A stretch of DNA of 64,000 nt. Source: an uncultured bacterium (GTDB lineage Bacteria > Bacillota_I > Bacilli_A > Izemoplasmatales > Izemoplasmataceae). The stretch is from assembly GCA_965601565.1 (NCBI GenBank), contig CBFCWG010000003.1, positions 21,935 through 85,934 of the forward strand, written 5' to 3'. How positions within the stretch are numbered: position 1 is the first letter of the stretch; each line of letters opens with the position of its first letter. Both the position numbers and the translations under genes were made by a program. Shown here piece by piece: positions 1 to 64,000 of this stretch. The notes beneath the pieces are model-generated. The model ran no database searches, was not told the DNA's origin, and was given only the letters and a program-made list of their open reading frames with translations.

Positions 1-978
1 TCTTCCAATAATGTCATTGAATGCTCGTTGAGAATCAGAAATAGCAGTTGTAAAATATGATGATTTATTATTAATGTCACCTACAGCATAAATATTCGGT
101 ATGTTTGTTTTGCAAACATCATTCACAATAATACCTCTTTCAGTATGTTCAATATTTAAATTTTCAACAAACTTTTCATTAAATTCTTTCTTTTCACAAT
201 CAATAAGCGTTTCGATTTTTAAAGAGTGAATCTCATCTTCTATTTTAAAAATAACCTTGAAATCAACAATATCAATTACCTCAATATTTTCATACACTGT
301 CAAAAAATTATAATCTAAGTTATTTAAATACTTCTCTCGCAAATCTAAATCAATATTATATAACAGATTTCTTGGTGAAAAGAGAATTGTCTCACGTCCC
401 AAGTTTGACCATACAATGGCCAGTTCTACGGCTCTGAAATTTGAGCCGAGAATAGCTATCTTATCTCTAGTTTTCAACAACTCAATACTCGTACAGTCAT
501 TTATTATTATTTTTTTTTGATAAGCTCTATAAATCATTGGACTGTACTTATATAAAGTACTTTTCCCAGATGCTAAAATAATAATCTCACCACGTATAAT
601 TTCCTCATTATCTAACTCAACTAAATTTTCATTCTTCAATACCCCTTTAGCACGAAAAACATCGATACCATTTTGAATAAAAGTGTCTAAATAGTATTCC
701 ATTAAACGATTTTTATTAATATCGTATTTATTTAAAACTTCCAAAATTTTATCATCAAGTTCAACACTATCATATGCAATACTTAATGAGTTATCTGATT
801 TTATCTTTCGAATAAACTCAAAAATATTGAAAATAATAAGTGAGCAATTATATGTAACACCACCAAGTTTACCATTTTCAACTATAGCAACTTTCTTATT
901 CGTTTTTATAAACTCCAATGCTAAAGTAATACCTGAAATCCCACACCCTAAAATAATTACATCGTAATTTTTACGCAT
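1..978 (-). CDS. Pyridine nucleotide-disulfide oxidoreductase family flavoprotein (dihydrolipoamide dehydrogenase-like); runs off the window start
   Basis: Manual translation from ATG at 978: MRKNYDVIILGCGISG (FAD-binding GxGxxG), later TNIPNIYAVGD (FAD-binding ATG/GD motif). No stop was met in the segments translated; absent from the ORF track, consistent with truncation at base 1. Confidence 0.8.
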   Translation of the reverse strand, partial: MRKNYDVIILGCGISGITLALEFIKTNKKVAIVENGKLGGVTYNCSLIIFNIFEFIRKIKSDNSLSIAYDSVELDDKILEVLNKYDINKNRLMEYYLDTFIQNGIDVFRAKGVLKNENLVELDNEEIIRGEIIILASGKSTLYKYSPMIYRAYQKKIIINDCTSIELLKTRDKIAILGSNFRAVELAIVWSNLGRETILFSPRNLLYNIDLDLREKYLNNLDYNFLTVYENIEVIDIVDFKVIFKIEDEIHSLKIETLIDCEKKEFNEKFVENLNIEHTERGIIVNDVCKTNIPNIYAVGDINNKSSYFTTAISDSQRAFNDIIGR

Positions 979-1151
979 TAAATCACCCTTTCAGATTTAG
1001 TCTCCTTTAAATTTATTATACCATATTGATAATAAATAACTAAGTGAAGAATAGTTTTCAAATAGCCAACTCTGAGTATCCAGGACATATAAGCTCTTTT
1101 CCATATATATGACAAGGGATATTTATTCAATATATTTCTATCCAATTAATC

Positions 1152-1180
1152 TTGACAAATGATTATCATTGTTGTATTAT
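1152..1180 (+). promoter_or_regulatory. SigA-type promoter of the TetR operon
   Basis: TTGACA (1152-1157), 17 bp, TATTAT (1175-1180). Confidence 0.7.
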
Positions 1181-1181
1181 A

Positions 1182-1214
1182 CATTTGAACACCGTTCAGA
1201 ACAGTGTTCAAATG
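1182..1214. promoter_or_regulatory. Probable TetR operator (nested inverted repeats)
   Basis: CATTTGAACAC-11 bp-GTGTTCAAATG, between the -10 box and the RBS of the TetR gene. Confidence 0.6.
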
Positions 1215-1224
1215 AGGTGAAAGT

Positions 1225-1779
1225 ATGAAGAAACTTGAAAACCAAAAAGAAATTATATTCAATACTGCTAAAGAAATTATTACTAATCAGGACGCTGATA
1301 AGTTTAGTATCCGTATGATATCTAGACAATGTAATATTGGAATGGGAACTATTTATAAGTATTATGGTAACAAGGATGATATCTTACTAGATATTACACG
1401 TGATTTATGGATGAGTTATATAAGTTCAATTAAATCAACTTCCATAGTACATGATTCATTCATTGCGTATGTTAGATTTCTTTTTATAAAGCTAGAGGAA
1501 TATAGCATAAAGTTCAATTATGCAGTTTTATCAAAGGAGTTATCTACTTCTTTTCGAAAAGAAGGAAGAACCCAACATGATAAATCTCAGGGTATTTTTA
1601 TTTCTTTAATTTATGGCAAACTACAGGAGAACTATGAATTACCTGGTCCAAAAGCTCTATTATTAGCTGATTTTATAGCTAACAACTTACTTTCTATAAT
1701 AACTAATAGACAATACAAGTTCGACGTTTTCATTAGTGTATTAAGTGATTTACTCGAACAATACAAGGAGAAAAAATAA
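1225..1779 (+). CDS. TetR/AcrR family transcriptional regulator
   Basis: N-terminal TetR HTH (IFNTAKEII...FSIRMISRQCNIGMGTIYKYY). Confidence 0.9.
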   Translation: MKKLENQKEIIFNTAKEIITNQDADKFSIRMISRQCNIGMGTIYKYYGNKDDILLDITRDLWMSYISSIKSTSIVHDSFIAYVRFLFIKLEEYSIKFNYAVLSKELSTSFRKEGRTQHDKSQGIFISLIYGKLQENYELPGPKALLLADFIANNLLSIITNRQYKFDVFISVLSDLLEQYKEKK

Positions 1780-1781
1780 TA

Positions 1782-2459
1782 ATGAAATATTTTGAATCAT
1801 TTTTCGATGTACTATATCTCATTTCTGTAATTACAGTTTCGGTAATGATTATCAGAAACGGGATCCAAAAACAAAACAAAGCAGCAATTTTATTTGGAGT
1901 TATGGGTTTTCTATTAGGATTTGGTGATTCATTCCATTTAGTCCCTAGAATTATTGGACACTTAACAACTGGTTTAGAAAACTACAAAACTGCCTTAGGT
2001 ATCGGTAAATTAATCACGGGTACTACAATGACAATTTTTTATTACATAATTTATCGTTATTATGTATTACTTACAAACAAAAAAAGCAAATCTGTTCATA
2101 TCACGATAATCTCATTGATGATACTTAGATTCATATTACTTGCCTTACCGGGAAATGATTGGATAAATAATGGAACTAGTTTATTCTATGGAGTCTTACG
2201 TAATGTACCATTTGCAATTATTGGAGGGATTATAGTAACCCTATTCCTTAAAGCAGGAGACAAGGATGTAAATCGTCAATTTTATCAAATGGGTATATGG
2301 ATTATTGTATCATTTGTATGCTACATCATCGTAGTGGTTGGTAGTGGTGCAATTCCAGTTCTAGGAGCATTTATGATGCCTAAAACAGTAGCGTATTTCA
2401 TCATTGTATTCACTGGGTATCAGAATAATGTAAAAAATAATCAAGTTGAATCTATCTAG
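1782..2459 (+). CDS. Hypothetical multi-pass membrane protein
   Basis: About 7 hydrophobic segments, GDSFHLVPR motif; 2 bp after the TetR gene. Confidence 0.75.
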   Translation: MKYFESFFDVLYLISVITVSVMIIRNGIQKQNKAAILFGVMGFLLGFGDSFHLVPRIIGHLTTGLENYKTALGIGKLITGTTMTIFYYIIYRYYVLLTNKKSKSVHITIISLMILRFILLALPGNDWINNGTSLFYGVLRNVPFAIIGGIIVTLFLKAGDKDVNRQFYQMGIWIIVSFVCYIIVVVGSGAIPVLGAFMMPKTVAYFIIVFTGYQNNVKNNQVESI

Positions 2460-2502
2460 ATTCAACTTTTTTTTATCAAAAAATTCAACACATCAAAATA
2501 TG

Positions 2503-2617
2503 AAAAAAAGACCTATTTCTAGGTCTTTATAACAACATTTGTCTCGTTATGAACGAGTTTATGTTTTAGATACTACTGTCTTTATAGAAATAATATTTTT
2601 GTATCTATAGAGTTGCA
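2503..2617 (-). repeat. Cassette junction J4 (distal att-like site: arm repeats, palindrome, core, type-A terminator)
   Basis: 36 bp at 2503-2538 identical to 13780-13815 next to tRNA-Gly. 23 bp gtctcgttatgaacgagtttatg (2541-2563) identical to 8108-8130. Arm repeats start at 2577 and 2600. Confidence 0.85.
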
Positions 2618-4098
2618 CTTTATCAATTATCTCAAAGTTATAGTGTAGTTATGACTACTACTTCTAGCATGTTAAAAAATATACTAAAGACTGTCTGTTT
2701 CGATATAAATAGGTCAAATCGTAGCAAATTTTAGATATTCTAAGATACTATTGATAATCCTTATGGTTTTCAATTGAACTATCGTAGATATTCTCAAATA
2801 ATTCTTGATTATCGATAAAAACCTTAAATATTCTACTATCAAAATGTATATCAGTTTCACCAGACATTATCGAAATAGCTTCAACGTGAGAAACACTCCT
2901 CTTATATGGTCGTTTTGATCTAAGAGCATCATAGGTATCTACAATAGCAACTACTCTTGCAGTTAAAGGAGTTTCCTCTCCATGTAGTCCTTTAGGATAT
3001 CCAGAACCATCCCATTTTTCATGATGTGAAAGAACAATATCTAATGCAGCTTTTAAAAAGACATTATCATCTCTAGATATATTTAAAACATCCTCAATTA
3101 CAGATGCACCTACTATTGTGTGTGTTTTCATCAATTCAAACTCTTCATATGAAAGTTTGCATTCTTTAAGTAGAACTCTATCAGGTATAGCATTTTTGCC
3201 AATATCATGCAAAGAACTTGCTCTTGATATACATTCAACTTCTGAAAGAGAAATTTGATCAGAAAAAATCTTTGATTCAATCATTTTTAATAATAAACAT
3301 TTTGTAAGCTCTGCAATTCTCTCAACATGTTTTCCCGTTGTATCATCTCTCAACTCAATAATTTTAACTAAAGATAAAATTGTAGTCATCTGAGCATCAT
3401 TTATTTTTTTACCCTGAGAGATAATCTGCTCGTCCTCTTCTCTTATCTTTTTCGAAAGGAATCCAATAATTTGAGAAATAAAAATAAACAAGAGTAATCT
3501 AATTACCCAATTTAATAAATTTTGAGAAGTACCTGTAGTTGTATTTAATGGCATGAGTGGTCCAAGCAATAATCCAAAAAAAACAGCATGTAATATAGAT
3601 GTCTTTCTTGAAAGCAAAATTGAGATTGCTGAGATTGGAATAAAGAGTAAACTGGGTAAAATGGTATGCGTACCCCCTAGAAAATAAACTAAAACACTTA
3701 AACTTAAAGATACACAATAAATTCCAATAATAACGATTTTTTTATTGTTTCTTCGAGTATAATAATTCAACATAAACAATTCCCCCTTCAAACAAAAGAA
3801 TAATAGAATCCAAATATATATATACGTTAAGAATAATTAATATTTTCAACATTACATTATATAATGTAAACACAAAGTAAACAATACTTTTTGTATAGTA
3901 TTTAACAAAAAATAATGGTGATAATGTACGCTATTAAAAAGTGTAATATTAAGGTCCATGTGGTTATGGATTCATAGAAGGCAACTTTAATGTAGGATTT
4001 ATTAAAAATAATGGAATTACATACTAAATTAAGCCGATTTCCAAAACCGTTAAATAAATGAACTATACAAAAAAAAGACCTATTTCTAGATCTTTATA
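2532..4098 (-). mobile_element. Putative integrase-free gene cassette C4 (HD-GYP), 1567 bp core to core
   Basis: Bounded by junctions J4 and J3. Confidence 0.65.
2748..3773 (-). CDS. Membrane-anchored HD-GYP domain c-di-GMP phosphodiesterase
   Basis: HDIGK and HHEKWDGSGYP motifs, 4 N-terminal TM segments. Likely start is ATG 3773 after RBS AAGGGGGA (ORF track start 3791). Confidence 0.9.
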   Translation of the reverse strand: MLNYYTRRNNKKIVIIGIYCVSLSLSVLVYFLGGTHTILPSLLFIPISAISILLSRKTSILHAVFFGLLLGPLMPLNTTTGTSQNLLNWVIRLLLFIFISQIIGFLSKKIREEDEQIISQGKKINDAQMTTILSLVKIIELRDDTTGKHVERIAELTKCLLLKMIESKIFSDQISLSEVECISRASSLHDIGKNAIPDRVLLKECKLSYEEFELMKTHTIVGASVIEDVLNISRDDNVFLKAALDIVLSHHEKWDGSGYPKGLHGEETPLTARVVAIVDTYDALRSKRPYKRSVSHVEAISIMSGETDIHFDSRIFKVFIDNQELFENIYDSSIENHKDYQ

Positions 4099-4151
4099 AC
4101 AACATATTGCTTGTCATTATGAAGATTATAGTGTGTCATTACGAAGTTGCA
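4069..4151 (-). repeat. Cassette junction J3 (variant att-like site lacking the palindrome)
   Basis: Type-A terminator plus core match J0/J4 at 35/36 bp. Direct repeats tgtcattatga (4112) and tgtcattacga (4134) then agttgca, but only 13 bp from the core instead of 45. Confidence 0.75.
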
Positions 4152-4502
4152 TTTTAAATGGCAAGATTAGAGATTCCTCCAAAGCCTAATCTCTTAATGG
4201 ATTAAACTAGAATATAGGAAAATGGTAGAGTTCTATCATCCATACTCGTATCATTACACATAGATTTAGATGCTACTCTAATAAAAATATTTGCACTAAA
4301 CCCAAACATTTATCCTTTTTTCTAGATAAAACTCATTAGCCAGTTCCTTCACAGTCAGTGTAATAATAGTGCATGCTATAGAGTTTTTAAGTCCGTGATT
4401 TTCTCATACTAACCAAGCTATTACTTTCAACTTGTAAGATAGCCACAACATATTGATTAAACTTATTCAATATATTACAATAAAGAAAAGGAGGGATAAA
4501 AC

Positions 4503-4841
4503 TTGCAAAATGAAAGCTCTGATAAAATAATGAAGTATAACTCTATAGTAATAAATAACATCTATTTTTTCGAATCTCACAGACGAGGTGTTAATGCTTT
4601 CTTAAAAGGTAGTTCGGTACCTGTACCTGATTCTCTTAACACTTTAGCCGAAAACTTTCTTTGTAACGGATTTATTCAGATAAGTAAATGGTGCATTGTA
4701 AATATTAACCATGTGACTGATTTAAAGGTTAGACTCAATTCACAAATTGATTTAACCCTTAATAATAAAACAGTTGTAACAGTGAACAGAACATATATAA
4801 AAGGGTTCAGAAATTATCTTAGAAAGGGGACAAAAAAATGA
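4503..4841 (+). CDS. Stand-alone LytTR DNA-binding domain protein
   Basis: FIQISKWCIVNINHV and TVVTVNRTYIK resemble LytTR motifs; TTG start with RBS GGAGG; no receiver domain. Confidence 0.65.
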   Translation: MQNESSDKIMKYNSIVINNIYFFESHRRGVNAFLKGSSVPVPDSLNTLAENFLCNGFIQISKWCIVNINHVTDLKVRLNSQIDLTLNNKTVVTVNRTYIKGFRNYLRKGTKK

Positions 4842-5560
4842 GAATATTTGCCTATTTAGTATTGTTTGTACTTTTTTTACCAACATTTATTTTTGCCTAT
4901 ATGTTTTTTAAGAGATTCTATTATGTTAAGCTATTAAACAATTATCGAAAAAAAAGATCAGTAAAGAATGTGGGTTTCTTCACAAGTCTCTCTAATATTC
5001 GAAAAACCTTGTTTTGCATTTTAATACTAATATTATACGTTTTATTGTCACCAAATATTTTTGCGCTAAGTACTTCATTAAATTATAATGATTGTCCTTC
5101 TAGTGACAACTCTTTACAACTTTATGAACAAGGAACTAATCTACTTATAATTCATATAAATGAGTTGGTTGAGGTTAAAGATTTTAACCCTTTCATTGAG
5201 GGACACACTCCAACAAATAAATTATTTTACGAGTTCTCAGTTTTAGAAAATCTTGACGATAATGATGTTCACTCAAATAAATTATTGACAAACCAACCAG
5301 TAAGCAACTTTCAGTGGAGTGAGAGTACGTGTAGTAATCCAAATAGTGAGATTGCTACAGGTCGCACATACATAGCAATATTAAAGTATAGAGAACCAAA
5401 CATAGAATTCCAAAACAGTGATCCAAGATTAATTAAAAGGGACGATTATGTTATAATAAACATTATTGATATTAGCTCATATGATGATACATTGGACCCT
5501 TTCACTCAGGACATGCCTGTTCAAAGTGTTATTAATGATTATCTAATTCTTTTGGAATAG
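4838..5560 (+). CDS. Hypothetical membrane-anchored protein with extracytoplasmic domain
   Basis: Two N-terminal hydrophobic segments; 4-bp ATGA overlap with the LytTR gene. Confidence 0.7.
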   Translation: MRIFAYLVLFVLFLPTFIFAYMFFKRFYYVKLLNNYRKKRSVKNVGFFTSLSNIRKTLFCILILILYVLLSPNIFALSTSLNYNDCPSSDNSLQLYEQGTNLLIIHINELVEVKDFNPFIEGHTPTNKLFYEFSVLENLDDNDVHSNKLLTNQPVSNFQWSESTCSNPNSEIATGRTYIAILKYREPNIEFQNSDPRLIKRDDYVIINIIDISSYDDTLDPFTQDMPVQSVINDYLILLE

Positions 5561-5561
5561 A

Positions 5562-5600
5562 AAATAAAAGGGACCCCTTTTCTAAAGGGTCCTTTTATTT
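5562..5600. terminator. Bidirectional intrinsic terminator
   Basis: aaataaaagggacccc-ttttctaa-agggtccttttattt between convergent genes. Confidence 0.75.
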
Positions 5601-6225
5601 AATCACTATGTTTATTATTAAATGTTTCTAAGTTATCAATTACTTCTTTTACTTTTTGCCTTACTATAAGATTCTGATTCTTTACTGGATTATTTGGACT
5701 ATAAGATTCTAGATCTATTAATGTTCCTGGTCTTCCCCAATTCTGATATACACCTTCAAAAAGTCTTGAATCTACAGATATCATGTCATCACTAGGTTGA
5801 GAACAAAATAGTATCATAACTTCTCCAACTTGCGGCAAATCAAGAGAATAATCATACAAGACTAATTCCTCATTTTCATAACCTCCATAATAAAAAACGT
5901 CGATTATCTGGTCAAACTCACCTTTTATTGATTTGTGAACTTTAACTGTATAATGTGTAATTGGAATATTTCTGTTACTCAACGTATCATCTTCATTTTT
6001 GATATACGTTGCTTCAATACTCAATATCTCTCCAACAAAAATTTCATTAAACACTTCATAAGGGGTGTCTTTTTTGCTCCAATCAATAAAATAACTGTCT
6101 TCAGTAAGTACTCTATTCACCTTTATAGCGTCAAGTTCATCTTTTTTAGATTCAAAAGCAACTAGAAAAACTATTGAAACACTAATTGCCAAAAATGTTA
6201 CTAATATTAGAATTTTAGATTTCAT
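5599..6225 (-). CDS. Hypothetical exported/membrane-anchored protein
   Basis: N-terminal signal/anchor, acidic beta-rich domain; 4-bp overlap with the upstream peptidase gene. Confidence 0.7.
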   Translation of the reverse strand: MKSKILILVTFLAISVSIVFLVAFESKKDELDAIKVNRVLTEDSYFIDWSKKDTPYEVFNEIFVGEILSIEATYIKNEDDTLSNRNIPITHYTVKVHKSIKGEFDQIIDVFYYGGYENEELVLYDYSLDLPQVGEVMILFCSQPSDDMISVDSRLFEGVYQNWGRPGTLIDLESYSPNNPVKNQNLIVRQKVKEVIDNLETFNNKHSD

Positions 6226-7241
6226 TCATCCCACTTCTCCCTATAAACATCACGATCACAAGGTCCAGGTGAATAAATGTATACGGGGGCTACACCTTGC
6301 AACATTGCATTATAGTCACTTTCATTACTCAATTGCGAACTCCAGTTTGGATTAAAAAACGCCTTAGTCACACTATTTTCATCCATATTAATACCCAAAG
6401 AGTGTCCAATTTCGTGAATAATTGTTTTTGTTTTACCAATATCATTACCCCAATAATCATCCCAAAAAGCAACATTAGTTTCACCCTCAAAAAAGTAAGT
6501 GTTAAAATAAATCAAATCATGAAAAACAGGTCTATAATAATAATATGCTACAGCATAAGAAGAAGCTCCTGCATCATCCTCAAAATAATCATAAAAATGC
6601 AAATCCTTCACAGTTGAAGAAGTATCAGGAGTTATTGTAATAGTATCAAGTTTATTCCATTCACTTATTGCATCATTTATCAATACAGCATATAAGGAGT
6701 TCACATCATAATGAACTTTCTTACCACCGTCAACTGCATTATAAATAGAAAGGTAGTCATCAGGATCATATACGCACTCACATGAATCCAAGAAAACGGA
6801 GTAACTACCATATGAGGTATAATAATATCCATCTATCTTAATATAGTAAATTTTTCCATACTCTGCATAAAACTCTGTATAGAAATTTGGCTCACTCGCA
6901 TAATGTGTTCCCGTTTCATAAGCATCATTGTTATATGCAATCGAGGTTGACAAATTTGTAGACTCATATACATAAACTTTAGTATTTGTTGTTCCTGTTG
7001 AATAAACCGATACTGGTACATCTCTTGTTGGAACAAATCTTAACCAGTCAACATCACTTGTACTTTCAAGACTGCAGTCAACGTCTCCATCAAGGTAAAT
7101 TGACTTATAATTGGATGATGAACTACCACATAAATCAGGTGGTGTTGGTTCATCGGGTCTCGCAAAAACGCTCATATCAGTTGTTAAAATCATTACAAAA
7201 AGCAGACAAACTGTTGTTATCGATAAAAATATCTTTTTCAT
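6222..7241 (-). CDS. Secreted zinc metallopeptidase-like protein (PPC-like domain plus metzincin-like domain)
   Basis: Signal peptide, DVDWLRF...Y..I.I beta-sandwich region, HEIGHSLG motif followed by a Met-turn-like AML. Confidence 0.65.
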   Translation of the reverse strand: MKKIFLSITTVCLLFVMILTTDMSVFARPDEPTPPDLCGSSSSNYKSIYLDGDVDCSLESTSDVDWLRFVPTRDVPVSVYSTGTTNTKVYVYESTNLSTSIAYNNDAYETGTHYASEPNFYTEFYAEYGKIYYIKIDGYYYTSYGSYSVFLDSCECVYDPDDYLSIYNAVDGGKKVHYDVNSLYAVLINDAISEWNKLDTITITPDTSSTVKDLHFYDYFEDDAGASSYAVAYYYYRPVFHDLIYFNTYFFEGETNVAFWDDYWGNDIGKTKTIIHEIGHSLGINMDENSVTKAFFNPNWSSQLSNESDYNAMLQGVAPVYIYSPGPCDRDVYREKWDE

Positions 7242-8060
7242 AATTCTCCTTTCAAAATATAAGTCATTTAATATCTAAATTTGTATTCTACATAATTTGA
7301 TACCCCTCAATATAACCACCTCCCATTCAACTTCAGTAAAATAAAAAGATTCTACTAAATCCATTTACAAAAATTTCCAAACAATAAACAAAAAAAACAA
7401 GCATACCTATTAATTATACCTGTTTCTTCACTGATGTCCCTTACATAGGTTTCATATTTTCATCTTATCATTAGTAAAAAGATTTGTAAACCAAATTAAT
7501 TGCCTACATGTATTTACATCTTTCAACACTAAGTGTTCTACTTAACTTTCTTAAAACTAATAAAACAGACCATCTAGATTGGACAACTTATTAACATTGA
7601 AAGTGTTCGTTGTCAGTAAACAACTTCTCATAGGGAAAACTATTATCATTGATAAGTTCAATAATGTTGTCATCAAAGAACTATGTCTTGTACTTACTTC
7701 ATAAAAATAATTTCTTATTTAATCTGTAAGGAAATCAAGATAGCTTATCTTTAGATTCAATAGATTTTTGCCACATTCATTGATATGTTATTAACTGAGG
7801 AAAGTACATCTTAATAAGTCAAAAAAGGCTTTACTTGAGTTACTGAAGATTAACAAGCCAATTCTCTATTTGCCTTGTAGGTAGGGTACAACTAAATATG
7901 TAAATACTTCTGAAAATACTATAACAAATAATACTAAGATATCTGAAAATACTTTTTTTCTCGATCACATCAGTATAAAACTGATTTACTGGAAATATTA
8001 CCTTCGATTCACCTTTACACCTTTCTTTTAATCGCAATAGGTAAAATATCTATATAATAC

Positions 8061-8184
8061 AAAAAAAGTTTATTTCACTTGGAAATAAACTTTTAATTAC
8101 AACATATGTCTCGTTATGAACGAGTTTATGCTATTAACACCGTTGTCTTCAAAGGAAGATTGATGCTGTCTTTATGGTGTTGCA
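8061..8184 (-). repeat. Cassette junction J2 (complete att-like site, type-B terminator)
   Basis: Core acaacat at 8099, palindrome ctcgtt-atg-aacgag at 8110-8124, arm repeats at 8144 and 8167. Confidence 0.85.
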
Positions 8185-8438
8185 TCAATCATTGGTAGTA
8201 TTGTATTAAAAAGAAGCCAATATCTAGCTTCTTCAACTTTTATTGATTATTAGTCATATATCATTGAACGATCACTAATAAACTCAACCTATTCATTTCT
8301 CATTATTTCTTTAACATCTTTATATATTGATTCTTAAGTCTCTTGAAGGTTATTATATATACTTCTTTTTTTTTCTGTTTTTTTATAAAGACTTACTCTT
8401 TAATTACAAATCCATACGTTTAATCATCAGATATATCA

Positions 8439-10028
8439 TCAATTAAGTAAATTCTTCTTCTTGCCTTTATCTTGGTACATTTGTTGATCGGCAAGACTAA
8501 CAAGGTAATCAATAGTAACTTCATTATCATTAATTGCAAATCCTATAGAAACATCTACAAAACAAGTAACATCGTCAAAAATAAACTCTTTCTTTATTTC
8601 ATTTTGAATATTAATCATAATTTTTTTTATATTTTTTTCGTTATCAACATCTTTTAAATAAATCAAAAATTCATCTCCACCTAGCCTTGCAACAATATCT
8701 GTATCACGTAAACATGATGATAATCGATTTGCTGTTTCTATTAGTAGTAAATCCCCGATATTATGACCATAATTATCGTTAACCTTTTTAAATCCGTCTA
8801 AATCCAGATATAATATCGAAAATATATCATTTCTTTCTTTTAAAATATCTAGTTTGGTAAAAATACCTTTTCTATTAATTAAGTTAGTTAAGGAATCATG
8901 CGTAGCAGTGTATTCTAATATTTCTATTCTCTGTTTTAAACTATATGTTAGTTCATCTAATAACTTTGATACCGGAATGATAACAATTGAAAATATAATA
9001 AATATAGTGAAATACATATTCCTTTGTGTAACAACAACATCTGCTGAGTTTAAATTAACACATCCCAAAATAAATATATCTCCGTTATCAGAATATATAC
9101 CAATATCTCGATTGACTAAATCGGTAATAGCATTCTCAATCTCAGAATTACTAATACTTAAATACGTAACCAATGAATCATTAAACTTTTTCTGTAAAAC
9201 TTCTCCATTGGATACAATCGAAAAATCAATATCAATTCCATGCTTATTATATACAGTATTATCCTCTTTGTCATCAAACATAAATCCAAATTCCAAAGAT
9301 TCATCTTGATTATGCAAATAATATCCATCCTGATTAATAACTTCAAAATTTGCATATTCTGATTGGTTTGTATCGTAGTCATGAAATAAATTTACTGAAT
9401 AATAATTTATGATCAACAATCCAATTTTCTCATTCTCACTATTATAAAGTGGTGTCGCAATTCTCAACATTTGCTTTGGAACATCATTTATATACTCAAC
9501 TTCATCATTTTCAACATTTAAATCTATCTTACTTAAATAAATATAATCATCATCTAAAGCAATTGCATTTTCAAAATAATATCGGTTTGACTTATTTTGC
9601 AATTCCTCAGTTTCAACAAAAATTGGAACTCCATCTTCATTATTAATTCTCAATACTTCCATACCATCTAAACCAATAATTCTGATTTGATCATAGTCTT
9701 GATGAGTCTCCATCCAATCATATAGATCATCTTGAAGTTCCATTTCTTTCTCTTCACTTGAAAATACTATTGTTGATTCATCTAGAACAAGCACTTCCTT
9801 ATTTGATATAATATCATCCATTAATAAGATATTAATCCCTAATCGAACAATATGTTCATCAATATTTACAGCATAAGCTTCAATATCCGTAATTACTTTT
9901 TCACTAATACTTCTCTTTAAAGCAGTCCTTTGTGATAAGTAAACAATGATAAAAATTAAAAAGAAGACAGAAAACATGAAAATTAAATACTTCATCCCAT
10001 TCTTTAAACTTCTATATTTTAAAATCAT
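8439..10028 (-). CDS. Cache-type sensor diguanylate cyclase
   Basis: TM-extracytoplasmic domain-TM then GGDEF (ARLGGDEF) with I-site RDTD. Likely start is ATG 10028 after GAGGTGG (ORF track start 10061). Confidence 0.9.
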   Translation of the reverse strand: MILKYRSLKNGMKYLIFMFSVFFLIFIIVYLSQRTALKRSISEKVITDIEAYAVNIDEHIVRLGINILLMDDIISNKEVLVLDESTIVFSSEEKEMELQDDLYDWMETHQDYDQIRIIGLDGMEVLRINNEDGVPIFVETEELQNKSNRYYFENAIALDDDYIYLSKIDLNVENDEVEYINDVPKQMLRIATPLYNSENEKIGLLIINYYSVNLFHDYDTNQSEYANFEVINQDGYYLHNQDESLEFGFMFDDKEDNTVYNKHGIDIDFSIVSNGEVLQKKFNDSLVTYLSISNSEIENAITDLVNRDIGIYSDNGDIFILGCVNLNSADVVVTQRNMYFTIFIIFSIVIIPVSKLLDELTYSLKQRIEILEYTATHDSLTNLINRKGIFTKLDILKERNDIFSILYLDLDGFKKVNDNYGHNIGDLLLIETANRLSSCLRDTDIVARLGGDEFLIYLKDVDNEKNIKKIMINIQNEIKKEFIFDDVTCFVDVSIGFAINDNEVTIDYLVSLADQQMYQDKGKKKNLLN

Positions 10029-10362
10029 ATTTTCCACCTCTTCTATATCCTTTAGTACCATGTTTTTAAGACGATTACTTATATAACAGATAATGTTGAA
10101 TTATTTGAACTTCCATATATACTTTACCATATAGTGTAATAAAGAAATCGGAGTTCCTAAACTGTAACAAGAGAGATAACTAACTCCAATTACCAAAACG
10201 TTATGCAACACCTTTAGGTGATTTTATTAATATAACCTTATCATATTTTATTTGTAAATTCTTATGTAACTGCACATGTAATATCCTGATCAAGTAAATC
10301 ATTTTCTTCTGTCTTATGAAGAAATAAATTTTACATTTATTATACATAATCTATCTTATTCA

Positions 10363-12465
10363 CTAAGTTTTCATGGATTCCTTTTGCATATAATCTAGCA
10401 ACTCATCTGTACTTAACTCTTTAGAAAAGTAGTAGCCTTGAACATAATCTACACCAAATTTTTTACATAAAGTAAATGTTTTTTCATCTTCTACACCTTC
10501 AACTATTATTTTGTATCCCAAATCCTGAACTAACTTCACAATGTTCTTAAATAATGATTTATCACCATTATCTGTTAATAAAGAACTTGATAAATTACTA
10601 CTAATTTTAACAGCGTCGAATTTTAGTTTTGCCAAATAATTCACTGAACTGTATCCTTCACCAAAATCATCAACATAGAACTCAACATTATTTGATCTTA
10701 AAGTTTGAATTTTATCAACAATTGAAGTTAAATCCTGAACTACTTGCGTCTCAGTAACTTCCATTGCCAAAAATCCACCTTCAACTTTTGAAACTTTCAA
10801 CATCTGTAATATATCGTCAACAAAATCTTCATAAGAAAGGCTTATAGCACTAAAATTAACTGAGTAAAAATAATCATTTGACGAAATATTCCTAATTTTT
10901 TTTGCAACTTCAAGTGTGTTGTGCAAAACAAGTTTATCCAATAAATATATTTTGTAGGTCCTCTCAAGTAAAGGTATAAACTCTCCAGGGGAAATATTCC
11001 CATAAACATCATGATTCCATCTTGACAACGCTTCAAATCCATATACTGCAAGTGAGTCTACTTCAATAATTGGTTGATATACCGTCCTAAACTTCTTAGA
11101 TTTTATAGCTTCATCTAATTGCAGTTCAATTGTATTGCTGCGAGTGTATTTTGATAGTAACTCATTACTAAACACCACCCACTTTTTATGTTTTAGACTC
11201 TTTGCACTCAACAAGGCTAAAATACTATACGATAACAACTCATCTACATCTTTACCATTATCAGGATACTTTGATACTCCTATTTTCACACTAACATTTA
11301 TCTTAGTATAGTCTTTTATATAGGGTTTCTCTAATTTCTCAATCAAATTATCCATAAAATTTAACGGTCCTGTTTGATCGCAATTCGCCAATATCAAGAA
11401 GTCATCTTTGATCAACTTAAAAACCTCACAATTATCAGGAATAATTTTCTTAATTCTTTCTGCCATTTCTTTTATAATAAACTCTGCAGTAGGTTCTCCA
11501 TATAATGTTTTGATAGCCTGAAACTGTAATATATCAATATAAACTAGTTTAAACTTCCTAAATGAATCCGTAAATTCTTTAAATGCAATTGGTAAATACG
11601 CTTTACTATATAGCCCTGTTACAGAATCAAAATATGCAATCTTTTCTAATTTTTCCTGACTCTCCACTAACTTATTATAAAGCATCATATTCGGACTAGA
11701 AATGGAGATATCTAGAAAATAAATTAAAAAACTTACAGATGAAATAAACCTAAATATATGACCCATGAAATTAGTAAAATCACTAGTGCCTATATATAGG
11801 GTAAACATAAACTCCGATATGATAAAGAAAAAAATATAAAGAACTAGAAATTGTAATCTTTTATTTTTCATTGACTCCAATCTAAATACTAAGATTAATG
11901 ATAGTATAAGTATCCCAATAATCACGTACTCACTAACAATCTTAAATAGAGTTAACCCCTCACCGTCAACATACATTGTCGGAAACCACCTTGTAAATAA
12001 AGTAAAATACAAAAAAACTATAATAATTAAGAAATAATTACTTATAGTGAAATGCCATTTCGGTTTGGCAACTATTTTTTGTAAAAAGATTGCAGCTAAA
12101 ATTGTAGAAGACTGAACAAAGCGGCCAATAACCCAAAATTGAGTTGATAAATTGGGACCATATGATATAAAATGAGTTCCACCTTCATATGCAAGTATGT
12201 GAACAACATCAATCATTACAATAAAAATAGACGAAATCCCGATTAATGCTATAAAGAACTGACCTTTTGCATATTTCCATATTGTGACTGTAATAATAGT
12301 AACACATATGAAACAGACAACAGAAGCTAATTCTATAATTGAATGGTATAAATAGTAATCATATTTAGCTAATATCGACATTAAAAAATACAGAAGAAAA
12401 ATAAATAGTATCAAAACTCCAGACATTAAAGTGGTCTTTCGATTCTTATACACTTCTTTTAGCAT
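10363..12465 (-). CDS. MASE3-like membrane sensor, degenerate GGDEF, EAL phosphodiesterase
   Basis: About 8 TM helices with the H..IEL / FW.IGR pattern. GGDEF motif degenerate (LIKDDF). FEALSRW and DDFGEGYSS intact. Likely start 12465 (ORF track 12504). Confidence 0.85.
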   Translation of the reverse strand: MLKEVYKNRKTTLMSGVLILFIFLLYFLMSILAKYDYYLYHSIIELASVVCFICVTIITVTIWKYAKGQFFIALIGISSIFIVMIDVVHILAYEGGTHFISYGPNLSTQFWVIGRFVQSSTILAAIFLQKIVAKPKWHFTISNYFLIIIVFLYFTLFTRWFPTMYVDGEGLTLFKIVSEYVIIGILILSLILVFRLESMKNKRLQFLVLYIFFFIISEFMFTLYIGTSDFTNFMGHIFRFISSVSFLIYFLDISISSPNMMLYNKLVESQEKLEKIAYFDSVTGLYSKAYLPIAFKEFTDSFRKFKLVYIDILQFQAIKTLYGEPTAEFIIKEMAERIKKIIPDNCEVFKLIKDDFLILANCDQTGPLNFMDNLIEKLEKPYIKDYTKINVSVKIGVSKYPDNGKDVDELLSYSILALLSAKSLKHKKWVVFSNELLSKYTRSNTIELQLDEAIKSKKFRTVYQPIIEVDSLAVYGFEALSRWNHDVYGNISPGEFIPLLERTYKIYLLDKLVLHNTLEVAKKIRNISSNDYFYSVNFSAISLSYEDFVDDILQMLKVSKVEGGFLAMEVTETQVVQDLTSIVDKIQTLRSNNVEFYVDDFGEGYSSVNYLAKLKFDAVKISSNLSSSLLTDNGDKSLFKNIVKLVQDLGYKIIVEGVEDEKTFTLCKKFGVDYVQGYYFSKELSTDELLDYMQKESMKT

Positions 12466-12652
12466 AAACATATACCCCCTTAAGACCATAATTAAATAAA
12501 TCATTCTTATATATATATATTCTATCAGATAATAGAGTTTAGTTCAATTTTTTAACATGTTTAGAACTATTATGAAAAAATTATATTAAATGTGCTAAAT
12601 TAAAGTTGAAATAGCCGATTCCCTAAATCGCTAAATAAAGCTTCTATATAAT

Positions 12653-12777
12653 AAAAAAGTCTATTTCTGTTATTGAAATAGACTTTTAATTACAACATAT
12701 GTATCGTTATTATTGATTTTATGTCTCAAATATTACTGTATTTATAATGGTACTATCATTGTATTTATGGAGCTGCG
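12653..12777 (-). repeat. Cassette junction J1 (complete att-like site, type-B terminator)
   Basis: Core acaacat at 12692, imperfect palindrome atcgtt-att-attgat, arm repeats at 12737 and 12760. Confidence 0.8.
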
Positions 12778-12783
12778 TTCGCA

Positions 12784-13704
12784 TTAATTTAGTACGTGCA
12801 ACCATAATTTTTCAGATTCCAAAACTAAATCTGATACTATTCTTATAAATTTAGTATAGTCAGTTGTGGTATGAGCTGTATCTAATGCATCATAATACTC
12901 TAAACGATTTTCTTTTTTGATAACTATTGGTGGATATCCATTTCGCATAAGCTCAAAATTCAATAACAACCTTGCAGTTCTCCCATTCCCATCAATAAAT
13001 GGATGGATTTTTACGAATTCCCCATGTAACAATGTTGCTTTCACAATAGGATGGTATTCACTCCAACTAGTTTTCATCTCATATACTAGTCTCTGCATTT
13101 GATCAGGGACTATTATATGACTTGGAGGAATATGTTTTGCACCACTGATTAGTACATTTTCATTACGGTATTTTCCTGCGTTTACATTATCAATATCTTT
13201 TAGTATTAATTGATGAACGCTTTTAACATTCCGTTCTGTCATAGTTTCATTCTTATCTAGTAAAGTTTCAATGAACAATATAGCCTCTTTATGATTAATT
13301 GCTTCTAAATGTTCAATAATACTCTTTCCTCCAATAGTGATTCCTTCTAGAACAACCTTGGTTTCTAACATTGTTAATTTATTCCCCTCAATAGCATTAC
13401 TATTATATGTCCACTCAACAATTAAATTGTCTCTAAGAGTTTTAGCCTGTGTCATCTTCAAAGGTCTATGTGCATCAATTTCTTCTTTCAATGTTGTATG
13501 TTTTGAGAAATCATATTCTAATCCTTGATAATCTATGATAATCTTTCTACGATTATCAACTGGTTTTTTTGCATCAGAAGGAATAGACCAATTTCTACCA
13601 ATTTTTAAAGCACCTTCAATTTTCCCTTCAGTGCATAGAACTCTTATCCTTCTATCTGATAACCCCCATTTCAACCCAGTTTCTTTTGAAGTTATGTATT
13701 TCAT
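12784..13704 (-). CDS. Fic family AMPylase with N-terminal HTH
   Basis: HPFIDGNGRTAR active-site motif, SNAIEGN inhibitory helix, N-terminal HTH (WGLSDRRIRVLC..G.I.GA.K.GRNW.IP). Confidence 0.9.
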   Translation of the reverse strand: MKYITSKETGLKWGLSDRRIRVLCTEGKIEGALKIGRNWSIPSDAKKPVDNRRKIIIDYQGLEYDFSKHTTLKEEIDAHRPLKMTQAKTLRDNLIVEWTYNSNAIEGNKLTMLETKVVLEGITIGGKSIIEHLEAINHKEAILFIETLLDKNETMTERNVKSVHQLILKDIDNVNAGKYRNENVLISGAKHIPPSHIIVPDQMQRLVYEMKTSWSEYHPIVKATLLHGEFVKIHPFIDGNGRTARLLLNFELMRNGYPPIVIKKENRLEYYDALDTAHTTTDYTKFIRIVSDLVLESEKLWLHVLN

Positions 13705-13721
13705 CTAATCACCTCATCTAC

Positions 13722-13739
13722 ATTATATACCGATATCGG
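13722..13739 (-). promoter_or_regulatory. fic promoter -10 box with adjacent palindrome
   Basis: TATAAT (13722-13727, minus strand) and CCGATATCGG (13730-13739). Confidence 0.5.
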
Positions 13740-13777
13740 AATAATAGCAAATATAAGAAGTGAAGAAAATCATTAGC

Positions 13778-13816
13778 AAAAAAAAAGACCTATTTCTAGG
13801 TCTTTATAACAACATA
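13778..13816 (-). terminator. tRNA-Gly terminator, which is also junction J0 of the cassette array
   Basis: Minus strand: TATGTTGT TAT AAAGACCTA GAAA TAGGTCTTT TTTTTT immediately after the tRNA CCA. Confidence 0.85.
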
Positions 13817-13890
13817 TGGAGCAGGTGAAGGGAATCGAACCCTCACAATCAGCTTGGAAGGCTGAGGTTCTACCATTAAACTACACCTGC
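13817..13890 (-). tRNA. tRNA-Gly (TCC)
   Basis: 74 nt GCAGGTGTAGTTTAATGGTAGAACCTCAGCCTTCCAAGCTGATTGTGAGGGTTCGATTCCCTTCACCTGCTCCA; anticodon loop CTTCCAA, T-loop GGTTCGATTCC, encoded CCA. Confidence 0.97.
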
Positions 13891-13905
13891 ATATATATTA
13901 ATAGT

Positions 13906-13935
13906 ATGATATCACAATAGTTTAACTAATGTCAA
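13906..13935 (-). promoter_or_regulatory. Promoter of the tRNA-Gly copy at 13817
   Basis: TTGACA (13930-13935), 18 bp, TG-n-TATCAT (13906-13911). Confidence 0.65.
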
Positions 13936-13996
13936 ACATACTAATTGTTGTTTCAAGTTCATCTTTATAAAAGATTCACTTCACCGACATAAAAAA

Positions 13997-14070
13997 TGGA
14001 GCAGGTGAAGGGAATCGAACCCTCACAATCAGCTTGGAAGGCTGAGGTTCTACCATTAAACTACACCTGC
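13997..14070 (-). tRNA. tRNA-Gly (TCC), identical second copy
   Basis: 74 nt identical to 13817-13890. Confidence 0.97.
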
Positions 14071-14090
14071 ATTTTCAAGTCAGCATAAGT

Positions 14091-14119
14091 ATAATATCAT
14101 AAAGAGAATATCAAGTCAA
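14091..14119 (-). promoter_or_regulatory. Promoter of the tRNA-Gly copy at 13997
   Basis: TTGACT (14114-14119), 17 bp, TG-n-TATTAT (14091-14096). Confidence 0.65.
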
Positions 14120-14137
14120 TACACTTGTATCAATTTT

Positions 14138-15061
14138 TTACAATTTTTTAACTGCACGTAATTTAGCACTGTGGGCTCGGTTATTATGTGCAAGTTCTTC
14201 TTCACTTGGTAAAATTACTTTACGATGAAGTAACTCAAAATCCGGTTTAATATCCGGCATCATTGGCACGTTTTTAGGAATATTGATTGTTGTTTTCTCA
14301 CGCATAATTGTTTTGGCAATTCTATCTTCTAAGGAATGGAATGTAATTACAACAATTCTTCCGTCAGAATTTAATAAATCAAATGCCTGTTCTAAAGAAT
14401 CTTCAAAAACTCTCAACTCATCATTCACAGCTATTCTTAGAGCTTGGAAGGTTTTCTTAGCAGGATGACCTTTTTTATTTAATATCTTTTGTGGTAAAGA
14501 ACTCTTAATTACATCTACTAGTTCAAATGTGTTTTTTATTCTTTTATTTTCCCTTACCTTCTCAATTTTACGAACAATCATTTTCGCATTTTTTTCCTCA
14601 CCATATCTAGTTAAAATACGCATCAGATCATTAAATGAATACTCATTAACAATTATTTCCGCAGTTAATTCCTGATTTTGATTCATTCTCATATCAAGTG
14701 GTGCATCATAATTATAGCTAAAACCTCGTTCAGGAATATCGAATTGGAATGATGAAACTCCTAAGTCATATAATATCCCATCAACCTTATCTATACCTAT
14801 TTCATTTAGTCTATCTTTTATGTTAACAAAATTACTTTTGATAATTGTATAATTCTTGCTCAATTTATCTAATTTCTCAGTGGCTCTACTAATTGCGTAA
14901 TCATCTTGATCAAAAGCATATAAATGTCCAGAATTTAATCTTTTCAGGATTTCAAAAGAATGTCCACCTCCACCTAATGTGCAGTCGACGTAAATTCCAT
15001 CTTCTTTAATATCTAAGTAATCTAAACTTTCATCTAATAGAACTGATATATGTTTATACAT
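14138..15061 (-). CDS. rsmH: 16S rRNA m4C1402 methyltransferase
   Basis: [48 protein letters not shown] motifs. Confidence 0.97.
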
Positions 15062-15109
15062 GATGCCACCTCCAGCGTAATAATCTTATCATATATTGAA
15101 AAAATTGTA

Positions 15110-15141
15110 AAAGAAAAACGCTCCATCGAGCGTTTTCTTTT
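15110..15141 (-). terminator. Terminator after rpmF
   Basis: aaagaaaaacgctc-catc-gagcgttttctttt hairpin. Confidence 0.7.
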
Positions 15142-15146
15142 GGAAG

Positions 15147-15341
15147 TTAGTCTTCTACTACTTCTTCTTTTGGTTGTAGAACTACTCTACCATTGTAATG
15201 TCCACATTCTTTACAAACTCTGTGTGATAATTTCATTTCTCCACAATTTGGACAAACTACCATACCAGGTACATTAAGCTTGAAATGAGTACGACGTTTA
15301 CGTTTGGCTGTCTTTGAGGTTCTTCTCTGTGGTACTGCCAT
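15147..15341 (-). CDS. rpmF: 50S ribosomal protein L32
   Basis: [10 protein letters not shown]...CPNC...HRVCKECG. Confidence 0.97.
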
Positions 15342-15351
15342 AAGTCATCTC

Positions 15352-15816
15352 CTATTGTTCGTAATTTTTCAGGGAAGCAAATACGTTTGTTGGTTCATCA
15401 TCAGGTTCAAATTCAGTGTTCTCGAAGTCAACATTTTCATAAGCATTTTCACTTACAACACGTAAAGGCTTTTCCAATATTATATTAGACCATATAATCG
15501 GTAATAAGTCAATAGTTATTCCATCAATAATGTTAGAATCATCATTTTTATATGTAGTAAACACTTCTTCAACACTTAAATCCATTTTATACTCAACTTC
15601 TTTTAATGTAATTGCGCATGCCATGGTTAGTGTGCATTTGATGTCCAAGTAAAAGATAAATTCTTCAGCATCAAAAATTTCAAAATCACCTGTAACATTT
15701 ACCGGACTAATTTTGATTATATCAGTGTCTTCAATATATCCTGATAAATCTATTTTCTCATCAATTTGATTATTTGTGTTTTCTAGTTTTATTAATTCAA
15801 AAGTTGTCCATTTCAT
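15352..15816 (-). CDS. yceD: YceD/DUF177 family protein
   Basis: Conserved position upstream of rpmF; C.ITL and TIDLLPII...LEKP motifs. Likely start is ATG 15816. Confidence 0.8.
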   Translation of the reverse strand: MKWTTFELIKLENTNNQIDEKIDLSGYIEDTDIIKISPVNVTGDFEIFDAEEFIFYLDIKCTLTMACAITLKEVEYKMDLSVEEVFTTYKNDDSNIIDGITIDLLPIIWSNIILEKPLRVVSENAYENVDFENTEFEPDDEPTNVFASLKNYEQ

Positions 15817-15897
15817 CTTCTGCACCTCCAAGCGTGAAAATTATACTTTTAATATGTAAAAAAGTCAAATATAAGGTATAATTTAAGTGGTGATATT

Positions 15898-17040
15898 ATG
15901 AAAACAGTTGGAATCATTACTGAATATAACCCATTACACAATGGTCATATTCATCATATTAAAGAAACAAGACGATTAAGTAAATGCGATCGTTTAATTT
16001 GTGTGATGAGTGGTAATTTCACTCAACGTGGTGAACCGGCAATTATCGATAAGTTCACGAGAACTAAATGGGCTTTAAATAATGGTGTTGATTTAGTAAT
16101 AGAACTCCCCTTTGTCTTCACTGTTCAAAATGCTGATATTTTCGCATATACCAGTGTTAGTATCCTTAACCATCTAGGAGTAGATGAAATCTATTTCGGC
16201 AGTGAAACAAACAATATAGAAGAACTAGATAAACTTGGCAACATTATGTTAAGTGAAGAATACAATAAACTTGTAAAAGAGTATTCAAAACAAGGTAATA
16301 GTTATCCTACTAGTAGCGATTTGGCAATGAAAGATTTATATCCTTCAACCGCTTTTGATTTACCTAATAACATTTTAGGTATCCAATATTTACTATCAGG
16401 TAAGAAACTTGTATCTAATATAGTCTTCAAAACAATCGCTAGACTTAAAACAAATTATTTTGACGAAGAAGTTAAGGAATCAAACATTCAGAGTGCAACT
16501 ACTATTAGAAAACTTGTAAAAGAGAATAAAGATATTAGTAACTATGTCCCTACCGATGTTAATGATACACTTCGATCTAGGAAACTAATCAGTTACGAGG
16601 ATTACCTTCCAACACTTAAATATATCCTTAGAAGTTCTACCAAAGATGATTTAAAAGATATATTTAATATTAATGAAGGATTAGAAAACAGAATCTTAAA
16701 GCAAAAAGACTTTGATTCAACTCAGGAATTAATCAATAAACTTTTAACAAGAAGATACACAAATTCAAAAATCAAAAGATCTTTAGCACACATCTTATGC
16801 AATACTAAAAAATCACTAATTAAATCATTTGATATCCCCTATTTAAGAATCTTGGGTATGAACAAGATTGGACAAGCTTACTTAAGTGAAATCAAACATG
16901 ATTTAAAGGTTCCATTAATCGCCAAAGTTAGCGAAGGAATCCATCCGTATTTAGATGCAGAAATTAGAGCTTCCAAAGTTTACAGTTTAGTAAGTGATAA
17001 GGACGTTTTTAAAGAAGAATTTAAGCAGCCAATATTTTAG
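15898..17040 (+). CDS. tmcAL: tRNA(Met) cytidine acetate ligase (YlbM family)
   Basis: GIITEYNPLHNGH, MSGNFTQRGEP, PNNILG, SATTIR; divergent from yceD as in Bacilli. Confidence 0.88.
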   Translation: MKTVGIITEYNPLHNGHIHHIKETRRLSKCDRLICVMSGNFTQRGEPAIIDKFTRTKWALNNGVDLVIELPFVFTVQNADIFAYTSVSILNHLGVDEIYFGSETNNIEELDKLGNIMLSEEYNKLVKEYSKQGNSYPTSSDLAMKDLYPSTAFDLPNNILGIQYLLSGKKLVSNIVFKTIARLKTNYFDEEVKESNIQSATTIRKLVKENKDISNYVPTDVNDTLRSRKLISYEDYLPTLKYILRSSTKDDLKDIFNINEGLENRILKQKDFDSTQELINKLLTRRYTNSKIKRSLAHILCNTKKSLIKSFDIPYLRILGMNKIGQAYLSEIKHDLKVPLIAKVSEGIHPYLDAEIRASKVYSLVSDKDVFKEEFKQPIF

Positions 17041-17094
17041 TATATTAGTTGCTTTTTTTATGAAAAGGAATATAATATTTCTTGGGTGATATAA

Positions 17095-18090
17095 ATGTAT
17101 ACAAAAGAACAAGTAAGAGAACATATTAATGGATTAGTTGATCCATCAAGCAACAAAACATTAGCAGAAACTAATGGTCTTAAACATTTAGATATTGATA
17201 CTGAAAAAAGTATCGTAACTGTAATAATTGGTTTAGACAAAGTTGATGATGAATTTAAAAGACAAATGACAAGAGATTTAGCTAGATTACTAAAATTAGA
17301 TCTTGGCTTTGTTGGAATCAAAACTGAATACCAATTAAATAAATTAGCAACAAGTATTTTAGCTAGAGAAGTAAAATACATTGGTGTAGCTTCAGGAAAA
17401 GGTGGCGTAGGGAAATCTACAGTTACCGCAAACTTAGCTTACGCTTTAAAAACTCTAGGAAAAAAAGTTGGTATAATCGATGCAGATATTTATGGAAGTA
17501 GTATTCCAACTATCCTAGATATGGAAATTACTCCACCAAAAGGAACAAAAGATGAAAAAATTATCCCTTACAATGTAGATGATATTGAATTAATCTCAAC
17601 AGAGTTTTTCTTAACTCCAGATAAGCCACTTATGTGGCGTGGTCCTATGCTAGGAAAAATGTTAAATCACTTCTTCTATGATGTAGTATGGAATGACGAT
17701 ATTGAATATATTTTAGTTGACCTTCCACCAGGTACTGGTGATGTTGCATTGGATATTCAAAAATTAATCCCTAATTGTAAAATGATCATCGTAACTACTC
17801 CACATCCAAGTGCATCTCACATTGCTGTTAAAGCTGGATTTGCAGCTGAGCAATTAGAACATGAACTTCTTGGAGTTGTTGAAAATATGAGTTACCTATC
17901 TCATAAAGGTGATGACTTAAAAATATTTGGTGAAGGTGGCGGAAAAATCGTTGCTGACAAACTAAAAACTAAAGTATTATCTAGTATTCCTATTGGACAA
18001 CCAGAAAACCACTTAAGTATCTTTAGTCCTAACGAGGAAATCGGTGTTGATTACTTAGGACTAGCTAACAAAATATTAAAAGAATATTAA
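17095..18090 (+). CDS. Mrp/NBP35 family ATPase (SalA-like)
   Basis: SGKGGVGKST, DADIYG, WRGPM, DLPPGTGD, VENMS. Confidence 0.9.
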   Translation: MYTKEQVREHINGLVDPSSNKTLAETNGLKHLDIDTEKSIVTVIIGLDKVDDEFKRQMTRDLARLLKLDLGFVGIKTEYQLNKLATSILAREVKYIGVASGKGGVGKSTVTANLAYALKTLGKKVGIIDADIYGSSIPTILDMEITPPKGTKDEKIIPYNVDDIELISTEFFLTPDKPLMWRGPMLGKMLNHFFYDVVWNDDIEYILVDLPPGTGDVALDIQKLIPNCKMIIVTTPHPSASHIAVKAGFAAEQLEHELLGVVENMSYLSHKGDDLKIFGEGGGKIVADKLKTKVLSSIPIGQPENHLSIFSPNEEIGVDYLGLANKILKEY

Positions 18091-18125
18091 AAAAAGAGCC
18101 TATCCGTTAACGGAAAGGCTCTTTT
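18091..18125. terminator. Bidirectional terminator
   Basis: aaaaagagcct-atccgttaacgga-aaggctctttt between convergent genes. Confidence 0.75.
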
Positions 18126-19500
18126 CTATTTTAACTTTCTTACTTAATATTTTCATTTCAATGAAGAATAATGATAAACTTAACAATCCCGCAGTCATAT
18201 CAGCAATTATAAATGTATACCATATTCCATCTATTCCATAAACTTCCGTCATGAAGTAAACAATAGGAATAAAGAACAAGAACTGTCTAGACAGAGAAAC
18301 AAAGAACGCTCTAAATGCATACCCTAAAGCTTGATACACAGATCCCATTAAAACTTGGAAAGTAATTAAAATAAATCCCATACTCATCAATCTAAGTGCT
18401 TTTGATCCATAATCTATAAAGAATCCTGTTGATTCTTTACTAAAGATTCTAAATAGTAAAGGTGCACCTAACTGAATTATGATAAATGCTACCGTAAAAT
18501 ATACTAGTAAGAATATAGTCGCATCTAATATAGCCTCACGTAATCTTGAGAACTTTCTAGCACCATAATTAAATCCCACTATTGGGGATAATCCTTGAAC
18601 AACCCCAAACGCTGGCATAAACAAGAATGCTATGAGTCGGTTAATTACCCCATAAATGGATATATATATAGCGGGATCTCCCGTAACATTATTATCAATA
18701 AGAACAAATATTATTATGGACAATACTGCACCAATTGCATTTCTAATGAAAGTTGGAAATCCAATAATAATAATATCCCATAAAACTTTGATATCTGAAT
18801 AAAATACATTAACTATATTTATTTCCAAAACTGATTCAGGTCTAAAACTCATATACAACATAAAGCTAAAGCCCATAAACTGTGAAATAACAGTTGCTAT
18901 TGCAGCACCTTTTACGCCCAGACCAAATCCCCAATCATAAATAAATATCGGGTCTAAAATAATATTCATACCTGCACCAATAACCATTCCAATCATGGCT
19001 ATATTTGCTCGTCCTTCTGCTCTTGCAAAATTATTAAACACCATTGATAGAGTTAGCGGTACTAACCCTAGCAATATTATTGATAAATAATCTTTTGCAT
19101 ATCCTATATTAGATTCAGATGCTCTAAAAAACATCAACATCTCATCTAGGTTCAAGTACACAAAGACAGACACAATAAGTGCTAAAACAATATCTATTCT
19201 AATAGCAGTATTTATTGTTAATTTCATTCTAAGTTTATCTCCAGCGCCATATGCTCTAGAGAAAACACTTGCTCCACCGATACCAATCATTAATCCAATT
19301 GCATATAAGATTAATTGTACTGGAAAGGCAAACGCTAATGCACCAATTGCAATTTCTCCTGCACCTTGTGCAACAAAAATTGTATCAACTAAATTATAAA
19401 GTGCATTCACACCCATACCAATCATTGCTGGTATACTTAATTGAACCAATAATTTTCTAACATTATAATTTCCTAATAATTCACCATTTCTTGTATTCAT
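18100..19500 (-). CDS. MATE family efflux transporter
   Basis: 12 TM pattern; LSIPAMIG, LYNLVDTIFV, NIILDPIFI. Confidence 0.92.
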   Translation of the reverse strand: MNTRNGELLGNYNVRKLLVQLSIPAMIGMGVNALYNLVDTIFVAQGAGEIAIGALAFAFPVQLILYAIGLMIGIGGASVFSRAYGAGDKLRMKLTINTAIRIDIVLALIVSVFVYLNLDEMLMFFRASESNIGYAKDYLSIILLGLVPLTLSMVFNNFARAEGRANIAMIGMVIGAGMNIILDPIFIYDWGFGLGVKGAAIATVISQFMGFSFMLYMSFRPESVLEINIVNVFYSDIKVLWDIIIIGFPTFIRNAIGAVLSIIIFVLIDNNVTGDPAIYISIYGVINRLIAFLFMPAFGVVQGLSPIVGFNYGARKFSRLREAILDATIFLLVYFTVAFIIIQLGAPLLFRIFSKESTGFFIDYGSKALRLMSMGFILITFQVLMGSVYQALGYAFRAFFVSLSRQFLFFIPIVYFMTEVYGIDGIWYTFIIADMTAGLLSLSLFFIEMKILSKKVKIEKSLSVNG

Positions 19501-19560
19501 ACTAGCACTCCATTCTCTAGTATTTTATAAGAAATCTCTCCTATGCGCAAGACAAAAAGA

Positions 19561-20826
19561 TTAATAGAGTATCTTTCTAACCTTGTTTAATTCTTTTTGA
19601 TGTTTTTTGTAATACTGCATTGCTTCTTTATATCGTGAACTATCTACACAGATACTCATAACATTATCAATATACTTACTTAAATAATCAAAATCCTCAA
19701 TTTTTATTGAAAAAGGTATTGCAATATCTCTCAAATATTCTTTCTTATCATTTCCAGATTCTTGAATTAAAAAGTGATAATATACTTTACTTCGCATTTC
19801 TGATTTTTTAGGTTTATATCTTGCTACAATTTCTTTAATTGATTTTATCATATCGTAATCTTCTTCCTCTAAGCATATTCTTAGCAATAGAGTCATCTTT
19901 CTTAGGTAGTATTTAGAATGCTCTTTAATATGTTTAAGCGCTAACGTTGCTTCATTGTTTTTATTAAGTTTGAACATAGCCTCAGCTTTTGTTATATATA
20001 ATAATCCTTTTGTACTTTCTGTAAGTTCACTTGATTTAATTGTACTTAATATTTTCAATGTTTTTCGTGGATTTTCGTTAACTAAGTTAGCTGCTTTGTT
20101 TAAGGCTAGGTAAATAACCCTTTTAACATTGTGATACTTCTGATATATCGCCATTGCGTTATAATAATCTTCTGTTGAACAGTTTTTGATCAACAGTCTT
20201 TGTTTTACATAGAATGATATCTCATAAAACATCGCATCTAACATATTATTATTAGAACTTATTTTACTGTTTAGGACAATCAACTCTAATGCAGTCTTAT
20301 ATCTCTCATTTTGAATAAAGTATATACAGGCAAAATATAAATATACTTTCATTTCATATGTACTCATATTTGTGACTAGGTTTTCTAACATCATCACATA
20401 CTGATTTTCATCATCCTTACTAAAGTAGACATTATAGCCTAACTTACATAAGTTAATGATTAAATTATGTTCAACACCTTCAATCTCATCATAGATATTA
20501 CTTAAAGCATCATCATCCATATAAAAGAATGCCTTAATAGTTTTTTCGATATACTCCTTATCCTTCAAACTCTTTGTATAGATATCACGATCAACGTTTA
20601 ATTTATCCATTATTTCTCGTACATAAAAATCATTGGGTACAATCTGATTGTTTTCAATTTTTGATAAGTAACTTATACTACATATCCCTGTAGATATTTC
20701 ATCTTGAGTTACATTCAACTCTTTTCTCTTCTTCTTAATAAAACTACCAATATCAGTAAAATCAGTTTTATATTTTTCAATCTCAACTCTTTTGTTAATT
20801 CTGTTCTTCAAGCTTTCTATACTCAA
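19561..20826 (-). CDS. XRE-HTH regulator with helical (TPR-like) C-terminus, Rgg/RRNPP-like
   Basis: IKKKRKELNVTQDEISTGICSISYLSKIENN HTH followed by about 350 aa of helical repeat-like sequence. Confidence 0.75.
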   Translation of the reverse strand: MSIESLKNRINKRVEIEKYKTDFTDIGSFIKKKRKELNVTQDEISTGICSISYLSKIENNQIVPNDFYVREIMDKLNVDRDIYTKSLKDKEYIEKTIKAFFYMDDDALSNIYDEIEGVEHNLIINLCKLGYNVYFSKDDENQYVMMLENLVTNMSTYEMKVYLYFACIYFIQNERYKTALELIVLNSKISSNNNMLDAMFYEISFYVKQRLLIKNCSTEDYYNAMAIYQKYHNVKRVIYLALNKAANLVNENPRKTLKILSTIKSSELTESTKGLLYITKAEAMFKLNKNNEATLALKHIKEHSKYYLRKMTLLLRICLEEEDYDMIKSIKEIVARYKPKKSEMRSKVYYHFLIQESGNDKKEYLRDIAIPFSIKIEDFDYLSKYIDNVMSICVDSSRYKEAMQYYKKHQKELNKVRKILY

Positions 20827-20924
20827 AATCCTACACCAACCTTTCTACAAGTATTCTATAAGATTTTGATAAACATTTTTCTAGATATAGGTTGAAAAAA
20901 TCGATTCAAAGCTACACTTGATAT

Positions 20925-20960
20925 AAAAACAGCACATCCGGCTCTGGATGTGCTGTTTTT
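20925..20960. terminator. Intrinsic terminator after the BMP lipoprotein gene
   Basis: aaaaacagcacatcc-ggctct-ggatgtgctgttttt perfect stem. Confidence 0.8.
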
Positions 20961-21017
20961 ATTATATTATTTATAATTTTTATGTTTTGTAACAATTTAA
21001 TAATGACAAATTCGTCA

Positions 21018-22721
21018 CTATTCTTCATACTTCACAATCACATTGACATATGAATCATCAAAAACTGTAATCTCTAATTCCTCATCAACAGTATATGTAA
21101 TATCTCCTGATTTAAACCCATTCATGAGTACTAAATAATCTGAGTGAGTAAAGTTTGTCATTCTTGATAAATCAGAACTTATTGCCACACCTTGATTTGC
21201 GATTTCAGCAAATAAAGCCTGTCCTCCATTCCAGTTACCAATGAAGTTTTGAGTTAAATATTTCTCAGCTAAAAAGCCATAGTTTCTAAATACAGAAGTT
21301 AAAATCACATCACTAGTATCAAATATATCTGAGTCTGCATTTATGACTAAACCATCAGTAGCTTCTGCAGCTTCAATTAATGCTTCATCTAATGCAACTG
21401 TGAAGATTACCTCTGTCCCACTTTCATACCACTCTTTCGCCTTGTTAACTACTCCATAATCGTAAATAAAAGCATTTGCATAATGATATTTAATAACTAC
21501 ATCTATTCCTAGTTCTTCAGCGGCATACTGTGCCCCTGCAATAAATCCATACCCTTGTAATCTAATTGGTGGAATATCCATTGCACCGATAAATCCTAAA
21601 TCTACATGACCATTTTTAACAGCTAAATACCCAGCTAGGAATCCCACATCTGAAAAATTCATTTCAGCAGCAATAGTATTTGCGCCTGCCCCTTCATATA
21701 GTAGTTCACCATCTATTGTATCTTCCTCATTGCCTTGCCAATCACTATTAGAAGGAATTCCATCTAAGAAGATTAACTTAACATTAGGATAATTTTTTTG
21801 TGTAAGATATGCAACATTTACAAATGGCCATCCAACAATAACTATTGTGTTTGCCCCATCTTCAATTGCGCGATCAATTAGTTCCATACTTTCAGTAACA
21901 TCAAATGATAAAGATTTTAATAGTGTAAGTTCAGTATCTTCATCATAATTAGCTATATAACTATTTATTCCATCAAGTACTAGTTCATTTGATGGTTGAT
22001 CAATAGTAAGTTCAGGTTCATTTAATAGTAAAGCTATATGAACATTAGGTAATTCCCATTTAGCGAATAAATCAACAGGCTGATCCAACATTGTGAATTC
22101 ACCTTCAGTATATACATGTGAACCTAACATCCACCCTAAGAAGTTATAACCATCTTTTTCAGGTGTTGGTAAATCTACTATTTCACCTTCATATGCCTCT
22201 AACTCAGAGTATACATTTAAACCATCATGCAATAATAACTGGTTCAGTTGTAACCATTCTGCATAAACAACTGTATCAATAGTTATTGATGTTTCCTCAA
22301 ATTTATTTATAAAAGATTCCTCAGTAAACCAACCATTAAAAACGTATCCATCTTTTTCAGGTGTTGGTAAAGTAAACTCCTCATCAGCTTCTAAATCAGT
22401 TATCTCAGTTGAATCTTCACCATCATTAAATGTAATTGTAAATACCTCAATCCATTTAGCATATAATGTAAATCCTTTTGATTGATACATCTCATCTTTA
22501 GCCATTGTATCAACACTATTAACTAAATCTTCAGTAACATACCATCCATCAAACAAATATCCTTCTCTTATTGGTGGTTCAGGTAAAGTTAAATCATTGT
22601 TATCTTCAACTGTAATACTTTTAATTTCATTTCCACCATTTGATTCAAATGAAACAGTAAAACTTCGCGTACAACCAGTTAGAAGTACTAAAAGAACTAA
22701 ACTAATGAATATTTTTTTCAT
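21018..22721 (-). CDS. BMP family substrate-binding lipoprotein with 3 InlB B-type (Listeria-Bacteroides) repeats
   Basis: Lipobox LLTGC, P.(R/K)(E/D)GY.F.GW repeats x3, BMP domain (GFLAGYLA, GFIGAMDIPPI). Confidence 0.8.
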   Translation of the reverse strand: MKKIFISLVLLVLLTGCTRSFTVSFESNGGNEIKSITVEDNNDLTLPEPPIREGYLFDGWYVTEDLVNSVDTMAKDEMYQSKGFTLYAKWIEVFTITFNDGEDSTEITDLEADEEFTLPTPEKDGYVFNGWFTEESFINKFEETSITIDTVVYAEWLQLNQLLLHDGLNVYSELEAYEGEIVDLPTPEKDGYNFLGWMLGSHVYTEGEFTMLDQPVDLFAKWELPNVHIALLLNEPELTIDQPSNELVLDGINSYIANYDEDTELTLLKSLSFDVTESMELIDRAIEDGANTIVIVGWPFVNVAYLTQKNYPNVKLIFLDGIPSNSDWQGNEEDTIDGELLYEGAGANTIAAEMNFSDVGFLAGYLAVKNGHVDLGFIGAMDIPPIRLQGYGFIAGAQYAAEELGIDVVIKYHYANAFIYDYGVVNKAKEWYESGTEVIFTVALDEALIEAAEATDGLVINADSDIFDTSDVILTSVFRNYGFLAEKYLTQNFIGNWNGGQALFAEIANQGVAISSDLSRMTNFTHSDYLVLMNGFKSGDITYTVDEELEITVFDDSYVNVIVKYEE

Positions 22722-22784
22722 TTCTTTCCCTCCTTATTTCCACTAACAATTATACCATATTTAGATAAAAAAAAGACAAGTTGT

Positions 22785-23417
22785 TTACCTTGTGTGAATA
22801 TTTGGATAACGACATATTTCTTTAAGTTTACAATCAGTACATTTAGGATTTCTAGCGGTACAATGATATCTTCCAAAAAAAATCATTTTGTGATGGGTAT
22901 CAGACCATTTGTTTTTAGGTATTTTTCTCATTAATTTCTCTTCTACTTGTCTTACACTGTCTTTACTAAAAGCTAGTTTAAGTCTTTTACTAACACGTTC
23001 AACATGGGTATCTACTGCGATTCTCGGTACGTTATACCAAACACTCAATACAACATTGGCTGTTTTACGACCAACACCTGGCAAACTTTCTAACTTCTCT
23101 TGTGAACTTGGTACTTGTGAATCAAATTCATCTATAAGTTTTTTTGACATAGCCTGTAGGTTTTTGGCCTTATTTTTATATAAGCCAATTCTTCGTAAAT
23201 CATTTTGTAGGTCTTCGATATCCGCATTCATAAAGTCATTTGGACTTTGATACTTTCTAAATAAAGAATCAGTTAAAATATTAACTGATTTATCTGTTGT
23301 TTGTGCGCTGAGCATAACGGCTACTAAAAGCTCAAAACCATTTGTATGGTTTAGTTCACATTCAGCATTGGGAAACATTTCATGTAAAACATCTAAGATG
23401 TAGCTTACTCTGTCCAT
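22785..23417 (-). CDS. nth: Endonuclease III
   Basis: LSAQTTD, HhH LPGVGRKTANVVL, VDTHV, C-x6-C-x2-C-x5-C 4Fe-4S motif. Confidence 0.97.
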   Translation of the reverse strand: MDRVSYILDVLHEMFPNAECELNHTNGFELLVAVMLSAQTTDKSVNILTDSLFRKYQSPNDFMNADIEDLQNDLRRIGLYKNKAKNLQAMSKKLIDEFDSQVPSSQEKLESLPGVGRKTANVVLSVWYNVPRIAVDTHVERVSKRLKLAFSKDSVRQVEEKLMRKIPKNKWSDTHHKMIFFGRYHCTARNPKCTDCKLKEICRYPNIHTR

Positions 23418-24043
23418 ATTTTTTTAAGATCCTTTATCAATGTTGTTTGATTATATTTCTTTTCTGGTACTTCAGTTTCTTTGTTCAGTAATATACGATC
23501 AACATAACGTGTTGTAAGTTTACGTGCTTTTGAAGCTTCAAACAATGCATTTTTTATTTCTTCATATGTATACTTGTCTTCAGTTAACCATTTAGTTATT
23601 GTTTGGATGTCTAATACACTTAATGGTTTACGGAACTCTGTTTCAAATAAGTTAACCAATCTAGATTCAACGTTTCTATTTTGATCACTTGTCTCCATGA
23701 TTTTCTCTTCGAAATCAGCTTTAACAATTTTTTCGATGACAAAATCTAAGTTGAAACTTTCTGTTTCTTTTCCGTTCCCATTCTTGATAAGTTCCATTTT
23801 TACAAAACCTTTTTCAAGCAGGTTATTTAATCTCTTCTGAGTTGTAACTGATGAGATGGATAACATTTCTGAAAGTCTTTTTGGATGGATAAAGGTAATT
23901 TGTCTACTTAATAGGTAATTTAGTTTAATAATTATTACGGCATCTGTTTCATCTAAACCGATTTTGTAATAGTTGTTTAAAACTAACTCTGAAAAGTCGA
24001 CTATGTTCTTTTGTATTAATGATTTCATGTCTTTAATATCCAT
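23405..24043 (-). CDS. dnaD: DnaD/DnaB domain replication protein
   Basis: FETEFRKPLSVLD.Q.I..W, YVDRIL; dnaD-nth synteny as in Bacilli. Confidence 0.85.
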   Translation of the reverse strand: MDIKDMKSLIQKNIVDFSELVLNNYYKIGLDETDAVIIIKLNYLLSRQITFIHPKRLSEMLSISSVTTQKRLNNLLEKGFVKMELIKNGNGKETESFNLDFVIEKIVKADFEEKIMETSDQNRNVESRLVNLFETEFRKPLSVLDIQTITKWLTEDKYTYEEIKNALFEASKARKLTTRYVDRILLNKETEVPEKKYNQTTLIKDLKKIWTE

Positions 24044-24115
24044 TTTCTCACCTCGCTTGGACTTTAATTATATCACAAGAAATTCAAAAAAAAAGACTAT
24101 TTTTCAATAATCTTT

Positions 24116-24796
24116 TTAGAATTTCATTGACCTAATTGCGAGCTTTTTTAAAGCCATTTCAGCTGCATTTTGTTCAGCTTCTTTTTTTGTTCTTCCTTTA
24201 CCTTCTCCCATTAAAATCTGGTCCATATACACACGGGTTACAAATGTCTTATTGTGTGAAGGCCCTATCTCGTCCACGATACGGTATTCAAGTGATCTTT
24301 TGTCTGATTGCACAAGTTCTTGTAAATATGATTTGTAGTCAACGAAGTTATCATCTCTTTCTTCTTCAACTAAAGGAATTACTACCTTATCAAATATTTT
24401 ATAACATTCAGCCAGTCCTTTATCCATATAAACAGCACCAATAAGGGCTTCAAATGCATCAGCTTGTAAAGCAGTGCGATTTCGACCACCACTTTTTTCT
24501 TCACCTTTACCAAGTAATAAATATTTATTTAGTTCACAAACCTTGGCATATTCCACTAAAGCACTCTCACAAACATTCTTTGCTCTTGTTTTAGTGAGGT
24601 TCCCCTCGTTAAACTCGGGATACTTATCATAGAGGTATTTTCCCATCATTACATCTAAAACAGCATCTCCAATAAACTCTAAACGTTCATTAGATTCAAC
24701 ATGATGTTCATTGGCATAACTTGAATGAGTTAATGCTGTTTTTAGTAATTGCTGGTTGGCAAATGATAAATCAAAATACTTCTCTAATTTTTCCAC
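24116..24796 (-). CDS. rnc: Ribonuclease III
   Basis: NERLEFIGDAVL signature, dsRBD with EAEQNAA; TTG/GTG-type start per ORF track. Confidence 0.97.
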   Translation of the reverse strand: MEKLEKYFDLSFANQQLLKTALTHSSYANEHHVESNERLEFIGDAVLDVMMGKYLYDKYPEFNEGNLTKTRAKNVCESALVEYAKVCELNKYLLLGKGEEKSGGRNRTALQADAFEALIGAVYMDKGLAECYKIFDKVVIPLVEEERDDNFVDYKSYLQELVQSDKRSLEYRIVDEIGPSHNKTFVTRVYMDQILMGEGKGRTKKEAEQNAAEMALKKLAIRSMKF

Positions 24797-25804
24797 TTAT
24801 TCCACCATGCTTTCAATAACGTTCTTAACTTTGTTTACAACATCGTTTCGAACGATTAATGCTGCTTGACGAATACCATTGTACAATCCAACACTTTTTG
24901 ATGATCCTTGAGCTTTTACAACAACACCTCGCAAACCATAGATCATTGCTCCACCAATTTCATCAGCTGCCATTTTCTTTTTGAATCGTTTTAAGTTACC
25001 AACTGATAGTAACATACCTAGTTTACCAATGATTCCTTGTTTTAGTTCATTTTTCAACATCTTACCCATACCTTTAGCAGTACCTTCAACAGTTTTCATT
25101 ACTATATTCGCTGTAAAACCATCACTTATTAAAATATCACAAGGAGGATCTAATACTTCTTTAGGTTCAACGTTACCATAAAAATCTAGTATAGGATCAT
25201 TTGTGAATAATTCAAAAACATCTTTATCTAGTTGACGTCCTTTACCTGGTTCTGTACCAATATTTATTAATCCAATTTTTGGATTCTTAACGTTTAAGAT
25301 TTCTTTTGCATATATATGGGCAAAGTAAGCTTGTTGTAACATATATTCTGGCTTGATTTCAATATTCCCACCAGCATCTAATAATATAGTACTTTTACCA
25401 TGAATGTTTGGAATTAATGGTGCAATTGCTGTTCTTTTCATAGCTTTCATTCGACCAACTAAAATATGAGCACCAGCAATTAATGCCTGTGTTGCTCCAC
25501 TACTTACGATAGCATCATTTTCTTTGTTTCTAACACTGCTTAAAGCAAGTGCCATAGAACTTTTACGATTTCCTCTTATAGCTCTTATCGGGTCTTTTTC
25601 ACCCATGTCAATCGTACCTTCACTTGGTACTATTTTTATTCTTTCTTCATTTGTTAAATATTTCTTTATTTCTGTTTCATCACCATAAAGAGTTATTTCA
25701 ATATCATCAATTTTTTGAATTGCCAACATTGCTCCTTCAATTTGTTCTTTTGGAGCATAATCTCCACCCATAGCGTCTACTGCGATTTTTATCATATTAT
25801 TCAC
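24797..25804 (-). CDS. plsX: Phosphate acyltransferase
   Basis: AVDAMGGDYAP, LLDAGGN, LINIGTEPGKG, DGFTANIVMK. Confidence 0.95.
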   Translation of the reverse strand: MNNMIKIAVDAMGGDYAPKEQIEGAMLAIQKIDDIEITLYGDETEIKKYLTNEERIKIVPSEGTIDMGEKDPIRAIRGNRKSSMALALSSVRNKENDAIVSSGATQALIAGAHILVGRMKAMKRTAIAPLIPNIHGKSTILLDAGGNIEIKPEYMLQQAYFAHIYAKEILNVKNPKIGLINIGTEPGKGRQLDKDVFELFTNDPILDFYGNVEPKEVLDPPCDILISDGFTANIVMKTVEGTAKGMGKMLKNELKQGIIGKLGMLLSVGNLKRFKKKMAADEIGGAMIYGLRGVVVKAQGSSKSVGLYNGIRQAALIVRNDVVNKVKNVIESMVE

Positions 25805-25829
25805 CTCTTGCGTAATTATTATATCATAG

Positions 25830-27842
25830 TTAATCTAAATTAGTATTCTTTAGAACTGTTTTTAAATATTTAAATATCAATGTATATTCTTGTTTATAGT
25901 AGTTATCTTTAATTGTTAGTATTTTTAAAGCATCTTCTTTGGCAATTTCTAGTATATGAACATCTTCTACTATATTTGCTTTACTAAATTTTAAGTCACC
26001 ACTTTGACGATATCCAAAGAAATCTCCCGGTCCTCTCAAACGTAAATCTTCTTCACTCAATAAGAATCCATCATCTGTTTTTTCCATTATTTCAAGTCGC
26101 TCTTTTACTTCTTCATTACTTGAATGAATAAGTAAACAATAACTTTTCAGATGACTTCTTCCAATTCTTCCACGAAGTTGATGAAGTTGACTTAATCCAA
26201 AACGATCACTATCCATAACAACCATCAAAGTTGCGTTAGGATTATCTACTCCAACTTCAATAACAGTTGTTGAAACCAAGATGTTGATCTTATTTTCTTG
26301 GAACATTGCCATTACTGCTTCTTTATCTTCTTGTTTTATTTTAGAATGCATTAACCCTACACTGTATTCTTTAAACCTTTTTTGTAAGATACTAAATACT
26401 TTTTGGGCATTTGATAAATCCATTTTTTCACTTTCGAGTATCAGTGGTGTAACCACATATACTTGATGGTTCAATCTTAATTGCTCATCAATTAGTAAAT
26501 ATACTAAATCCATTTCATCTTTACTAAACAATTTTGTATCAACTTTTTTTCTACTCGCTGGTTTTTCTTTGATTGTTGATATATCCATATCTCCAAACAA
26601 ACTAATAGCCAGTGTTCTTGGGATTGGTGTTGCGCTCATATATAGAATGTCAGGATTAAATCCTTTTTCTCGTAGTTTTTGACGTTGATTTACCCCAAAA
26701 CGATGTTGTTCATCAGTGATAACATATCCTAAGTTATTATAGATTACATCATTACTAAATAAGGCATGAGTCCCGATAATAATACATCCAGGATTGTTTT
26801 TTATTATTTCCAAACGTTCTTTTCTTTGGTCTCGAGATATTTTCCCTGATAAAAATACTATTTCATATGGTAAATCTATATATAATTTACTAAATGTTTT
26901 ATAATGTTGTCTTGCAAGTATTTCTGTTGGTGCCATTAATGCAACTTGGAAACCAGAGTTTAAAACAGCTAAGATTGTAATTGCAGCAACAACTGTTTTA
27001 CCACTACCAGTGTCTCCTTGTAATAACCGATTCATTACATATGGTGATTTTATATCTTTTATTATTTCATTAGTTACTTTCTTTTGATCATTAGTTAGTT
27101 CAAAAGGAAGTGTTTTTATAAAATCTCTAATGAAGTTAATATCATATTTTTTTACTAGTGATTTTTTTGATTTGTTTTTCAGTCTTGTATACTGCATTTT
27201 GAATTGAAACTTAAATAACTCTTCATATTTTATTCTTCTTGTTATTTTGTCAAGGTCTTTCATTGTCACAGGATTGTGAACAATCCTTAGCAGTTCACTA
27301 TATTTGATTAGTTTATACTTCTTAATTAAATCTATTGGTAAATCATCTTTGATTAAATTGCCGTATTCTTGAATCGCTAGTTTAACTAATTTATTAAATT
27401 GAGTATCACTTACTCCATCTATATTATATATAGATTCAATTTCATTTTTAAAATTACGTTTTAATTTAAGCGTAGTTGCTGTAAATGTGTTTTTTACTCG
27501 ATCAATCGTTCCAGTTAATACAATATCTTCACCAATATCTAATATACTTCTCAAATATTCACGATTAAATATCGCTACAGTGAATGTACGTCCTTCTATA
27601 ACAACTTTAAATGTTAGTCTTGTGAAATTCTTCCTTATATAAGCGATAACCGCCTGAGAAGAAACTTTGGCTTCAAGAGTTATTCTTACACCATCAGCTG
27701 CATCTTTTAATGTTGTTAAATGGTAGACTTCATAACGTGATGGAAACTTATTTATCATATCAAAACAATCGTAAATATTGTTACGATTTAACTTGTCTTT
27801 TAGTTTTGGTCCAATACCTTTGATTGTTTCTAATCTACTCAT
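25830..27842 (-). CDS. recG: ATP-dependent DNA helicase RecG
   Basis: LQGDTGSGKT, DEQHRFGV, MSATPIPRTL, QLHQLRGRIGR, DLRLRGPG. Confidence 0.97.
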   Translation of the reverse strand: MSRLETIKGIGPKLKDKLNRNNIYDCFDMINKFPSRYEVYHLTTLKDAADGVRITLEAKVSSQAVIAYIRKNFTRLTFKVVIEGRTFTVAIFNREYLRSILDIGEDIVLTGTIDRVKNTFTATTLKLKRNFKNEIESIYNIDGVSDTQFNKLVKLAIQEYGNLIKDDLPIDLIKKYKLIKYSELLRIVHNPVTMKDLDKITRRIKYEELFKFQFKMQYTRLKNKSKKSLVKKYDINFIRDFIKTLPFELTNDQKKVTNEIIKDIKSPYVMNRLLQGDTGSGKTVVAAITILAVLNSGFQVALMAPTEILARQHYKTFSKLYIDLPYEIVFLSGKISRDQRKERLEIIKNNPGCIIIGTHALFSNDVIYNNLGYVITDEQHRFGVNQRQKLREKGFNPDILYMSATPIPRTLAISLFGDMDISTIKEKPASRKKVDTKLFSKDEMDLVYLLIDEQLRLNHQVYVVTPLILESEKMDLSNAQKVFSILQKRFKEYSVGLMHSKIKQEDKEAVMAMFQENKINILVSTTVIEVGVDNPNATLMVVMDSDRFGLSQLHQLRGRIGRSHLKSYCLLIHSSNEEVKERLEIMEKTDDGFLLSEEDLRLRGPGDFFGYRQSGDLKFSKANIVEDVHILEIAKEDALKILTIKDNYYKQEYTLIFKYLKTVLKNTNLD

Positions 27843-27924
27843 ATTGTCACCTCGATAAGTAACTCTACGATAATTATACCATATTTTTGCAAAAAAAAAG
27901 GGTATGAAAATACCCTTTCGTATA

Positions 27925-29577
27925 CTATTCTACTGCGATTATGTATGAATAAATATCTTGATTACCTTCAATTACTTCAACTTCTACTTCTGGGTAGTGT
28001 GAGTCGATTGAAAGGATTAATTTTTCTAATTCTTTTTCTTCAACAGTTTCACCGTACATTACAGTAACGATTTCACTATCTTCGTTTACTAGTTGTTTCA
28101 TTAAATCACAAACTGTAGCTAATCTTTCTTCATTTGAAGTAACGATTTCTCCGTTGGCAATTCCGATGAACTCATCTTTTTTAATTTCAACACCTTTATA
28201 TTCAGTGTCACGAACTGCGTATGTAACTTCACCTGTTTTTACATTACCGATTAATTCACGCATTTCATTTAAGTTTTCATCTAAATCTTGATTAGAATCA
28301 AACATTGTTAATGAAGCATATCCTTGAGCAATTGTTTTTGCTGGTAATACACTTACACTTCTGTCTTCGATGTATTTTGCAGCATGTTCAGCTGATAATA
28401 ACACATTTCCATTATTTGGAATAATTATTACGTGATCACAGTTCAGGTTTTCTACTGCTTTGATAAAATCTTCTGTTGATGGATTCATTGTTTGTCCACC
28501 ATCAATAATACAGTTAACACCCATTTCTTTGAAAGTGTCTTTTAACCCTTTTCCGTTAACAACAGTAATAATTCCATATTTTGATTTTGGTTTTTCATAA
28601 TGTCCATGATCATGTCCACAGTCTTCATCGTGATCTGTATGTAATAATGTTTCACTATGTTGTAATGTCATGTTTTCAATTTTTAATGTTGCAAAGTTCC
28701 CATATTGTTGTCCAAAGTTTAATACATCCCCTGGAGTTTGTGTATGGATATGCACTTTACAGATTTCTTCATCTGCAACTACAACTAAACTATCTCCAAA
28801 ACGTGAGATACGTTTAGTAAATTTGTCTTTATTAAATTTGTCACCATCTTTTAATTGTACAATAAATTCGGTACAATACCCAAAGTCAGCATCTCCATCA
28901 TATGTTCCGATTTCTTGTGCTACACTTGGTACAGTGTTAAATTTAGAATCTTCAAGAATTTCTCCTTCTAATGCTAAAATTAACCCATCAATAATGACAT
29001 TAAATCCTGCTCCACCACTATCAATAACTCCTGCTTCTTTTAAAACAGGTAGTAAATCTGGTGTTCTATCTAAAGACTCATAAGCCTCTTTAATATATAA
29101 TTGCATAATATCGTAAAGACCTGTGTCTTCATTTACATTTTCTTTCGCTAAGTCTGCAGCTTCTCTAGCAACAGTAAGAATAGTCCCTTCTACAGGATTA
29201 ATTACTGCACCATATGCTTGTTTAACCCCTTGTACAAATCCCTCTATAAATTCCTGTGTTGTTGCTGTTTCTTTCCCCTTAAATACTTTAGCAAATCCAC
29301 TAAATAACTGTGATAATATAACCCCACTATTTCCTCTTGCTCCCATTAATAATCCTCTTGATAATACTTTGGCAACTTTTTCTACACTTTCATCCTCTAA
29401 TGCTCCGATAGCTTTCACACCGCTCATCATTGTTGATTGCATGTTACTTCCTGTGTCACCATCTGGTACTGGGAATACATTCAATTCATTGATTCTTTGG
29501 TGATCATTTCTTAAGGCGATCGTTCCGTTTGTGATTAAAAGTTTTAATAAATTACCATCAATTACAGTTGGGTTCAT
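27925..29577 (-). CDS. fakA: Fatty acid kinase catalytic subunit (DAK2 domain, YloV)
   Basis: INELNVFPVPDGDTG.NM, GARGNSGVILSQ, GYCTEF, GGQTMNPS. Confidence 0.92.
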   Translation of the reverse strand: MNPTVIDGNLLKLLITNGTIALRNDHQRINELNVFPVPDGDTGSNMQSTMMSGVKAIGALEDESVEKVAKVLSRGLLMGARGNSGVILSQLFSGFAKVFKGKETATTQEFIEGFVQGVKQAYGAVINPVEGTILTVAREAADLAKENVNEDTGLYDIMQLYIKEAYESLDRTPDLLPVLKEAGVIDSGGAGFNVIIDGLILALEGEILEDSKFNTVPSVAQEIGTYDGDADFGYCTEFIVQLKDGDKFNKDKFTKRISRFGDSLVVVADEEICKVHIHTQTPGDVLNFGQQYGNFATLKIENMTLQHSETLLHTDHDEDCGHDHGHYEKPKSKYGIITVVNGKGLKDTFKEMGVNCIIDGGQTMNPSTEDFIKAVENLNCDHVIIIPNNGNVLLSAEHAAKYIEDRSVSVLPAKTIAQGYASLTMFDSNQDLDENLNEMRELIGNVKTGEVTYAVRDTEYKGVEIKKDEFIGIANGEIVTSNEERLATVCDLMKQLVNEDSEIVTVMYGETVEEKELEKLILSIDSHYPEVEVEVIEGNQDIYSYIIAVE

Positions 29578-29875
29578 AAAATTTCCTCCAATATATTTTT
29601 ACATCTTATGTTTACTTTTCTAATAACTTTGATTATTTTATCATAATTATTTACTAATTGCAACAATTAAGGCTTTTCCTTAACAAAGCCAAAAACATAT
29701 GTTTGAACACTCATATTTTGAATATCAAAGCATTTAACCAACAACTTGATTTTAACTCATATTATATATAGAAAACAAACTTTTTTTAAAAAATTGTATT
29801 TATCCCTTGATTTTTAGTTCTAATATGATAAAATTATAAATGCTTGAAATTCGTAAATGATTGGAGGTAATCAAT

Positions 29876-30067
29876 ATGGCAAGAGAATGTATAGCAACTA
29901 AAAAAAGAGGTATGAGTGGTAATAACCGTTCACACGGAATGAATGCAACAAAGAGAAGATGGAAGGCTAACCTTCAAAAAGTAAGAATCGTTGACGAAGA
30001 CGGAAACGTTAAAAAAGCATTAGTATCTGCTAGAGCATTACGTAGTGGATTAGTAAAACGCGCATAA
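29876..30067 (+). CDS. rpmB: 50S ribosomal protein L28
   Basis: [22 protein letters not shown]; start ATG 29876 after GGAGG. Confidence 0.95.
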
Positions 30068-30077
30068 ACAGCTTATA

Positions 30078-30102
30078 AGAGCCGAGTTTATCGGCTTTTT
30101 TT
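30078..30102 (+). terminator. rpmB terminator
   Basis: agagccga-gttta-tcggctttttt. Confidence 0.75.
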
Positions 30103-30139
30103 ATGAAATATCTTAAATCTCCCCCCTTTCTTTTAAATG

Positions 30140-30166
30140 AAAAAGCACTCAATTGAGTGCTTTTTT
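30140..30166 (-). terminator. Terminator of the rsgA-rpe-thiN operon
   Basis: aaaaagcactca-at-tgagtgcttttt. Confidence 0.7.
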
Positions 30167-30171
30167 CATTA

Positions 30172-30777
30172 TTATTCAGCTTGATGAATTACTAACAAAA
30201 GTCCTTCAGAAAAGCTTAATTCACCTTTACCTTGATTACTAACACAGACTGAATCATCTATTGACAAGTCATATTTGTCTAACTCATATTCAAACCCTTT
30301 TAATGTTAGTTCTTTCACATCTTCTAATGCAAAGAAGGATATATATTTATACTCATTTTCTATGTTATATGTCCCTGGGTCTAACAAGTAGACTATTTCT
30401 TTTTCAGATACGATTGTAATATCCCCTAATTTCAATAACTGAATATTAGCATATGTATGATCCAATCTACTACCTAAACCACCATATATTGTTATATCAT
30501 TATATCCTCTTTTAAGTGCTTCTTCTACAGCTAAATAGGTATCTGTATAATTCTTCTTAACAGGATATTCTAATATGTCTTTAGCATATCTTTTTATTAG
30601 TTCTAATTCACGAGGTGATGTACTGTCAAAATCACCTAATGCAATATCAAATTTTATTTCGTTTTTCGCAAGAATTGCAGCACCGATATCTGCACCAATA
30701 ACAAAGTCTTCTGATTCAATAGTGAAGATTTTTTTTAGTTCATAATTATTTGGACCTGTTACTATTTTACACTTCAT
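30172..30777 (-). CDS. thiN: Thiamine pyrophosphokinase
   Basis: GAD.GA, GDFDS, KNYTD, GGLGSRLDH; downstream of rpe as in Bacilli. Confidence 0.9.
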   Translation of the reverse strand: MKCKIVTGPNNYELKKIFTIESEDFVIGADIGAAILAKNEIKFDIALGDFDSTSPRELELIKRYAKDILEYPVKKNYTDTYLAVEEALKRGYNDITIYGGLGSRLDHTYANIQLLKLGDITIVSEKEIVYLLDPGTYNIENEYKYISFFALEDVKELTLKGFEYELDKYDLSIDDSVCVSNQGKGELSFSEGLLLVIHQAE

Positions 30778-31406
30778 CGTAAACTATTGATTCTTTCCTC
30801 GGGATTTTCACTATTAAAAACATAACTACCTGCGACTAACACGTCAGCACCTTTTTCTAGACAAAGTTTACCAGTTGTTTCATTTATCCCACCATCAACA
30901 ACAATTAGCAACTCAGGGTTCCATAAATTACGTAAATGAGATAACTCAGCAATTTTGTCTAAAGCACTATCGATAAACTTCTGTCCACCAAATCCTGGTT
31001 CAACACTCATAACCAACACCTGGTCAATAAGTGGAATCAATTCTTTTATAGCGTCTACTTGTGTATTAGGTTTAATCGAAATACCTACTTGAACATCTAA
31101 CTCTCTTAAATACTCAATCATTCCATATGGATCATCAACTGATTCAATATGGAAAGTTATACGATCACTTCCAGCTTTAACAAACTCCTTGGCATACTTA
31201 AGTGGATTAGTAATCATTAGATGTGTATCTAATACTTGTTTCGTATATTGTCTCAACCCTTTAATTACAACAGGACCAATTGATATATTTGGCACAAAAT
31301 GACCATCCATTACATCTACGTGCAACCACTTAGCACTTGAAACCTTTTTAATTGAGTCTTGTAAATTTCCGAAGTCAGCGGATAATATTGATGGAGCAAC
31401 TATCAT
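30774..31406 (-). CDS. rpe: Ribulose-phosphate 3-epimerase
   Basis: APSILSADF, HVDVMDGHFVPN, MSVEPGFGGQKF, VDGGIN. Confidence 0.97.
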   Translation of the reverse strand: MIVAPSILSADFGNLQDSIKKVSSAKWLHVDVMDGHFVPNISIGPVVIKGLRQYTKQVLDTHLMITNPLKYAKEFVKAGSDRITFHIESVDDPYGMIEYLRELDVQVGISIKPNTQVDAIKELIPLIDQVLVMSVEPGFGGQKFIDSALDKIAELSHLRNLWNPELLIVVDGGINETTGKLCLEKGADVLVAGSYVFNSENPEERINSLR

Positions 31407-31416
31407 AAAATCACCT

Positions 31417-32283
31417 CTAGTATTTTGGTTTTTGATTCTTTATTTCATCATAAATATTCTTATAGTTTTCATAACGCGAACGAAGGATGTTACCTTGTTC
31501 AACTTCTGATTTAACTTTACATTTTGGTTCGTTCAAATGAGTACACCCTCTAAACTTGCATTGATTAGATAACTCAAAGAAGTCAACGAAGTTAATCGGT
31601 ACATTTTCAAGTGCTATATCATAAAAATCAAGTTTAGAGAATCCCGGAGTATCAGCTACTAATCCATCATATATTGGTAGTAATTCACTGTGTCTAGTAG
31701 TATGTTTTCCTCGCCCTAATGCTTTTGATATTTCGTTTGTTTCTAAACTCAATTCAGGATTTATAGCATTTAATAAACTACTTTTACCTGCACCAGTTTG
31801 TCCTGCAAATACACTTATTTTGTCTTTAAATAAATCGTTTAACTCATGAACATTTTCCTTTGTTTTACTACTTAAATATGTAACATCATAAAAGTCTTCA
31901 TAATATTCCATTTTCTTTTTCAATACATCTAACTCTTCATTAGTTAACAAATCAATTTTTGTGATTACTATCACTGGGGTGATATCTTCATTTTCAATTA
32001 ACATTAAAAATCTATCTAATAAGTTAAAACTAAAATTAGGTTCTTTTGCACTATTGATTAATATAGCCTGATCTACATTGGCTACAGGTGGTCTTACAAG
32101 GTTATTCTTTCGTTCTTCGATTACCTTAATAAATTCACTATCAAATTGACAAATATCCCCTACTTTAGGGCTTTCATTAATATGTCGAAATTTCCCACGA
32201 GCTTTCAACTCATGAGATTGATTGTTTTCATCTAATACAGTATATAACCCACCTATTAGTTTTGTTATTAGTCCTCTTTGCAA
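31417..32283 (-). CDS. rsgA: Ribosome small subunit-dependent GTPase A
   Basis: TKID, GQTGAGKSSL, GRGKHTTRH, DTPGF, CKFRGC.H..EP.C. Confidence 0.97.
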   Translation of the reverse strand: MQRGLITKLIGGLYTVLDENNQSHELKARGKFRHINESPKVGDICQFDSEFIKVIEERKNNLVRPPVANVDQAILINSAKEPNFSFNLLDRFLMLIENEDITPVIVITKIDLLTNEELDVLKKKMEYYEDFYDVTYLSSKTKENVHELNDLFKDKISVFAGQTGAGKSSLLNAINPELSLETNEISKALGRGKHTTRHSELLPIYDGLVADTPGFSKLDFYDIALENVPINFVDFFELSNQCKFRGCTHLNEPKCKVKSEVEQGNILRSRYENYKNIYDEIKNQKPKY

Positions 32284-32360
32284 GAAATCACTCCTCTTTA
32301 TTATTTATCATACATATTATAACACAAACATATTCAAATGGCGTATCTTATAGAAATTTT

Positions 32361-32378
32361 CAACTAAACCAGTAGTTG
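32361..32378. promoter_or_regulatory. Possible XRE operator
   Basis: CAACTA-aaccag-TAGTTG upstream of the XRE gene at 32442. Confidence 0.4.
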
Positions 32379-32441
32379 TTTGAATTTATGAAATAAACAC
32401 CCTATAATGATAGTATAAACCATTAATCGTGAGGTGAAGGC

Positions 32442-32999
32442 ATGATTGATCTTGAAAAATTTGGTAATATAATCTGTAAAGAAAGATTATCAAGAAATTT
32501 AACACAAAGTAATCTAGCGCAAACATTACTCGTTACACCCCAAGCAGTAAGTAAATGGGAAAGAGGAGATTCATTCCCAGATATCGAGACATTAGTTCAA
32601 TTATGTTATGAATTTGATCTCCATATCGATTACTTATTAAACGAGTGTTTCTTGTCATGTAAATTTAATAACGAGATTACTATGGATAATATCGAGGAAT
32701 GCCTTAGATCTACTCATAGAAAAGAGGCAATTACCAAAATAATGAATAACGAAGTAGATAATATATCAATAGATATGATATTCTACTTACTAAACACACA
32801 CGAAAGATTAATGATAATCAACAAAGTAGTTAAAGAAGAGATTTTTATTGATTTAGCTGAGTTTATTATTTTGTTGAATCCAGCTGAAAGAGTTAGATTT
32901 ATAGATACATTATTTAATAATTCAGAACGATTATTAGAAATTAGACATCTTTTAAGTCCCTTAGAGAAGGATAGATATTATAAGAAGGAGGAATTATAA
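32442..32999 (+). CDS. XRE family HTH transcriptional regulator
   Basis: LTQSNLAQTLLVTPQAVSKWERG.SFPD. Confidence 0.88.
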   Translation: MIDLEKFGNIICKERLSRNLTQSNLAQTLLVTPQAVSKWERGDSFPDIETLVQLCYEFDLHIDYLLNECFLSCKFNNEITMDNIEECLRSTHRKEAITKIMNNEVDNISIDMIFYLLNTHERLMIINKVVKEEIFIDLAEFIILLNPAERVRFIDTLFNNSERLLEIRHLLSPLEKDRYYKKEEL

Positions 33000-33436
33000 T
33001 GAAGATTCATAGTATGTTACCATTTTTAGAAAGAGATGAAATAAATACATTAATTGATCAAGTATTAGAGAAAAAAGTTGATATGAAACTAGTTCATGTT
33101 TTACCATATGCGGATGAGGAAGAAATGAATCATGTATTAGATAGAGCTTTACACGATGATTCAGTTGTAGTTTATGTAAAAGAACTGCTACCTTTCTTAA
33201 ACAAGGAGCAAATGGAAAAACTATATGAAGCCTATGAAGAAGGTCTCATCCAAACAGGAAAAGTTTGTGAAGGTGATATGATTCCTTATTTAGGTAGAGA
33301 AAAGATCAAAAAAATATTTGATGAAAAACTTGCGAAAATGAAACTACATATTAAAGAAGAAATCAAAGACGCTATGAAGGAAGTAAAGAAAGAACTAAAA
33401 CAAGTTTCAAAAGAACTAAAAACCAAAGATGAGTAA
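32999..33436 (+). CDS. Hypothetical protein with internal helical repeats
   Basis: Four LPFL/LPYA/IPYL repeats; 1-bp overlap with the XRE gene. Confidence 0.7.
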   Translation: MKIHSMLPFLERDEINTLIDQVLEKKVDMKLVHVLPYADEEEMNHVLDRALHDDSVVVYVKELLPFLNKEQMEKLYEAYEEGLIQTGKVCEGDMIPYLGREKIKKIFDEKLAKMKLHIKEEIKDAMKEVKKELKQVSKELKTKDE

Positions 33437-33500
33437 TTAAAAACTACTCATTTCACATAAAAAAGACTGTGAATCCAATTGGATTTAACAGTCTTTTAAT

Positions 33501-34445
33501 TTACACTTTGCCTAAATACTCTTCAATTGCAACAGCAGCCATTTTACCTTCTCCAATAGCCCATTTGATTAGAGATTGTCCTCTTCTTGCGTCACCACAA
33601 ATAAAGACATTTTCTTTATCCGTTGTAAATATTTGGGTATCTCGATTATGAATTGAACGATCTAGTTTAACATTAAACGCTGCCAAGGCTTCATCAATCG
33701 GACCTAAGAAACCAATTGCTACAAATACTAGATCACAATCCATTTCCCCTTTTTGATCCTTAAATTCTACTTTTGTCCCTTTTTCATCACGAACAATTTC
33801 TACTTGATCAGTTACTAATTTCGATAACTTACCATCCGCTTCTATAAACTTAACTGCAGTTTTTTGATATAATCTAATTTCATCCTCATCAAAATCATAA
33901 TAACTTTTCTTACGATCAGGACTTGGTGGTGTGATTTCTAATTGTCTAACCGTATTAGCCCCTTGACTTATCGCAGTTGCAACACAATCGTTAGCAGTAT
34001 CTCCCCCACCAATAATTACTACATTACACCCTTTTGCATCAATCTTTAATGGTGTACCATCTAATAGATGTTTAGTATTATCTGTAAGATATTCTAATGC
34101 AAAATGTATATTATTTAACTGACGTCCATCAATGTTGATGTCACGAGCTTTTTCAGCTCCTGTTGCTAATAACACAGCATCAAACTCATTAGCTATTTCA
34201 TTTGCTACTGTTTCTTTTGTGACATGTGTATCTAATATAAACTTTACTCCAAGTTTTTCTAAATTTTCCGCTTTTCTTAATATATTATTTTTATTCAATT
34301 TCATATGAGGAATACCATACATTAAGATTCCTCCTGGGCGATCTGCCTTTTCATAAATTGTTACATCAAATCCATCTTGAACTAATACTTGTGCAGCAGC
34401 CATACCTGATGGTCCTGATCCAATAATAGCAACTTTCTTATTCAT
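33501..34445 (-). CDS. GltD-like FAD/NAD(P)H oxidoreductase lacking the N-terminal Fe-S domain
   Basis: GSGPSG, GGILMYGIP, GGGDTANDC, GDARRGQSLIKWAIGEG. Confidence 0.85.
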   Translation of the reverse strand: MNKKVAIIGSGPSGMAAAQVLVQDGFDVTIYEKADRPGGILMYGIPHMKLNKNNILRKAENLEKLGVKFILDTHVTKETVANEIANEFDAVLLATGAEKARDINIDGRQLNNIHFALEYLTDNTKHLLDGTPLKIDAKGCNVVIIGGGDTANDCVATAISQGANTVRQLEITPPSPDRKKSYYDFDEDEIRLYQKTAVKFIEADGKLSKLVTDQVEIVRDEKGTKVEFKDQKGEMDCDLVFVAIGFLGPIDEALAAFNVKLDRSIHNRDTQIFTTDKENVFICGDARRGQSLIKWAIGEGKMAAVAIEEYLGKV

Positions 34446-34578
34446 AATTTACTCCTTCTTATTTATAAATATTCCTATTAATATTATATAACATTCTACT
34501 TAATATACAAACTAAAATCATAAAATAATTTACTCCTTCAAACAAAAAACACCACAATTGTGGTGTTTAATATTTTTT

Positions 34579-36297
34579 CTAGTTTGGGTGGATAGTATCT
34601 TCTTGAAAATTATCACTACCCCCAGCGTTCAACGAATCTAAGAATATCATTAAGTCATTCACATTGTCAGGAACAACAATATTTCCATAACTCAGTAAAT
34701 CATAAACTGTATTGTAATCATTCTCCCCAAATGTATTAAACCTACTAGAATCTAATGGTAACCCAATTCCAGAATAATCTGCACCCATAATAGATATTTC
34801 AACACTATCAAAATCGCCTTCAAAATGCAAATGTAACATTGCATATGTAGCAACATCTAATCTTTTCAATGCACTTGTGATTACAGTGTCTGAATAATCA
34901 CTCATATCAAAATCTACTCCAATAACCTTCTTATCATTTTCCTCAGCTGCGTGAATTATCGCGGTATTTCCGCCACCACAAACACCAAATATTACTTCAG
35001 TTCCATTTGCATACATTGAGGCGGCAATTGCCTGTGTCGAAGCAGATGCCCAAAACTCACCTGTATATGTATATGATGAATCATTAAATACAATATCTAC
35101 ATCCAGTTCATCAGCTGCATAATAAGCTCCTGCAACAAATCCTATACCATATTTAACAACTGCAGGAACAGCCATACCACCCATAAATCCTAAACTGCGG
35201 TATCCATCCTTTACAGCAGCATAACCAGCTAAGAATCCAGCTTCTTGTTCTCTAAACAATACTGAAGCTGTATTTGTTTTTGTAACAAAGTCTGTATACT
35301 CTGAATTATGTGGAACTCCATCTAAAATAATGAAATCTACTTCAGGATATAAATCCTGTGCAATATATGCTGTTACTTCAAATAAAAATCCAGGTAATAC
35401 AACAACTTCTGCTCCATTAGAAACAGCTAGTTCAACAGCATCCAAAAATGCATCATCACTTATTTCAACAGCAACATAAGTCATTATAGATTTATTATAT
35501 GTAGTGGCATAATTATTCGCTCCTATTAATGCGTTTAGATAGTACTCATCTTCTAATTGATAAGTTAATACTGCTATTTGATATCCATCACTTATTTCCT
35601 CAAACTTACCATATAACATTACGTCTTGAATAAACAACATAGTACTATCAACCAATGTTTCAAAGTCTTCATCTAAATACCAGCCAGTAAACTCATAACC
35701 ATCTACTTCAGGTATTGGTAAAGTCGCTTCTGATCCAAAATTGAAAACAACATCACTTGGAGTTACAGTATCATAACTTCCAACGTCAAATGATAATGTA
35801 AGTTCAATTATACTCCATTTACCATATAGTGTTACATCGCTATCATCCATAGGTCCAAATGTATATTCATTTGTCAATGTTTCATCGGTATACCAGCCTT
35901 CAAAAGTATAACCTTCTTTAGTTGGTTCAAGTTCAATTACTTCTACTCCATAAGCGTAAGTATAAACAGACCCTGAACCTTCAACACCATCATTAGGTAC
36001 AAAAGTAACATCATATTCATTTGGATTCCACTTAGCGTATAAATCTAAATTGCCATTTACCCCTTTTGAAAAATCATATGCGACATTTAATGAACTATCA
36101 GAATACCATCCTAAGAATGTATACCCCGTCTTCTCAGGTTGTGTAGGTTCATTAACTAGTTCACCTTCTAAAACTACAACATTTTCAATCGCAGTTCCCC
36201 CATCAGTATTAAAGAATATTGTGTATTCAGACTTAATTTCTTCACAACCTACTAAAACAAAAATCAATAAACTTGTTAAAATTAATAATTTTTTCAT
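34579..36297 (-). CDS. BMP family lipoprotein with 3 InlB B-type repeats
   Basis: Lipobox VLVGC, PEKTGYTFLGW-type repeats x3, BMP domain (EAGFLAGYAA, GFMGGMAVPAV). Likely start 36297 (ORF track 36351). Confidence 0.82.
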   Translation of the reverse strand: MKKLLILTSLLIFVLVGCEEIKSEYTIFFNTDGGTAIENVVVLEGELVNEPTQPEKTGYTFLGWYSDSSLNVAYDFSKGVNGNLDLYAKWNPNEYDVTFVPNDGVEGSGSVYTYAYGVEVIELEPTKEGYTFEGWYTDETLTNEYTFGPMDDSDVTLYGKWSIIELTLSFDVGSYDTVTPSDVVFNFGSEATLPIPEVDGYEFTGWYLDEDFETLVDSTMLFIQDVMLYGKFEEISDGYQIAVLTYQLEDEYYLNALIGANNYATTYNKSIMTYVAVEISDDAFLDAVELAVSNGAEVVVLPGFLFEVTAYIAQDLYPEVDFIILDGVPHNSEYTDFVTKTNTASVLFREQEAGFLAGYAAVKDGYRSLGFMGGMAVPAVVKYGIGFVAGAYYAADELDVDIVFNDSSYTYTGEFWASASTQAIAASMYANGTEVIFGVCGGGNTAIIHAAEENDKKVIGVDFDMSDYSDTVITSALKRLDVATYAMLHLHFEGDFDSVEISIMGADYSGIGLPLDSSRFNTFGENDYNTVYDLLSYGNIVVPDNVNDLMIFLDSLNAGGSDNFQEDTIHPN

Positions 36298-36421
36298 GTA
36301 TGTAACTCCTCCTTGAAAATAAAAAATCTCAATTGTGTATTGAGATTTCATTTATTATTTTATATCCCAATATACTATATCTAAAATTATACCAAAAATA
36401 ATAGCTTGTTTAAACACTTTC

Positions 36422-38401
36422 TTAATTATTTACTCGATCAAAATAATCAGTTTTAAGAATTTTAATTGATAAATCATAATAACCTTTAGCTAAATTATAT
36501 TTATCATCAGAAATTGTCAATGTTTCATCTGTTATACAGAAAAACTCATTCCCATCATAAACATAATAATCCTTGAAGTATACTAACTGTGTTTGTGTAA
36601 TATCAAACACATCATTTCCGACATACTCATTGTAATTAATATTTAATCCAAACATATTGGCAATAGTTGGAATAACATCAAATGAACTAGATAATCTCTC
36701 AATTTCTTTATGTTCGACATCAGATGACCAAACATAAAACGCACCTTTTTGTTTCTCGTGTATACCTGTTTTTCCAGAAACTTCCTCAAAATCATCTTGT
36801 TTCAACGTATATGGATAGTGGTCATTTGCGAAAATAATTACTGTATTATCTAACTCACCTGTAGCATCTAGTTCTTCAAAAAGTTTTCCCACCATTAAAT
36901 CAACTTCAATTTGTGTTGCAACAAAATTTTTAACTGATTCAGGGATTGAATCCCCATAAAATGCATTCACAGTATCATAATGTTCATGTGCAGCAAGATT
37001 ACTGTCTAAATATGGTGAATGTCCGCTCAAAGTTATCATAAATGAGTAGAATAAATTTTCTTGAATAATTTCCCTGCTAGCCACTTCCCCAAATAATGAA
37101 TCATATCTTTTATCAGTATCAGACATATTAAGATCTTCCTGACCTAAAAATTCATCATATCCAAAACCTTGGTAAACAATATCTCGAGTATAAAAGTCCC
37201 GATTATTACTATGGAGTGCTGTTGTTGTATAGTCTTTCTCATTAAACAATGATGCAATTGAATTATCATAGTTATTTGAATTAAACATATAACATGTTGG
37301 TCCATCGTTAATTGATGGTATTAATCCCGTATTCAATATTACTTCAGTATCACATGTAGTTCTTGGATATACAGGAGTATAGTGATTCTGAAAATCAATC
37401 CCCTCATTTTTTAGTTTATATATGTTTGGTGTAAGTTCTTCACTTAATGCTATCTCATCATAGCTTTCAGCGAGAATAAATATTAAGTTTTTCCCTTTAA
37501 ATATATTCGTGTATTCATTAGATTGATGATTTTTATCATGAGTATCAAAGTAGTTATCAACAAATTCTAAATCTTTCTTAGTACTAACTGACGGAACTAG
37601 TAAACCACCTAAATCACGATACATTAAATCTATCAGTGAAAACTTCGAGGCTAATTTAGTATTATCAAAGTTTGAATAATATAAGTAATGATCACTAGTA
37701 TGTAATCTAGCAGACTTAACAGGATAAGTAGCATTTAAGTTTATTAGCAAGAAAAGTAATAAAGGCAACTCTAAAACAAGTAAGATTTTTTTATCGGATA
37801 AAGATATATGAGTTGTGTTCTTTTGTCTTGTATATAGATATGTAAACAATACAATCATAATGAAATAAATAATATGATAAATACTAAACTGGTATAATCC
37901 TGTCGCAAAATCAGCACCTTCACCGATATTCACTGCATCTTTGAAACTAAAAAGACCTGAAAACAATCCATAATAGATGTCTTGTCCAATAACATATATA
38001 AAGAACAAACAGGCAAAGACAATATCAAAAACACGACTTATTCTTTTGGGTAGTATGACTGAAAACAAAATAATCAAAGATATCCCGAATAGTAAAGTAA
38101 ATATATATACATATGAAATACCATTTTGAATGCTAAGTTTAAATAACATTTCCATTACGAAAAGATAGAAAAATAAAATGATTTTCTCAAAATAATCAAT
38201 AAAAAATTGGCGTTTGGATTTTATTTTATTTCTAATATAATATCCAACTGTAATCAGACTAATTAAAAAGATAGATATAATTAAAAAGGTCTCTACTGTA
38301 TCATTAGTTCCATCTTTCAAAAAGAAAAGGATTCTAACTATTAGTAGAAACACCATTATAAACATACTTATCCCAATTTTTTTATAACAAGACTTATCCA
38401 T
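36422..38401 (-). CDS. LTA synthase family / sulfatase-fold membrane protein
   Basis: 5 N-terminal TM segments; NLIFILAES, T.DTE, SGHSPY, NDH metal-binding motifs. Confidence 0.8.
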   Translation of the reverse strand: MDKSCYKKIGISMFIMVFLLIVRILFFLKDGTNDTVETFLIISIFLISLITVGYYIRNKIKSKRQFFIDYFEKIILFFYLFVMEMLFKLSIQNGISYVYIFTLLFGISLIILFSVILPKRISRVFDIVFACLFFIYVIGQDIYYGLFSGLFSFKDAVNIGEGADFATGLYQFSIYHIIYFIMIVLFTYLYTRQKNTTHISLSDKKILLVLELPLLLFLLINLNATYPVKSARLHTSDHYLYYSNFDNTKLASKFSLIDLMYRDLGGLLVPSVSTKKDLEFVDNYFDTHDKNHQSNEYTNIFKGKNLIFILAESYDEIALSEELTPNIYKLKNEGIDFQNHYTPVYPRTTCDTEVILNTGLIPSINDGPTCYMFNSNNYDNSIASLFNEKDYTTTALHSNNRDFYTRDIVYQGFGYDEFLGQEDLNMSDTDKRYDSLFGEVASREIIQENLFYSFMITLSGHSPYLDSNLAAHEHYDTVNAFYGDSIPESVKNFVATQIEVDLMVGKLFEELDATGELDNTVIIFANDHYPYTLKQDDFEEVSGKTGIHEKQKGAFYVWSSDVEHKEIERLSSSFDVIPTIANMFGLNINYNEYVGNDVFDITQTQLVYFKDYYVYDGNEFFCITDETLTISDDKYNLAKGYYDLSIKILKTDYFDRVNN

Positions 38402-38565
38402 AACACATCACCATACAACCTTCTAATGTAAAATTCATCAAGTAATTCCAATATATTATAACACATTATATCTAAAGAAAGAAAAAACTCTAAAATAATT
38501 TAATTTACCGCTATTTCACTTCAAATAATAGAAAAACCCAAACATATATTGTTTGAGTTTTTTCA

Positions 38566-41490
38566 TTATAAATCAAATTTAATATTTTCTAAATCTTTTA
38601 AATATTCTTTCTTCATATCATCTTTTGTAAAGATAATAAAATCTCCACTTAATTGTTTACTTTCCTTATCAGCAACTGTTTTTGATTGTTCTGAGAAGAC
38701 AATAGTAAATGCACTTTGCGTATCAGCTAACAACTCAGTTTCTTTATTATATAAAGCTAGGTTATAATCAACTTCAGTTTCTAATACTACAAGTTTTTTC
38801 AAACTTCTTTCAATACCGACATTACCACATTTGTATTTAACACCGTCTTGTTCAAACGTTGTTGTTCCTTTAGATTTTATGTCAAATGTATTATATCTAT
38901 AGAAGTTACGATTTCTCATTAATTTCCCAGTGTTATTAACGATGTTTGCGAAAGAATGTAACACAGGTACTCCAGGAAGAGTTACATAATATGACTCAAC
39001 ATCTAATCCTTTAATATCTTTATCTTTCTCACCATATACTACAGTTTTAACACCTTGCCATTCGTTACCAAAGTTATCTTTAAGACTAATAAATTCAGCT
39101 GTTCTTCTTTCTAACTGAACTGTTTCATCTTGAATACCACCAACACGTTGGTTAATACCACCAATAAATGTTCCCCACCAAGATCTCTCTTTAGGTTCTG
39201 GATAATTAGAATCTAACCATTCTTGATTATTAAATACCAACGAGTAAACTGAGTCAGAATACATACTTGATACTTTGAACTTCAATAATCCATTATCTAC
39301 TATCATACTATCTTTATCTTCAGTTAGTTTTATATTACCTTTCGTTTCAAAAGTTTGTCTTTTAGTTATTATTACTTCTGATTTAGTGTCTAATTTTACT
39401 GTTTTTAATCCTGGTGTTACTAATAAATCCTCTTTTAACTCTACAGCTGCATCATCACAAGATACAGTACCTTCTAAAGCAACTTTTTTATTATTTACTA
39501 ATTTAATTTTTACATTATCCTTTGTAAACGGATTACCTCCATTAACATTATAATCCACAAACTCCATTATATCTTTTTCTTTGAAGTTCCCAGAAAATTT
39601 TCTAAAACTTTCAGCATCTGGGTGAACATAAGAAACGTAAAAATCATTTGTTTCGTATGAATCACCTTTACTTAAAACAATACCTTTTTTTATTGCGCTT
39701 AAACGCCAACCTGTAACACTTACTTCTTCGTCTTTATGCCAAGTTAACCCTGATTTTGTATGATTACTGTACAACCAGTTTTCATCAATTTTTTCACTAT
39801 TAACACTGGCAAAACTACCATTTTCTGATTGTCTTGTTCTTAAGAACATACCATTGTAAGGAATATGTACATCTCTTAATGCATGCCAAATTGGGATATT
39901 AACAGCTAATGTTTTTTTATCAGCGTTATTAATTAATTCATAACTAACTTTTAAAATACCTCCCATATTTTCAACATGGTTAATTAAATCTATACCCTTA
40001 AATGCTTTTGATGAGTATTTAATTGCCATTTTTGTTGAAGTTGGAAATGTTATTTCAGGTTCCAAGTTAGAAAACTCTAAACTAAATGGTAACCCTATTT
40101 GTGGCGTAAAGAAAGCACAAGATGGTCGTTCATCGTATCTATTGATATATGCAAGACGATGTTCAGACTTACTATATATAGCAGTATAATTGCCATTAAC
40201 AACATAGGCATTATAATTTGTTAGAGCTGTAAAACTATCTTTAAATCCTTTAACTATTGTTTCCACTTGTTTTGAAGTATTTTTACCATTATAGCTTATT
40301 TTTATTTCTTTATTGTAGAATCCAAACTCTAATACTTTGTATTCTACTTTAAGTGATCTTTTTTCCTTAGGATTCAATAGTACTTTTATTTCATTTTGCA
40401 CATCAATTACTGATTTCGGTAAATCAAAAGTAAATTCAGTTTTTTCATCAAGATTATTTTCAACATCTAAGTAACCAGTATATACATTTTCTAATGTATG
40501 ATTATATTCAGTAATTTGTAAATTAACAGACACAGGACTTTTAGGTTCTAAACCTAATTTAAATGTTGCTTTTTTACCATTAATATAAAGGTCCGTTTCA
40601 ACCACAGGATATGTTTTCATTTTGTCTTGTGTTTTTTTAGTTTCACCAACAAAGAACTTTTCTGTTACTTCTACTTCGTTTTCTATGTTTAATATGTTTT
40701 CGAAAGTGGATTTAACAGTTTTATTGTTTTTCCCAACATACTTTATCTCTAAATCTTTACTAGTTTTATTAACAAATCTAAACTTAACTTCATATTCATT
40801 TTCATATACTAATTCATTTTTTGGTATACTCACTTCTACTAAATAGTCTGGAGTTTCTATTAGTCTTAGTCCTCGACCTGTTTTTTCGAACTCTAATGAT
40901 AGTGAAGTTTTATCATTATTCCAATCGTATCGGTAATAATCAAAACCATTTCTTACATCACCATCTTGTTTCATATCAATAACTCTTTTGCTATCCTTAT
41001 ACCAATCTATTAAACTTAAATACTCATCAAGAGCTTCTGTTTTATATACATATGGTAAGAAGTTCATTAAATGTACCGATCTGTTGTTTCTTTCCCAGAA
41101 AAAACCACATTTTTTGTATAGAGGCATCGCCTTAATATTTCCGCTCCAAGTAAATAAATCAAATCTTGGCCATTCAGCTTTAATCGCATCTTCAATAACT
41201 TTTAAGATTAATGCTTTACCAACTTTCTTACCATGATAATCAGGTCTTACATTTAATAACGGTAAATATGATGCACCTTCATCGTATTGGTATTCTGAAA
41301 AACTACAATATCCAACTACTTCTTCGTTATCTACTGCAATATATAATTTTAAATTCCCCGAGTTATCTTCTCTTGAAATTACATCTTCTGGACTTTTAAC
41401 TGAATCATCATTCCCCCAGTTGTCGCCACTTTTATTCCACATATCTGCAACTTGTGCAGCATATTCTTTTTTGTATTCTACTATCTTCAT
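38566..41490 (-). CDS. Large GNAT-domain protein (974 aa)
   Basis: N-terminal GNAT (LNVRPDYHGKKVGK, AMPLYKKCGF) followed by about 800 aa of beta-rich sequence. Confidence 0.75.
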   Translation of the reverse strand: MKIVEYKKEYAAQVADMWNKSGDNWGNDDSVKSPEDVISREDNSGNLKLYIAVDNEEVVGYCSFSEYQYDEGASYLPLLNVRPDYHGKKVGKALILKVIEDAIKAEWPRFDLFTWSGNIKAMPLYKKCGFFWERNNRSVHLMNFLPYVYKTEALDEYLSLIDWYKDSKRVIDMKQDGDVRNGFDYYRYDWNNDKTSLSLEFEKTGRGLRLIETPDYLVEVSIPKNELVYENEYEVKFRFVNKTSKDLEIKYVGKNNKTVKSTFENILNIENEVEVTEKFFVGETKKTQDKMKTYPVVETDLYINGKKATFKLGLEPKSPVSVNLQITEYNHTLENVYTGYLDVENNLDEKTEFTFDLPKSVIDVQNEIKVLLNPKEKRSLKVEYKVLEFGFYNKEIKISYNGKNTSKQVETIVKGFKDSFTALTNYNAYVVNGNYTAIYSKSEHRLAYINRYDERPSCAFFTPQIGLPFSLEFSNLEPEITFPTSTKMAIKYSSKAFKGIDLINHVENMGGILKVSYELINNADKKTLAVNIPIWHALRDVHIPYNGMFLRTRQSENGSFASVNSEKIDENWLYSNHTKSGLTWHKDEEVSVTGWRLSAIKKGIVLSKGDSYETNDFYVSYVHPDAESFRKFSGNFKEKDIMEFVDYNVNGGNPFTKDNVKIKLVNNKKVALEGTVSCDDAAVELKEDLLVTPGLKTVKLDTKSEVIITKRQTFETKGNIKLTEDKDSMIVDNGLLKFKVSSMYSDSVYSLVFNNQEWLDSNYPEPKERSWWGTFIGGINQRVGGIQDETVQLERRTAEFISLKDNFGNEWQGVKTVVYGEKDKDIKGLDVESYYVTLPGVPVLHSFANIVNNTGKLMRNRNFYRYNTFDIKSKGTTTFEQDGVKYKCGNVGIERSLKKLVVLETEVDYNLALYNKETELLADTQSAFTIVFSEQSKTVADKESKQLSGDFIIFTKDDMKKEYLKDLENIKFDL

Positions 41491-41774
41491 GTTTTCATCT
41501 CCTTGCTATGTAAGTTAGGTAAAATATCTTCATAATTATTTTATCATAACCAATCGCTTTATTTGTACCTTTTTTTAAATAAAAGAAGTGAAGATTATAC
41601 TTCACTTCTTATTCTTCATATAAATCATCTATCAGACTCAATAAATCCTGTTTACTAATCCCAATTATTTTGTCTTTTTCCTAATTGAAGGTAAAATTGG
41701 TTTCATTCTAAAAAAAGTGCTATTGATAACATTGGTTACACATGTTACCATTATTCTAAGAACGAGGTGATATA

Positions 41775-42323
41775 ATGGCAAAAAAATTATACGATCGAAA
41801 TACAGTTTTAGATGCAGCTCTTAAATTAGCTCAAGAATCTGGATTTGATAAACTGAGTATCCGTGGCATAGCTAGACAACTTCAGACAAGTGTATCCCCT
41901 GTTTATGATTCATTTGATTCTAAACACGATTTAATACAGGCAATAATTATTAAGGTACTAGACGAGAATGCTCAGGAAGATACATATTTCAAAAGGAACC
42001 ATGGCATATTATCATATGGGCTAAAATATCCTGTTTTATATCGAGATATTCAGGTCTACACAAGAAAATACTACCTTGAAACTACTCATGTATCAGATGT
42101 TAGAAATTTAATGCATAATGAGCCGAAACTAAAACTATTTGAAGATCGAGTTCTTCAATCTTTAAACTTTGACATCTTATTATATATAAGTGGTTTAGTT
42201 CAGTTAAAACAAAGTGATGCAGTTAATGACTTTGATAATGACTTCTATCACACAACATTGGATCAGGCAACTGAACTATTCATACTAGGCTATAAAGAAG
42301 CTATAAAAGGAGAGAAACAATGA
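41775..42323 (+). CDS. TetR family regulator
   Basis: VLDAALKLA...LSIRGIARQLQTSVSPVYDSF. Confidence 0.85.
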   Translation: MAKKLYDRNTVLDAALKLAQESGFDKLSIRGIARQLQTSVSPVYDSFDSKHDLIQAIIIKVLDENAQEDTYFKRNHGILSYGLKYPVLYRDIQVYTRKYYLETTHVSDVRNLMHNEPKLKLFEDRVLQSLNFDILLYISGLVQLKQSDAVNDFDNDFYHTTLDQATELFILGYKEAIKGEKQ

Positions 42324-43522
42324 ACTTACTAATAATCATACCTATAATATCTTTTTTGTTTGACTTAACTCTAGTTACATTAAATAAAAAACACCAAGAG
42401 CAAAACAAAAATAAAAACACATTATTCGAGCAATCAGATTATGAGAATGCCTTAAACTATGGAAAAGAAAAATCAAACAACAAACTTACTTATATTTTAT
42501 TTAGACAAGTTTATATCATCATTCTTTTTTTAGGTCTCGGTAAATCAATAAACATTTTTACAACTTCAATTTTTGAAAACATATACTTATCAAACATCCT
42601 CACAGTATTTATTATGTATTCTATTTTCCAATTAATATCTTCTATCTATGAAGGAATTGATACGTTTACCACAGAAACAAAATTCGGTTTCAATAAATCA
42701 ACAACAAAAAAGTTCATCAAAGATCAATTAATAGATTATATCATTACTGCTATAATCTTAATAATTGTCACTTTTGTAATAAACTACCTTTACAATAGTT
42801 TCGAACTAGGTTTCCTAATCTTCGGTTTTATTTTCGTAGTTATCCTCTTAGTTCTATATTACTCATTATTTGTCGTTATATTTATGCCACTAATGTTTAA
42901 GATGACACCGATAGAAAATGATGAGTTATCATCAAAAATAAGTAACATAGCTAAAAAAGAAGGATTTACTATCGACGACATAGTAGTTATAAATGCTTCA
43001 GAAAAAACAACAAAAATAAACGCATACTTCTCCGGTATTACTAAACACAAAAAAGTCATGTTATTTGATACATTATTTGATAAATTCACAGATAATCAAC
43101 TAATCGCTATACTCGCTCATGAAATAGGTCATTCTAAACACAAACATATGATAATTGACTTATTTATCGATGGCTTTATCTCACTAATTTATTTCTCACT
43201 ATTTTACTTAATTTCAATCTCTCAATATCAAGTAGATGGGTTAAACCCATTTATTAGTAATATTATTATCTTCACCCTAATTTACGAACTTCTAAATAAA
43301 TTAATAAAAGGAATTAAGTTCTACTACTCAAGAAAGCAAGAAAAACAAGCTGATTTATATGTTAAAGAAAAAGGTTATGGGGAAGATTTAATATTCGGAC
43401 TATCAATGGCTGCTAAAACCAATAATGGCAACTTATATCCTCATCCATTATTTGTTTTATTCAAGTATGATCACCCCCCATATTACGACAGAATAGACTA
43501 CCTAAAAAAAGATGTTAATTAA
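42320..43522 (+). CDS. M48 family zinc metalloprotease (Ste24/HtpX-like)
   Basis: NAYFSG, AILAHEIGH, EKQAD, DHPP..DRI; multiple TM segments. Confidence 0.88.
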   Translation: MNLLIIIPIISFLFDLTLVTLNKKHQEQNKNKNTLFEQSDYENALNYGKEKSNNKLTYILFRQVYIIILFLGLGKSINIFTTSIFENIYLSNILTVFIMYSIFQLISSIYEGIDTFTTETKFGFNKSTTKKFIKDQLIDYIITAIILIIVTFVINYLYNSFELGFLIFGFIFVVILLVLYYSLFVVIFMPLMFKMTPIENDELSSKISNIAKKEGFTIDDIVVINASEKTTKINAYFSGITKHKKVMLFDTLFDKFTDNQLIAILAHEIGHSKHKHMIIDLFIDGFISLIYFSLFYLISISQYQVDGLNPFISNIIIFTLIYELLNKLIKGIKFYYSRKQEKQADLYVKEKGYGEDLIFGLSMAAKTNNGNLYPHPLFVLFKYDHPPYYDRIDYLKKDVN

Positions 43523-43601
43523 TTTCAACATCTTTTTATTTTAAGCACAAAGTGTCCCCCAAGAAAACATAAATAATGTATAATTATATTGAGGTGTCAC
43601 A

Positions 43602-44447
43602 ATGAAAAAAATGTACGTACAAGAAATCATTGATTATATTGAAGAAAATATTACTGATAACTTATGTGTAGAAGATATTTCAACCCACATTGGTTATTCT
43701 AGATTCTACTTAAACAAATTATTCTCAATCTTCACCGGTATGAGTATAATGTATTACGTAAGAAAAAGAAAACTAGAATATGCTGCCGTTGATTTAAACA
43801 CAAATTTAGATATCATTGATATTGCCTTTAAATATGGCTTTAATTCAAGAAGAGCATTTAGTAGACTATTCACACAATTCTATAAAGAATCACCATCTAC
43901 TTATCGAGACAGAAACAATGTTCTTACACCTAAAATAAATTTAAATCAAATAGGAGGAATCAAAATGTTACCATATTTAAGTGAACCATTCGAAAAAGAG
44001 ATTGATCAATTATATGTACTATCAAGAAAAGTAACTAGTAAAAATCCAGAAGATGAAGTTATAAAACTACAAACGGACTACAAAAATAAAAACAACATCC
44101 AAACATTATTAGAAGTTGGTTTTGATGTTCCCGTTCCAGAAGAACAAGAACAATCAGGAATTAGAGGATACGAATACTGGTTATGTATTTCACAAGAAGA
44201 CTTTGATAAAATCATATCTGATATCCCTAAAAAACTAATCATTCCAGCATCAAATTACATAGCTTTAACAATTGAGGATCCATTTGCCAATCCATTTGAA
44301 AGAATTCCAAATGGATGGAAAAAGCTATCTTCTACTCTTGTTGAAAAATATACATTTAATGAAAATGCAGTTAGTTGTGGTTTAGAACATGTTGAGGAAA
44401 TTAACGGAAAAACAGTAATGCACTTATATATACCAATTAAAAAGTAA
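43602..44447 (+). CDS. AraC family regulator with C-terminal effector-binding (GyrI-like) domain
   Basis: IDYIEENI, IAFKYGFNSRRAFSRLF...SPSTYR. Confidence 0.88.
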   Translation: MKKMYVQEIIDYIEENITDNLCVEDISTHIGYSRFYLNKLFSIFTGMSIMYYVRKRKLEYAAVDLNTNLDIIDIAFKYGFNSRRAFSRLFTQFYKESPSTYRDRNNVLTPKINLNQIGGIKMLPYLSEPFEKEIDQLYVLSRKVTSKNPEDEVIKLQTDYKNKNNIQTLLEVGFDVPVPEEQEQSGIRGYEYWLCISQEDFDKIISDIPKKLIIPASNYIALTIEDPFANPFERIPNGWKKLSSTLVEKYTFNENAVSCGLEHVEEINGKTVMHLYIPIKK

Positions 44448-44527
44448 TCAGATAATCTGATTACTTCTTTTTTTACATTTTTAGAAATAAAGTTATATTG
44501 CTATGATAAATTACTCATACTCTTTAC

Positions 44528-44794
44528 TTAGATAATTTTCCAATCATGTAGTTCTGCTACTTCTTGGATATGACCTTCCATTGCACTATCTTTTACTTCC
44601 TTGCTTTTTAAAACAACCGTAACCACTTTGTTTTGATAGTCATAAATAACTTCTGTGATTTCCTTAAGTTCAGCAAAAATAGAATCTTTAATTTTTTCTC
44701 CAACATGTGGTACAGTGTCTGAAATATATTCTTTGAAGAACACTATACTTTTTTTATTTTCAGAATATATTTTAATCTTAAGTACAACTTTCAT
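44528..44794 (-). CDS. Hypothetical protein
   Basis: 88-aa ORF overlapping the methyltransferase stop by 1 bp. Confidence 0.65.
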   Translation of the reverse strand: MKVVLKIKIYSENKKSIVFFKEYISDTVPHVGEKIKDSIFAELKEITEVIYDYQNKVVTVVLKSKEVKDSAMEGHIQEVAELHDWKII

Positions 44795-45423
44795 TAGTTA
44801 ATCTCCTTCTTCTTGGTAACAATAAACATTTCCATAGTTTTTTCATTTAAGCAACTTACATTGATGTGTTCAAATTCTACGCTATTTGTAGCATCTAATA
44901 ATTCTTTTCTTTTAAATGAATTAACTTTAGGAACAAGCCCAAACCTTCCAAGAAATCTAAGCAAACCATTTAGTACTCTTTTCTCACCCATGCAAGGTGT
45001 AACAGAGATAAATAATCCATCTTTTTTTAATAAACTATGTACTCTTTTCAAGACAGAATCTAAGTCTTCTAATAGATGTAGTACATGAAAAGATATAATT
45101 ACATCATACGAATCTTCCTTTAACTGTCTATCAAATATATCCAGATTATCCAATCTAACATTTTTTAATCCCATGGATTCAATTTTCTCTTTTGCAACAT
45201 CAATCATTTTCGATGAAATATCTATAGCATGCACTTCAGAAACATCACCAGCAATGTTTACAATTGTTTTACCCGTTCCACAACCAAAATCAAGAACGAT
45301 ATCATTTTCTTTTAAATACTTTTTAGTACTTTTTATTACTTCTTTAAATGTTTGGCTATCCTTCTCTTCGGAAGCATCATAGTTCTTAGCCATTTTATCC
45401 CAAAACTTTGATTTATCTTTCAT
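44794..45423 (-). CDS. Class I SAM-dependent methyltransferase
   Basis: VLDFGCGTG, AIDISSKMI, YDVIISFHVLH. Confidence 0.9.
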   Translation of the reverse strand: MKDKSKFWDKMAKNYDASEEKDSQTFKEVIKSTKKYLKENDIVLDFGCGTGKTIVNIAGDVSEVHAIDISSKMIDVAKEKIESMGLKNVRLDNLDIFDRQLKEDSYDVIISFHVLHLLEDLDSVLKRVHSLLKKDGLFISVTPCMGEKRVLNGLLRFLGRFGLVPKVNSFKRKELLDATNSVEFEHINVSCLNEKTMEMFIVTKKKEIN

Positions 45424-46252
45424 TGTTAAGTTTCAACTTTCTTTTATTTAAGAACCACAATACTATAATTACTGCAGTAATAATGTTGATAATAATCATT
45501 ACCCAATATGCAGGTTGCGCTACATCCTCCATAAAGAATACAGGAAACATCGACAATGCAAAATTACTAAGTGAGTGCATTATCCAGGCAATAATAAACT
45601 TTCTTCCACTTACTTCATACATTACACCTATTATCACAGAGAATGATATTGCGAACAACACAAATCCTATAAACGAATAATATGCATGACTTTCATCAGG
45701 CATTAGCCATAAAGGTAAATGCCATATCCCCCATAAAACACCAATCAATAAACTAGCTTTCAATAACCCTATTTTATCTTGAAGTGGATCTAATATATAC
45801 CCTCTCCAACCAAACTCTTCTTGTCCTCCACCAATTAAGAACATAACAAATATATAAATAATAAAAGTCACCACAATTGGTAATCCTGCTTCAACAGGGA
45901 AGTAAGAATTAGGCAATCTTTCTAACCCAAAGATATTTGGAAAATAATGGGCAATAATCATCGAAAAGACTGATAAGCCAATTGCTATAAAAATATATTT
46001 AGGTTTAATCTTAAAATCAAAACACTTTTTGAAGAAACTCTTCACACCACTAATACCTTTATCGTGAACAATCAATATAAGTGCACTCACGAGTGGACCA
46101 GAAGCTCCTAAAACCATAATTAGCGTTTTTATATCATATAACCACCCAGGTACATCAAATAAATCAAAATACGGCAAAACATATGGTAACCATAAAAGCC
46201 ATGTCCAAACATAAGTGATTACAAAAAATAATACTATTTTACGATTACTCAT
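45413..46252 (-). CDS. CPBP (Abi/CAAX) intramembrane metalloprotease
   Basis: EEFGWRGY, W..WHLP, H. Confidence 0.9.
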   Translation of the reverse strand: MSNRKIVLFFVITYVWTWLLWLPYVLPYFDLFDVPGWLYDIKTLIMVLGASGPLVSALILIVHDKGISGVKSFFKKCFDFKIKPKYIFIAIGLSVFSMIIAHYFPNIFGLERLPNSYFPVEAGLPIVVTFIIYIFVMFLIGGGQEEFGWRGYILDPLQDKIGLLKASLLIGVLWGIWHLPLWLMPDESHAYYSFIGFVLFAISFSVIIGVMYEVSGRKFIIAWIMHSLSNFALSMFPVFFMEDVAQPAYWVMIIINIITAVIIVLWFLNKRKLKLNNER

Positions 46253-47081
46253 TAACTACACCTTCCTTATTTCTTTTCACAAACCATATAGCAAGTATTG
46301 TTGCCACAATCAAATTTAATATTGCCCACACCCAGTATCCAGGTTGTGGTACATCTTCTAAGAATAAAACTGGGAATAACGGAACAGAAAGATTTCCAAC
46401 AGTATGCATAATCCACGCTATAACAACTTTCTTACCACTTATATTATAAATAATCCCAATTATTAATGACCAACTCATAGTATACATAGCAAACGCAAAG
46501 AACGAATAATAAGCATGTCCTTCACCAGGAATAAACCATAATGGCAAATGCCAAACAGCCCACAATAAACCAATTAACAAACTACCTTTAACAACACCAA
46601 ATATTTTTTGCATTGGCTCCTGAGCATAACCTCTCCAACCAAACTCCTCTTGTCCTCCCCCTAAGAAGAACAACATCAATGTATAAGGAACAATTAATAT
46701 GTATAAAGGTATATCAATTTCTTCTGGAACCAAGTTATTAGGTAATGTATCTAATCCAACAATATTAGTAAAATAATGTGCTACTGCTGTAATTGCAATA
46801 CCCAAAATCAATGCAACCAAGTAATAAATCGGTTTAATTTTAAAATCTAAACAATGCTTAAAGAATGATTTTACTTCTTTCAACCCACCATCAGAATATT
46901 TAAGAACAACTGCTGCAACTAAAGGCCCAAAAGCTCCAAGCATAACTGCAAGCATTAATAATCCTTCTAATGTTTCAGTCATACTGTAAACATTAAAATA
47001 AGTTAAAACAAACGGCAACCATAAAACCCATGCCCATACAAATGTGATAATAAAGAATTTAACTAATTTCGAATTTTTCAT
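46245..47081 (-). CDS. CPBP (Abi/CAAX) intramembrane metalloprotease, tandem paralog
   Basis: GGGQEEFGWRGY, WHLPLWF, WIMH. Likely start 47081 (ORF track 47102). Confidence 0.9.
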   Translation of the reverse strand: MKNSKLVKFFIITFVWAWVLWLPFVLTYFNVYSMTETLEGLLMLAVMLGAFGPLVAAVVLKYSDGGLKEVKSFFKHCLDFKIKPIYYLVALILGIAITAVAHYFTNIVGLDTLPNNLVPEEIDIPLYILIVPYTLMLFFLGGGQEEFGWRGYAQEPMQKIFGVVKGSLLIGLLWAVWHLPLWFIPGEGHAYYSFFAFAMYTMSWSLIIGIIYNISGKKVVIAWIMHTVGNLSVPLFPVLFLEDVPQPGYWVWAILNLIVATILAIWFVKRNKEGVVNE

Positions 47082-47397
47082 TTTTCTCCTTCTACTTCCC
47101 ACTTTTTACAAAAAAAGAAAAGAACACCTATTCCAGTAATTCAAATTACATCATTCAAGTGCTCTTCATAGTTGTATTCATTTTTCATCTGTTTTTTTAC
47201 ATAAAAACAGCTTCATATTATAAGTATATTACATTTATTTATAATCAACAATAAAAAGCTAGGTGATTTAACTCAACTTGTAGTTGATTTTTTTCAAAAC
47301 ACAAATAACTAACTCAATACAACCCTTATGATTAGTATTCCATATCATTTCGGTTTTCATTTATATATTGTTACAATTAAAATGATGAGGTGATGTT

Positions 47398-49176
47398 ATG
47401 AATGTTAAAAGATTTTTTTCAAAAAGATTAAATTTATTATTATTTGTTACTGTTATGTTCGCTCTTGTAGGTTTATTATTTGGCTTTGTTGTACCAAACA
47501 CATTATTTAATAATCGATTAAACGCGATTGAGACAGAACTCCATGACTTGGCATTTAATCATGAGTCTATTACCGAGGTTGATAGTACTCAAATTCTTTA
47601 CATCTATAAAGATGGCGATAGTTCAATGTTAACATCGACAGGTTATATAACCGATATTGATGAAGAAGTTGAACACCATTTAATCCATTGGAGTGAAGAT
47701 CAGTTTGTCGAATCACTACTATATAAAGACGATTTTCAAAACAAATTATTCATTTATTACATATACGTTGTAGAAGATGATTATTATGTAGTGTCTTTCG
47801 CAGACACAAAAGAAGTCCATATGTTTGTTGATACTTTTAGAACATCAAGTTTAATTTCTGTAATTGTACTTTATATAATCAGTATACTATTCACAAGTAC
47901 TTTCTTTAGTTCATCATTAATAAAACAGTATTCTCTATTTGATCCAGTCACGAATTTAAATACAAAAATATCACTATTTAACAAGTACAATAAAAAAGAT
48001 TTATCAAACTACAAAATTACATATAATAACATCTATAATCTAGAGGATGTCATTGATGCTTGTGGTGTAAGATACAACGACGACATCTTAAAAATGATTT
48101 CCATGAATATCCTCAAGAACTACAATACAAATACTATATACCAAATCTCAGCCAGTGAATACATATCACTTGATAATATAGCAGATAATAACCATACAGA
48201 TTTTCATGAAGTTATTAATCAAAGAGATGAAACAATGACAACTATATCTCCATATGAGTTTAAAACAAAAACTGTAAACATTGATTCAACCACTTTGAAA
48301 GACATAAATATAAATACACTAATAAAGAGATTTAACTTCGCCTTTGCGAAAATTAAATCAACAAAAGATGCGTCATTTGATGTTGATAAAACATTAGTAG
48401 ATGAAATGGAACAAGAACTTTATTATCAAAGTCATTTGGGTTCTGCTATTTCAGGTGGTAGTATCATCAATTACTACCAACCCAAAGTTAATCCATCTAA
48501 TAATAAAATAATTGGAGCAGAAGCATTATCAAGATGGCTTAATGAAGATGGTATTATTTCGCCTGCTAAATATATCCACTTAGCAGAAACAAACGGGATG
48601 ATATACGATATTGATTTGATTTCATTTAGTAATTCAATCAATTTCATTAAAGAACTTGAGAATAAAAACTTACTTAATGATGACTTCAAAATATCGTCAA
48701 ACTTCTCACCAATAACTCTGAAAAATGTAACCTTTAAGCAAATCAAGCAAATAATTGAATCTGCAGATGTTAATCCAAAACACATAAGTATAGAAATAAC
48801 AGAAAGCGTTGTTCTAGAGTTTGAATTCATCAACGAACTTCTATTAGATTTATCAAACTATGGTATTACAATTGAAATTGATGATTTTAGCGCAGGAAAC
48901 TCATCATTTACAATGTTGTCACTATTAAAGGCAAATGTAGTAAAACTAGATAGGGCTATTTTACCTGAAAAAGATGAGGATGAAAGAGAAAAACTCATTT
49001 ATCATTCATTAGTAGATATATCAAAAAAACTAGGATTAAAAATCATCAGTGAAGGTGTAGAAACAAACATTCAAAAATCATTTGTAAAGGAACTAGGTGT
49101 AGAAGGTATCCAAGGATATTTTTACAGTAAACCTCTTGATAAAGACAAATTCATTGATTACCTAAAAAAAGATTAA
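47398..49176 (+). CDS. Membrane-anchored EAL phosphodiesterase with degenerate GGDEF
   Basis: TM-loop-TM, degenerate GGDEF (ISASEY), AEALSRW, DDFSAGNSS, EGVET. Confidence 0.82.
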   Translation: MNVKRFFSKRLNLLLFVTVMFALVGLLFGFVVPNTLFNNRLNAIETELHDLAFNHESITEVDSTQILYIYKDGDSSMLTSTGYITDIDEEVEHHLIHWSEDQFVESLLYKDDFQNKLFIYYIYVVEDDYYVVSFADTKEVHMFVDTFRTSSLISVIVLYIISILFTSTFFSSSLIKQYSLFDPVTNLNTKISLFNKYNKKDLSNYKITYNNIYNLEDVIDACGVRYNDDILKMISMNILKNYNTNTIYQISASEYISLDNIADNNHTDFHEVINQRDETMTTISPYEFKTKTVNIDSTTLKDININTLIKRFNFAFAKIKSTKDASFDVDKTLVDEMEQELYYQSHLGSAISGGSIINYYQPKVNPSNNKIIGAEALSRWLNEDGIISPAKYIHLAETNGMIYDIDLISFSNSINFIKELENKNLLNDDFKISSNFSPITLKNVTFKQIKQIIESADVNPKHISIEITESVVLEFEFINELLLDLSNYGITIEIDDFSAGNSSFTMLSLLKANVVKLDRAILPEKDEDEREKLIYHSLVDISKKLGLKIISEGVETNIQKSFVKELGVEGIQGYFYSKPLDKDKFIDYLKKD

Positions 49177-49206
49177 AAAAAATGACATCATTAATTTGAT
49201 GTCATT

Positions 49207-49542
49207 TTACTTTATTGGTTTCTTTGGATTAAGTTCATTCCAAATTTTTATAAACTCAGCTTGTTTACTTTCAATAAACTTAAGAATATGTTTTCTACTA
49301 TTACCCTTTATTTCACCCTTTATCAAAGTACAATCAACTATATTAACAACAAATTCCCCTTTTGGATGCTTAATATGAACATGAGGTAAGTGATGTCTAT
49401 CATTGTCATTACTATGAATGTACAATTTAGTTTTAGCAGGTCCTACAGCCACTCGTCTCCTATACTGTATTTCTCCAAATACTACACCAAGCATTCTATC
49501 TAGAACTAACATATTGAACTTACTTGATATATCTATTTTCAT
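49207..49542 (-). CDS. DUF4160 domain protein
   Basis: HHLPHVHI motif and C-terminal IWNE. Confidence 0.7.
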   Translation of the reverse strand: MKIDISSKFNMLVLDRMLGVVFGEIQYRRRVAVGPAKTKLYIHSNDNDRHHLPHVHIKHPKGEFVVNIVDCTLIKGEIKGNSRKHILKFIESKQAEFIKIWNELNPKKPIK

Positions 49543-49555
49543 ATGTAATCAACTT

Positions 49556-49777
49556 CTAACGTACTAGTAATACTACTTGTATAACAATTAGTATCAACCC
49601 TGAAATAACAATCAATACCCCCACACCAAACATCTGGAGAACTGCCCAATCAGTATATTCTCTTTTCCCTTTAATTTTGTGTCTATCTTTCAAGGTTAAA
49701 GCTTTTTCAGGATCTTTGGCAATAACAATACCAAAAATCATAAAAGCTAATCCAACAATAATATATAATACTTCCAT
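49556..49777 (-). CDS. Small hypothetical membrane protein
   Basis: 73 aa, two TM segments, RBS GGAGA. Confidence 0.65.
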   Translation of the reverse strand: MEVLYIIVGLAFMIFGIVIAKDPEKALTLKDRHKIKGKREYTDWAVLQMFGVGVLIVISGLILIVIQVVLLVR

Positions 49778-49850
49778 TTATAATAACCATCTCCTTCTAC
49801 AAACAATTATAACATTTTAAATATACTCAGTAAAAAAACTCCTGTTTTTA

Positions 49851-50744
49851 CTATTTTAGCCCTAAAACAAAGGGTTTATCACCATTAATCCTATCTAACG
49901 AAACTTCTACATAACTCTTCTGCCATTCACCCAACTTACCTTTAGAATATTCTGCAATTGTACCAAGTAGTTTTAACTGCCTTAGTCTAAAAAATGGGTT
50001 CAAATCTTCGAGACATTTGATATTGGTTTCTCTTATAGTATTATAACCTTCAAGGAATATTTTCAACCTATTACGATTAAGCTTCATATCCATATTTTCA
50101 GGATTTCCACCCAATAAATAATAAAACATGTATACTGCAATATCGTACTGATAATATCCATACTCACAATCATCAAAATCAATAACTGTCAATTCATCAT
50201 TATATATAATATTTGAAAACAAATAATCACCATGAATCAAGAAGTAATCACTTTCGTTTGCAGTTCTTTCAATCTCTTTTATAGTTTCTACATACTCATA
50301 CTTATATTTCTCTTCTTGAAAGTTACTAAGAAAAAGTTCAATATCATTATGTTTCTTAAAATCTTTTCTATTATATATTGACTTAATATTAACTGAAGTA
50401 TCATGAATCTTTGCAAGATTAACACCTGCTTTATAAATTATACTATCTGTATGTTCACACTCTCTCCAGTTTGATCCCTCAATGTATTTAAATAATGTAA
50501 CAACCCTATCACCTTTTTTAAAGACACACTTCTCATCTACATAATATGGCTCAGTTACATTAACGTTATGAGAAACTTCTTCGATAAATCGTATTTCACT
50601 CATTACTTCCTCATAAGTTTTTTTTCCTTCTCTTGATACTCTTATAATTACTTTCTCATTATTCAATGTTCCTAAAAAAACTTCATTATGAAATCCATTT
50701 AGCTTTTCTAAGTTCCCAAAACCCATGTCAATTAATAACTTCAT
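49851..50744 (-). CDS. Aminoglycoside/choline kinase-like (APH family) phosphotransferase
   Basis: LIHGDYLFSNI and VIDFDD. Confidence 0.85.
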   Translation of the reverse strand: MKLLIDMGFGNLEKLNGFHNEVFLGTLNNEKVIIRVSREGKKTYEEVMSEIRFIEEVSHNVNVTEPYYVDEKCVFKKGDRVVTLFKYIEGSNWRECEHTDSIIYKAGVNLAKIHDTSVNIKSIYNRKDFKKHNDIELFLSNFQEEKYKYEYVETIKEIERTANESDYFLIHGDYLFSNIIYNDELTVIDFDDCEYGYYQYDIAVYMFYYLLGGNPENMDMKLNRNRLKIFLEGYNTIRETNIKCLEDLNPFFRLRQLKLLGTIAEYSKGKLGEWQKSYVEVSLDRINGDKPFVLGLK

Positions 50745-50874
50745 TACATCACCCTATTTCTTACTAATCAATAATCATCTTTTTAATTATAACATATCAG
50801 CAACATTGTTAAAAAGTTCCTTTCTAAAATTGTCTTCTTGATTTAAAATACACAAAATTAATAAGGAGGTTATT

Positions 50875-51282
50875 ATGACAAAAACATATGTTATGCTGAA
50901 ACCTGATTCGGTTGAAAGAGGGCTAGTTGGAAACATTATCTCAAGATTTGAATGCGAGGGATATCAAATCTCTGATATCAAAAAGTTTTCTTTAACCAAA
51001 GAAATCCTTGATAATCATTATAGCCATATTAGTGATAAGCCGTTTTATCCGGAAATAGTATCTTTCATGACTAGAGGTCCAGTTTTCGGGATGATTGTTG
51101 AAGGTGAAAATGTAGTTAAAGGTATTAGAGATATAATTGGACCAACTAATTATCAAGAGGCTCATCCAAACACTATAAGAGGTAAATACGCAACTAGTAT
51201 TGGTGAAAATTTAGTTCATGCTTCTGATTCAAACGAATCAGCAATGACTGAGATTAAAAGATTTTTTGGTTTTTCAATATAA
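50875..51282 (+). CDS. ndk: Nucleoside diphosphate kinase
   Basis: TYVMLKPD.V.RGLVG, TIRG, NLVHASDS. Confidence 0.97.
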   Translation: MTKTYVMLKPDSVERGLVGNIISRFECEGYQISDIKKFSLTKEILDNHYSHISDKPFYPEIVSFMTRGPVFGMIVEGENVVKGIRDIIGPTNYQEAHPNTIRGKYATSIGENLVHASDSNESAMTEIKRFFGFSI

Positions 51283-51326
51283 AAACAACTTTCCAAAGAA
51301 AGTTGTTTTTTTAACTTAATAATCAA

Positions 51327-51992
51327 TCATACAAGTGTATACATATATAGTAATACGATAACAACTGCTATATCAGCAACAATATGTACTAACCATGAAT
51401 TTAAGAAACTCTTTCCAAACTTATTGATGTAGGCAAGTAAAACTCCAATAATAAATAGTCCAACTAGTGTAAAGATTACAGTATAGATTGGGAAGATTGT
51501 TACAAAGATAATAACATGGTAAATACTCCATAATAAACTAGAAATTATTATTGCCAGTTTATAACTTTTCTTTTCAAGAGTATAAAAAATATAACCTCTA
51601 AAGAAAAACTCTTCTACTAATGAATTAATAAATGATAAATAGAATCCCCATATTAATACATTATCTGGTCTTATACCAAGTTCTTCTCCACCACGAATAA
51701 CATATTCAGCATCAAACATAAACTGAAGCATTAAATATCCACCAATCGTACCAACAAAGATAACAATACTAACTAGTAAAGGTATTTTCAGTTCTTTTAG
51801 TGTCGGTTTCTCTAATTTTATTTCTTTTCGTAAGTTAGATTTTCTTAAGACATAAATTCCGAATAAAGGAATAACTACAAATAATGTGATTCTTAATACT
51901 TGCTTAGGAATATAAGTGAATTCAAGAACTTGTTCTAATACAATTAATGCAACTATAGATAACAAACTGTAGATAATAATATTCTTATTCAT
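51327..51992 (-). CDS. CPBP family intramembrane protease
   Basis: EEFFFRGY, W..YH, LVHIVAD. Likely start 51992 (ORF track 52058). Confidence 0.85.
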   Translation of the reverse strand: MNKNIIIYSLLSIVALIVLEQVLEFTYIPKQVLRITLFVVIPLFGIYVLRKSNLRKEIKLEKPTLKELKIPLLVSIVIFVGTIGGYLMLQFMFDAEYVIRGGEELGIRPDNVLIWGFYLSFINSLVEEFFFRGYIFYTLEKKSYKLAIIISSLLWSIYHVIIFVTIFPIYTVIFTLVGLFIIGVLLAYINKFGKSFLNSWLVHIVADIAVVIVLLYMYTLV

Positions 51993-52446
51993 TATTATCA
52001 CCAAAATACTTTTCAAATTCATTTTTTGCATCACTTTTAGAATATGTAAAATATACACGATAATTTTCTTGATCTAATATTCTTAAATGCCTAGATATTT
52101 TATGTTGTTGCAATCTAAATCCTTCTTTGGTTATCAAAGTCTTCCACCACGATTCTCCACCTAATGTTTTTAATTGTCTTCTTGGTGGTTTTTGAATCGC
52201 TATAGTTTGAATAATATCAATAACTTCATCACCAAAGATAGATTTTACTAATTCATGTTCATTAAATATTGATGTAAAAGTTACTGCTTCTGGCCATTTT
52301 AACAAGTTGCGTTCTTTCTCTATTTGAATTAACGTTTTTTTACTTAATCCAATTGTTAATGCCATCTCTTCTAAAGTCATTCCAATATCTTTTCTTAAAT
52401 CTTCTAAAATACTCTGTACTTTTTTACAGAACTCCATTTTATTCAT
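51985..52446 (-). CDS. XRE family HTH regulator
   Basis: LRKDIGMTLEEMALTIGLSKKTLIQIEKER. Confidence 0.85.
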   Translation of the reverse strand: MNKMEFCKKVQSILEDLRKDIGMTLEEMALTIGLSKKTLIQIEKERNLLKWPEAVTFTSIFNEHELVKSIFGDEVIDIIQTIAIQKPPRRQLKTLGGESWWKTLITKEGFRLQQHKISRHLRILDQENYRVYFTYSKSDAKNEFEKYFGDNNE

Positions 52447-52478
52447 ATAATCAGCTCCTAAATACGATAATTTGCAAA

Positions 52479-52531
52479 AGTGTATTTTTACACTATAGTG
52501 TAATTTTACACTGAATATTTAATCTTGTCAA
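52479..52531 (-). promoter_or_regulatory. Promoter with tandem palindromic operators
   Basis: TTGACA (52526-52531), 17 bp, TAAAAT (52503-52508); AGTGTAnnnnTACACT at 52479-52494 and 52497-52512. Confidence 0.7.
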
Positions 52532-52579
52532 GTAAGTTATTTGTATAACTGAACATAATAAAAAAAAGCCCATAGGGCT

Positions 52580-53602
52580 TTAATTATTATTTAGGAACTC
52601 TAGTTGGATTTTTATGTTTTCTTTATACCCCTCATTTTTATATATTCCCCAATGAGTTGTATCTATTTCACAAAGTGTTCCTTTTTCTCCTAATATTTTC
52701 ATCAATCTAATATGTGATGTGGGACTAATGATACCATCATGTTTACAAACTACTACAAGAGCGTTACATTCAATATATTCTGATGCAACTAGTAAATCTT
52801 CAGGATGAGGATTTACCGCAAATCTTCCTGGAACTTCATTTTTAAATCTTTTAGAGTGTTTAGCTAAATCTTCGATACCTTCAAATGTACCAGGTAAATT
52901 TAAAAACGACGTTGTATTTGGTCTACCATAAGCTGGGTAGAAATGCGGTGATAAATTAAACCTAGATCTACCTTTGTCTCTTTGCGCATGCATAAACATC
53001 TTTAAAAAATGACCCATTCCAATTTTATCTATATAGTACTTGTTGTCTGCTTTATGGTCGTATCCTCCTGCTTGACAAATAACACCAGCGATTCTTTTAT
53101 CTTTTGAAGCTAATAATAAAGGCAGTGGTGCTCCCCCAGATGTTCCCCAGACAAATACTCGTTCAGGATTTATTTCTGTTCTGTTTCTTAAATAATTCAC
53201 ACCTGCCTGTGCATCTTCTACCTGCCATGGACCACAATAGTTTTGTCTTGGTTTTCCTTCGCTTTCACCAAAATATCGATAGTCAAAAGTTAATACAGCA
53301 TATCCATTCTCCACAAAGTCCAAGGCGAATTTCTCTACTGCGAAATCTTTTGTGCCACAAAAGCCATGGCACATGATTATTGATGGCAGATTAGTTTTCT
53401 CTTTGGGAAGATATAACCAACCTCTTACCTTTAATCCTTTTACATCATATTCGATATTCTCTCTACATTCAGGAATTATTTCTTCAATAATTTCCCTTTT
53501 TATTGGTTGTGGTTCAACTTCCAAAACTGGGAAAAATATTATTATAATTAAGTAAATTAAAATTGCACCCAATAATCCTAGAAATATATATAAAGCAATC
53601 AT
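52580..53602 (-). CDS. Membrane-anchored alpha/beta hydrolase
   Basis: CHGFCG, FDYRYFGESEG, GTSGG nucleophile elbow, D...H. Likely start 53602 (ORF track 53677). Confidence 0.85.
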   Translation of the reverse strand: MIALYIFLGLLGAILIYLIIIIFFPVLEVEPQPIKREIIEEIIPECRENIEYDVKGLKVRGWLYLPKEKTNLPSIIMCHGFCGTKDFAVEKFALDFVENGYAVLTFDYRYFGESEGKPRQNYCGPWQVEDAQAGVNYLRNRTEINPERVFVWGTSGGAPLPLLLASKDKRIAGVICQAGGYDHKADNKYYIDKIGMGHFLKMFMHAQRDKGRSRFNLSPHFYPAYGRPNTTSFLNLPGTFEGIEDLAKHSKRFKNEVPGRFAVNPHPEDLLVASEYIECNALVVVCKHDGIISPTSHIRLMKILGEKGTLCEIDTTHWGIYKNEGYKENIKIQLEFLNNN

Positions 53603-53731
53603 ATTAATTCCTCCTTTTTTATATTTTGTGATTATCTTGATGTCTATACTTGTATTATAGCATACAATAAATCTCATTACTTAGGTCAAAAAAAAGACCC
53701 AATTGGGTCTTAGTATTTTTATAACCAAAAT

Positions 53732-55336
53732 CTATGATGAGTATCTCTTTATTACTTCCTCAGCAGTCTTAATTCCATCAACAGCAGCAGACATAATACC
53801 ACCTGCATAACCTGGCCCTTCACCCATAGGGTATAGACCTTCTATGTTTGTTTGATGGTCTTGATTTCTTAGTATTTTCACTGGAGAAGATGATCTAGTT
53901 TCTGGACCTGTTAGGATTGCATCATTACTAGCGAAACCTTTTATTTTTCTATCAAACTGAACTAATGCTTCTTTTAAAGTATCCGTAAGATATCTTGGAT
54001 AGATATCTTGAATCTTAACAAACTCATATCCAGGTTTTATTGTTGGGATTACTGTTCCTATTTTAGTGGTGACTTTATCTTTCATAAAGTCACCAACAAG
54101 TTGAACAGGATTTTTATAATTACTTCCTGCCAACTCAAAAGCAAGTTTTTCAAATTCCTTTTGGAATGTTATTCCTGCTAAAGGATGATCACTAGGATAA
54201 TCTTCAGGAGTAACATTAACAAGTAGTGCAGCATTTGCATTATCACCATTTCTTTTTGAATAACTCATTCCGTTAGTAACTACAGTGTTTTCTTCACTCG
54301 CTGAGTTAACAACATATCCCCCAGGACACATACAGAATGTATAAGCTGATCTACCACTTTTTGAATGGAAGTGAAGTTTATACTCGGCAGCTCCTAGAGC
54401 TGAATGATTATGGAAATCACCATATTGTGCTTTATTAATTAATTCTTGTTTGTGTTCTATTCTTACACCTACCGAGAATGGTTTTTGTGTAATAGTTACA
54501 CCTTTATCCAATAAAACATTAAATGTATCTCTAGCAGAATGACCGATCCCTAGTAAACAAACATTCGTAAATATTTTTTCTTCTCCGTTAACGATTACTG
54601 ATAAAAGATTATTATCTTCAACTTCAAAATCTGTAACTTTGGCGTTAAATCTAATCTCTCCACCATTACTGATAATTTCTTGTCTAATATTTTTTAATAC
54701 TATTTTGAGAATATCAGTTCCAACGTGTGGCTTATTTACGTAAAGGATTTTAGGGTCTGCTCCTGCATTTATTAATTCCTTTAAGACGAATCTATTTCTT
54801 AGGTTTTTAACTGAAGTTGTTAATTTCCCATCAGAAAAGGTTCCTGCTCCACCCTCACCATATAAGATTGATGCATTTTCTTTAAACTCACCAGTCTTTA
54901 TGAAGTTGTTCCATTCTTTTGTTCTTTGAGTTACATCATATCCTCTTTCTAAAACGATTGGTGAATAACCTCTTCTAGATAGTAATAAAGCCGCAAATAT
55001 CCCTGAAGGTCCAAACCCAACAATAACTGGCTTATTTTTCAATTTTTCATTACCTTCAACAACATCTTTATATATAAGATCTGGAGTAGGTGATATGTTT
55101 TTATGTTGTTTTAAAAGAAATGATGTTTCATCTTTTATTTTTAAGTCTACTGTATAGACAAAATGAACATTGGATTTTCTTCTTGCATCAATTGCCTTCT
55201 TAAAGATTATTAACTCTATTAAGTGATTTGCCTTTATCTTATATTTTGAAATAACCAATTTTTTTAAATTAGCTAGTTCTGCCGAATGTTCAATTGCATC
55301 ATCCAAATTCAATTTTATGTTTGTAATTCTGATCAT
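53732..55336 (-). CDS. Uncharacterised FAD-dependent dehydrogenase
   Basis: VGFGPSG, GEGGAGTFSDGKL, PHVGTD, FCMCPGG, GPETRSSSP, GEGPGYAGGIMSAA. Confidence 0.88.
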   Translation of the reverse strand: MIRITNIKLNLDDAIEHSAELANLKKLVISKYKIKANHLIELIIFKKAIDARRKSNVHFVYTVDLKIKDETSFLLKQHKNISPTPDLIYKDVVEGNEKLKNKPVIVGFGPSGIFAALLLSRRGYSPIVLERGYDVTQRTKEWNNFIKTGEFKENASILYGEGGAGTFSDGKLTTSVKNLRNRFVLKELINAGADPKILYVNKPHVGTDILKIVLKNIRQEIISNGGEIRFNAKVTDFEVEDNNLLSVIVNGEEKIFTNVCLLGIGHSARDTFNVLLDKGVTITQKPFSVGVRIEHKQELINKAQYGDFHNHSALGAAEYKLHFHSKSGRSAYTFCMCPGGYVVNSASEENTVVTNGMSYSKRNGDNANAALLVNVTPEDYPSDHPLAGITFQKEFEKLAFELAGSNYKNPVQLVGDFMKDKVTTKIGTVIPTIKPGYEFVKIQDIYPRYLTDTLKEALVQFDRKIKGFASNDAILTGPETRSSSPVKILRNQDHQTNIEGLYPMGEGPGYAGGIMSAAVDGIKTAEEVIKRYSS

Positions 55337-55338
55337 TG

Positions 55339-56556
55339 TTATTCCTTACTTGCGTTTAGTCCAGCTAAATACCCACTCGACCAAGCCCATTGAAGATTAT
55401 ACCCACCACATCTACCATCGATATCCATTAGTTCACCTGTGAAATATAATCCTTTTATTTTTGTAGATTCCATAGTTTGATTGTTTATTTCTTCTGTTGA
55501 TACTCCACCTGCGGTTACTTGAGCATCATTAAATGATTTACTACCTTTTACTAAAAATCTCCAATCAAATAATAAATCTATAAGTTTATTTATTTGTTTT
55601 TCTGAGATGTCTTTTACCAATTTATTTTGTTTTTCTATTTTCGCTTCTTTTATAATTGGTGAAATGTATCTTTTATGAATTAAACCAACTAAGGAAAAAT
55701 CAATTGATTTATCTTTAGCATTAGATAATCTTTTTCTTACTTCATCTTTTGATAAAGCAGATACTAATGTTAATTTAATATATGCTTTTTCACCACGATT
55801 ATATATTTCCATTGCTTTTCTTGAAAGTTGTAAAATTGTTGGTCCACTGATTCCATAGTTACCAAAAAGAATGTCTCCTTCTTCTTTTTGAAGCACTTGA
55901 TTATTATATACTAACTCGACTTTTGTAGGCATTTTAATTCCTGCTAAATGATTCAGGTAAGGACTTTCTAACTTAAGTTTTACTAATGCAGGAAAAACTT
56001 TTGTTACTTTATGTCCTAAATCTTCTGCTAGTTGATAACCTGATCCATCACTACCTGATTTAGGCATTGCTCTTCCCCCTGTTGCTATAATAACTTTGTC
56101 TGTATCAAAACTTCTTCCGTCTTCTAAATATACAGAAAACGAACGGTTCATTCTAATTACACTAACTACCATAGCATCAGTAATTATTTCAACATTAAGG
56201 CGTTTAAGTTCATAAAGAAAAACATCAACAATACTTGAAGCTTGTTCAGATAATGGATAAGCTTTTCCTTCTTTTTCAACTTTAGGAACTATTCCTAGTT
56301 TACTAAAGTAATCCATTGCTCTACCTGGATTAAAAACACTTAATCCATAACTTACAAACTCTTGGTTATTATAATCAGTTACATTGGCAAATGTATTAGT
56401 ATAGTTACAACGTCCATTACCTGTAACTAATATTTTCTTACCAATTCTTTTATTTCTTTCAATGATAGTAACTTTAGCGCCATTACTTGCAGCTACACAG
56501 GCTGCGAGCATTCCACTAGCGCCACCACCAATAATTATGATGTTATTTCTTTTCAT
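55339..56556 (-). CDS. HI0933/BaiN family flavoprotein
   Basis: GGGASG, GKKILVTGNGRCN, AQVTAGGV, GGYNLQWAWSSG. Confidence 0.92.
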   Translation of the reverse strand: MKRNNIIIIGGGASGMLAACVAASNGAKVTIIERNKRIGKKILVTGNGRCNYTNTFANVTDYNNQEFVSYGLSVFNPGRAMDYFSKLGIVPKVEKEGKAYPLSEQASSIVDVFLYELKRLNVEIITDAMVVSVIRMNRSFSVYLEDGRSFDTDKVIIATGGRAMPKSGSDGSGYQLAEDLGHKVTKVFPALVKLKLESPYLNHLAGIKMPTKVELVYNNQVLQKEEGDILFGNYGISGPTILQLSRKAMEIYNRGEKAYIKLTLVSALSKDEVRKRLSNAKDKSIDFSLVGLIHKRYISPIIKEAKIEKQNKLVKDISEKQINKLIDLLFDWRFLVKGSKSFNDAQVTAGGVSTEEINNQTMESTKIKGLYFTGELMDIDGRCGGYNLQWAWSSGYLAGLNASKE

Positions 56557-56660
56557 GTTTCCACCTCAATTTGTTATACTACTAAACATTATAACACAAT
56601 AGAAAAGCACTATCGTAATGATAGTACTAAAATCTGTTTTTTTATTCTCTATTATGATAA

Positions 56661-57356
56661 TTATTTATGGTCTCTTAAGATACGATTTCTTTCTTCTAGT
56701 AAATATATGATACCATTAGAACCCTTTGTAATTTCTTTTATTTTGTTAAAATATTTATTCTTTGCATATTTCAAAGTTTCCTCTAGTTTTCCAATAATTG
56801 TTTTCTCAAGAGGTAAAACTTTTTTATGTGATACTGGATCACTATATTCTATTGCATCAATTATTTGCTTTAATATTTTAATTGGTTTAATTGTTTCTTC
56901 TTTGTTTTGTTCTAACACAAAGATAGTTTCTAAACATATATCTTTCATTTTAAATAAGTTATTCTCACCTTTATATTGCATCTTGATAGATTCATTTACA
57001 CCACCATAAATGATTTTCAAGACAATACCAGCGAGAAATACAATACCAACAAATGTAAAGTAAATTACTGAATAAGGCATCCATGTAATTGTCCCATTAG
57101 CAAATAAGAATGTTGCGATTATTTTTACTGTAAATACTAATAAGACAAGAAATGTCATATAAATATAAAATACACCGCTTTTAATATTCTTATTAAGTCG
57201 ATATTTCCAATAATACAATACAAGTGAAAGTTCAGCAAGTAAAGGACATAGTAGTATTTTACTACTGTTTGGTAAGTCTGAATAAAAAGTTAATGTAACT
57301 AATCCAACAACACCTAATAAAACGAGTGGAATAACAAAGATTTTTAGGAACTTCAT
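56661..57356 (-). CDS. Hypothetical membrane protein
   Basis: Four TM segments plus soluble C-terminus. Confidence 0.7.
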   Translation of the reverse strand: MKFLKIFVIPLVLLGVVGLVTLTFYSDLPNSSKILLCPLLAELSLVLYYWKYRLNKNIKSGVFYIYMTFLVLLVFTVKIIATFLFANGTITWMPYSVIYFTFVGIVFLAGIVLKIIYGGVNESIKMQYKGENNLFKMKDICLETIFVLEQNKEETIKPIKILKQIIDAIEYSDPVSHKKVLPLEKTIIGKLEETLKYAKNKYFNKIKEITKGSNGIIYLLEERNRILRDHK

Positions 57357-57530
57357 ATTATCACCATTTCCTCTCCTATCTTTTATTATATCAAATTAAT
57401 TATTTTTATACAGTTTTTGTCACAAATGCTCCCATTGCATTTAAACCCTTATCAAAGTACTCATCCCTACAATCACTATATCACCAATTTTTTTCCATTA
57501 ACAATTCACAAAATAAAAAATAATTTCAAT

Positions 57531-57556
57531 AGAAAAGAGATATCCGAAGATATCTC
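57531..57556 (-). terminator. Intrinsic terminator with UUCG tetraloop, downstream of the putative 6S RNA
   Basis: Minus strand GAGATATC-TTCG-GATATCTC-TTTTCT. Confidence 0.8.
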
Positions 57557-57564
57557 CATAAATT

Positions 57565-57710
57565 AGTACCCATATATTGTGCTGGAAAACACAACAGGAT
57601 ACTAAATCTACTCTAGGACCCGTAACAGGTTAGATAGCCTATGTGCTAAGACGGCAATCAAAGCACACTTTAAATCCTAGTGCTTTGTTATACTAACACA
57701 TGAATAACTT
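57565..57710 (-). ncRNA. ssrS: Probable 6S RNA (compact)
   Basis: Minus strand folds as a rod. AGTTATTCATGTGTT pairs with AATATATGGGTACT, CTAGGATTT with GGGTCCTAG, GTGTGCT with AGCACAT, around a central unpaired region. ATGTGTTAG and ACCTG..CGGGT recall Firmicute 6S RNAs (from memory). It has its own terminator. Confidence 0.55.
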
Positions 57711-57765
57711 AATTAAAAGAAGTTTATCATTAAAATGTTAAGTGAAACAAAAAAACTATCGTGAA

Positions 57766-58599
57766 TCAAAGTTCAGATTCAATAATAGTTTTTACTTTAT
57801 TTGACAGGTCTATCGAGTTAATTTCTTTATACTTTGAATACTCTAAAGGTTTATGAATTACAATAGTTATTCTTTTCACAAAAGGCCATTTTATTAGTCT
57901 GTAGTTATTAGCCTTTACTATTGATAATGGTACTAATGGAGCTTTACTCTTTAAAGCAACTTTAAATGCTCCGTGTTTAAACTCGTTTAGTTCTTCTGCT
58001 TTATATGATCTTGTTCCCTCAGGAAAAACAACCATTGAAGAACCATTTTTAACATGTTTTATAACTTGAATAATTGATTGAGCTCCTTTTCTAGAACTAG
58101 TACGATCAATCATTACACAACCAAGTGGTTCTGTCCATTTACCAATAAACGGTAAATCAGCAACCATCTGTTTAGCCAAAAAAGCAACAGGATAATCCTT
58201 TAATGCATACATTAAAACTGGGATATCCATCATTGAAGTATGGTTAGAGTATATCGAAAATCCTGGATTTTCCGGTAGATTTTCTTTTCCAACTACTTTG
58301 ATTCTTATGTTCATCGCATGGATTGGTACTCCCATAAATTGTTTGGCAATTAAATGCTTTAGTTTTGAGTTTATTGGTTTTCTTTTAGCAACAAAATGAT
58401 AAAATCCTTCTATGTATAAAGCAGCACTAATAATCATTACAGTAGTTCCTACCACTATACTTAAAATTATAACTAAAGGACTATTAATAATACTATCTAT
58501 TTTATAATCAAATAGATAGATTCCTAATCCTGATATTGTAATATTTATTAATAATAAAATAATCGTAAACATCTGTACACCTCTAATATATTTTTTCAT
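57766..58599 (-). CDS. plsC: 1-acyl-sn-glycerol-3-phosphate acyltransferase
   Basis: NHTSMMD (HX4D), FLAKQ, IDR, FPEGTRS. Confidence 0.9.
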   Translation of the reverse strand: MKKYIRGVQMFTIILLLINITISGLGIYLFDYKIDSIINSPLVIILSIVVGTTVMIISAALYIEGFYHFVAKRKPINSKLKHLIAKQFMGVPIHAMNIRIKVVGKENLPENPGFSIYSNHTSMMDIPVLMYALKDYPVAFLAKQMVADLPFIGKWTEPLGCVMIDRTSSRKGAQSIIQVIKHVKNGSSMVVFPEGTRSYKAEELNEFKHGAFKVALKSKAPLVPLSIVKANNYRLIKWPFVKRITIVIHKPLEYSKYKEINSIDLSNKVKTIIESEL

Positions 58600-58899
58600 A
58601 ATTTAATACTATTTCTATTTATCTTTTTTCACAATATTTTCTGGTTCATTCTTCCTTTTGGAGTTATTTCTTTCTCCTATTGTATTTAGTATTGGTAGAA
58701 AGCAGATTGATTGCTACATTAATTATACATTGTCCTCTATTTTAATACAATTCTAAATTCTATTACTCCCTTTATGTCATACTTATCTCTTTCTATATCA
58801 AAGAATAACACCTTAATATTATGTTTGAGTTACAAAATAATATCATTCGTGTTTAATATCTAGTATACTAAGGTATATACTATAAAAGGAGACTAATAA

Positions 58900-59265
58900 A
58901 TGAATAAAAAAAATACAGAAATAGGTAGTTGGATTATCCCATTAGTCCTTTTCTTCATAGTGCCAGAGGTAGGGACTTTCTTCATTGTAATAAAAGTTGT
59001 CTCTACAGTAATAAAAGGATTGAAGAAAGCTGAGTCAAACAACAACTCTCCATTCAATCAAGCAAGAGAGCAAAATGAAATAAAGCCACATAATATAAAC
59101 TTTTCTCATGATCACGGCAACTATGGAAACAATAGAAATAAAACAAAGACTAGTTCTTTTGACACAGAAATAAATGTTAGATGTCCGATTTGTAGCGCAA
59201 GTAACTTTACAAATAAACTTCCTACAACTTGTGAATATTGTGGTAGTCAAATTACAAAAAAATAA
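58900..59265 (+). CDS. Small membrane-anchored protein with C-terminal zinc ribbon
   Basis: One TM segment; CPIC...CEYCG. Confidence 0.7.
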   Translation: MNKKNTEIGSWIIPLVLFFIVPEVGTFFIVIKVVSTVIKGLKKAESNNNSPFNQAREQNEIKPHNINFSHDHGNYGNNRNKTKTSSFDTEINVRCPICSASNFTNKLPTTCEYCGSQITKK

Positions 59266-59370
59266 GATGAGAATTCTCATCTTTTTTTTGAACAATTATT
59301 TCAATTTTCACCTAATAAATTATGACAAAAATTATAAAGTTAATATTAGTTTCTATTATTAATACTTCTT

Positions 59371-59988
59371 TTATAAATCTTTTAGATGTCCTAGACTATT
59401 AAATACTTGTAACGTGTTTTGATTGTTCATTGAATGAGATAAAACAGATATTCCTCCTGCTTTTCCTTGTAGTAGTGTATCAGGGAGTTTCTCAGCTTCT
59501 AATCCAAGCCAAGACATAATCATATAACCTATCGCTAGACCATGAGAAACAATTACAATGTCTTTTTCAAGGTCTCTTAGATTTTGTTTTTGGAACTTTT
59601 CCATTCTTTGGAATAATTCTCGAAAAGTCTCAGCGTTTTTCCATAAAGGAGCATCTATACTCATTATTCCATTTGTTCGCTGTTTGTGTTTGTTAGACCA
59701 GTCTTTTGTTTTATTCGCAGCATCACCATTGTTGTACTCGCGGAGTTCCTGGTTTGTGATGATATTCACATTAAACTCTTTTTCAATTACTTCTGCGGTC
59801 ATATAAGCTCTTTTCAAATCGGAACTGATCAAATAAAAATCTTCTAAACCCATTTGTCTTAGTTCTTTAGCAACCAAATTTGCTTGTTCTTTTCCTAAAT
59901 CTGTAAGTGGAGTATCGGTCCATCCTCCAGTTAAATCATTAACATGATGTTCAGATTGACAGTGTTGTACAATAATTATTCTTTTCAT
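59371..59988 (-). CDS. Histidine phosphatase family protein
   Basis: QHCQS (RHG variant), D.PLT.LG, SSDLKRA, L.E, VSHG. Confidence 0.85.
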   Translation of the reverse strand: MKRIIIVQHCQSEHHVNDLTGGWTDTPLTDLGKEQANLVAKELRQMGLEDFYLISSDLKRAYMTAEVIEKEFNVNIITNQELREYNNGDAANKTKDWSNKHKQRTNGIMSIDAPLWKNAETFRELFQRMEKFQKQNLRDLEKDIVIVSHGLAIGYMIMSWLGLEAEKLPDTLLQGKAGGISVLSHSMNNQNTLQVFNSLGHLKDL

Positions 59989-60150
59989 ATAGAATCCTCC
60001 TTAGATGTATTTCTAAACAAGTATACCATAAATAGATTATAAAAAAACAAAAAGATGTTAATAAACACATGTATCACTTCGTGTCTACTAACATCCTATC
60101 AATTCCTGGTTGTATCACTTTTAGTTGCAACTTAATCAGTTGTACTAACA

Positions 60151-60687
60151 TTATACTTTTGCCAAAAAGTTGGAAATAATTGAGAAAGAATCAACTCCAG
60201 CCGGATTATTACTCTTGTAATCAAAGCACTTTCCATTATCAATCAAATCCGACAAATCAAGTAATGAACACCAAATACAAGAATCCACTTCTCTTTTGTC
60301 AATGGTAATATCTTTAAGAGAAATCTCCCTAAATGCTATATACTCATCGAAAATCGACTCACTATCATTAAATGTTCGAAGCAATGTTAAATCATCTTCT
60401 TTAAACATAATCCCAATTTCTTCTTTCAACTCTCTGATTATTGAATCCTTTGATGACTCTCCAGATTGTACTCGACCACCATGGTTTGCATAAACTAAAG
60501 GATAGGTCTTATTAGCTGCTCGTTTTTGCATCAGAAGCTCACCTTTTGAGTTGTAAATCCAAGAAACAGTAACTAAGTTATATTCACCATCTCGAAGTTC
60601 ATTTGAGCTTTTAATTGTTCTCCTGTTCTTAATCTTGTTTTTATGGATATCATATACATCCCACTTTTCCATTAGAAATTCCTTCAT
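60151..60687 (-). CDS. NUDIX hydrolase
   Basis: GGRVQSGESSKDSIIRELKEEIG Nudix box. Confidence 0.88.
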   Translation of the reverse strand: MKEFLMEKWDVYDIHKNKIKNRRTIKSSNELRDGEYNLVTVSWIYNSKGELLMQKRAANKTYPLVYANHGGRVQSGESSKDSIIRELKEEIGIMFKEDDLTLLRTFNDSESIFDEYIAFREISLKDITIDKREVDSCIWCSLLDLSDLIDNGKCFDYKSNNPAGVDSFSIISNFLAKV

Positions 60688-60718
60688 ATTACCACCATCC
60701 TAATAGTATCTTATCATA

Positions 60719-61543
60719 TTATAACTTAAACACTTTTTCAGCTGTCTTAGATAGAAGATTAAACAACTTTTCTTCTGAACATGAACATTGTGTAACCATA
60801 GAAACATGATCACTAATATCTAAAGTACCAAAATCAGATCCAAACATAACTTTATCAGGTACTAGGTCTAAAACTTTATTTAGGATTTCAACCGCTTTAT
60901 CCATATCAGGAAAAACACCGGGGTACTTTGATTCGTATTCTTCACTAGCAACAAACGATGATACATCATAATATACATTACTCTGTTTCATAGTCGTTCT
61001 AATAGATTTCAGTACTCTTCCCATCCATATATGACAGCAAACGATATTTAATTTAGCATATCTTTCAGCAATTTGCTTAATATAAAATGGATGAGAATAC
61101 TGTGGATAGTAATCGTCATTCCACTCTGTATGTACTAACAAAGGTACATCATACTTAATGCAAACCTCGAAGATATCTCTTAATCTAATATCATTCATTG
61201 AGAAATCTTCATGTCCGGGATACAGTTTGACACCAACTACCTTTCCTTCAACTAGTAATTGAATTAGTTGGTTCATTTGTTCATCATATCTTTGTAATGG
61301 TGAAAATCCATAAACCATTGATAATTTTGAATCCTTCTCTACAATTTCTAAACATTGATCATTGTTGCCTATACTCGATTCAATCTCACTATCGGCAATC
61401 AGTATTCCATGATCTATCTGATTTTCTTTCATTTGCCTCTTAAGATACTCATACTTCTCATTGATAGTTTTAAATCTATCTTCCCATGGTAAATGAAGAT
61501 GAGCATCAATTATTTTATAGTTTTTATCTTTTTTTCTTAACAC
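60719..61543 (-). CDS. Amidohydrolase 2 family protein
   Basis: IDAHLH, VKLYP, VHT, CCH, FGSDF. Confidence 0.85.
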   Translation of the reverse strand: MLRKKDKNYKIIDAHLHLPWEDRFKTINEKYEYLKRQMKENQIDHGILIADSEIESSIGNNDQCLEIVEKDSKLSMVYGFSPLQRYDEQMNQLIQLLVEGKVVGVKLYPGHEDFSMNDIRLRDIFEVCIKYDVPLLVHTEWNDDYYPQYSHPFYIKQIAERYAKLNIVCCHIWMGRVLKSIRTTMKQSNVYYDVSSFVASEEYESKYPGVFPDMDKAVEILNKVLDLVPDKVMFGSDFGTLDISDHVSMVTQCSCSEEKLFNLLSKTAEKVFKL

Positions 61544-61729
61544 ATTTATCTCCTTATCTTATTGTTTTTGAAACCTTCTTTGTTCTAAATTAGTTTTTGT
61601 TTTCATATTATCATCCCCCTTTTCAATTATATTCATTATAGCAAACAAAAGAACCTATAACAAATCAATGTTAAAAATTCCAAAATACATTAGTCCGTAA
61701 ATTTAGGCTTTAATTTATTCAAATAATTT

Positions 61730-61787
61730 TTGACATTATATGAAAATATTGATACTATAAAGACATCATAGACTACACGAGTAGTCT
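61730..61787 (+). promoter_or_regulatory. Promoter and palindromic operator of the BlaI-like gene
   Basis: TTGACA (61730-61735), 17 bp, TG-n-TACTAT; AGACTAC-acga-GTAGTCT (61770-61787) just before the RBS. Confidence 0.65.
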
Positions 61788-61802
61788 TTGGAGGTGAAAA
61801 AC

Positions 61803-62738
61803 ATGATAGAATCTATTTCGGCAAGCGATTGGGAGATAATGAGAATCCTTTGGGGAAACCCAAAGATGACATCAGGTGAAGTTCATAAAGAGCTACTTCA
61901 TACCAAAAAATGGAATATAACAACAGTAAAAACATTGATCTCAAGATTACTAAAAAAAGGTTATCTACATGTAGATAAATCCCTAAGGTATCCGCGATAT
62001 TCTTGTGTATTTACAGAAGAAGAATGTATCGAAAACGAGATGAAACACACTATTTATAGAATATACGGAAACACGCTTTTACACGAGTCTGAATACTTCC
62101 AGTTTTTCGGAAATTCAGAAATGGAATATGTATATGAACTAGATTCAATAACTGATTATCACTATAAGACAATTTGTAATAAAATCGGGTATGATATCGG
62201 AAAGAAACAGCAAATCATGATTCATAGAAGTTTACGTAATTTCCATAGTGCAATGGGTAAAGTGGACTCACCTGATTGGTTCAGAATGGGTAAAAATTAT
62301 GGAATGTATCACATTGCCCCAAGCAAATGCTTTGAAGACCATCTATTAGAGCCATTTGTTTCATTCATCCTAGCCTTAGTAACCGTTGATAATTTACATC
62401 ACGGTTTACCCTATTATTTTAAACAAGGGATATCTATATCATTATCTAGTATGAACTTAAGGGATATGATTATATCAAGTATAGATGAGATATTAGAATC
62501 AATAAATGATTTGAGGGTGTTAGATTTAAGTATAGAGGAAGACAAACTAGGAGAATCAAGACAGTTTGAAATCGCATATTTATTCACAACTTACTTAACT
62601 CATTTATTCGGAGAAGATTCGATACTCGACATTCTTCACGATAGAGTAAAACTTTCAAGTTTACTAGTTACAGTTCAGTCCACTTTTGTAGAGGATTGGA
62701 AAAAATTCATAATAGAAAAGTATATAAAGGGAGATTGA
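61803..62738 (+). CDS. BlaI/MecI/CopY family wHTH fused to a peptidase-like domain
   Basis: EIMRILW, W.ITTVKTLISRL.KKG wHTH; C-terminal about 200 aa with LP.YFKQGI. Likely start ATG 61803 after GGAGGTG. Confidence 0.75.
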   Translation: MIESISASDWEIMRILWGNPKMTSGEVHKELLHTKKWNITTVKTLISRLLKKGYLHVDKSLRYPRYSCVFTEEECIENEMKHTIYRIYGNTLLHESEYFQFFGNSEMEYVYELDSITDYHYKTICNKIGYDIGKKQQIMIHRSLRNFHSAMGKVDSPDWFRMGKNYGMYHIAPSKCFEDHLLEPFVSFILALVTVDNLHHGLPYYFKQGISISLSSMNLRDMIISSIDEILESINDLRVLDLSIEEDKLGESRQFEIAYLFTTYLTHLFGEDSILDILHDRVKLSSLLVTVQSTFVEDWKKFIIEKYIKGD

Positions 62739-62740
62739 AA

Positions 62741-64000
62741 ATGAAAAAATATTTGATTATAGTATCGGTATTTTTTGTTACTGTGTTAATAGGTTGTACT
62801 GATACATCAGATTGTGATACAGGATATCATTTGGTTGATAATCAGTGCGCTCTGATTGTTACAAATGACTACACTACACAGATTGAATACTTAGAAACAG
62901 TTTTATCTGAAATCGAATCTAATGATAATTTTACGAACACATGGTTTGAGTCAGAAAAGGAATATTACGTACAGTTTTTTACATCAAGTAATCGATATAA
63001 AATACTGAACACTGATGTTATTGAATACAATGCTCAAGATGTAATTTTTCACGAAGCTAGTATTCGTATAAAATATATAACAGATGCAATCAATAATCTT
63101 ATAGAACTTGCAGAACCAGAAGAAAACACACTTACTAGTTTTGGTAGAAATGAAGTGTTGTACTACATCGAAGATGATACATTATACTTGGAAATTGAAG
63201 ATACAGTTGAAAACTATTTTGGGTATTACCGTGTCAAAAAAAATGATGAAGATAAGCTCTGGTTTGATGCACTAGAGGCATCTAAAGACTCTCCTTTTTT
63301 TGGTGCAACCACAATCTACACTTTGTATGATGAAGGTAACAACTATTATGAAAGAATTATGGTTGATAACAGTGCAAATGCCTATTACTTTGAATACGAC
63401 TATTCTTTCGAAGATAATGTAGTTAAAACCTTCTATACTGCAGCAATGGATACATACAATAGTTATGATATTGGAAGAGCTGAAAGACATTTTGATGATG
63501 ATTATTATGTTGTTTATGGTACTAGTACATATTATGAGCATAAGTATGTTACATTATTTCACAATAACCGTCCTTCCATAAATATTGACAATGTTATTCG
63601 CTCATCAAACGAAACTGGATATACAGTTGCCTGGAACTTACTAGATATTGATGAGTGGGACTACATTGAAAATGATCGTGTTTACTTAGATTGTGGTGAT
63701 TCCTTACAAATTACACCTTTCACATACCTTGAGTTTCCTTACTATGGTCCAGAGTTCACAGTCACACAAAAATTCACAACACTATTTACTAACGAGGAAC
63801 TAGCTAACCCATTAGGAACCTTGGAATACGACATTTACACACTTGAGGATTACGCCATAGCTTCTGCTTTACTTGATGAATTAGCATCACAGTTTGATGT
63901 TACAACTACTACTTATACAGAGTTTGGAGTAACAAAGAATTTTTCAGATGGTTTTCATGATCGTTTTTTACCGTTTATGTCCCAAGAATATCTAGATAAA
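62741..64000 (+). CDS. Hypothetical lipoprotein; runs off the window end
   Basis: ATG 62741, MKKYLIIVSVFFVTVLIGC lipobox; absent from the ORF track, consistent with truncation at the window end. Confidence 0.75.
   Translation, partial: MKKYLIIVSVFFVTVLIGCTDTSDCDTGYHLVDNQCALIVTNDYTTQIEYLETVLSEIESNDNFTNTWFESEKEYYVQFFTSSNRYKILNTDVIEYNAQDVIFHEASIRIKYITDAINNLIELAEPEENTLTSFGRNEVLYYIEDDTLYLEIEDTVENYFGYYRVKKNDEDKLWFDALEASKDSPFFGATTIYTLYDEGNNYYERIMVDNSANAYYFEYDYSFEDNVVKTFYTAAMDTYNSYDIGRAERHFDDDYYVVYGTSTYYEHKYVTLFHNNRPSINIDNVIRSSNETGYTVAWNLLDIDEWDYIENDRVYLDCGDSLQITPFTYLEFPYYGPEFTVTQKFTTLFTNEELANPLGTLEYDIYTLEDYAIASALLDELASQFDVTTTTYTEFGVTKNFSDGFHDRFLPFMSQEYLDK

Follow-up and report, generated by a model that had tools for sequence, protein, structure and literature searches.

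The approximately 11.4 kb between a tRNA-Gly(TCC) gene and the gene at 1782-2459 in a 64-kb window (the whole stretch of DNA analysed) consist of four small gene modules arranged head to tail; the host organism is an Izemoplasma/Izimaplasma relative. As the best explanation we propose, with about even confidence, that this array was built by site-specific recombination from cassettes mobilised in trans. Since relatives carry empty sites or similar arrays, the position beside tRNA-Gly looks like a lineage-wide hot spot of gene capture. An earlier note on this DNA had described an integrase-free cassette array accreted at the tRNA 3' end, an overall interpretation that is supported in part.

Five junctions divide the region into units of 1117, 4593, 4000 and 1567 bp. 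These lengths are as given in the earlier note, and so are the positions of the heptamer ACAACAT on the plus strand (2532, 4099, 8099, 12692 and 13809) and the terminator hairpin with T-run that follows each core in the direction of the tRNA. The heptamer by itself is common (31 occurrences in the window versus 17.5 expected), and the weight of the sites lies in their surrounding context, not in the heptamer. At the four distal junctions the core is abutted by a conserved block some 85 nt long, and the whole junction comprises about 130 bases. Within the block are TTGCA, a pair of 11-bp direct repeats (TGTNNYTAYRR) spaced 22-23 bp apart, and a hairpin. The block is absent from the tRNA-side junction, as had been claimed, but the palindrome ascribed to all four copies is missing from block 3', a shortened variant in which two direct repeats TGTCATTAYGAAG are followed by TTGCA. 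Block 1 is made up of GC, two direct repeats and a decayed palindrome. An inverted copy of the TGT motif is present in the core and terminator A, the junction reading ...ACA^TA^TGT....

A profile built from the four distal junctions and run with nhmmer against the 64 kb recovered those four with E values of 1e-26 to 1e-33 and the tRNA-side half with 2e-9. No other match fell below 0.5, matches thus being confined to the array junctions, and the paired-repeat pattern occurs within the 64 kb at the four junctions only. The 36-mer AAAAAAAGACCTATTTCTAGGTCTTTATAACAACAT at 13780-13815 recurs exactly at 2503-2538 and with one mismatch at 4070-4105, confirming the earlier reading; terminator A at 2503-2531 is identical to the tRNA-side copy, and terminator A' differs from it by one mismatch. 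Members of one block family are fused to various terminators, and the terminator behind the tRNA is also found behind two of the blocks. These varied combinations indicate that exchange between blocks and terminators has happened; the junctions are genuine, confined to this place and chimeric.

Table 1. Features of the array and its flanks (positions in the window)
Feature	Position	Strand	Details
Left flank, 225-aa membrane protein	1782-2459	+	convergent on array
Distal junction 2532	2503-2617	-	block 4 2539-2617, core 2532-2538, terminator A 2503-2531
Unit 4 cargo, membrane-anchored HD-GYP phosphodiesterase	2618-4069	-	gene 2748-3791; Pfam HD_5/HD
Junction 4099	4070-4152	-	short block 3' 4106-4152, core 4099-4105, terminator A'
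Unit 3 cargo	4153-8060	mixed	LytTR regulator 4503-4841 (+), 240-aa membrane protein 4838-5560 (+)
Unit 3, minus-strand genes		-	208-aa secreted protein 5599-6225; 339-aa secreted protein 6222-7241, HEIGH motif
Junction 8099	8061-8184	-	block 2 8106-8184, core 8099-8105, terminator C 8061-8094
Unit 2 cargo	8185-12654	-	MASE3-GGDEF-EAL 10363-12504; sensor-GGDEF 8439-10061; Pfam
Junction 12692	12655-12777	-	block 1 12699-12777, core 12692-12698, terminator B 12655-12687
Unit 1, Fic	12699-13779	-	gene 12784-13704; Pfam Fic
tRNA-side junction	13780-13816	-	CCA, T, ATGTTGT, TATA, terminator A (stem 13784-13805), T-run
tRNA-Gly(TCC), anchor, attB-side partner	13817-13890	-	3' CCA abuts array; ARAGORN; Rfam tRNA 71.5 bits
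Second tRNA-Gly(TCC), upstream copy	13997-14070	-	core not 3' of this copy

On the tRNA side a single base (T) separates the CCA of tRNA-Gly from ATGTTGT, and the site reads ...CA^TATGTTGT in the direction of the tRNA, followed by the terminator hairpin. Empty sites were found in HR1, L037 and L137/L138, where tRNA-Gly is followed by the same core and terminator and then by housekeeping genes; the terminator A hairpin lies 3' of tRNA-Gly in HR1, and the core TATGTTGT also occupies this place in L039 and L136. Core and terminator are native chromosomal sequence downstream of tRNA-Gly. The earlier note had proposed looking for such empty sites and for variable content; the content of the site differs in each relative examined (L039, L041, L126 and L136 among them), next to a conserved flank that runs from RsmH to tRNA-Gly. 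The closest comparators are different species, with RsmH at most 84% identical, and none of these relatives shows the same cassettes in another order. In L136 this position holds additional genes that are not accompanied by any repeats, which counts against cassette mobilisation.

Comparable recombinase-free units, bounded by junctions resembling the tRNA end, follow the same tRNA in three further contigs of the clade (L041, L126 and L039). Across 10 units from four genomes, 1.1-5.6 kb in size, the unit ends follow the rule ...(C/A)CA^(T/A)A, 8-12 nt, hairpin, T-run. Duplicated terminators bracket a unit in L039 (11212-11265 and 12398-12451) and in L041 (7166-7216 and 8551-8601), the latter with a block of about 200 nt repeated as well. 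Some arrays of the clade carry another block family, unrelated to that of the window; in L041 a sequence resembling core and terminator C (14135-14175) lies behind an unrelated block, and a single array in L126 combines the window-type block with two L041-type unit ends. Among the outside loci compared, L126 alone carries the window-type block, which was absent from the 36 loci (L001-L036) matched by one exact 19-nt pattern among 185,579 species genomes, from 80 RsmH loci, and from viral contigs and phage and plasmid records. This restricted occurrence counts against cassette mobilisation.

In agreement with the earlier note, no recombinase or transposase domain was detected in any ORF scanned across the 64-kb window, including the small ORFs of non-coding gaps. 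The search of 5-10 kb of the related arrays likewise yielded no recombinase and no candidate co-occurring with the junctions, and none of the 10 units in four genomes, every tRNA-proximal one included, contains a recognisable recombinase, integrase or integrase fragment. The lack of a co-occurring candidate counts against mobilisation in trans. The absence of integrases from the units argues against fossil accretion, in which phages, IMEs or ICEs bearing an integrase would have entered the tRNA-Gly end successively and then lost the integrase and most genes, leaving immobile remnants that are CIMEs in the historical sense only. Moreover, the units are compact (promoter, intact gene or genes, block) with scarce pseudogene debris, and the 36-bp repeats are perfect whereas the adjacent blocks are only 74% identical, a contrast that argues for exchange in the recent past or still under way. 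Most arrays of this kind are nevertheless documented to have arisen by tandem accretion and later decay (PMC5704250), and tycheposon islands show a like pattern, with remnants; the old Fic unit with its decayed core in L126, the fully ameliorated composition of the units and the truncation of block 3' would also suit fossil accretion, which we consider rather unlikely.

Recombinase-less att-bounded arrays at one site are an already known kind of architecture, of which the earlier note had known no description. Precedents are CIMEs and tandem accretion, with recombinase-less units bounded by att repeats (PMC5704250), the recombinase-less att-bounded units of pseudo-SCC next to rlmH (PMC4651549), tycheposon arrays and remnants (bioRxiv 10.1101/2020.12.28.424599), and IMEX (PMC5357621). 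Integrons differ in having attC-like sites, which the window junctions are not, as previously stated.

If the cassettes are mobilised in trans, as we favour, the array would have grown by recombination at a short site directly after the CCA of the tRNA. Each module could form a circle whose attachment site comprises block, core, terminator and left arm, and a recombinase encoded elsewhere in the genome would insert and excise modules, either at the core beside the tRNA or at any of the internal cores; the repeated TGT motifs would be its binding sites. Neither a circular form nor presence/absence variation between strains was observed, which counts against this reading. The distal terminator A (2503-2531) would represent the displaced native tRNA terminator. 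A tyrosine integrase would be the default enzyme class for tRNA-end sites; covariation in the hairpin suggests a strand-specific HUH/Y1-type or structure-recognising enzyme as a candidate, and a serine or DDE enzyme may be a further one.

In about a dozen junctions, drawn from four genomes, similarity ends at one and the same position (...CA^TA...), and the sequences on the block side are unrelated. Such an identical break is typical of site-specific exchange and speaks against ordinary homologous recombination, in which junctions and tRNA would provide portable homology for RecA-mediated replacement or insertion of incoming DNA, in the manner of minimal mobile elements and without a site-specific enzyme. 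Junction homologies of 36-130 bp in direct orientation would permit this exchange, and the variable content beside a conserved RsmH-to-tRNA-Gly flank is consistent with it. Base composition and GC3 of the units equal those of the rest of the genome, which points to exchange within the lineage and counts against cassette mobilisation. However, the internal repeats of the block resemble multiple protein-binding sites, and the right-hand homology for double crossovers varies between genomes; we regard homologous recombination as very unlikely.

The Fic unit adjoins tRNA-Gly in L126 and L043/L044 as well. The divergence of Fic in those relatives (74-80% at the amino acid level) is similar to that of RsmH (79-84%), and L126 has kept Fic with a homologous block and terminator B, the genes beyond the terminator being different. 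The Fic unit is therefore old, and the module is ancient and effectively fixed. Because this holds for at least the Fic module, the array is a mix of old and younger insertions and not a simple newest-first stack, which overturns the idea that the newest cassette lies next to the tRNA. The assumption that a terminator always travels with the downstream unit is likewise at odds with L126, where Fic retains its block and is followed by the same terminator. The core of L126 has changed to ATTATAT, and the block has acquired compensating changes; taken with the conservation of Fic, block and terminator B, this is explained by a fixed structured element no less well than by an active crossover site.

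Block, core and terminator might form a transcribed 3'-end module (3'-UTR/terminator element), possibly a protein- or RNA-binding platform, located behind signalling genes and copied between the ends of genes through sporadic recombination or gene conversion without a dedicated cassette system. In three of the four cases the block lies between a minus-strand stop codon and the terminator (Fic 7 nt, HD-GYP 130 nt, GGDEF 254 nt), and Fic, block and terminator B are kept as one transcription unit in L126. Pairing in the hairpin, of which the first four core bases are part, is maintained by three compensatory changes, a value reached by 5 of 500 shuffles, with the covariation resting on four sequences only; RNA folds of two block copies gave z = -3 to -5. 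RNAalifold found no conserved fold beyond the terminator, there was no Rfam match, and block 3' lies outside any 3' UTR. As the exact and near-exact copies of the tRNA core and terminator at 2503-2538 and 4070-4105, the empty sites and the unrelated-block arrays of L041 and L126 are also left unexplained, we judge a 3'-end module distinctly unlikely.

The cargo corresponds to the earlier description: Fic, a GGDEF/EAL pair, LytTR with three proteins lacking a family match (one with a HEIGH motif), and HD-GYP. It is not functionally unrelated, as had been supposed: enzymes of c-di-GMP turnover are encoded in both unit 2 and unit 4 and make up three of the seven cargo proteins in which a domain was recognised. 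The cargo is accessory in nature: HD-GYP homologues are at most 48% identical (best match among 5.8 billion proteins searched), and the island proteins apart from Fic are absent from the 80 RsmH loci.

LytTR sites are 9-bp repeats with 12-bp spacers. On the plus strand, the arrangement DR1-12 bp-DR2-TTGCAY could be a promoter that depends on an activator such as the LytTR regulator of unit 3 or that serves this regulator's gene, driving the LytTR operon and antisense transcripts into convergent genes, with regulatory rather than recombinational repeats. The 11-bp direct repeats are spaced by roughly two turns of the helix and abut a -35-like TTGCA(T/C), two or three copies have a plausible -10 box 18-20 nt further downstream, and one block lies upstream of the LytTR regulator and its membrane partner. 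Yet three of the four copies have only the antisense strand of a gene as downstream target, a closer promoter-like site for the LytTR gene exists at 4453-4481, and the pattern is missing from all other intergenic regions of the window. A promoter, which would also leave the duplicated tRNA terminator and the arrays of relatives unaccounted for, is most improbable.

Unit 3 further contains about 820 bp of non-coding DNA (7242-8060), and the left-flank gene has a bidirectional terminator at 2443-2468. In a promoter scan, unit 1 has its own promoter (TTGCTA-17-TATAAT, 13750-13722), the spacer of which contains the palindrome CCGATATCGG.

The five ACAACAT cores reported in the earlier note were all recovered on the plus strand (see table). 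The heptamer itself is common in the window, with 31 copies versus 17.5 expected at 30% G+C, so that the surrounding context is what matters. A direct-repeat search of the window revealed a repeat family of 65-92 nt located exactly at the junctions, and the 36-mer AAAAAAAGACCTATTTCTAGGTCTTTATAACAACAT at 13780-13815 recurs, as had been claimed, exactly at 2503-2538 and with one mismatch at 4070-4105. A profile of the four distal junctions, a check that the earlier note had proposed and that was run here within 64 kb, matched array sites only, namely its own four sites (E 1e-26 to 1e-33) and the tRNA-side half (E 2e-9), with no other match below E 0.5. Profile and pattern searches gave zero further block or junction copies in the remaining 52 kb of the window. 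Chance or a generic heptamer is thereby excluded as the source of the junctions, since matches with E values of 1e-26 to 1e-33 are found at the locus only. Matches to ACAACATWTGTNTCGTTAT in a genome collection were rejected as true copies, 36 of 36 being single chance matches.

Features of the array at tRNA-Gly(TCC) (window positions; cores are given by their start)
Feature	Position	Strand	Description
tRNA-Gly(TCC)	13817-13890 and 13997-14070	-	two genes
Core, proximal junction	13809	+	terminator type A
Core, distal junction	12692	+	terminator type B
Core, distal junction	8099	+	terminator type C
Core, distal junction	4099	+	terminator type A
Core, distal junction	2532	+	terminator type A
Full block, element 1		+	TGTCTCGTTATGAACGAG, palindrome with 6-bp stem
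Full block, element 2		+	TTTATG, ~12 nt, then direct repeat 1 (TGTCTTTATAG-like)
Full block, element 3		+	12 nt, direct repeat 2, N, GYTGCA
Block 3' (short variant)	4106-4152		two repeats (TGTCATTAYGAAG), then TTGCA

Read in the direction of the tRNA, the proximal junction consists of CCA, a single base, the core and an intrinsic terminator (...CTGCTCCA T ATGTTGT TATA AAGACCTAGAAATAGGTCTT TTTTTTT). The other four run from a conserved block of ~85 nt through the core into a terminator hairpin and a T-run, and the terminator said to lie beyond every core is indeed present at each junction as an intrinsic terminator. Terminators B and C are related to each other, and the stem is preserved in types A, B and C despite their differing sequences. 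On the plus strand ACAACA is followed by TA at four junctions and by TT at 2532. Of the palindrome and the paired direct repeats described for the four distal junctions, the repeats are found at all of them and the palindrome is missing from block 3'. The four occurrences of the paired-repeat pattern TGTNNY.A...-N9-13-TGTNNYTAYRR within the window all lie at junctions, and the 11-12-nt TGT motif has one extra, inverted copy within core and terminator A (TGTTGTTATAAA, minus strand), resulting in a junction centre ...ACA/TA/TGT... from which the motif copies point outward.

In the folds ATGT, at the beginning of the core, pairs with an ACAT located upstream of the palindrome and extends the hairpin by these four bases. 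We aligned three of the window block copies with the block of L126, a locus fetched from another genome, and found a 10-pair structure that is 92.5% paired in the four blocks, with three pairs kept via changes on both sides; for these four sequences the covariation value was matched in 5 of 500 shuffles and in 0 slid registers, which is suggestive of a real covarying hairpin in block and core. RNAalifold identified no conserved fold beyond hairpin and terminator. The junction palindrome followed by TTTATG.T scores as a weak plus-strand terminator at 2543-2557 and 8110-8124, so that the junctions are potentially bidirectional stops.

Several origins of the block or junction were rejected. Only the two tRNAs pass the Rfam gathering thresholds in the window, and the sole Rfam match overlapping a block at E <=5 was Yfr19 at 8051-8125 (27.3 bits versus a threshold of 70), excluding a known RNA family or riboswitch, e.g. 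for c-di-GMP. A decayed tRNA copy was dismissed on inspection since the hairpin bears no more than a superficial likeness to a T-arm and there is no acceptor end. A phage or plasmid origin of the junction was likewise dismissed, as blastn gave no match to phages or plasmids and three pattern scans of viral contigs returned chance hits.

To the right of the tRNAs lies a housekeeping block comprising rsmH, yceD, a tmcAL-like gene, mrp, MATE, nth, dnaD, rnc, plsX, recG, fakA and others. RsmH is at most 84% identical to any other on record, so the comparison genomes are other species; the named relatives are Candidatus Izimaplasma/Izemoplasma, and exact-protein look-ups with two flanking genes and three close RsmH relatives gave no match. 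Izimaplasma HR1 (CP009415) has the same gene order up to two tRNA-Gly genes, where the CCA is followed by AGTTGTTGATAAAAGACCTAGAAATAGGTCTTTTTT and then directly by OsmC, pyrophosphatase and MgtE, the hairpin after tRNA-Gly being terminator A of the window. The site is likewise empty in the loci L137/L138, so that the empty site for which the earlier note had suggested looking in relatives exists, with tRNA-Gly, terminator and housekeeping genes in succession in HR1. In two further loci, L039 and L136, CCA is followed by TATGTTGT and a variant of terminator A. The presence of core and terminator A after tRNA-Gly in relatives without an insert indicates that both are ancestral chromosomal sequence, as expected of an attB, and that the site need not be occupied. 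The duplicated tRNA terminator together with these empty sites is also what three readings, each of which would account for parts of the pattern, do not explain: a transcribed 3'-UTR/terminator module, which we consider quite unlikely, plain homologous exchange, which is very unlikely, and a reading of the repeats as a LytTR-type promoter, which is extremely unlikely.

Comparison of the Fic unit with its homologues argues against the order of arrival proposed in the earlier note, in which the newest cassette sits next to the tRNA. Fic adjoins the tRNA-Gly pair also in the loci L043/L044, where the nucleotide identity to window positions 13753-13361 is 78-83%, and it adjoins tRNA-Gly in L126; the Fic proteins are 72-74% (L043/L044) and 80% (L126) identical to that of the window, and RsmH is 79-84% identical in the same comparison. 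As the divergence of Fic equals that of RsmH, the sequences indicate that Fic has stood beside tRNA-Gly since before the split of these lineages. In L126 Fic keeps the block and the same following terminator B, and the genes beyond the terminator are unrelated to unit 2 of the window. Either, then, the crossover is not always at the core, or the next unit has an ancestral start and received new cargo. In L126 the core has the sequence ATTATAT, and the bases that pair with it in the hairpin have changed to match. Fic homologues of 70-73% identity that are not linked to a tRNA lack the block and keep a promoter with the CCGATATCGG palindrome, which therefore is a Fic operator and not a recombination arm, so that the left arm of unit 1 was discarded as such. 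The palindrome sits between the -35 and -10 elements of the Fic promoter (window 13722-13750; 9860-9890 and 340-370 in two other loci, L127 and L129) and is probably an autoregulated operator. A motif found after terminators, GCTTTATTTAGCG, recurs in the window and in the locus L041 and is too weak to build on. The Fic family (306 aa; window gene 12784-13704) is strikingly well conserved, with 66-70% identity across many unrelated contigs, and its N-terminus gives a weak excisionase-type HTH_17 match (E 0.0075).

Arrays are also present at this site in relatives. L039 contains one unit of 1186 bp with a DUF1295 gene, bracketed by ...CTCCA/TATGTTGTTAAAAGACCAGAAATGGTC and ...AATCCA/TAAAATGTTCAAAGACCAGAAATGGTC. 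In L041, the closest RsmH relative with usable sequence (82%), the own tRNA terminator is repeated after a 1385-bp unit (92% over 51 nt) and a 5.6-kb unit follows; each of the two closes with a ~200-nt block that belongs to a different family, contains three GGGGTGYAAAA repeats and ends ...CATACAACCCA/, and the second block copy is followed by TGTGTAAATTAAAAGTTTATTTC..., a homologue of window core and terminator C. L126 begins within tRNA-Gly and continues with Fic, a window-type block (77% identity), terminator B, a 563-aa ORF, an L041-type end (...ATATAATCCA/TATG... plus L041-type terminator), two small ORFs and a second L041-type end (...AAACAACCCA/ATAA... plus A-like terminator). Among the loci searched the window-type block was thus seen in two genomes, that of the window and that of L126. 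Across genomes the junctions follow one rule, a unit end ...(C/A)CA followed by (T/A)A, 8-12 nt, a hairpin and a T-run, as at the tRNA. L136 has three extra genes at the tRNA-Gly site without repeats, indicating that the hot spot is not filled by the cassette mechanism alone. These encode a transporter, TetR and an alcohol dehydrogenase that occupy the tRNA-Gly/OsmC gap without att-like repeats, the branched-chain amino-acid transporter being preceded by a T-box leader (11515-11750; Rfam 141 bits). In L041 the ~200-nt block (8359-8554 and 13939-14135) begins with the T-arm-like GGGTTCGATACCC, three TACACGATT repeats 20 bp apart lie ~110 nt after each terminator (7323-7393, 8692-8742), and a 39-nt repeat (ATGCACTRCYAYGAAAAAGTGGGACAC.TTCCCCCTCCC) at 14170-14208 and 16471-16509 is located where two ORF-like regions beyond the array begin and may be a shared N-terminal or leader module.

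The unit lengths of 1117, 4593, 4000 and 1567 bp were reproduced. The cargo comprises Fic (unit 1), MASE3-GGDEF-EAL and sensor-GGDEF proteins (unit 2), a LytTR regulator with a membrane protein and two secreted proteins (unit 3), and an HD-GYP phosphodiesterase (unit 4); it had been called functionally unrelated, a description that does not hold as units 2 and 4 both act on c-di-GMP. Base composition and GC3 of all units equal those of the genome, excluding a foreign composition. The HD-GYP protein has a best homologue of at most 48% identity among 5.8 billion proteins, and its unit is bracketed by the near-identical terminator copies A' and A, making unit 4 the best candidate for a recent arrival in the array. 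In unit 3 the gene for the LytTR DNA-binding protein (112 aa) shows translational coupling to that for a 240-aa membrane protein (4503-5560), a pair resembling streptococcal two-gene LytTR regulatory systems, and the two TGTCATTAYGAAG repeats of the block upstream (4112-4146) could be a candidate LytTR operator. The two secreted proteins (5599-7241) match none of the families of Pfam, NCBIfam and PHROGs, one of them (339 aa) carrying a HEIGH zinc-metalloprotease motif. The adjacent ~820 bp (7242-8060) contain no ORF >65 aa, no Pfam match and no Rfam match that approaches the gathering score of its family.

Domain scans of nearly all ORFs >=120 aa in the window and of small ORFs in non-coding gaps gave zero recombinase or transposase domains, in agreement with the earlier note; zero matches in Pfam, NCBIfam and PHROGs likewise exclude integrase remnants in the gaps or hidden in unassigned ORFs. 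The four window units, each bounded by core-containing junctions, encode no recombination or transfer genes, and in all 10 units, which measure 1.1-5.6 kb and come from four genomes, zero recombinase matches were obtained in Pfam, NCBIfam or PHROGs.

Being att-bounded and without integration genes, the array fits CIMEs in purely descriptive terms. CIMEs as reviewed are decayed ICEs or IMEs accreted with a related integrase-bearing element (PMC5704250). As in ICESt1/ICESt3-type tandem accretion (PMC5704250), units free of integration genes lie att-bounded and head-to-tail at one tRNA-linked site and could in principle be mobilised by the integrase of another element. The array differs in that its units are cassette-sized (1.1-5.6 kb), far below the usual size, and more numerous than usual, with no partner element or integrase in four arrays, that its repeat starts after the CCA and spans the terminator and is not part of the tRNA, and that direct repeats and hairpin are on one side of the site only. 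No integrase-bearing element (cognate ICE or IME) with the window block was found in the retrieved loci, viral contigs or phage and plasmid records. Purely fossil accretion, the main rival to mobilisation in trans, would need ten independent integrase decays, and as no enzyme is present in any unit, supply in trans is more economical, so that we regard fossil accretion as unlikely.

The att sites of SCC elements are short repeats (about 15-20 bp) inside rlmH, and their CcrAB/C serine recombinases are identified and usually encoded in one unit of the array. Like SCC and pseudo-SCC elements at the rlmH 3' end in staphylococci (PMC4651549), the array consists of cassettes, in SCC some of them ccr-less, serially inserted at a fixed site and separated by short att repeats, and the anchor is near a housekeeping RNA-modification gene (rlmH there, tRNA-Gly near rsmH here). 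The array site, however, is a composite of ~130-200 bp with direct repeats and hairpins. Tycheposon arrays in Prochlorococcus islands (bioRxiv 10.1101/2020.12.28.424599) share serial tRNA-adjacent integration that pushes older elements inward, units separated by att repeats and degenerate remnants carrying cargo. Tycheposons carry their own tyrosine or serine recombinases and have repeats that are partial tRNA copies, whereas the units here lack a recombinase and repeat only the terminal CA/CCA of the tRNA, which bears out the claim that no tRNA fragment is duplicated beyond CA. As in a tRNA-targeting island, direct repeats flank the insert with one copy at the tRNA 3' end, here the 36-bp perfect repeat (13780-13815/2503-2538) that starts one base after CCA, and no island-type integrase gene was found in the window or in the L041, L126 and L039 units. 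Tyrosine integrases are the usual users of tRNA ends.

Integrons are marked by intI with adjacent attI and Pc, by attC sites that are imperfect palindromes R''/L''-L'/R' (RYYYAAC...GTTRRRY), and by mostly promoterless cassettes that depend on Pc for expression. The array shares with them small recombinase-free cassettes with one end site each, a single orientation and a fixed platform, and its site conservation may be partly structural, as the hairpin covariation suggests. It lacks intI, attI and Pc, and its platform is a tRNA end. Folding of the junctions excluded an attC-like fold, as had been maintained: they form a 6-bp hairpin extended by ACAT/ATGT and a terminator, with no R''-L''/L'-R' fold, and on inspection the core GTTGTWA does not fit GTTRRRY. 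Unlike integron cassettes the units have promoters of their own and terminators between them; the statement that each cassette opens with a terminator and has its own promoter stands for the terminators at all junctions and, as regards the promoter, for Fic, where it is conserved. Recombinase-free IMEX/dif modules, which use host XerC/D for tandem chromosomal integration (PMC5357621), are the best functional analogy for integrase-free arrays; the target here is, in contrast, a tRNA end plus terminator inside a conserved rsmH-recG housekeeping block. No 28-bp dif-like site (11-6-11) is present at the junctions, whose dyad has a 3-nt centre and different arms, and a 22-nt Bacillus-type dif probe gave no match at <=3 mismatches. 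GC skew is negative across the whole window without a sign change, indicating that the locus is not at the replication terminus, and a dif/Xer site was therefore rejected. The locus fails to qualify as an integron, a dif/IMEX array or an island with its own integrase. By analogy, it may work in a manner resembling CIME accretion (PMC5704250), pseudo-SCC (PMC4651549), tycheposons (bioRxiv 10.1101/2020.12.28.424599), IMEX (PMC5357621) and integrons.

Two transposon types were also compared with the array. By their general family features, IS200/IS605 elements and non-autonomous PATEs appear to resemble the array in that units have one orientation, no terminal inverted repeats, no target duplication and subterminal hairpins at both ends, that insertion is immediately 3' of a short sequence mimicked by the unit's own right end (CCA/ACA + T), and that the active strand would be the lagging-strand template. 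The array differs by end hairpins that are unrelated in sequence, a cargo far larger than that of PATEs and the absence of TnpA/TnpB. A single-strand, hairpin-guided HUH-type enzyme would also fit a hairpin that covaries, units that share one orientation, the absence of inverted termini and ends that mimic the target (CCA/ACA + T). Tn7-like/TnsB elements have TGT...ACA termini, several subterminal transposase sites, a 5-bp target duplication and tnsABC. The ...ACA/TA/TGT... junctions, where the TGT motif is repeated towards the block and has a single inverted copy towards the terminator, recall abutted DDE-transposon ends; the register of a duplication is ambiguous, L041-type unit ends (...CCCA/TA) lack TGT tips, and no tns genes were found at the array.

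Site-specific recombination at the tRNA end is supported by the emptiable native site, the exact 36-bp duplication bracketing the insert, the block-terminator chimeras, breakpoints at one nucleotide in about a dozen junctions and a repeat architecture confined to the junctions. Together with supply in trans, the principle on which integron cassettes, IMEX/dif modules and ccr-less SCC elements operate, this pattern favours an array of putatively trans-mobilised cassettes, a reading to which we give an even chance. A wider proposal, conceivable and yet doubtful as a whole, is that a new type of gene-capture platform, comparable to integrons, exists in Izemoplasmatales. Its insertion point would be fixed and formed by the CCA end of tRNA-Gly(TCC) together with the terminator, the cassettes would be small and self-expressed with a composite, partly structure-defined site of 90-200 nt ending in a tRNA 3'-end mimic, and a single chromosomal enzyme encoded elsewhere, possibly strand- or hairpin-specific, would insert, excise and shuffle them, giving arrays enriched in signalling genes.

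If the units are trans-mobilised, they would represent a cassette-array system that fits none of the integron, SCC and Xer paradigms and belongs to a poorly studied lineage placed between Firmicutes and Mollicutes, with an unusually rich junction (direct repeats, covarying hairpin, terminator, tRNA-end mimic) and a cargo dominated by c-di-GMP and other signalling genes. As the duplication takes in no more of the tRNA than CA and an integrase is absent, integrase- or tRNA-fragment-based island finders would miss such a class of flexible loci. If the units are fossils, the site would still be a clear tRNA-linked hot spot, of ordinary interest.

Elsewhere the window encodes a second stand-alone EAL protein (47398-49176) and, within 10 kb, three Rce1-like CAAX protease genes and one M48 CAAX-type peptidase (45413-47102, 51327-52058, 42320-43522). 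Two paralogous lipoproteins (21018-22721 and 34579-36351) combine Listeria-Bacteroides repeats with a Bmp/PnrA nucleoside-binding domain.

Follow-up and report, generated by a model that had tools for sequence, protein, structure and literature searches.

Cis-mobilisable elements (CIMEs), and integrative elements that accumulate in tandem behind the 3' ends of tRNA and other genes, are known from the ICESt1/ICESt3 family of Streptococcus thermophilus. An attP site of the lambda type combines a core with arm-type sites for a heterobivalent tyrosine integrase, the core-type and arm-type sites being different. The IRS of Tn4430, used with TnpI, has a core of two inverted motifs and two accessory direct repeats on one side. 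Here we describe four accessory-gene modules stacked behind one tRNA-Gly in an uncultured Izemoplasma-like bacterium, each bordered by a composite repeat of ~150 bp that joins a tRNA-Gly tail, a terminator and a block in which short repeats are phased. The array looks like the result of serial insertion of recombinase-less gene islets at a single site. The whole stretch of DNA analysed, 64,000 nucleotides, is called the window.

Organization of the array

J1 to J4 are the borders of four modules that stand in a row from tRNA-Gly(TCC) to the displaced trailer and terminator of that tRNA. The core is not free-standing but is the trailer of tRNA-Gly: according to ARAGORN and the sequence it begins exactly at the 3' end of copy 2 of the tRNA, with the first bases past CCA, and the terminator of that tRNA comes next. 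Trailer and terminator are present in five copies in the 11.3 kb beside the tRNA and in none in the remaining 50 kb of the window. The features are as follows.

13997..14070, minus strand: tRNA-Gly(TCC) copy 1, with another trailer, CCATTTTTTATGTCGG, of the type found in most relatives (ARAGORN, sequence)
13817..13890, minus strand: tRNA-Gly(TCC) copy 2, CCA end followed directly by TATGTTGT, the core (ARAGORN; Rfam, 71.5 bits; sequence)
13775..13816, minus strand: J0, core CATATGTTGT and type-X intrinsic terminator (AAAGACCTAGAAATAGGTCTTT, then a T run), joined to the tRNA
12784..13704, minus strand: module 1, Fic-domain protein (Pfam Fic)
12703..12777, plus strand: J1 left half, decayed palindrome (12703-12717), TTTATG, first direct repeat DR1 (12737-12747), second direct repeat DR2 (12760-12770), CTGCG (12773-12777)
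12655..12702, minus strand: J1 right half, core and type-Y terminator (AAAAGTCTATTTC..GAAATAGACTTTT), homologous to the tRNA-Gly trailer of the relative L008
8439..12504, minus strand: module 2, MASE3-GGDEF-EAL protein (10363-12504) and sensor-GGDEF protein (8439-10061) (Pfam)
8110..8184, plus strand: J2 left half, palindrome CTCGTTATGAACGAG (8110-8124), TTTATG, DR1 (8144-8154), DR2 (8167-8177), TTGCA (8180-8184)
8068..8109, minus strand: J2 right half, core and type-Y terminator
4503..7241, mixed strands: module 3, stand-alone LytTR regulator (4503-4841, plus; Pfam), putative membrane protein (4838-5560, plus) and two proteins without Pfam matches (5599-6225 and 6222-7241, minus)
4112..4152, plus strand: J3 left half, TGTCATTATGAAG, 9-bp gap, TGTCATTACGAAG, then TTGCAT
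4074..4111, minus strand: J3 right half, type-X terminator and core ACAACATAT (80%, D2 family)
2748..3791, minus strand: module 4, HD-GYP phosphodiesterase (Pfam HD_5)
2543..2617, plus strand: J4 left half, palindrome (2543-2557), TTTATG, DR1 (2577-2587), DR2 (2600-2610), TTGCA (2613-2617)
2507..2542, minus strand: J4 right half, type-X terminator and core ACAACATTTGT

Read on the minus strand, a border consists of two halves. One is a block of ~90 bp at the tRNA-facing end of the module. TGCAA lies in it together with two direct repeats of a CYATAAAKACA-type motif and a third related copy within a short palindrome, and its terminus ...ACGAGACA is conserved. The other half, the core CATATGTTGT and then an intrinsic terminator, is identical to what succeeds the CCA end of the tRNA. 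Each junction copy is located 3' of a minus-strand gene and closes with a strong minus-strand terminator. The left half of J1 directly follows the Fic stop codon, and J4 is the outermost copy, with ordinary flanking genes beyond.

The cargo is accessory in type: a Fic protein, c-di-GMP turnover enzymes, a LytTR system and secreted-looking unknown proteins. The HD-GYP protein of module 4 has its nearest homolog elsewhere at 48% identity. From reading the sequence, a DNA-binding HTH with no Pfam match is predicted at the N-terminus of the Fic protein, and the product of 4838-5560 is assigned to the membrane only putatively, from its translation. The base composition of the modules did not differ from that of the flanks. 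Screening of the array, of other window proteins and of the relatives' modules turned up no tyrosine or serine recombinase, no transposase and no HUH enzyme.

Spacing and conservation of the repeats

The phasing that the earlier note had reported for J4, J2 and J1 was confirmed. ACAACAT stands at 2532, 8099 and 12692, and the 11-bp repeats follow at +45 and +68 (2577/2600, 8144/8167 and 12737/12760). This paired pattern occurs three times in the window versus 0.04 times expected from shuffles; the single 11-mer is not enriched (17 matches versus 15.3 expected). The three junctions align without gaps over 92 bp at 74% identity, with a three-way identity baseline of ~0.09 for unrelated sequence of the same composition. 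Invariant columns number 10/11 in the core, 10/15 in the palindrome, 6/6 in TTTATG, 7/11 in DR1, 8/11 in DR2 and 4/7 in the tail, in total 45 of 61 in the blocks against 4 of 25 in the spacers (Fisher p = 1.7e-6). The spacers between the repeats had been described as diverged, and indeed the two retain 2/13 and 2/12 invariant columns. Since the terminator half of the same repeat has indels and the 92-bp block none, spacing appears to be constrained within this genome. Conserved blocks at fixed spacing, separated by substitution-saturated spacers, point to probable protein-binding sites rather than a recent duplication, as had been proposed. The motif copy adjacent to the core resembles the arm repeats.

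The same DR-DR-TTGCAT block is present in J3 (4099-4152), 66% identical to the J4 block by hand count; it is missing from the description in the earlier note. Its repeats begin at +13 from the core with a period of 22, and the palindrome is absent. Exact spacing does not hold as a general rule, failing in J3 and also in the positionally equivalent elements that follow Fic in the relatives L087 and L095, where the repeat period is 33. The argument that the sites are kept on one helical face was not sustained either: 23, 45 and 68 bp correspond to 2.19, 4.29 and 6.48 turns and not to whole helical turns, and therefore the sites are not on one face. As to the compensatory change claimed for the J1 palindrome, one double change does exist but two broken or wobble pairs are also there, and the claim selects what fits from a hairpin of weak conservation. 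The palindrome shows weak covariation: over 5 sequences, 88% of cells pair in an extended hairpin, and 30 of 500 shuffles score equally. On the minus strand this hairpin has two double changes, and G-U pairs are possible on that strand only.

The locus in related genomes

Four genomes differ in the number of modules between tRNA-Gly and the terminator, which is 0 in L008, 1 in L087, 2 in L015 and 4 in the window. L008, whose RsmH is only 78% identical to that of the window genome, has a single tRNA-Gly joined directly to TGTTGTAATTAAAAGTCTATTTCCAAGTGAAATAGAC; this trailer is near-identical to the right half of J2 (42 of 44 positions by eye, both differences forming one compensatory stem pair). 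In L087 the tRNA is adjoined by the Fic module, ...ACGAGACATA and then the same terminator type. The order in L015 is tRNA, adjoining Fic pseudogene, ...ACGAGACATA, terminator, MFS gene and again the same terminator type. The numbers of 0, 1 and 2 modules between tRNA and terminator, together with a core at the tRNA 3' end, fit junctions formed by recombination at a tRNA-linked site.

The Fic module occupies the same place in at least three species, and the repeat element 3' of Fic is kept in three other genomes, with cargo downstream of Fic that varies between species. Conservation between orthologs ends sharply between ACGAGACA and TA. The distance from repeat to palindrome is 62 in L087 versus 40 in the window. 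J1 corresponds in position to the elements of L087 and L095, yet shows the 23-bp period of J2 and J4 and not 33, which argues that the block was homogenised or propagated within the window lineage. The left flank of the array had no match in any relative examined, and a true empty site with both flanks is therefore lacking. No further homologs were found in the genome, metagenome or viral collections searched.

Origin of the junctions

We tentatively favor, at somewhat less than even probability, an origin of J1 to J4 by serial insertion of circles at the tRNA-Gly trailer. Circular DNAs with the layout terminator, promoter, cargo, repeat block and core would have been inserted successively by conservative recombination, the crossover lying at the core, and every insertion would have produced a further copy of the core and, with it, a composite junction. 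The modules would be non-autonomous like CIMEs, because they encode no recombinase, and the gene for this enzyme may lie elsewhere in the genome or on an element since lost. It would bind the repeat block as its arm-type or accessory region, which would explain the conserved blocks, the fixed spacing and the randomised spacers. The recombination site suggested by the earlier note keeps its support from the blocks, the saturated spacers, the core abutting the tRNA and the relatives with 0, 1 and 2 modules; it loses the one-face argument and the general spacing, and no recombinase was found for it. On this reading insertion would have been site-specific, although homologous recombination between the 150-bp repeats would yield an identical junction pattern, which counts against serial insertion. 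So does the Fic module, whose single place in at least three species fits an old and now immobile arrangement. The negative screen for a recombinase, the unmatched left flank, the uniform base composition, the differences of spacing in J3 and the orthologs and the absence of further homologs also speak against it, as does the likeness of the core-adjacent copy to the arm repeats, in which the array departs from lambda.

The main rival, which we consider rather unlikely, is that the stand-alone LytTR regulator encoded in module 3 binds the paired repeats as its boxes, placed on the plus strand just upstream of a -35-like TTGCAY. A transcription factor had already been named as an alternative in the earlier note, and the idea gains weight from this regulator (a Pfam match) and its putative membrane partner, directly downstream with overlapping stop and start, just past J3. 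LytTR proteins bind paired direct repeats of similar size and period, namely two 9-bp direct repeats separated by 11-13 bp and placed 4-11 bp upstream of -35; the sequence is poorly conserved while the geometry is, and many boxes end in CTTAT or CTTAC (PMC6193735). Upstream of the LytTR operon and on its sense strand, J3 reads TGTCATTAT, 13 bp, TGTCATTAC, 4 bp and TTGCAT; it would be the autoregulatory site of the operon. All four junctions place the second repeat 4 bp from TTGCA or CTGCG. However, J4, J2 and J1 have a gap of 14 bp, and L087 and L095 one of 24 bp, exceeding the published range. By reading there is no consistent -10 at 13-18 bp, and the better promoters of an automatic scan omit these sites. 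J3 is ~350 bp upstream of the start codon, with a better promoter-like site at 4453-4481, and J4, J2 and J1 would be regulated promoters firing only antisense, into the HD-GYP, GGDEF and Fic genes, with a hairpin and T run within ~40 nt in J2. The LytTR gene was not seen in the 5-kb L087 contig. Regulation by LytTR leaves the palindrome, the sharp ...ACGAGACA end and the link to the tRNA trailer unexplained, and a different cause, such as duplication or insertion, would be required for the repeats of trailer and terminator.

Also unlikely, and ranked after the LytTR boxes, is a copied 3'-end module of minus-strand genes, combining a conserved 3'-UTR with a small hairpin and a terminator, which would have spread by local segmental duplication or homologous recombination with no site-specific recombination. 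It could act at the RNA level in mRNA stability or processing, or as a 3'-UTR-derived small RNA. The position of all copies behind a minus-strand gene, the strong terminators, the 88% pairing with two double changes, folding z-scores of -2.4 to -5 and the retention of the element 3' of Fic in other genomes agree with such a role. But the pair score is equalled by those 30 shuffles, J1 and L087 have true stem mismatches, the fold energy comes mostly from the terminator and no Rfam match to the element was found. By reading, another terminator-like hairpin separates the GGDEF stop from the element in J2. The indels that distinguish species, of 10 and 22 nt, suit a DNA-spacing constraint better than a single RNA fold, and the clustering of copies solely behind the tRNA, with the trailer inside the repeat, would stay unexplained.

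It is very improbable that the module ends are those of a non-autonomous transposon or single-strand (HUH) element, in which a series of directly repeated transposase-binding motifs would end in ...ACA-3', the cleavage site would have a subterminal hairpin beside it and insertion would occur after CATA at the tRNA end. Three motif copies do share one orientation, the last abutting the sharp ACGAGACA boundary; modules begin with TGTTGTTAT, a weak inverted copy of the motif, and hairpins are found near both module ends. A weight-matrix scan nevertheless gave no significant inverted copies at the opposite ends, no transposase was found among the screened proteins of the window or in the relatives' modules, and target-site duplication is absent beyond the shared core. 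The insert-free relative has, as its native tRNA trailer, a sequence identical to the left "end", which fits a shared att site instead. Hardly credible, finally, is a small hydrophobic, type I toxin-like peptide (MSRYERVY...) encoded on the junction plus strand from the core ATG/TTG: ORFs of 23 codons in J4 and 30 codons in J2 share MSRYERVY, with some conservative or synonymous changes across the "spacers", but the frame is shut after 5 codons in J1 (MYRYY, then stop) and after 4 in L087 and L015 (MSRH, then stop; read from the reverse complement), so that stop codons largely refute it, and it has no upstream ribosome-binding site and unconserved C-termini.

Comparison with known systems

Serial insertion at the tRNA trailer can be set beside several described arrangements. 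Like lambda attP, the array has a short shared core beside a tRNA gene and two ~11-bp direct repeats on one side, at fixed distances and with unconserved spacers. Unlike lambda, it has no integrase, clear inverted core-type sites were not found, and the site beside the core is similar to the arm repeats and forms no distinct class; the distances are helically out of phase and differ in J3 and in other species. The Tn4430 IRS likewise has a single type of motif, which serves at the crossover and recurs in the two direct accessory copies to one side of it. It differs in resolving cointegrates within a Tn3-family transposon that encodes TnpI, whereas the array has neither transposon nor TnpI and lies in a chromosomal tRNA context.

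LytTR boxes of the HdrRM/BrsRM type (PMC6193735) share with the array a LytTR regulator that stands alone and has a membrane partner, direct repeats paired at a period of ~22 bp and located 4 bp from a -35-like hexamer, and low sequence conservation with conserved geometry. The array departs from them in the 14-bp gap of three of its four sites, the absence of a convincing -10, the antisense position of three of the four sites relative to genes and the tie of the boxes to the tRNA trailer and palindrome. Integron cassette arrays (attC) are similar in stacking genes at a single platform, most of them pointing the same way and each with a repeat behind it that resembles a recombination site; the cassettes themselves encode no recombinase. 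R''/L''/L'/R' attC motifs, IntI and attI are absent here, however, the modules have their own terminators and apparently their own promoters, and a tRNA gene serves as the platform, in a lineage related to Mollicutes.

With respect to CIMEs, the array has no visible cognate ICE or integrase, its segment of identity is formed by the tRNA trailer and terminator and not by part of a gene body, and its modules are very small (1-4.6 kb) and putatively mobile, each having a terminator and apparently also a promoter of its own. Nevertheless, CIMEs resemble the modules in being non-autonomous, without integrase or transfer genes, and bounded by att-like repeats that share a core, and in forming a head-to-tail stack at one chromosomal site, in which each junction consists of an element arm, the core and the next sequence.

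Organization of the Locus

The window is AT-rich (27–33% GC), and its RsmH is 74–79% identical to Candidatus Izemoplasma/Izemoplasmatales RsmH, which indicates that the DNA comes from an uncultured relative of these organisms. Read in minus-strand order, an 11.3-kb stretch of modules (cargo groups 1 to 4: Fic, GGDEF pair, LytTR group, and HD-GYP) comes after rsmH and two tRNA-Gly genes. Left of the array lie ordinary genes, encoding a TetR regulator, a membrane protein, and an oxidoreductase.

Features of the locus (where no strand is given, the feature is listed in minus-strand order)
14138-15061, minus, rsmH
13997-14070 and 13817-13890, minus, tRNA-Gly(TCC), two genes
12784-13704, Fic protein
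10363-12504, MASE3-GGDEF-EAL protein
8439-10061, sensor-GGDEF protein
5599-7241, two proteins of no known family
4503-5560, plus, stand-alone LytTR regulator and putative membrane protein
2748-3791, HD-GYP phosphodiesterase

The base composition of the modules does not differ from that of their flanks, and a foreign composition was rejected. The best HD-GYP homolog elsewhere in the protein collection is 48% identical, so this protein is without ortholog context, and no element lies downstream of the homologs found for the GGDEF proteins (59% and 50% identity).

Several features of the cargo were recorded in passing. Three c-di-GMP turnover genes (HD-GYP, sensor-GGDEF, and MASE3-GGDEF-EAL) are clustered at 2748-12504 in a relative of the wall-less Mollicutes. 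At 6222-7241 (minus) a 339-aa protein has an N-terminal signal-like segment and a HEIGH motif (zinc metalloprotease-like) with no Pfam match, and it is followed by a 208-aa protein, likewise secreted-looking, whose family is not known. Just upstream of Fic, the palindrome TTCCGATATCGGTA (13733-13746) overlaps the TATAAT box; it is kept upstream of every Fic homolog examined (also L087, L088, L091, L092, and L015, loci fetched from related genomes), even at homologs of 70–73% identity in unrelated contexts, and is probably an operator for Fic autoregulation through the HTH-looking N-terminal region. A box of about 28 bp is shared by 12613-12640 and 4032-4059 (AGCCGATTCCCTAAATCGCTAAATAAAG and AGCCGATTTCCAAAACCGTTAAATAAAT). 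Both copies come after a terminator on the minus strand, those of junctions J1 and J3, and lie upstream of the GGDEF-EAL and HD-GYP promoters; they may serve the c-di-GMP genes as a common regulatory site or belong to the other arm of the module.

The Core as a tRNA Trailer

The junctions J0 to J4 are copies of the tRNA-Gly trailer and terminator, J0 next to the tRNA and J4 outermost, with J1 to J4 at the module borders. Their core, ACAACATATG (CATATGTTGT on the minus strand), is the same at J0, J1, J2, and J3 and has one change in J4. The core and hairpin copies at J3 (4065-4129) and J0 (13775-13839) are additional to the three junctions of the earlier note. J0 directly adjoins the second tRNA-Gly at its 3' end, where the minus strand reads ...CACCTGCTCCA-TATGTTGTTATAAAGACCTAGAAATAGGTCTTTTTTTTT, and the core is thus made up of the initial ten bases of the tRNA trailer. 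The hairpin flanking it is an intrinsic terminator of two types: type X (AGACCTAGAAATAGGTCT) is almost identical in J0, J3, and J4, and type Y (GTYTATTTC..GAAATARAC), which among the fetched loci occurs near tRNA-Gly only, is found in J1 and J2. Five core/terminator copies lie in 11 kb beside the tRNA and none in the other 50 kb of the window. The tandem duplication of tRNA-Gly(TCC) in the window (13891-13996 between the copies) also occurs in L015 and L023; in the window the second copy comes with a separate promoter-like site (TTGACA, 18 bp, TATCAT), and it alone of the two bears a core-type trailer.

Related genomes hold simpler arrangements. In L008 (Ca. Izemoplasma sp.) a single tRNA-Gly is joined directly to type Y, beyond which the flank shows no synteny. 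In L087 a Fic gene 80% identical to that of the window separates tRNA-Gly from type Y, 1.15 kb downstream, and in L015 (Izimoplasma sp. ZiA1) the distance is 2.1 kb, with a pseudogene of Fic and a gene for an MFS transporter between the two. With the window included, the number of modules separating the tRNA from the same terminator forms the series 0, 1, 2, and 4. The Fic module of L087 and L015 ends ...TAATGACGAGACATA just before the next terminator, where similarity to the window stops. Cargo differs between species. The Fic module occupies the same place in at least three of them and may therefore be old and fixed. Between the type Y of L008 and the right half of J2 there are two differences, and together these make one compensatory stem pair. 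Neither tRNA nor element was found at L088 and L091 (the Fic homologs of 70–73% identity), and five related loci had no repeated tRNA trailers downstream of tRNA-Gly. The contig ends of L007, L008, L010, and L013 and the contig start of L087 fall within 300–700 bp after rsmH-tRNA-Gly or inside the tRNA, which would be expected of a region that in those populations, too, is repetitive or variable.

Conservation and Spacing of the Repeat Block

The repeats recur in the window as a 92-bp unit in three copies, at J4 (2526-2617), J2 (8093-8184), and J1 (12686-12777), with 74% identity in a gapless alignment, and the coordinates given for them in the earlier note were all correct. The paired pattern occurs three times against 0.04 expected, and the single 11-mers are not enriched. 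Across the core, the palindrome, TTTATG, the two repeats, and the TTGCA tail 45 of 61 columns are invariant, as against 4 of 25 in the two spacers, where about 9% is expected for unrelated sequence of the same composition (Fisher p = 1.7e-6). Both the feature and the constraint on its repeat blocks are real. The spacers appear saturated with substitutions yet carry no indels, whereas the adjoining terminator half does, so that the spacing itself looks constrained within the genome of the window.

This constancy has limits. J3, a fourth junction that had been missed, shares terminator and core (ACAACAT at 4099) with the others; these are followed at 4112-4152 by TGTCATTATGAAG, 9 bp, TGTCATTACGAAG, and TTGCAT. 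Counted by hand, the identity of this block to that of J4 is 66%, a value similar to J2 against J4. J3 has neither palindrome nor first spacer (about 32 bp), and its repeats begin at +13 from the core with a period of 22. In L087 and L095 the repeat pair and a TGCAA box are recognizable directly after the Fic stop codon with a period of 33 compared to 23 in the window, and the distance from repeat to palindrome is 62 in L087 compared to 40. The core-to-arm distances that had been proposed are exact in J4, J2, and J1; J3 has +13, and the period is 33 in L087 and L095. The placement of the sites on one helical face must be given up, since 23, 45, and 68 bp amount to 2.19, 4.29, and 6.48 turns. 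The two length differences between these relatives and the window, 10 and 22 bp, come near whole helical turns, which with two events is at most a hint. J1 stands at the same position as the elements of L087 and L095, but its 23-bp period is that of J2 and J4, so that the block must have been copied or homogenised within the lineage of the window. At 8158-8190, J2 also has a perfect 9-bp inverted repeat of its own (GATTGATGC ... GCATCAATC) around the second 11-bp repeat.

Searches for Homologs and Recombinases

Profile searches (nhmmer, three-copy profile) against all 105 loci gave matches in L008, L087, and L015 only, and the sample of the element comprises seven copies from four genomes. Exact and degenerate patterns had no match in GTDB genomes. 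In JGI metagenomes two pattern scans gave 0 and then 2 matches, both within GC-rich coding sequence, and in IMG/VR four scans gave 14 matches in total, none with flanking features. No true homologs that would mark a cognate ICE or IME with the same att site were found in these genome, metagenome, and viral scans. In two sequencing runs just 5–6% of the sampled words were present, probably from tRNA.

No tyrosine integrase was detected by Pfam in any ORF of the array, in 20 further window ORFs, or in the module genes of relatives, or by a six-frame reading of 1-1300, nor was a recombinase of any kind present in the array, the other window ORFs screened, or the relatives' modules. As for inverted core-type sites, reading disclosed a weak symmetry only, TTTATAAC .. 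GTTATGAA with unequal offsets plus the palindrome ACATATGT, and no convincing inverted match on the tRNA side of the core.

Regulatory and RNA-Level Explanations

In LytTR regulatory systems a small LytTR regulator is paired with a membrane inhibitor (PMC6193735), and autoregulation of these systems uses two 9-bp direct repeats, 11–13 bp apart, placed 4–11 bp upstream of the -35 (PMC6193735). The window encodes a LytTR regulator of 112 aa (PF04397 at 4503-4841, E = 1.6e-16) and, at 4838-5560, a 240-aa ORF with hydrophobic N-terminal segments and no Pfam match, a putative membrane protein. The regulator's stop overlaps the start of this ORF, the gene arrangement of an HdrRM/BrsRM-type LytTR regulatory system, here in a genome resembling that of Izemoplasma. 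With an operon of stand-alone regulator and membrane protein at hand, the paired repeats could be predicted to be LytTR binding boxes, and the geometry of J3 fits (13-bp gap, 4 bp, TTGCAT), J3 lying in sense orientation ahead of the LytTR operon. The gap is 14 bp in J4, J2, and J1, however, and 24 bp in L087 and L095, and no consistent -10 was found at 13–17 bp by scan and reading. J3 alone faces the operon in the sense direction, about 350 bp off, whereas J4, J2, and J1 would fire antisense into the HD-GYP gene, the GGDEF genes, and Fic, and neither the palindrome nor the tRNA trailer is explained. We consider LytTR boxes unlikely. At 4445-4455 a further 11-nt copy of the core in its J3 version (ACAACATATTG), with no terminator, coincides with the -35 of a promoter-like site immediately before the LytTR gene; it may be due to chance or be a remnant of another junction.

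The hairpin beside the core raises the possibility of an element that acts at the 3' end of an RNA. Over five sequences, two of them from other species, pairing holds in 88% of cells, with double changes at two pairs; this argues for such an element at best weakly, for 30 of 500 column shuffles equal the observed pair score. The covariation argument for the palindrome does not stand. It is perfect in J2 and J4 only; the compensatory change reported in J1 is indeed present as one double change (C:G to A:T), but alongside G-T and T-T pairs. What all five sequences keep is the right half and the end, (A/G)ACGA(G/T)ACA and then TA. Rfam matched the two tRNAs only, the junctions being nowhere near the gathering threshold, and an RNA-level role appears quite improbable.

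Other candidates were rejected. A small ORF or type I toxin (MSRYERVY..., plus strand, from the core) is open in J4 and J2 only and has stops in three of five copies, the frame closing after 4-5 codons in J1, L087, and L015; the ORFs at 8106-8198 and 2539-2610 share MSRYERVY with some synonymous or conservative changes. Transposon ends were dismissed because the left "end" is the native trailer of the insert-free relative L008 and a weight-matrix scan gave no inverted copies. For integron attC, the R''-L''...L'-R' motifs (RYYYAAC/GTTRRRY) are absent by reading and no integrase was found. A dif/Xer site matches at best 5-7 of 11 positions per arm, with a GC-rich central region and no GC-skew switch. 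A decayed tRNA shows no similarity in alignment, a sigma-54 promoter at TTGCA lacks the GG-N10-GC spacing, and a minus-strand small-RNA promoter has good -10 and -35 boxes in J3 and J4 only.

Probable Junctions of Serial Insertions

Each insert is flanked by a duplication of about 150 bp, and such a duplication is the mark of circular DNA inserting by recombination within the duplicated stretch. Repeated use of one attachment site is indicated by a repeat that begins exactly at the tRNA 3' end, by the clustering of its copies there and nowhere else in the window, by cargo that is accessory in type and varies across species, and by the sharply defined module end. The weaker statement, that J1 to J4 are the borders of serially inserted modules, is likely. 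Homologous recombination between the repeats would result in the same junctions. Spaced conserved blocks on one side of the core are as expected of candidate binding sites for a recombinase or an accessory protein, and we tentatively favor the reading of the junctions as site-specific ones whose repeats are predicted to bind a recombinase, at somewhat less than even chances. This best available reading is close to the idea of the earlier note, but it is unproven, and its chief weakness is that no recombinase was present in the screened ORFs. On the recombination-site reading, the attP of the recombinase's own element would read ...ACGAGACA-CATATGTTGT-terminator.

A more far-reaching possibility is an integron-like gene-stacking platform in an Izemoplasma lineage, in which a recombinase, host-encoded or unrecognised, would serially insert self-contained cassettes (terminator, promoter, cargo, and repeat block) precisely at the tRNA-Gly 3' end, at a site unrelated to attC or known att families, with cassettes exchangeable across species, an exchange at which the near identity of the terminator half in L008 and J2 hints. 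We regard it as a long shot.

Izemoplasmatales are a little-studied, uncultured sister group of Mollicutes, and to our knowledge almost nothing is known of their mobile-element biology. If the junctions are true recombination sites, they would offer a compact and clearly delimited substrate (core, palindrome, and two or three repeats in about 90 bp) that could help find the recombinase building the accessory-gene arrays of Izemoplasmatales. If the repeats are LytTR boxes, the locus would tie a LytTR system to antisense control of c-di-GMP genes. The cargo is notable for a wall-less lineage, with its three c-di-GMP turnover enzymes, Fic protein, and LytTR sensory pair. The finding is local either way: it concerns a single genome, with traces in three relatives, and stays within the known kinds of systems.

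Among these systems the array resembles CIME-like accretion: as a match of pattern only, its modules are likewise bounded by att-like sequences, are without recombination or transfer genes, and are stacked at one site. The nearest known pattern is the tandem accretion of integrase-less elements at a tRNA gene, and the finding is probably one more case of a known kind of structure.
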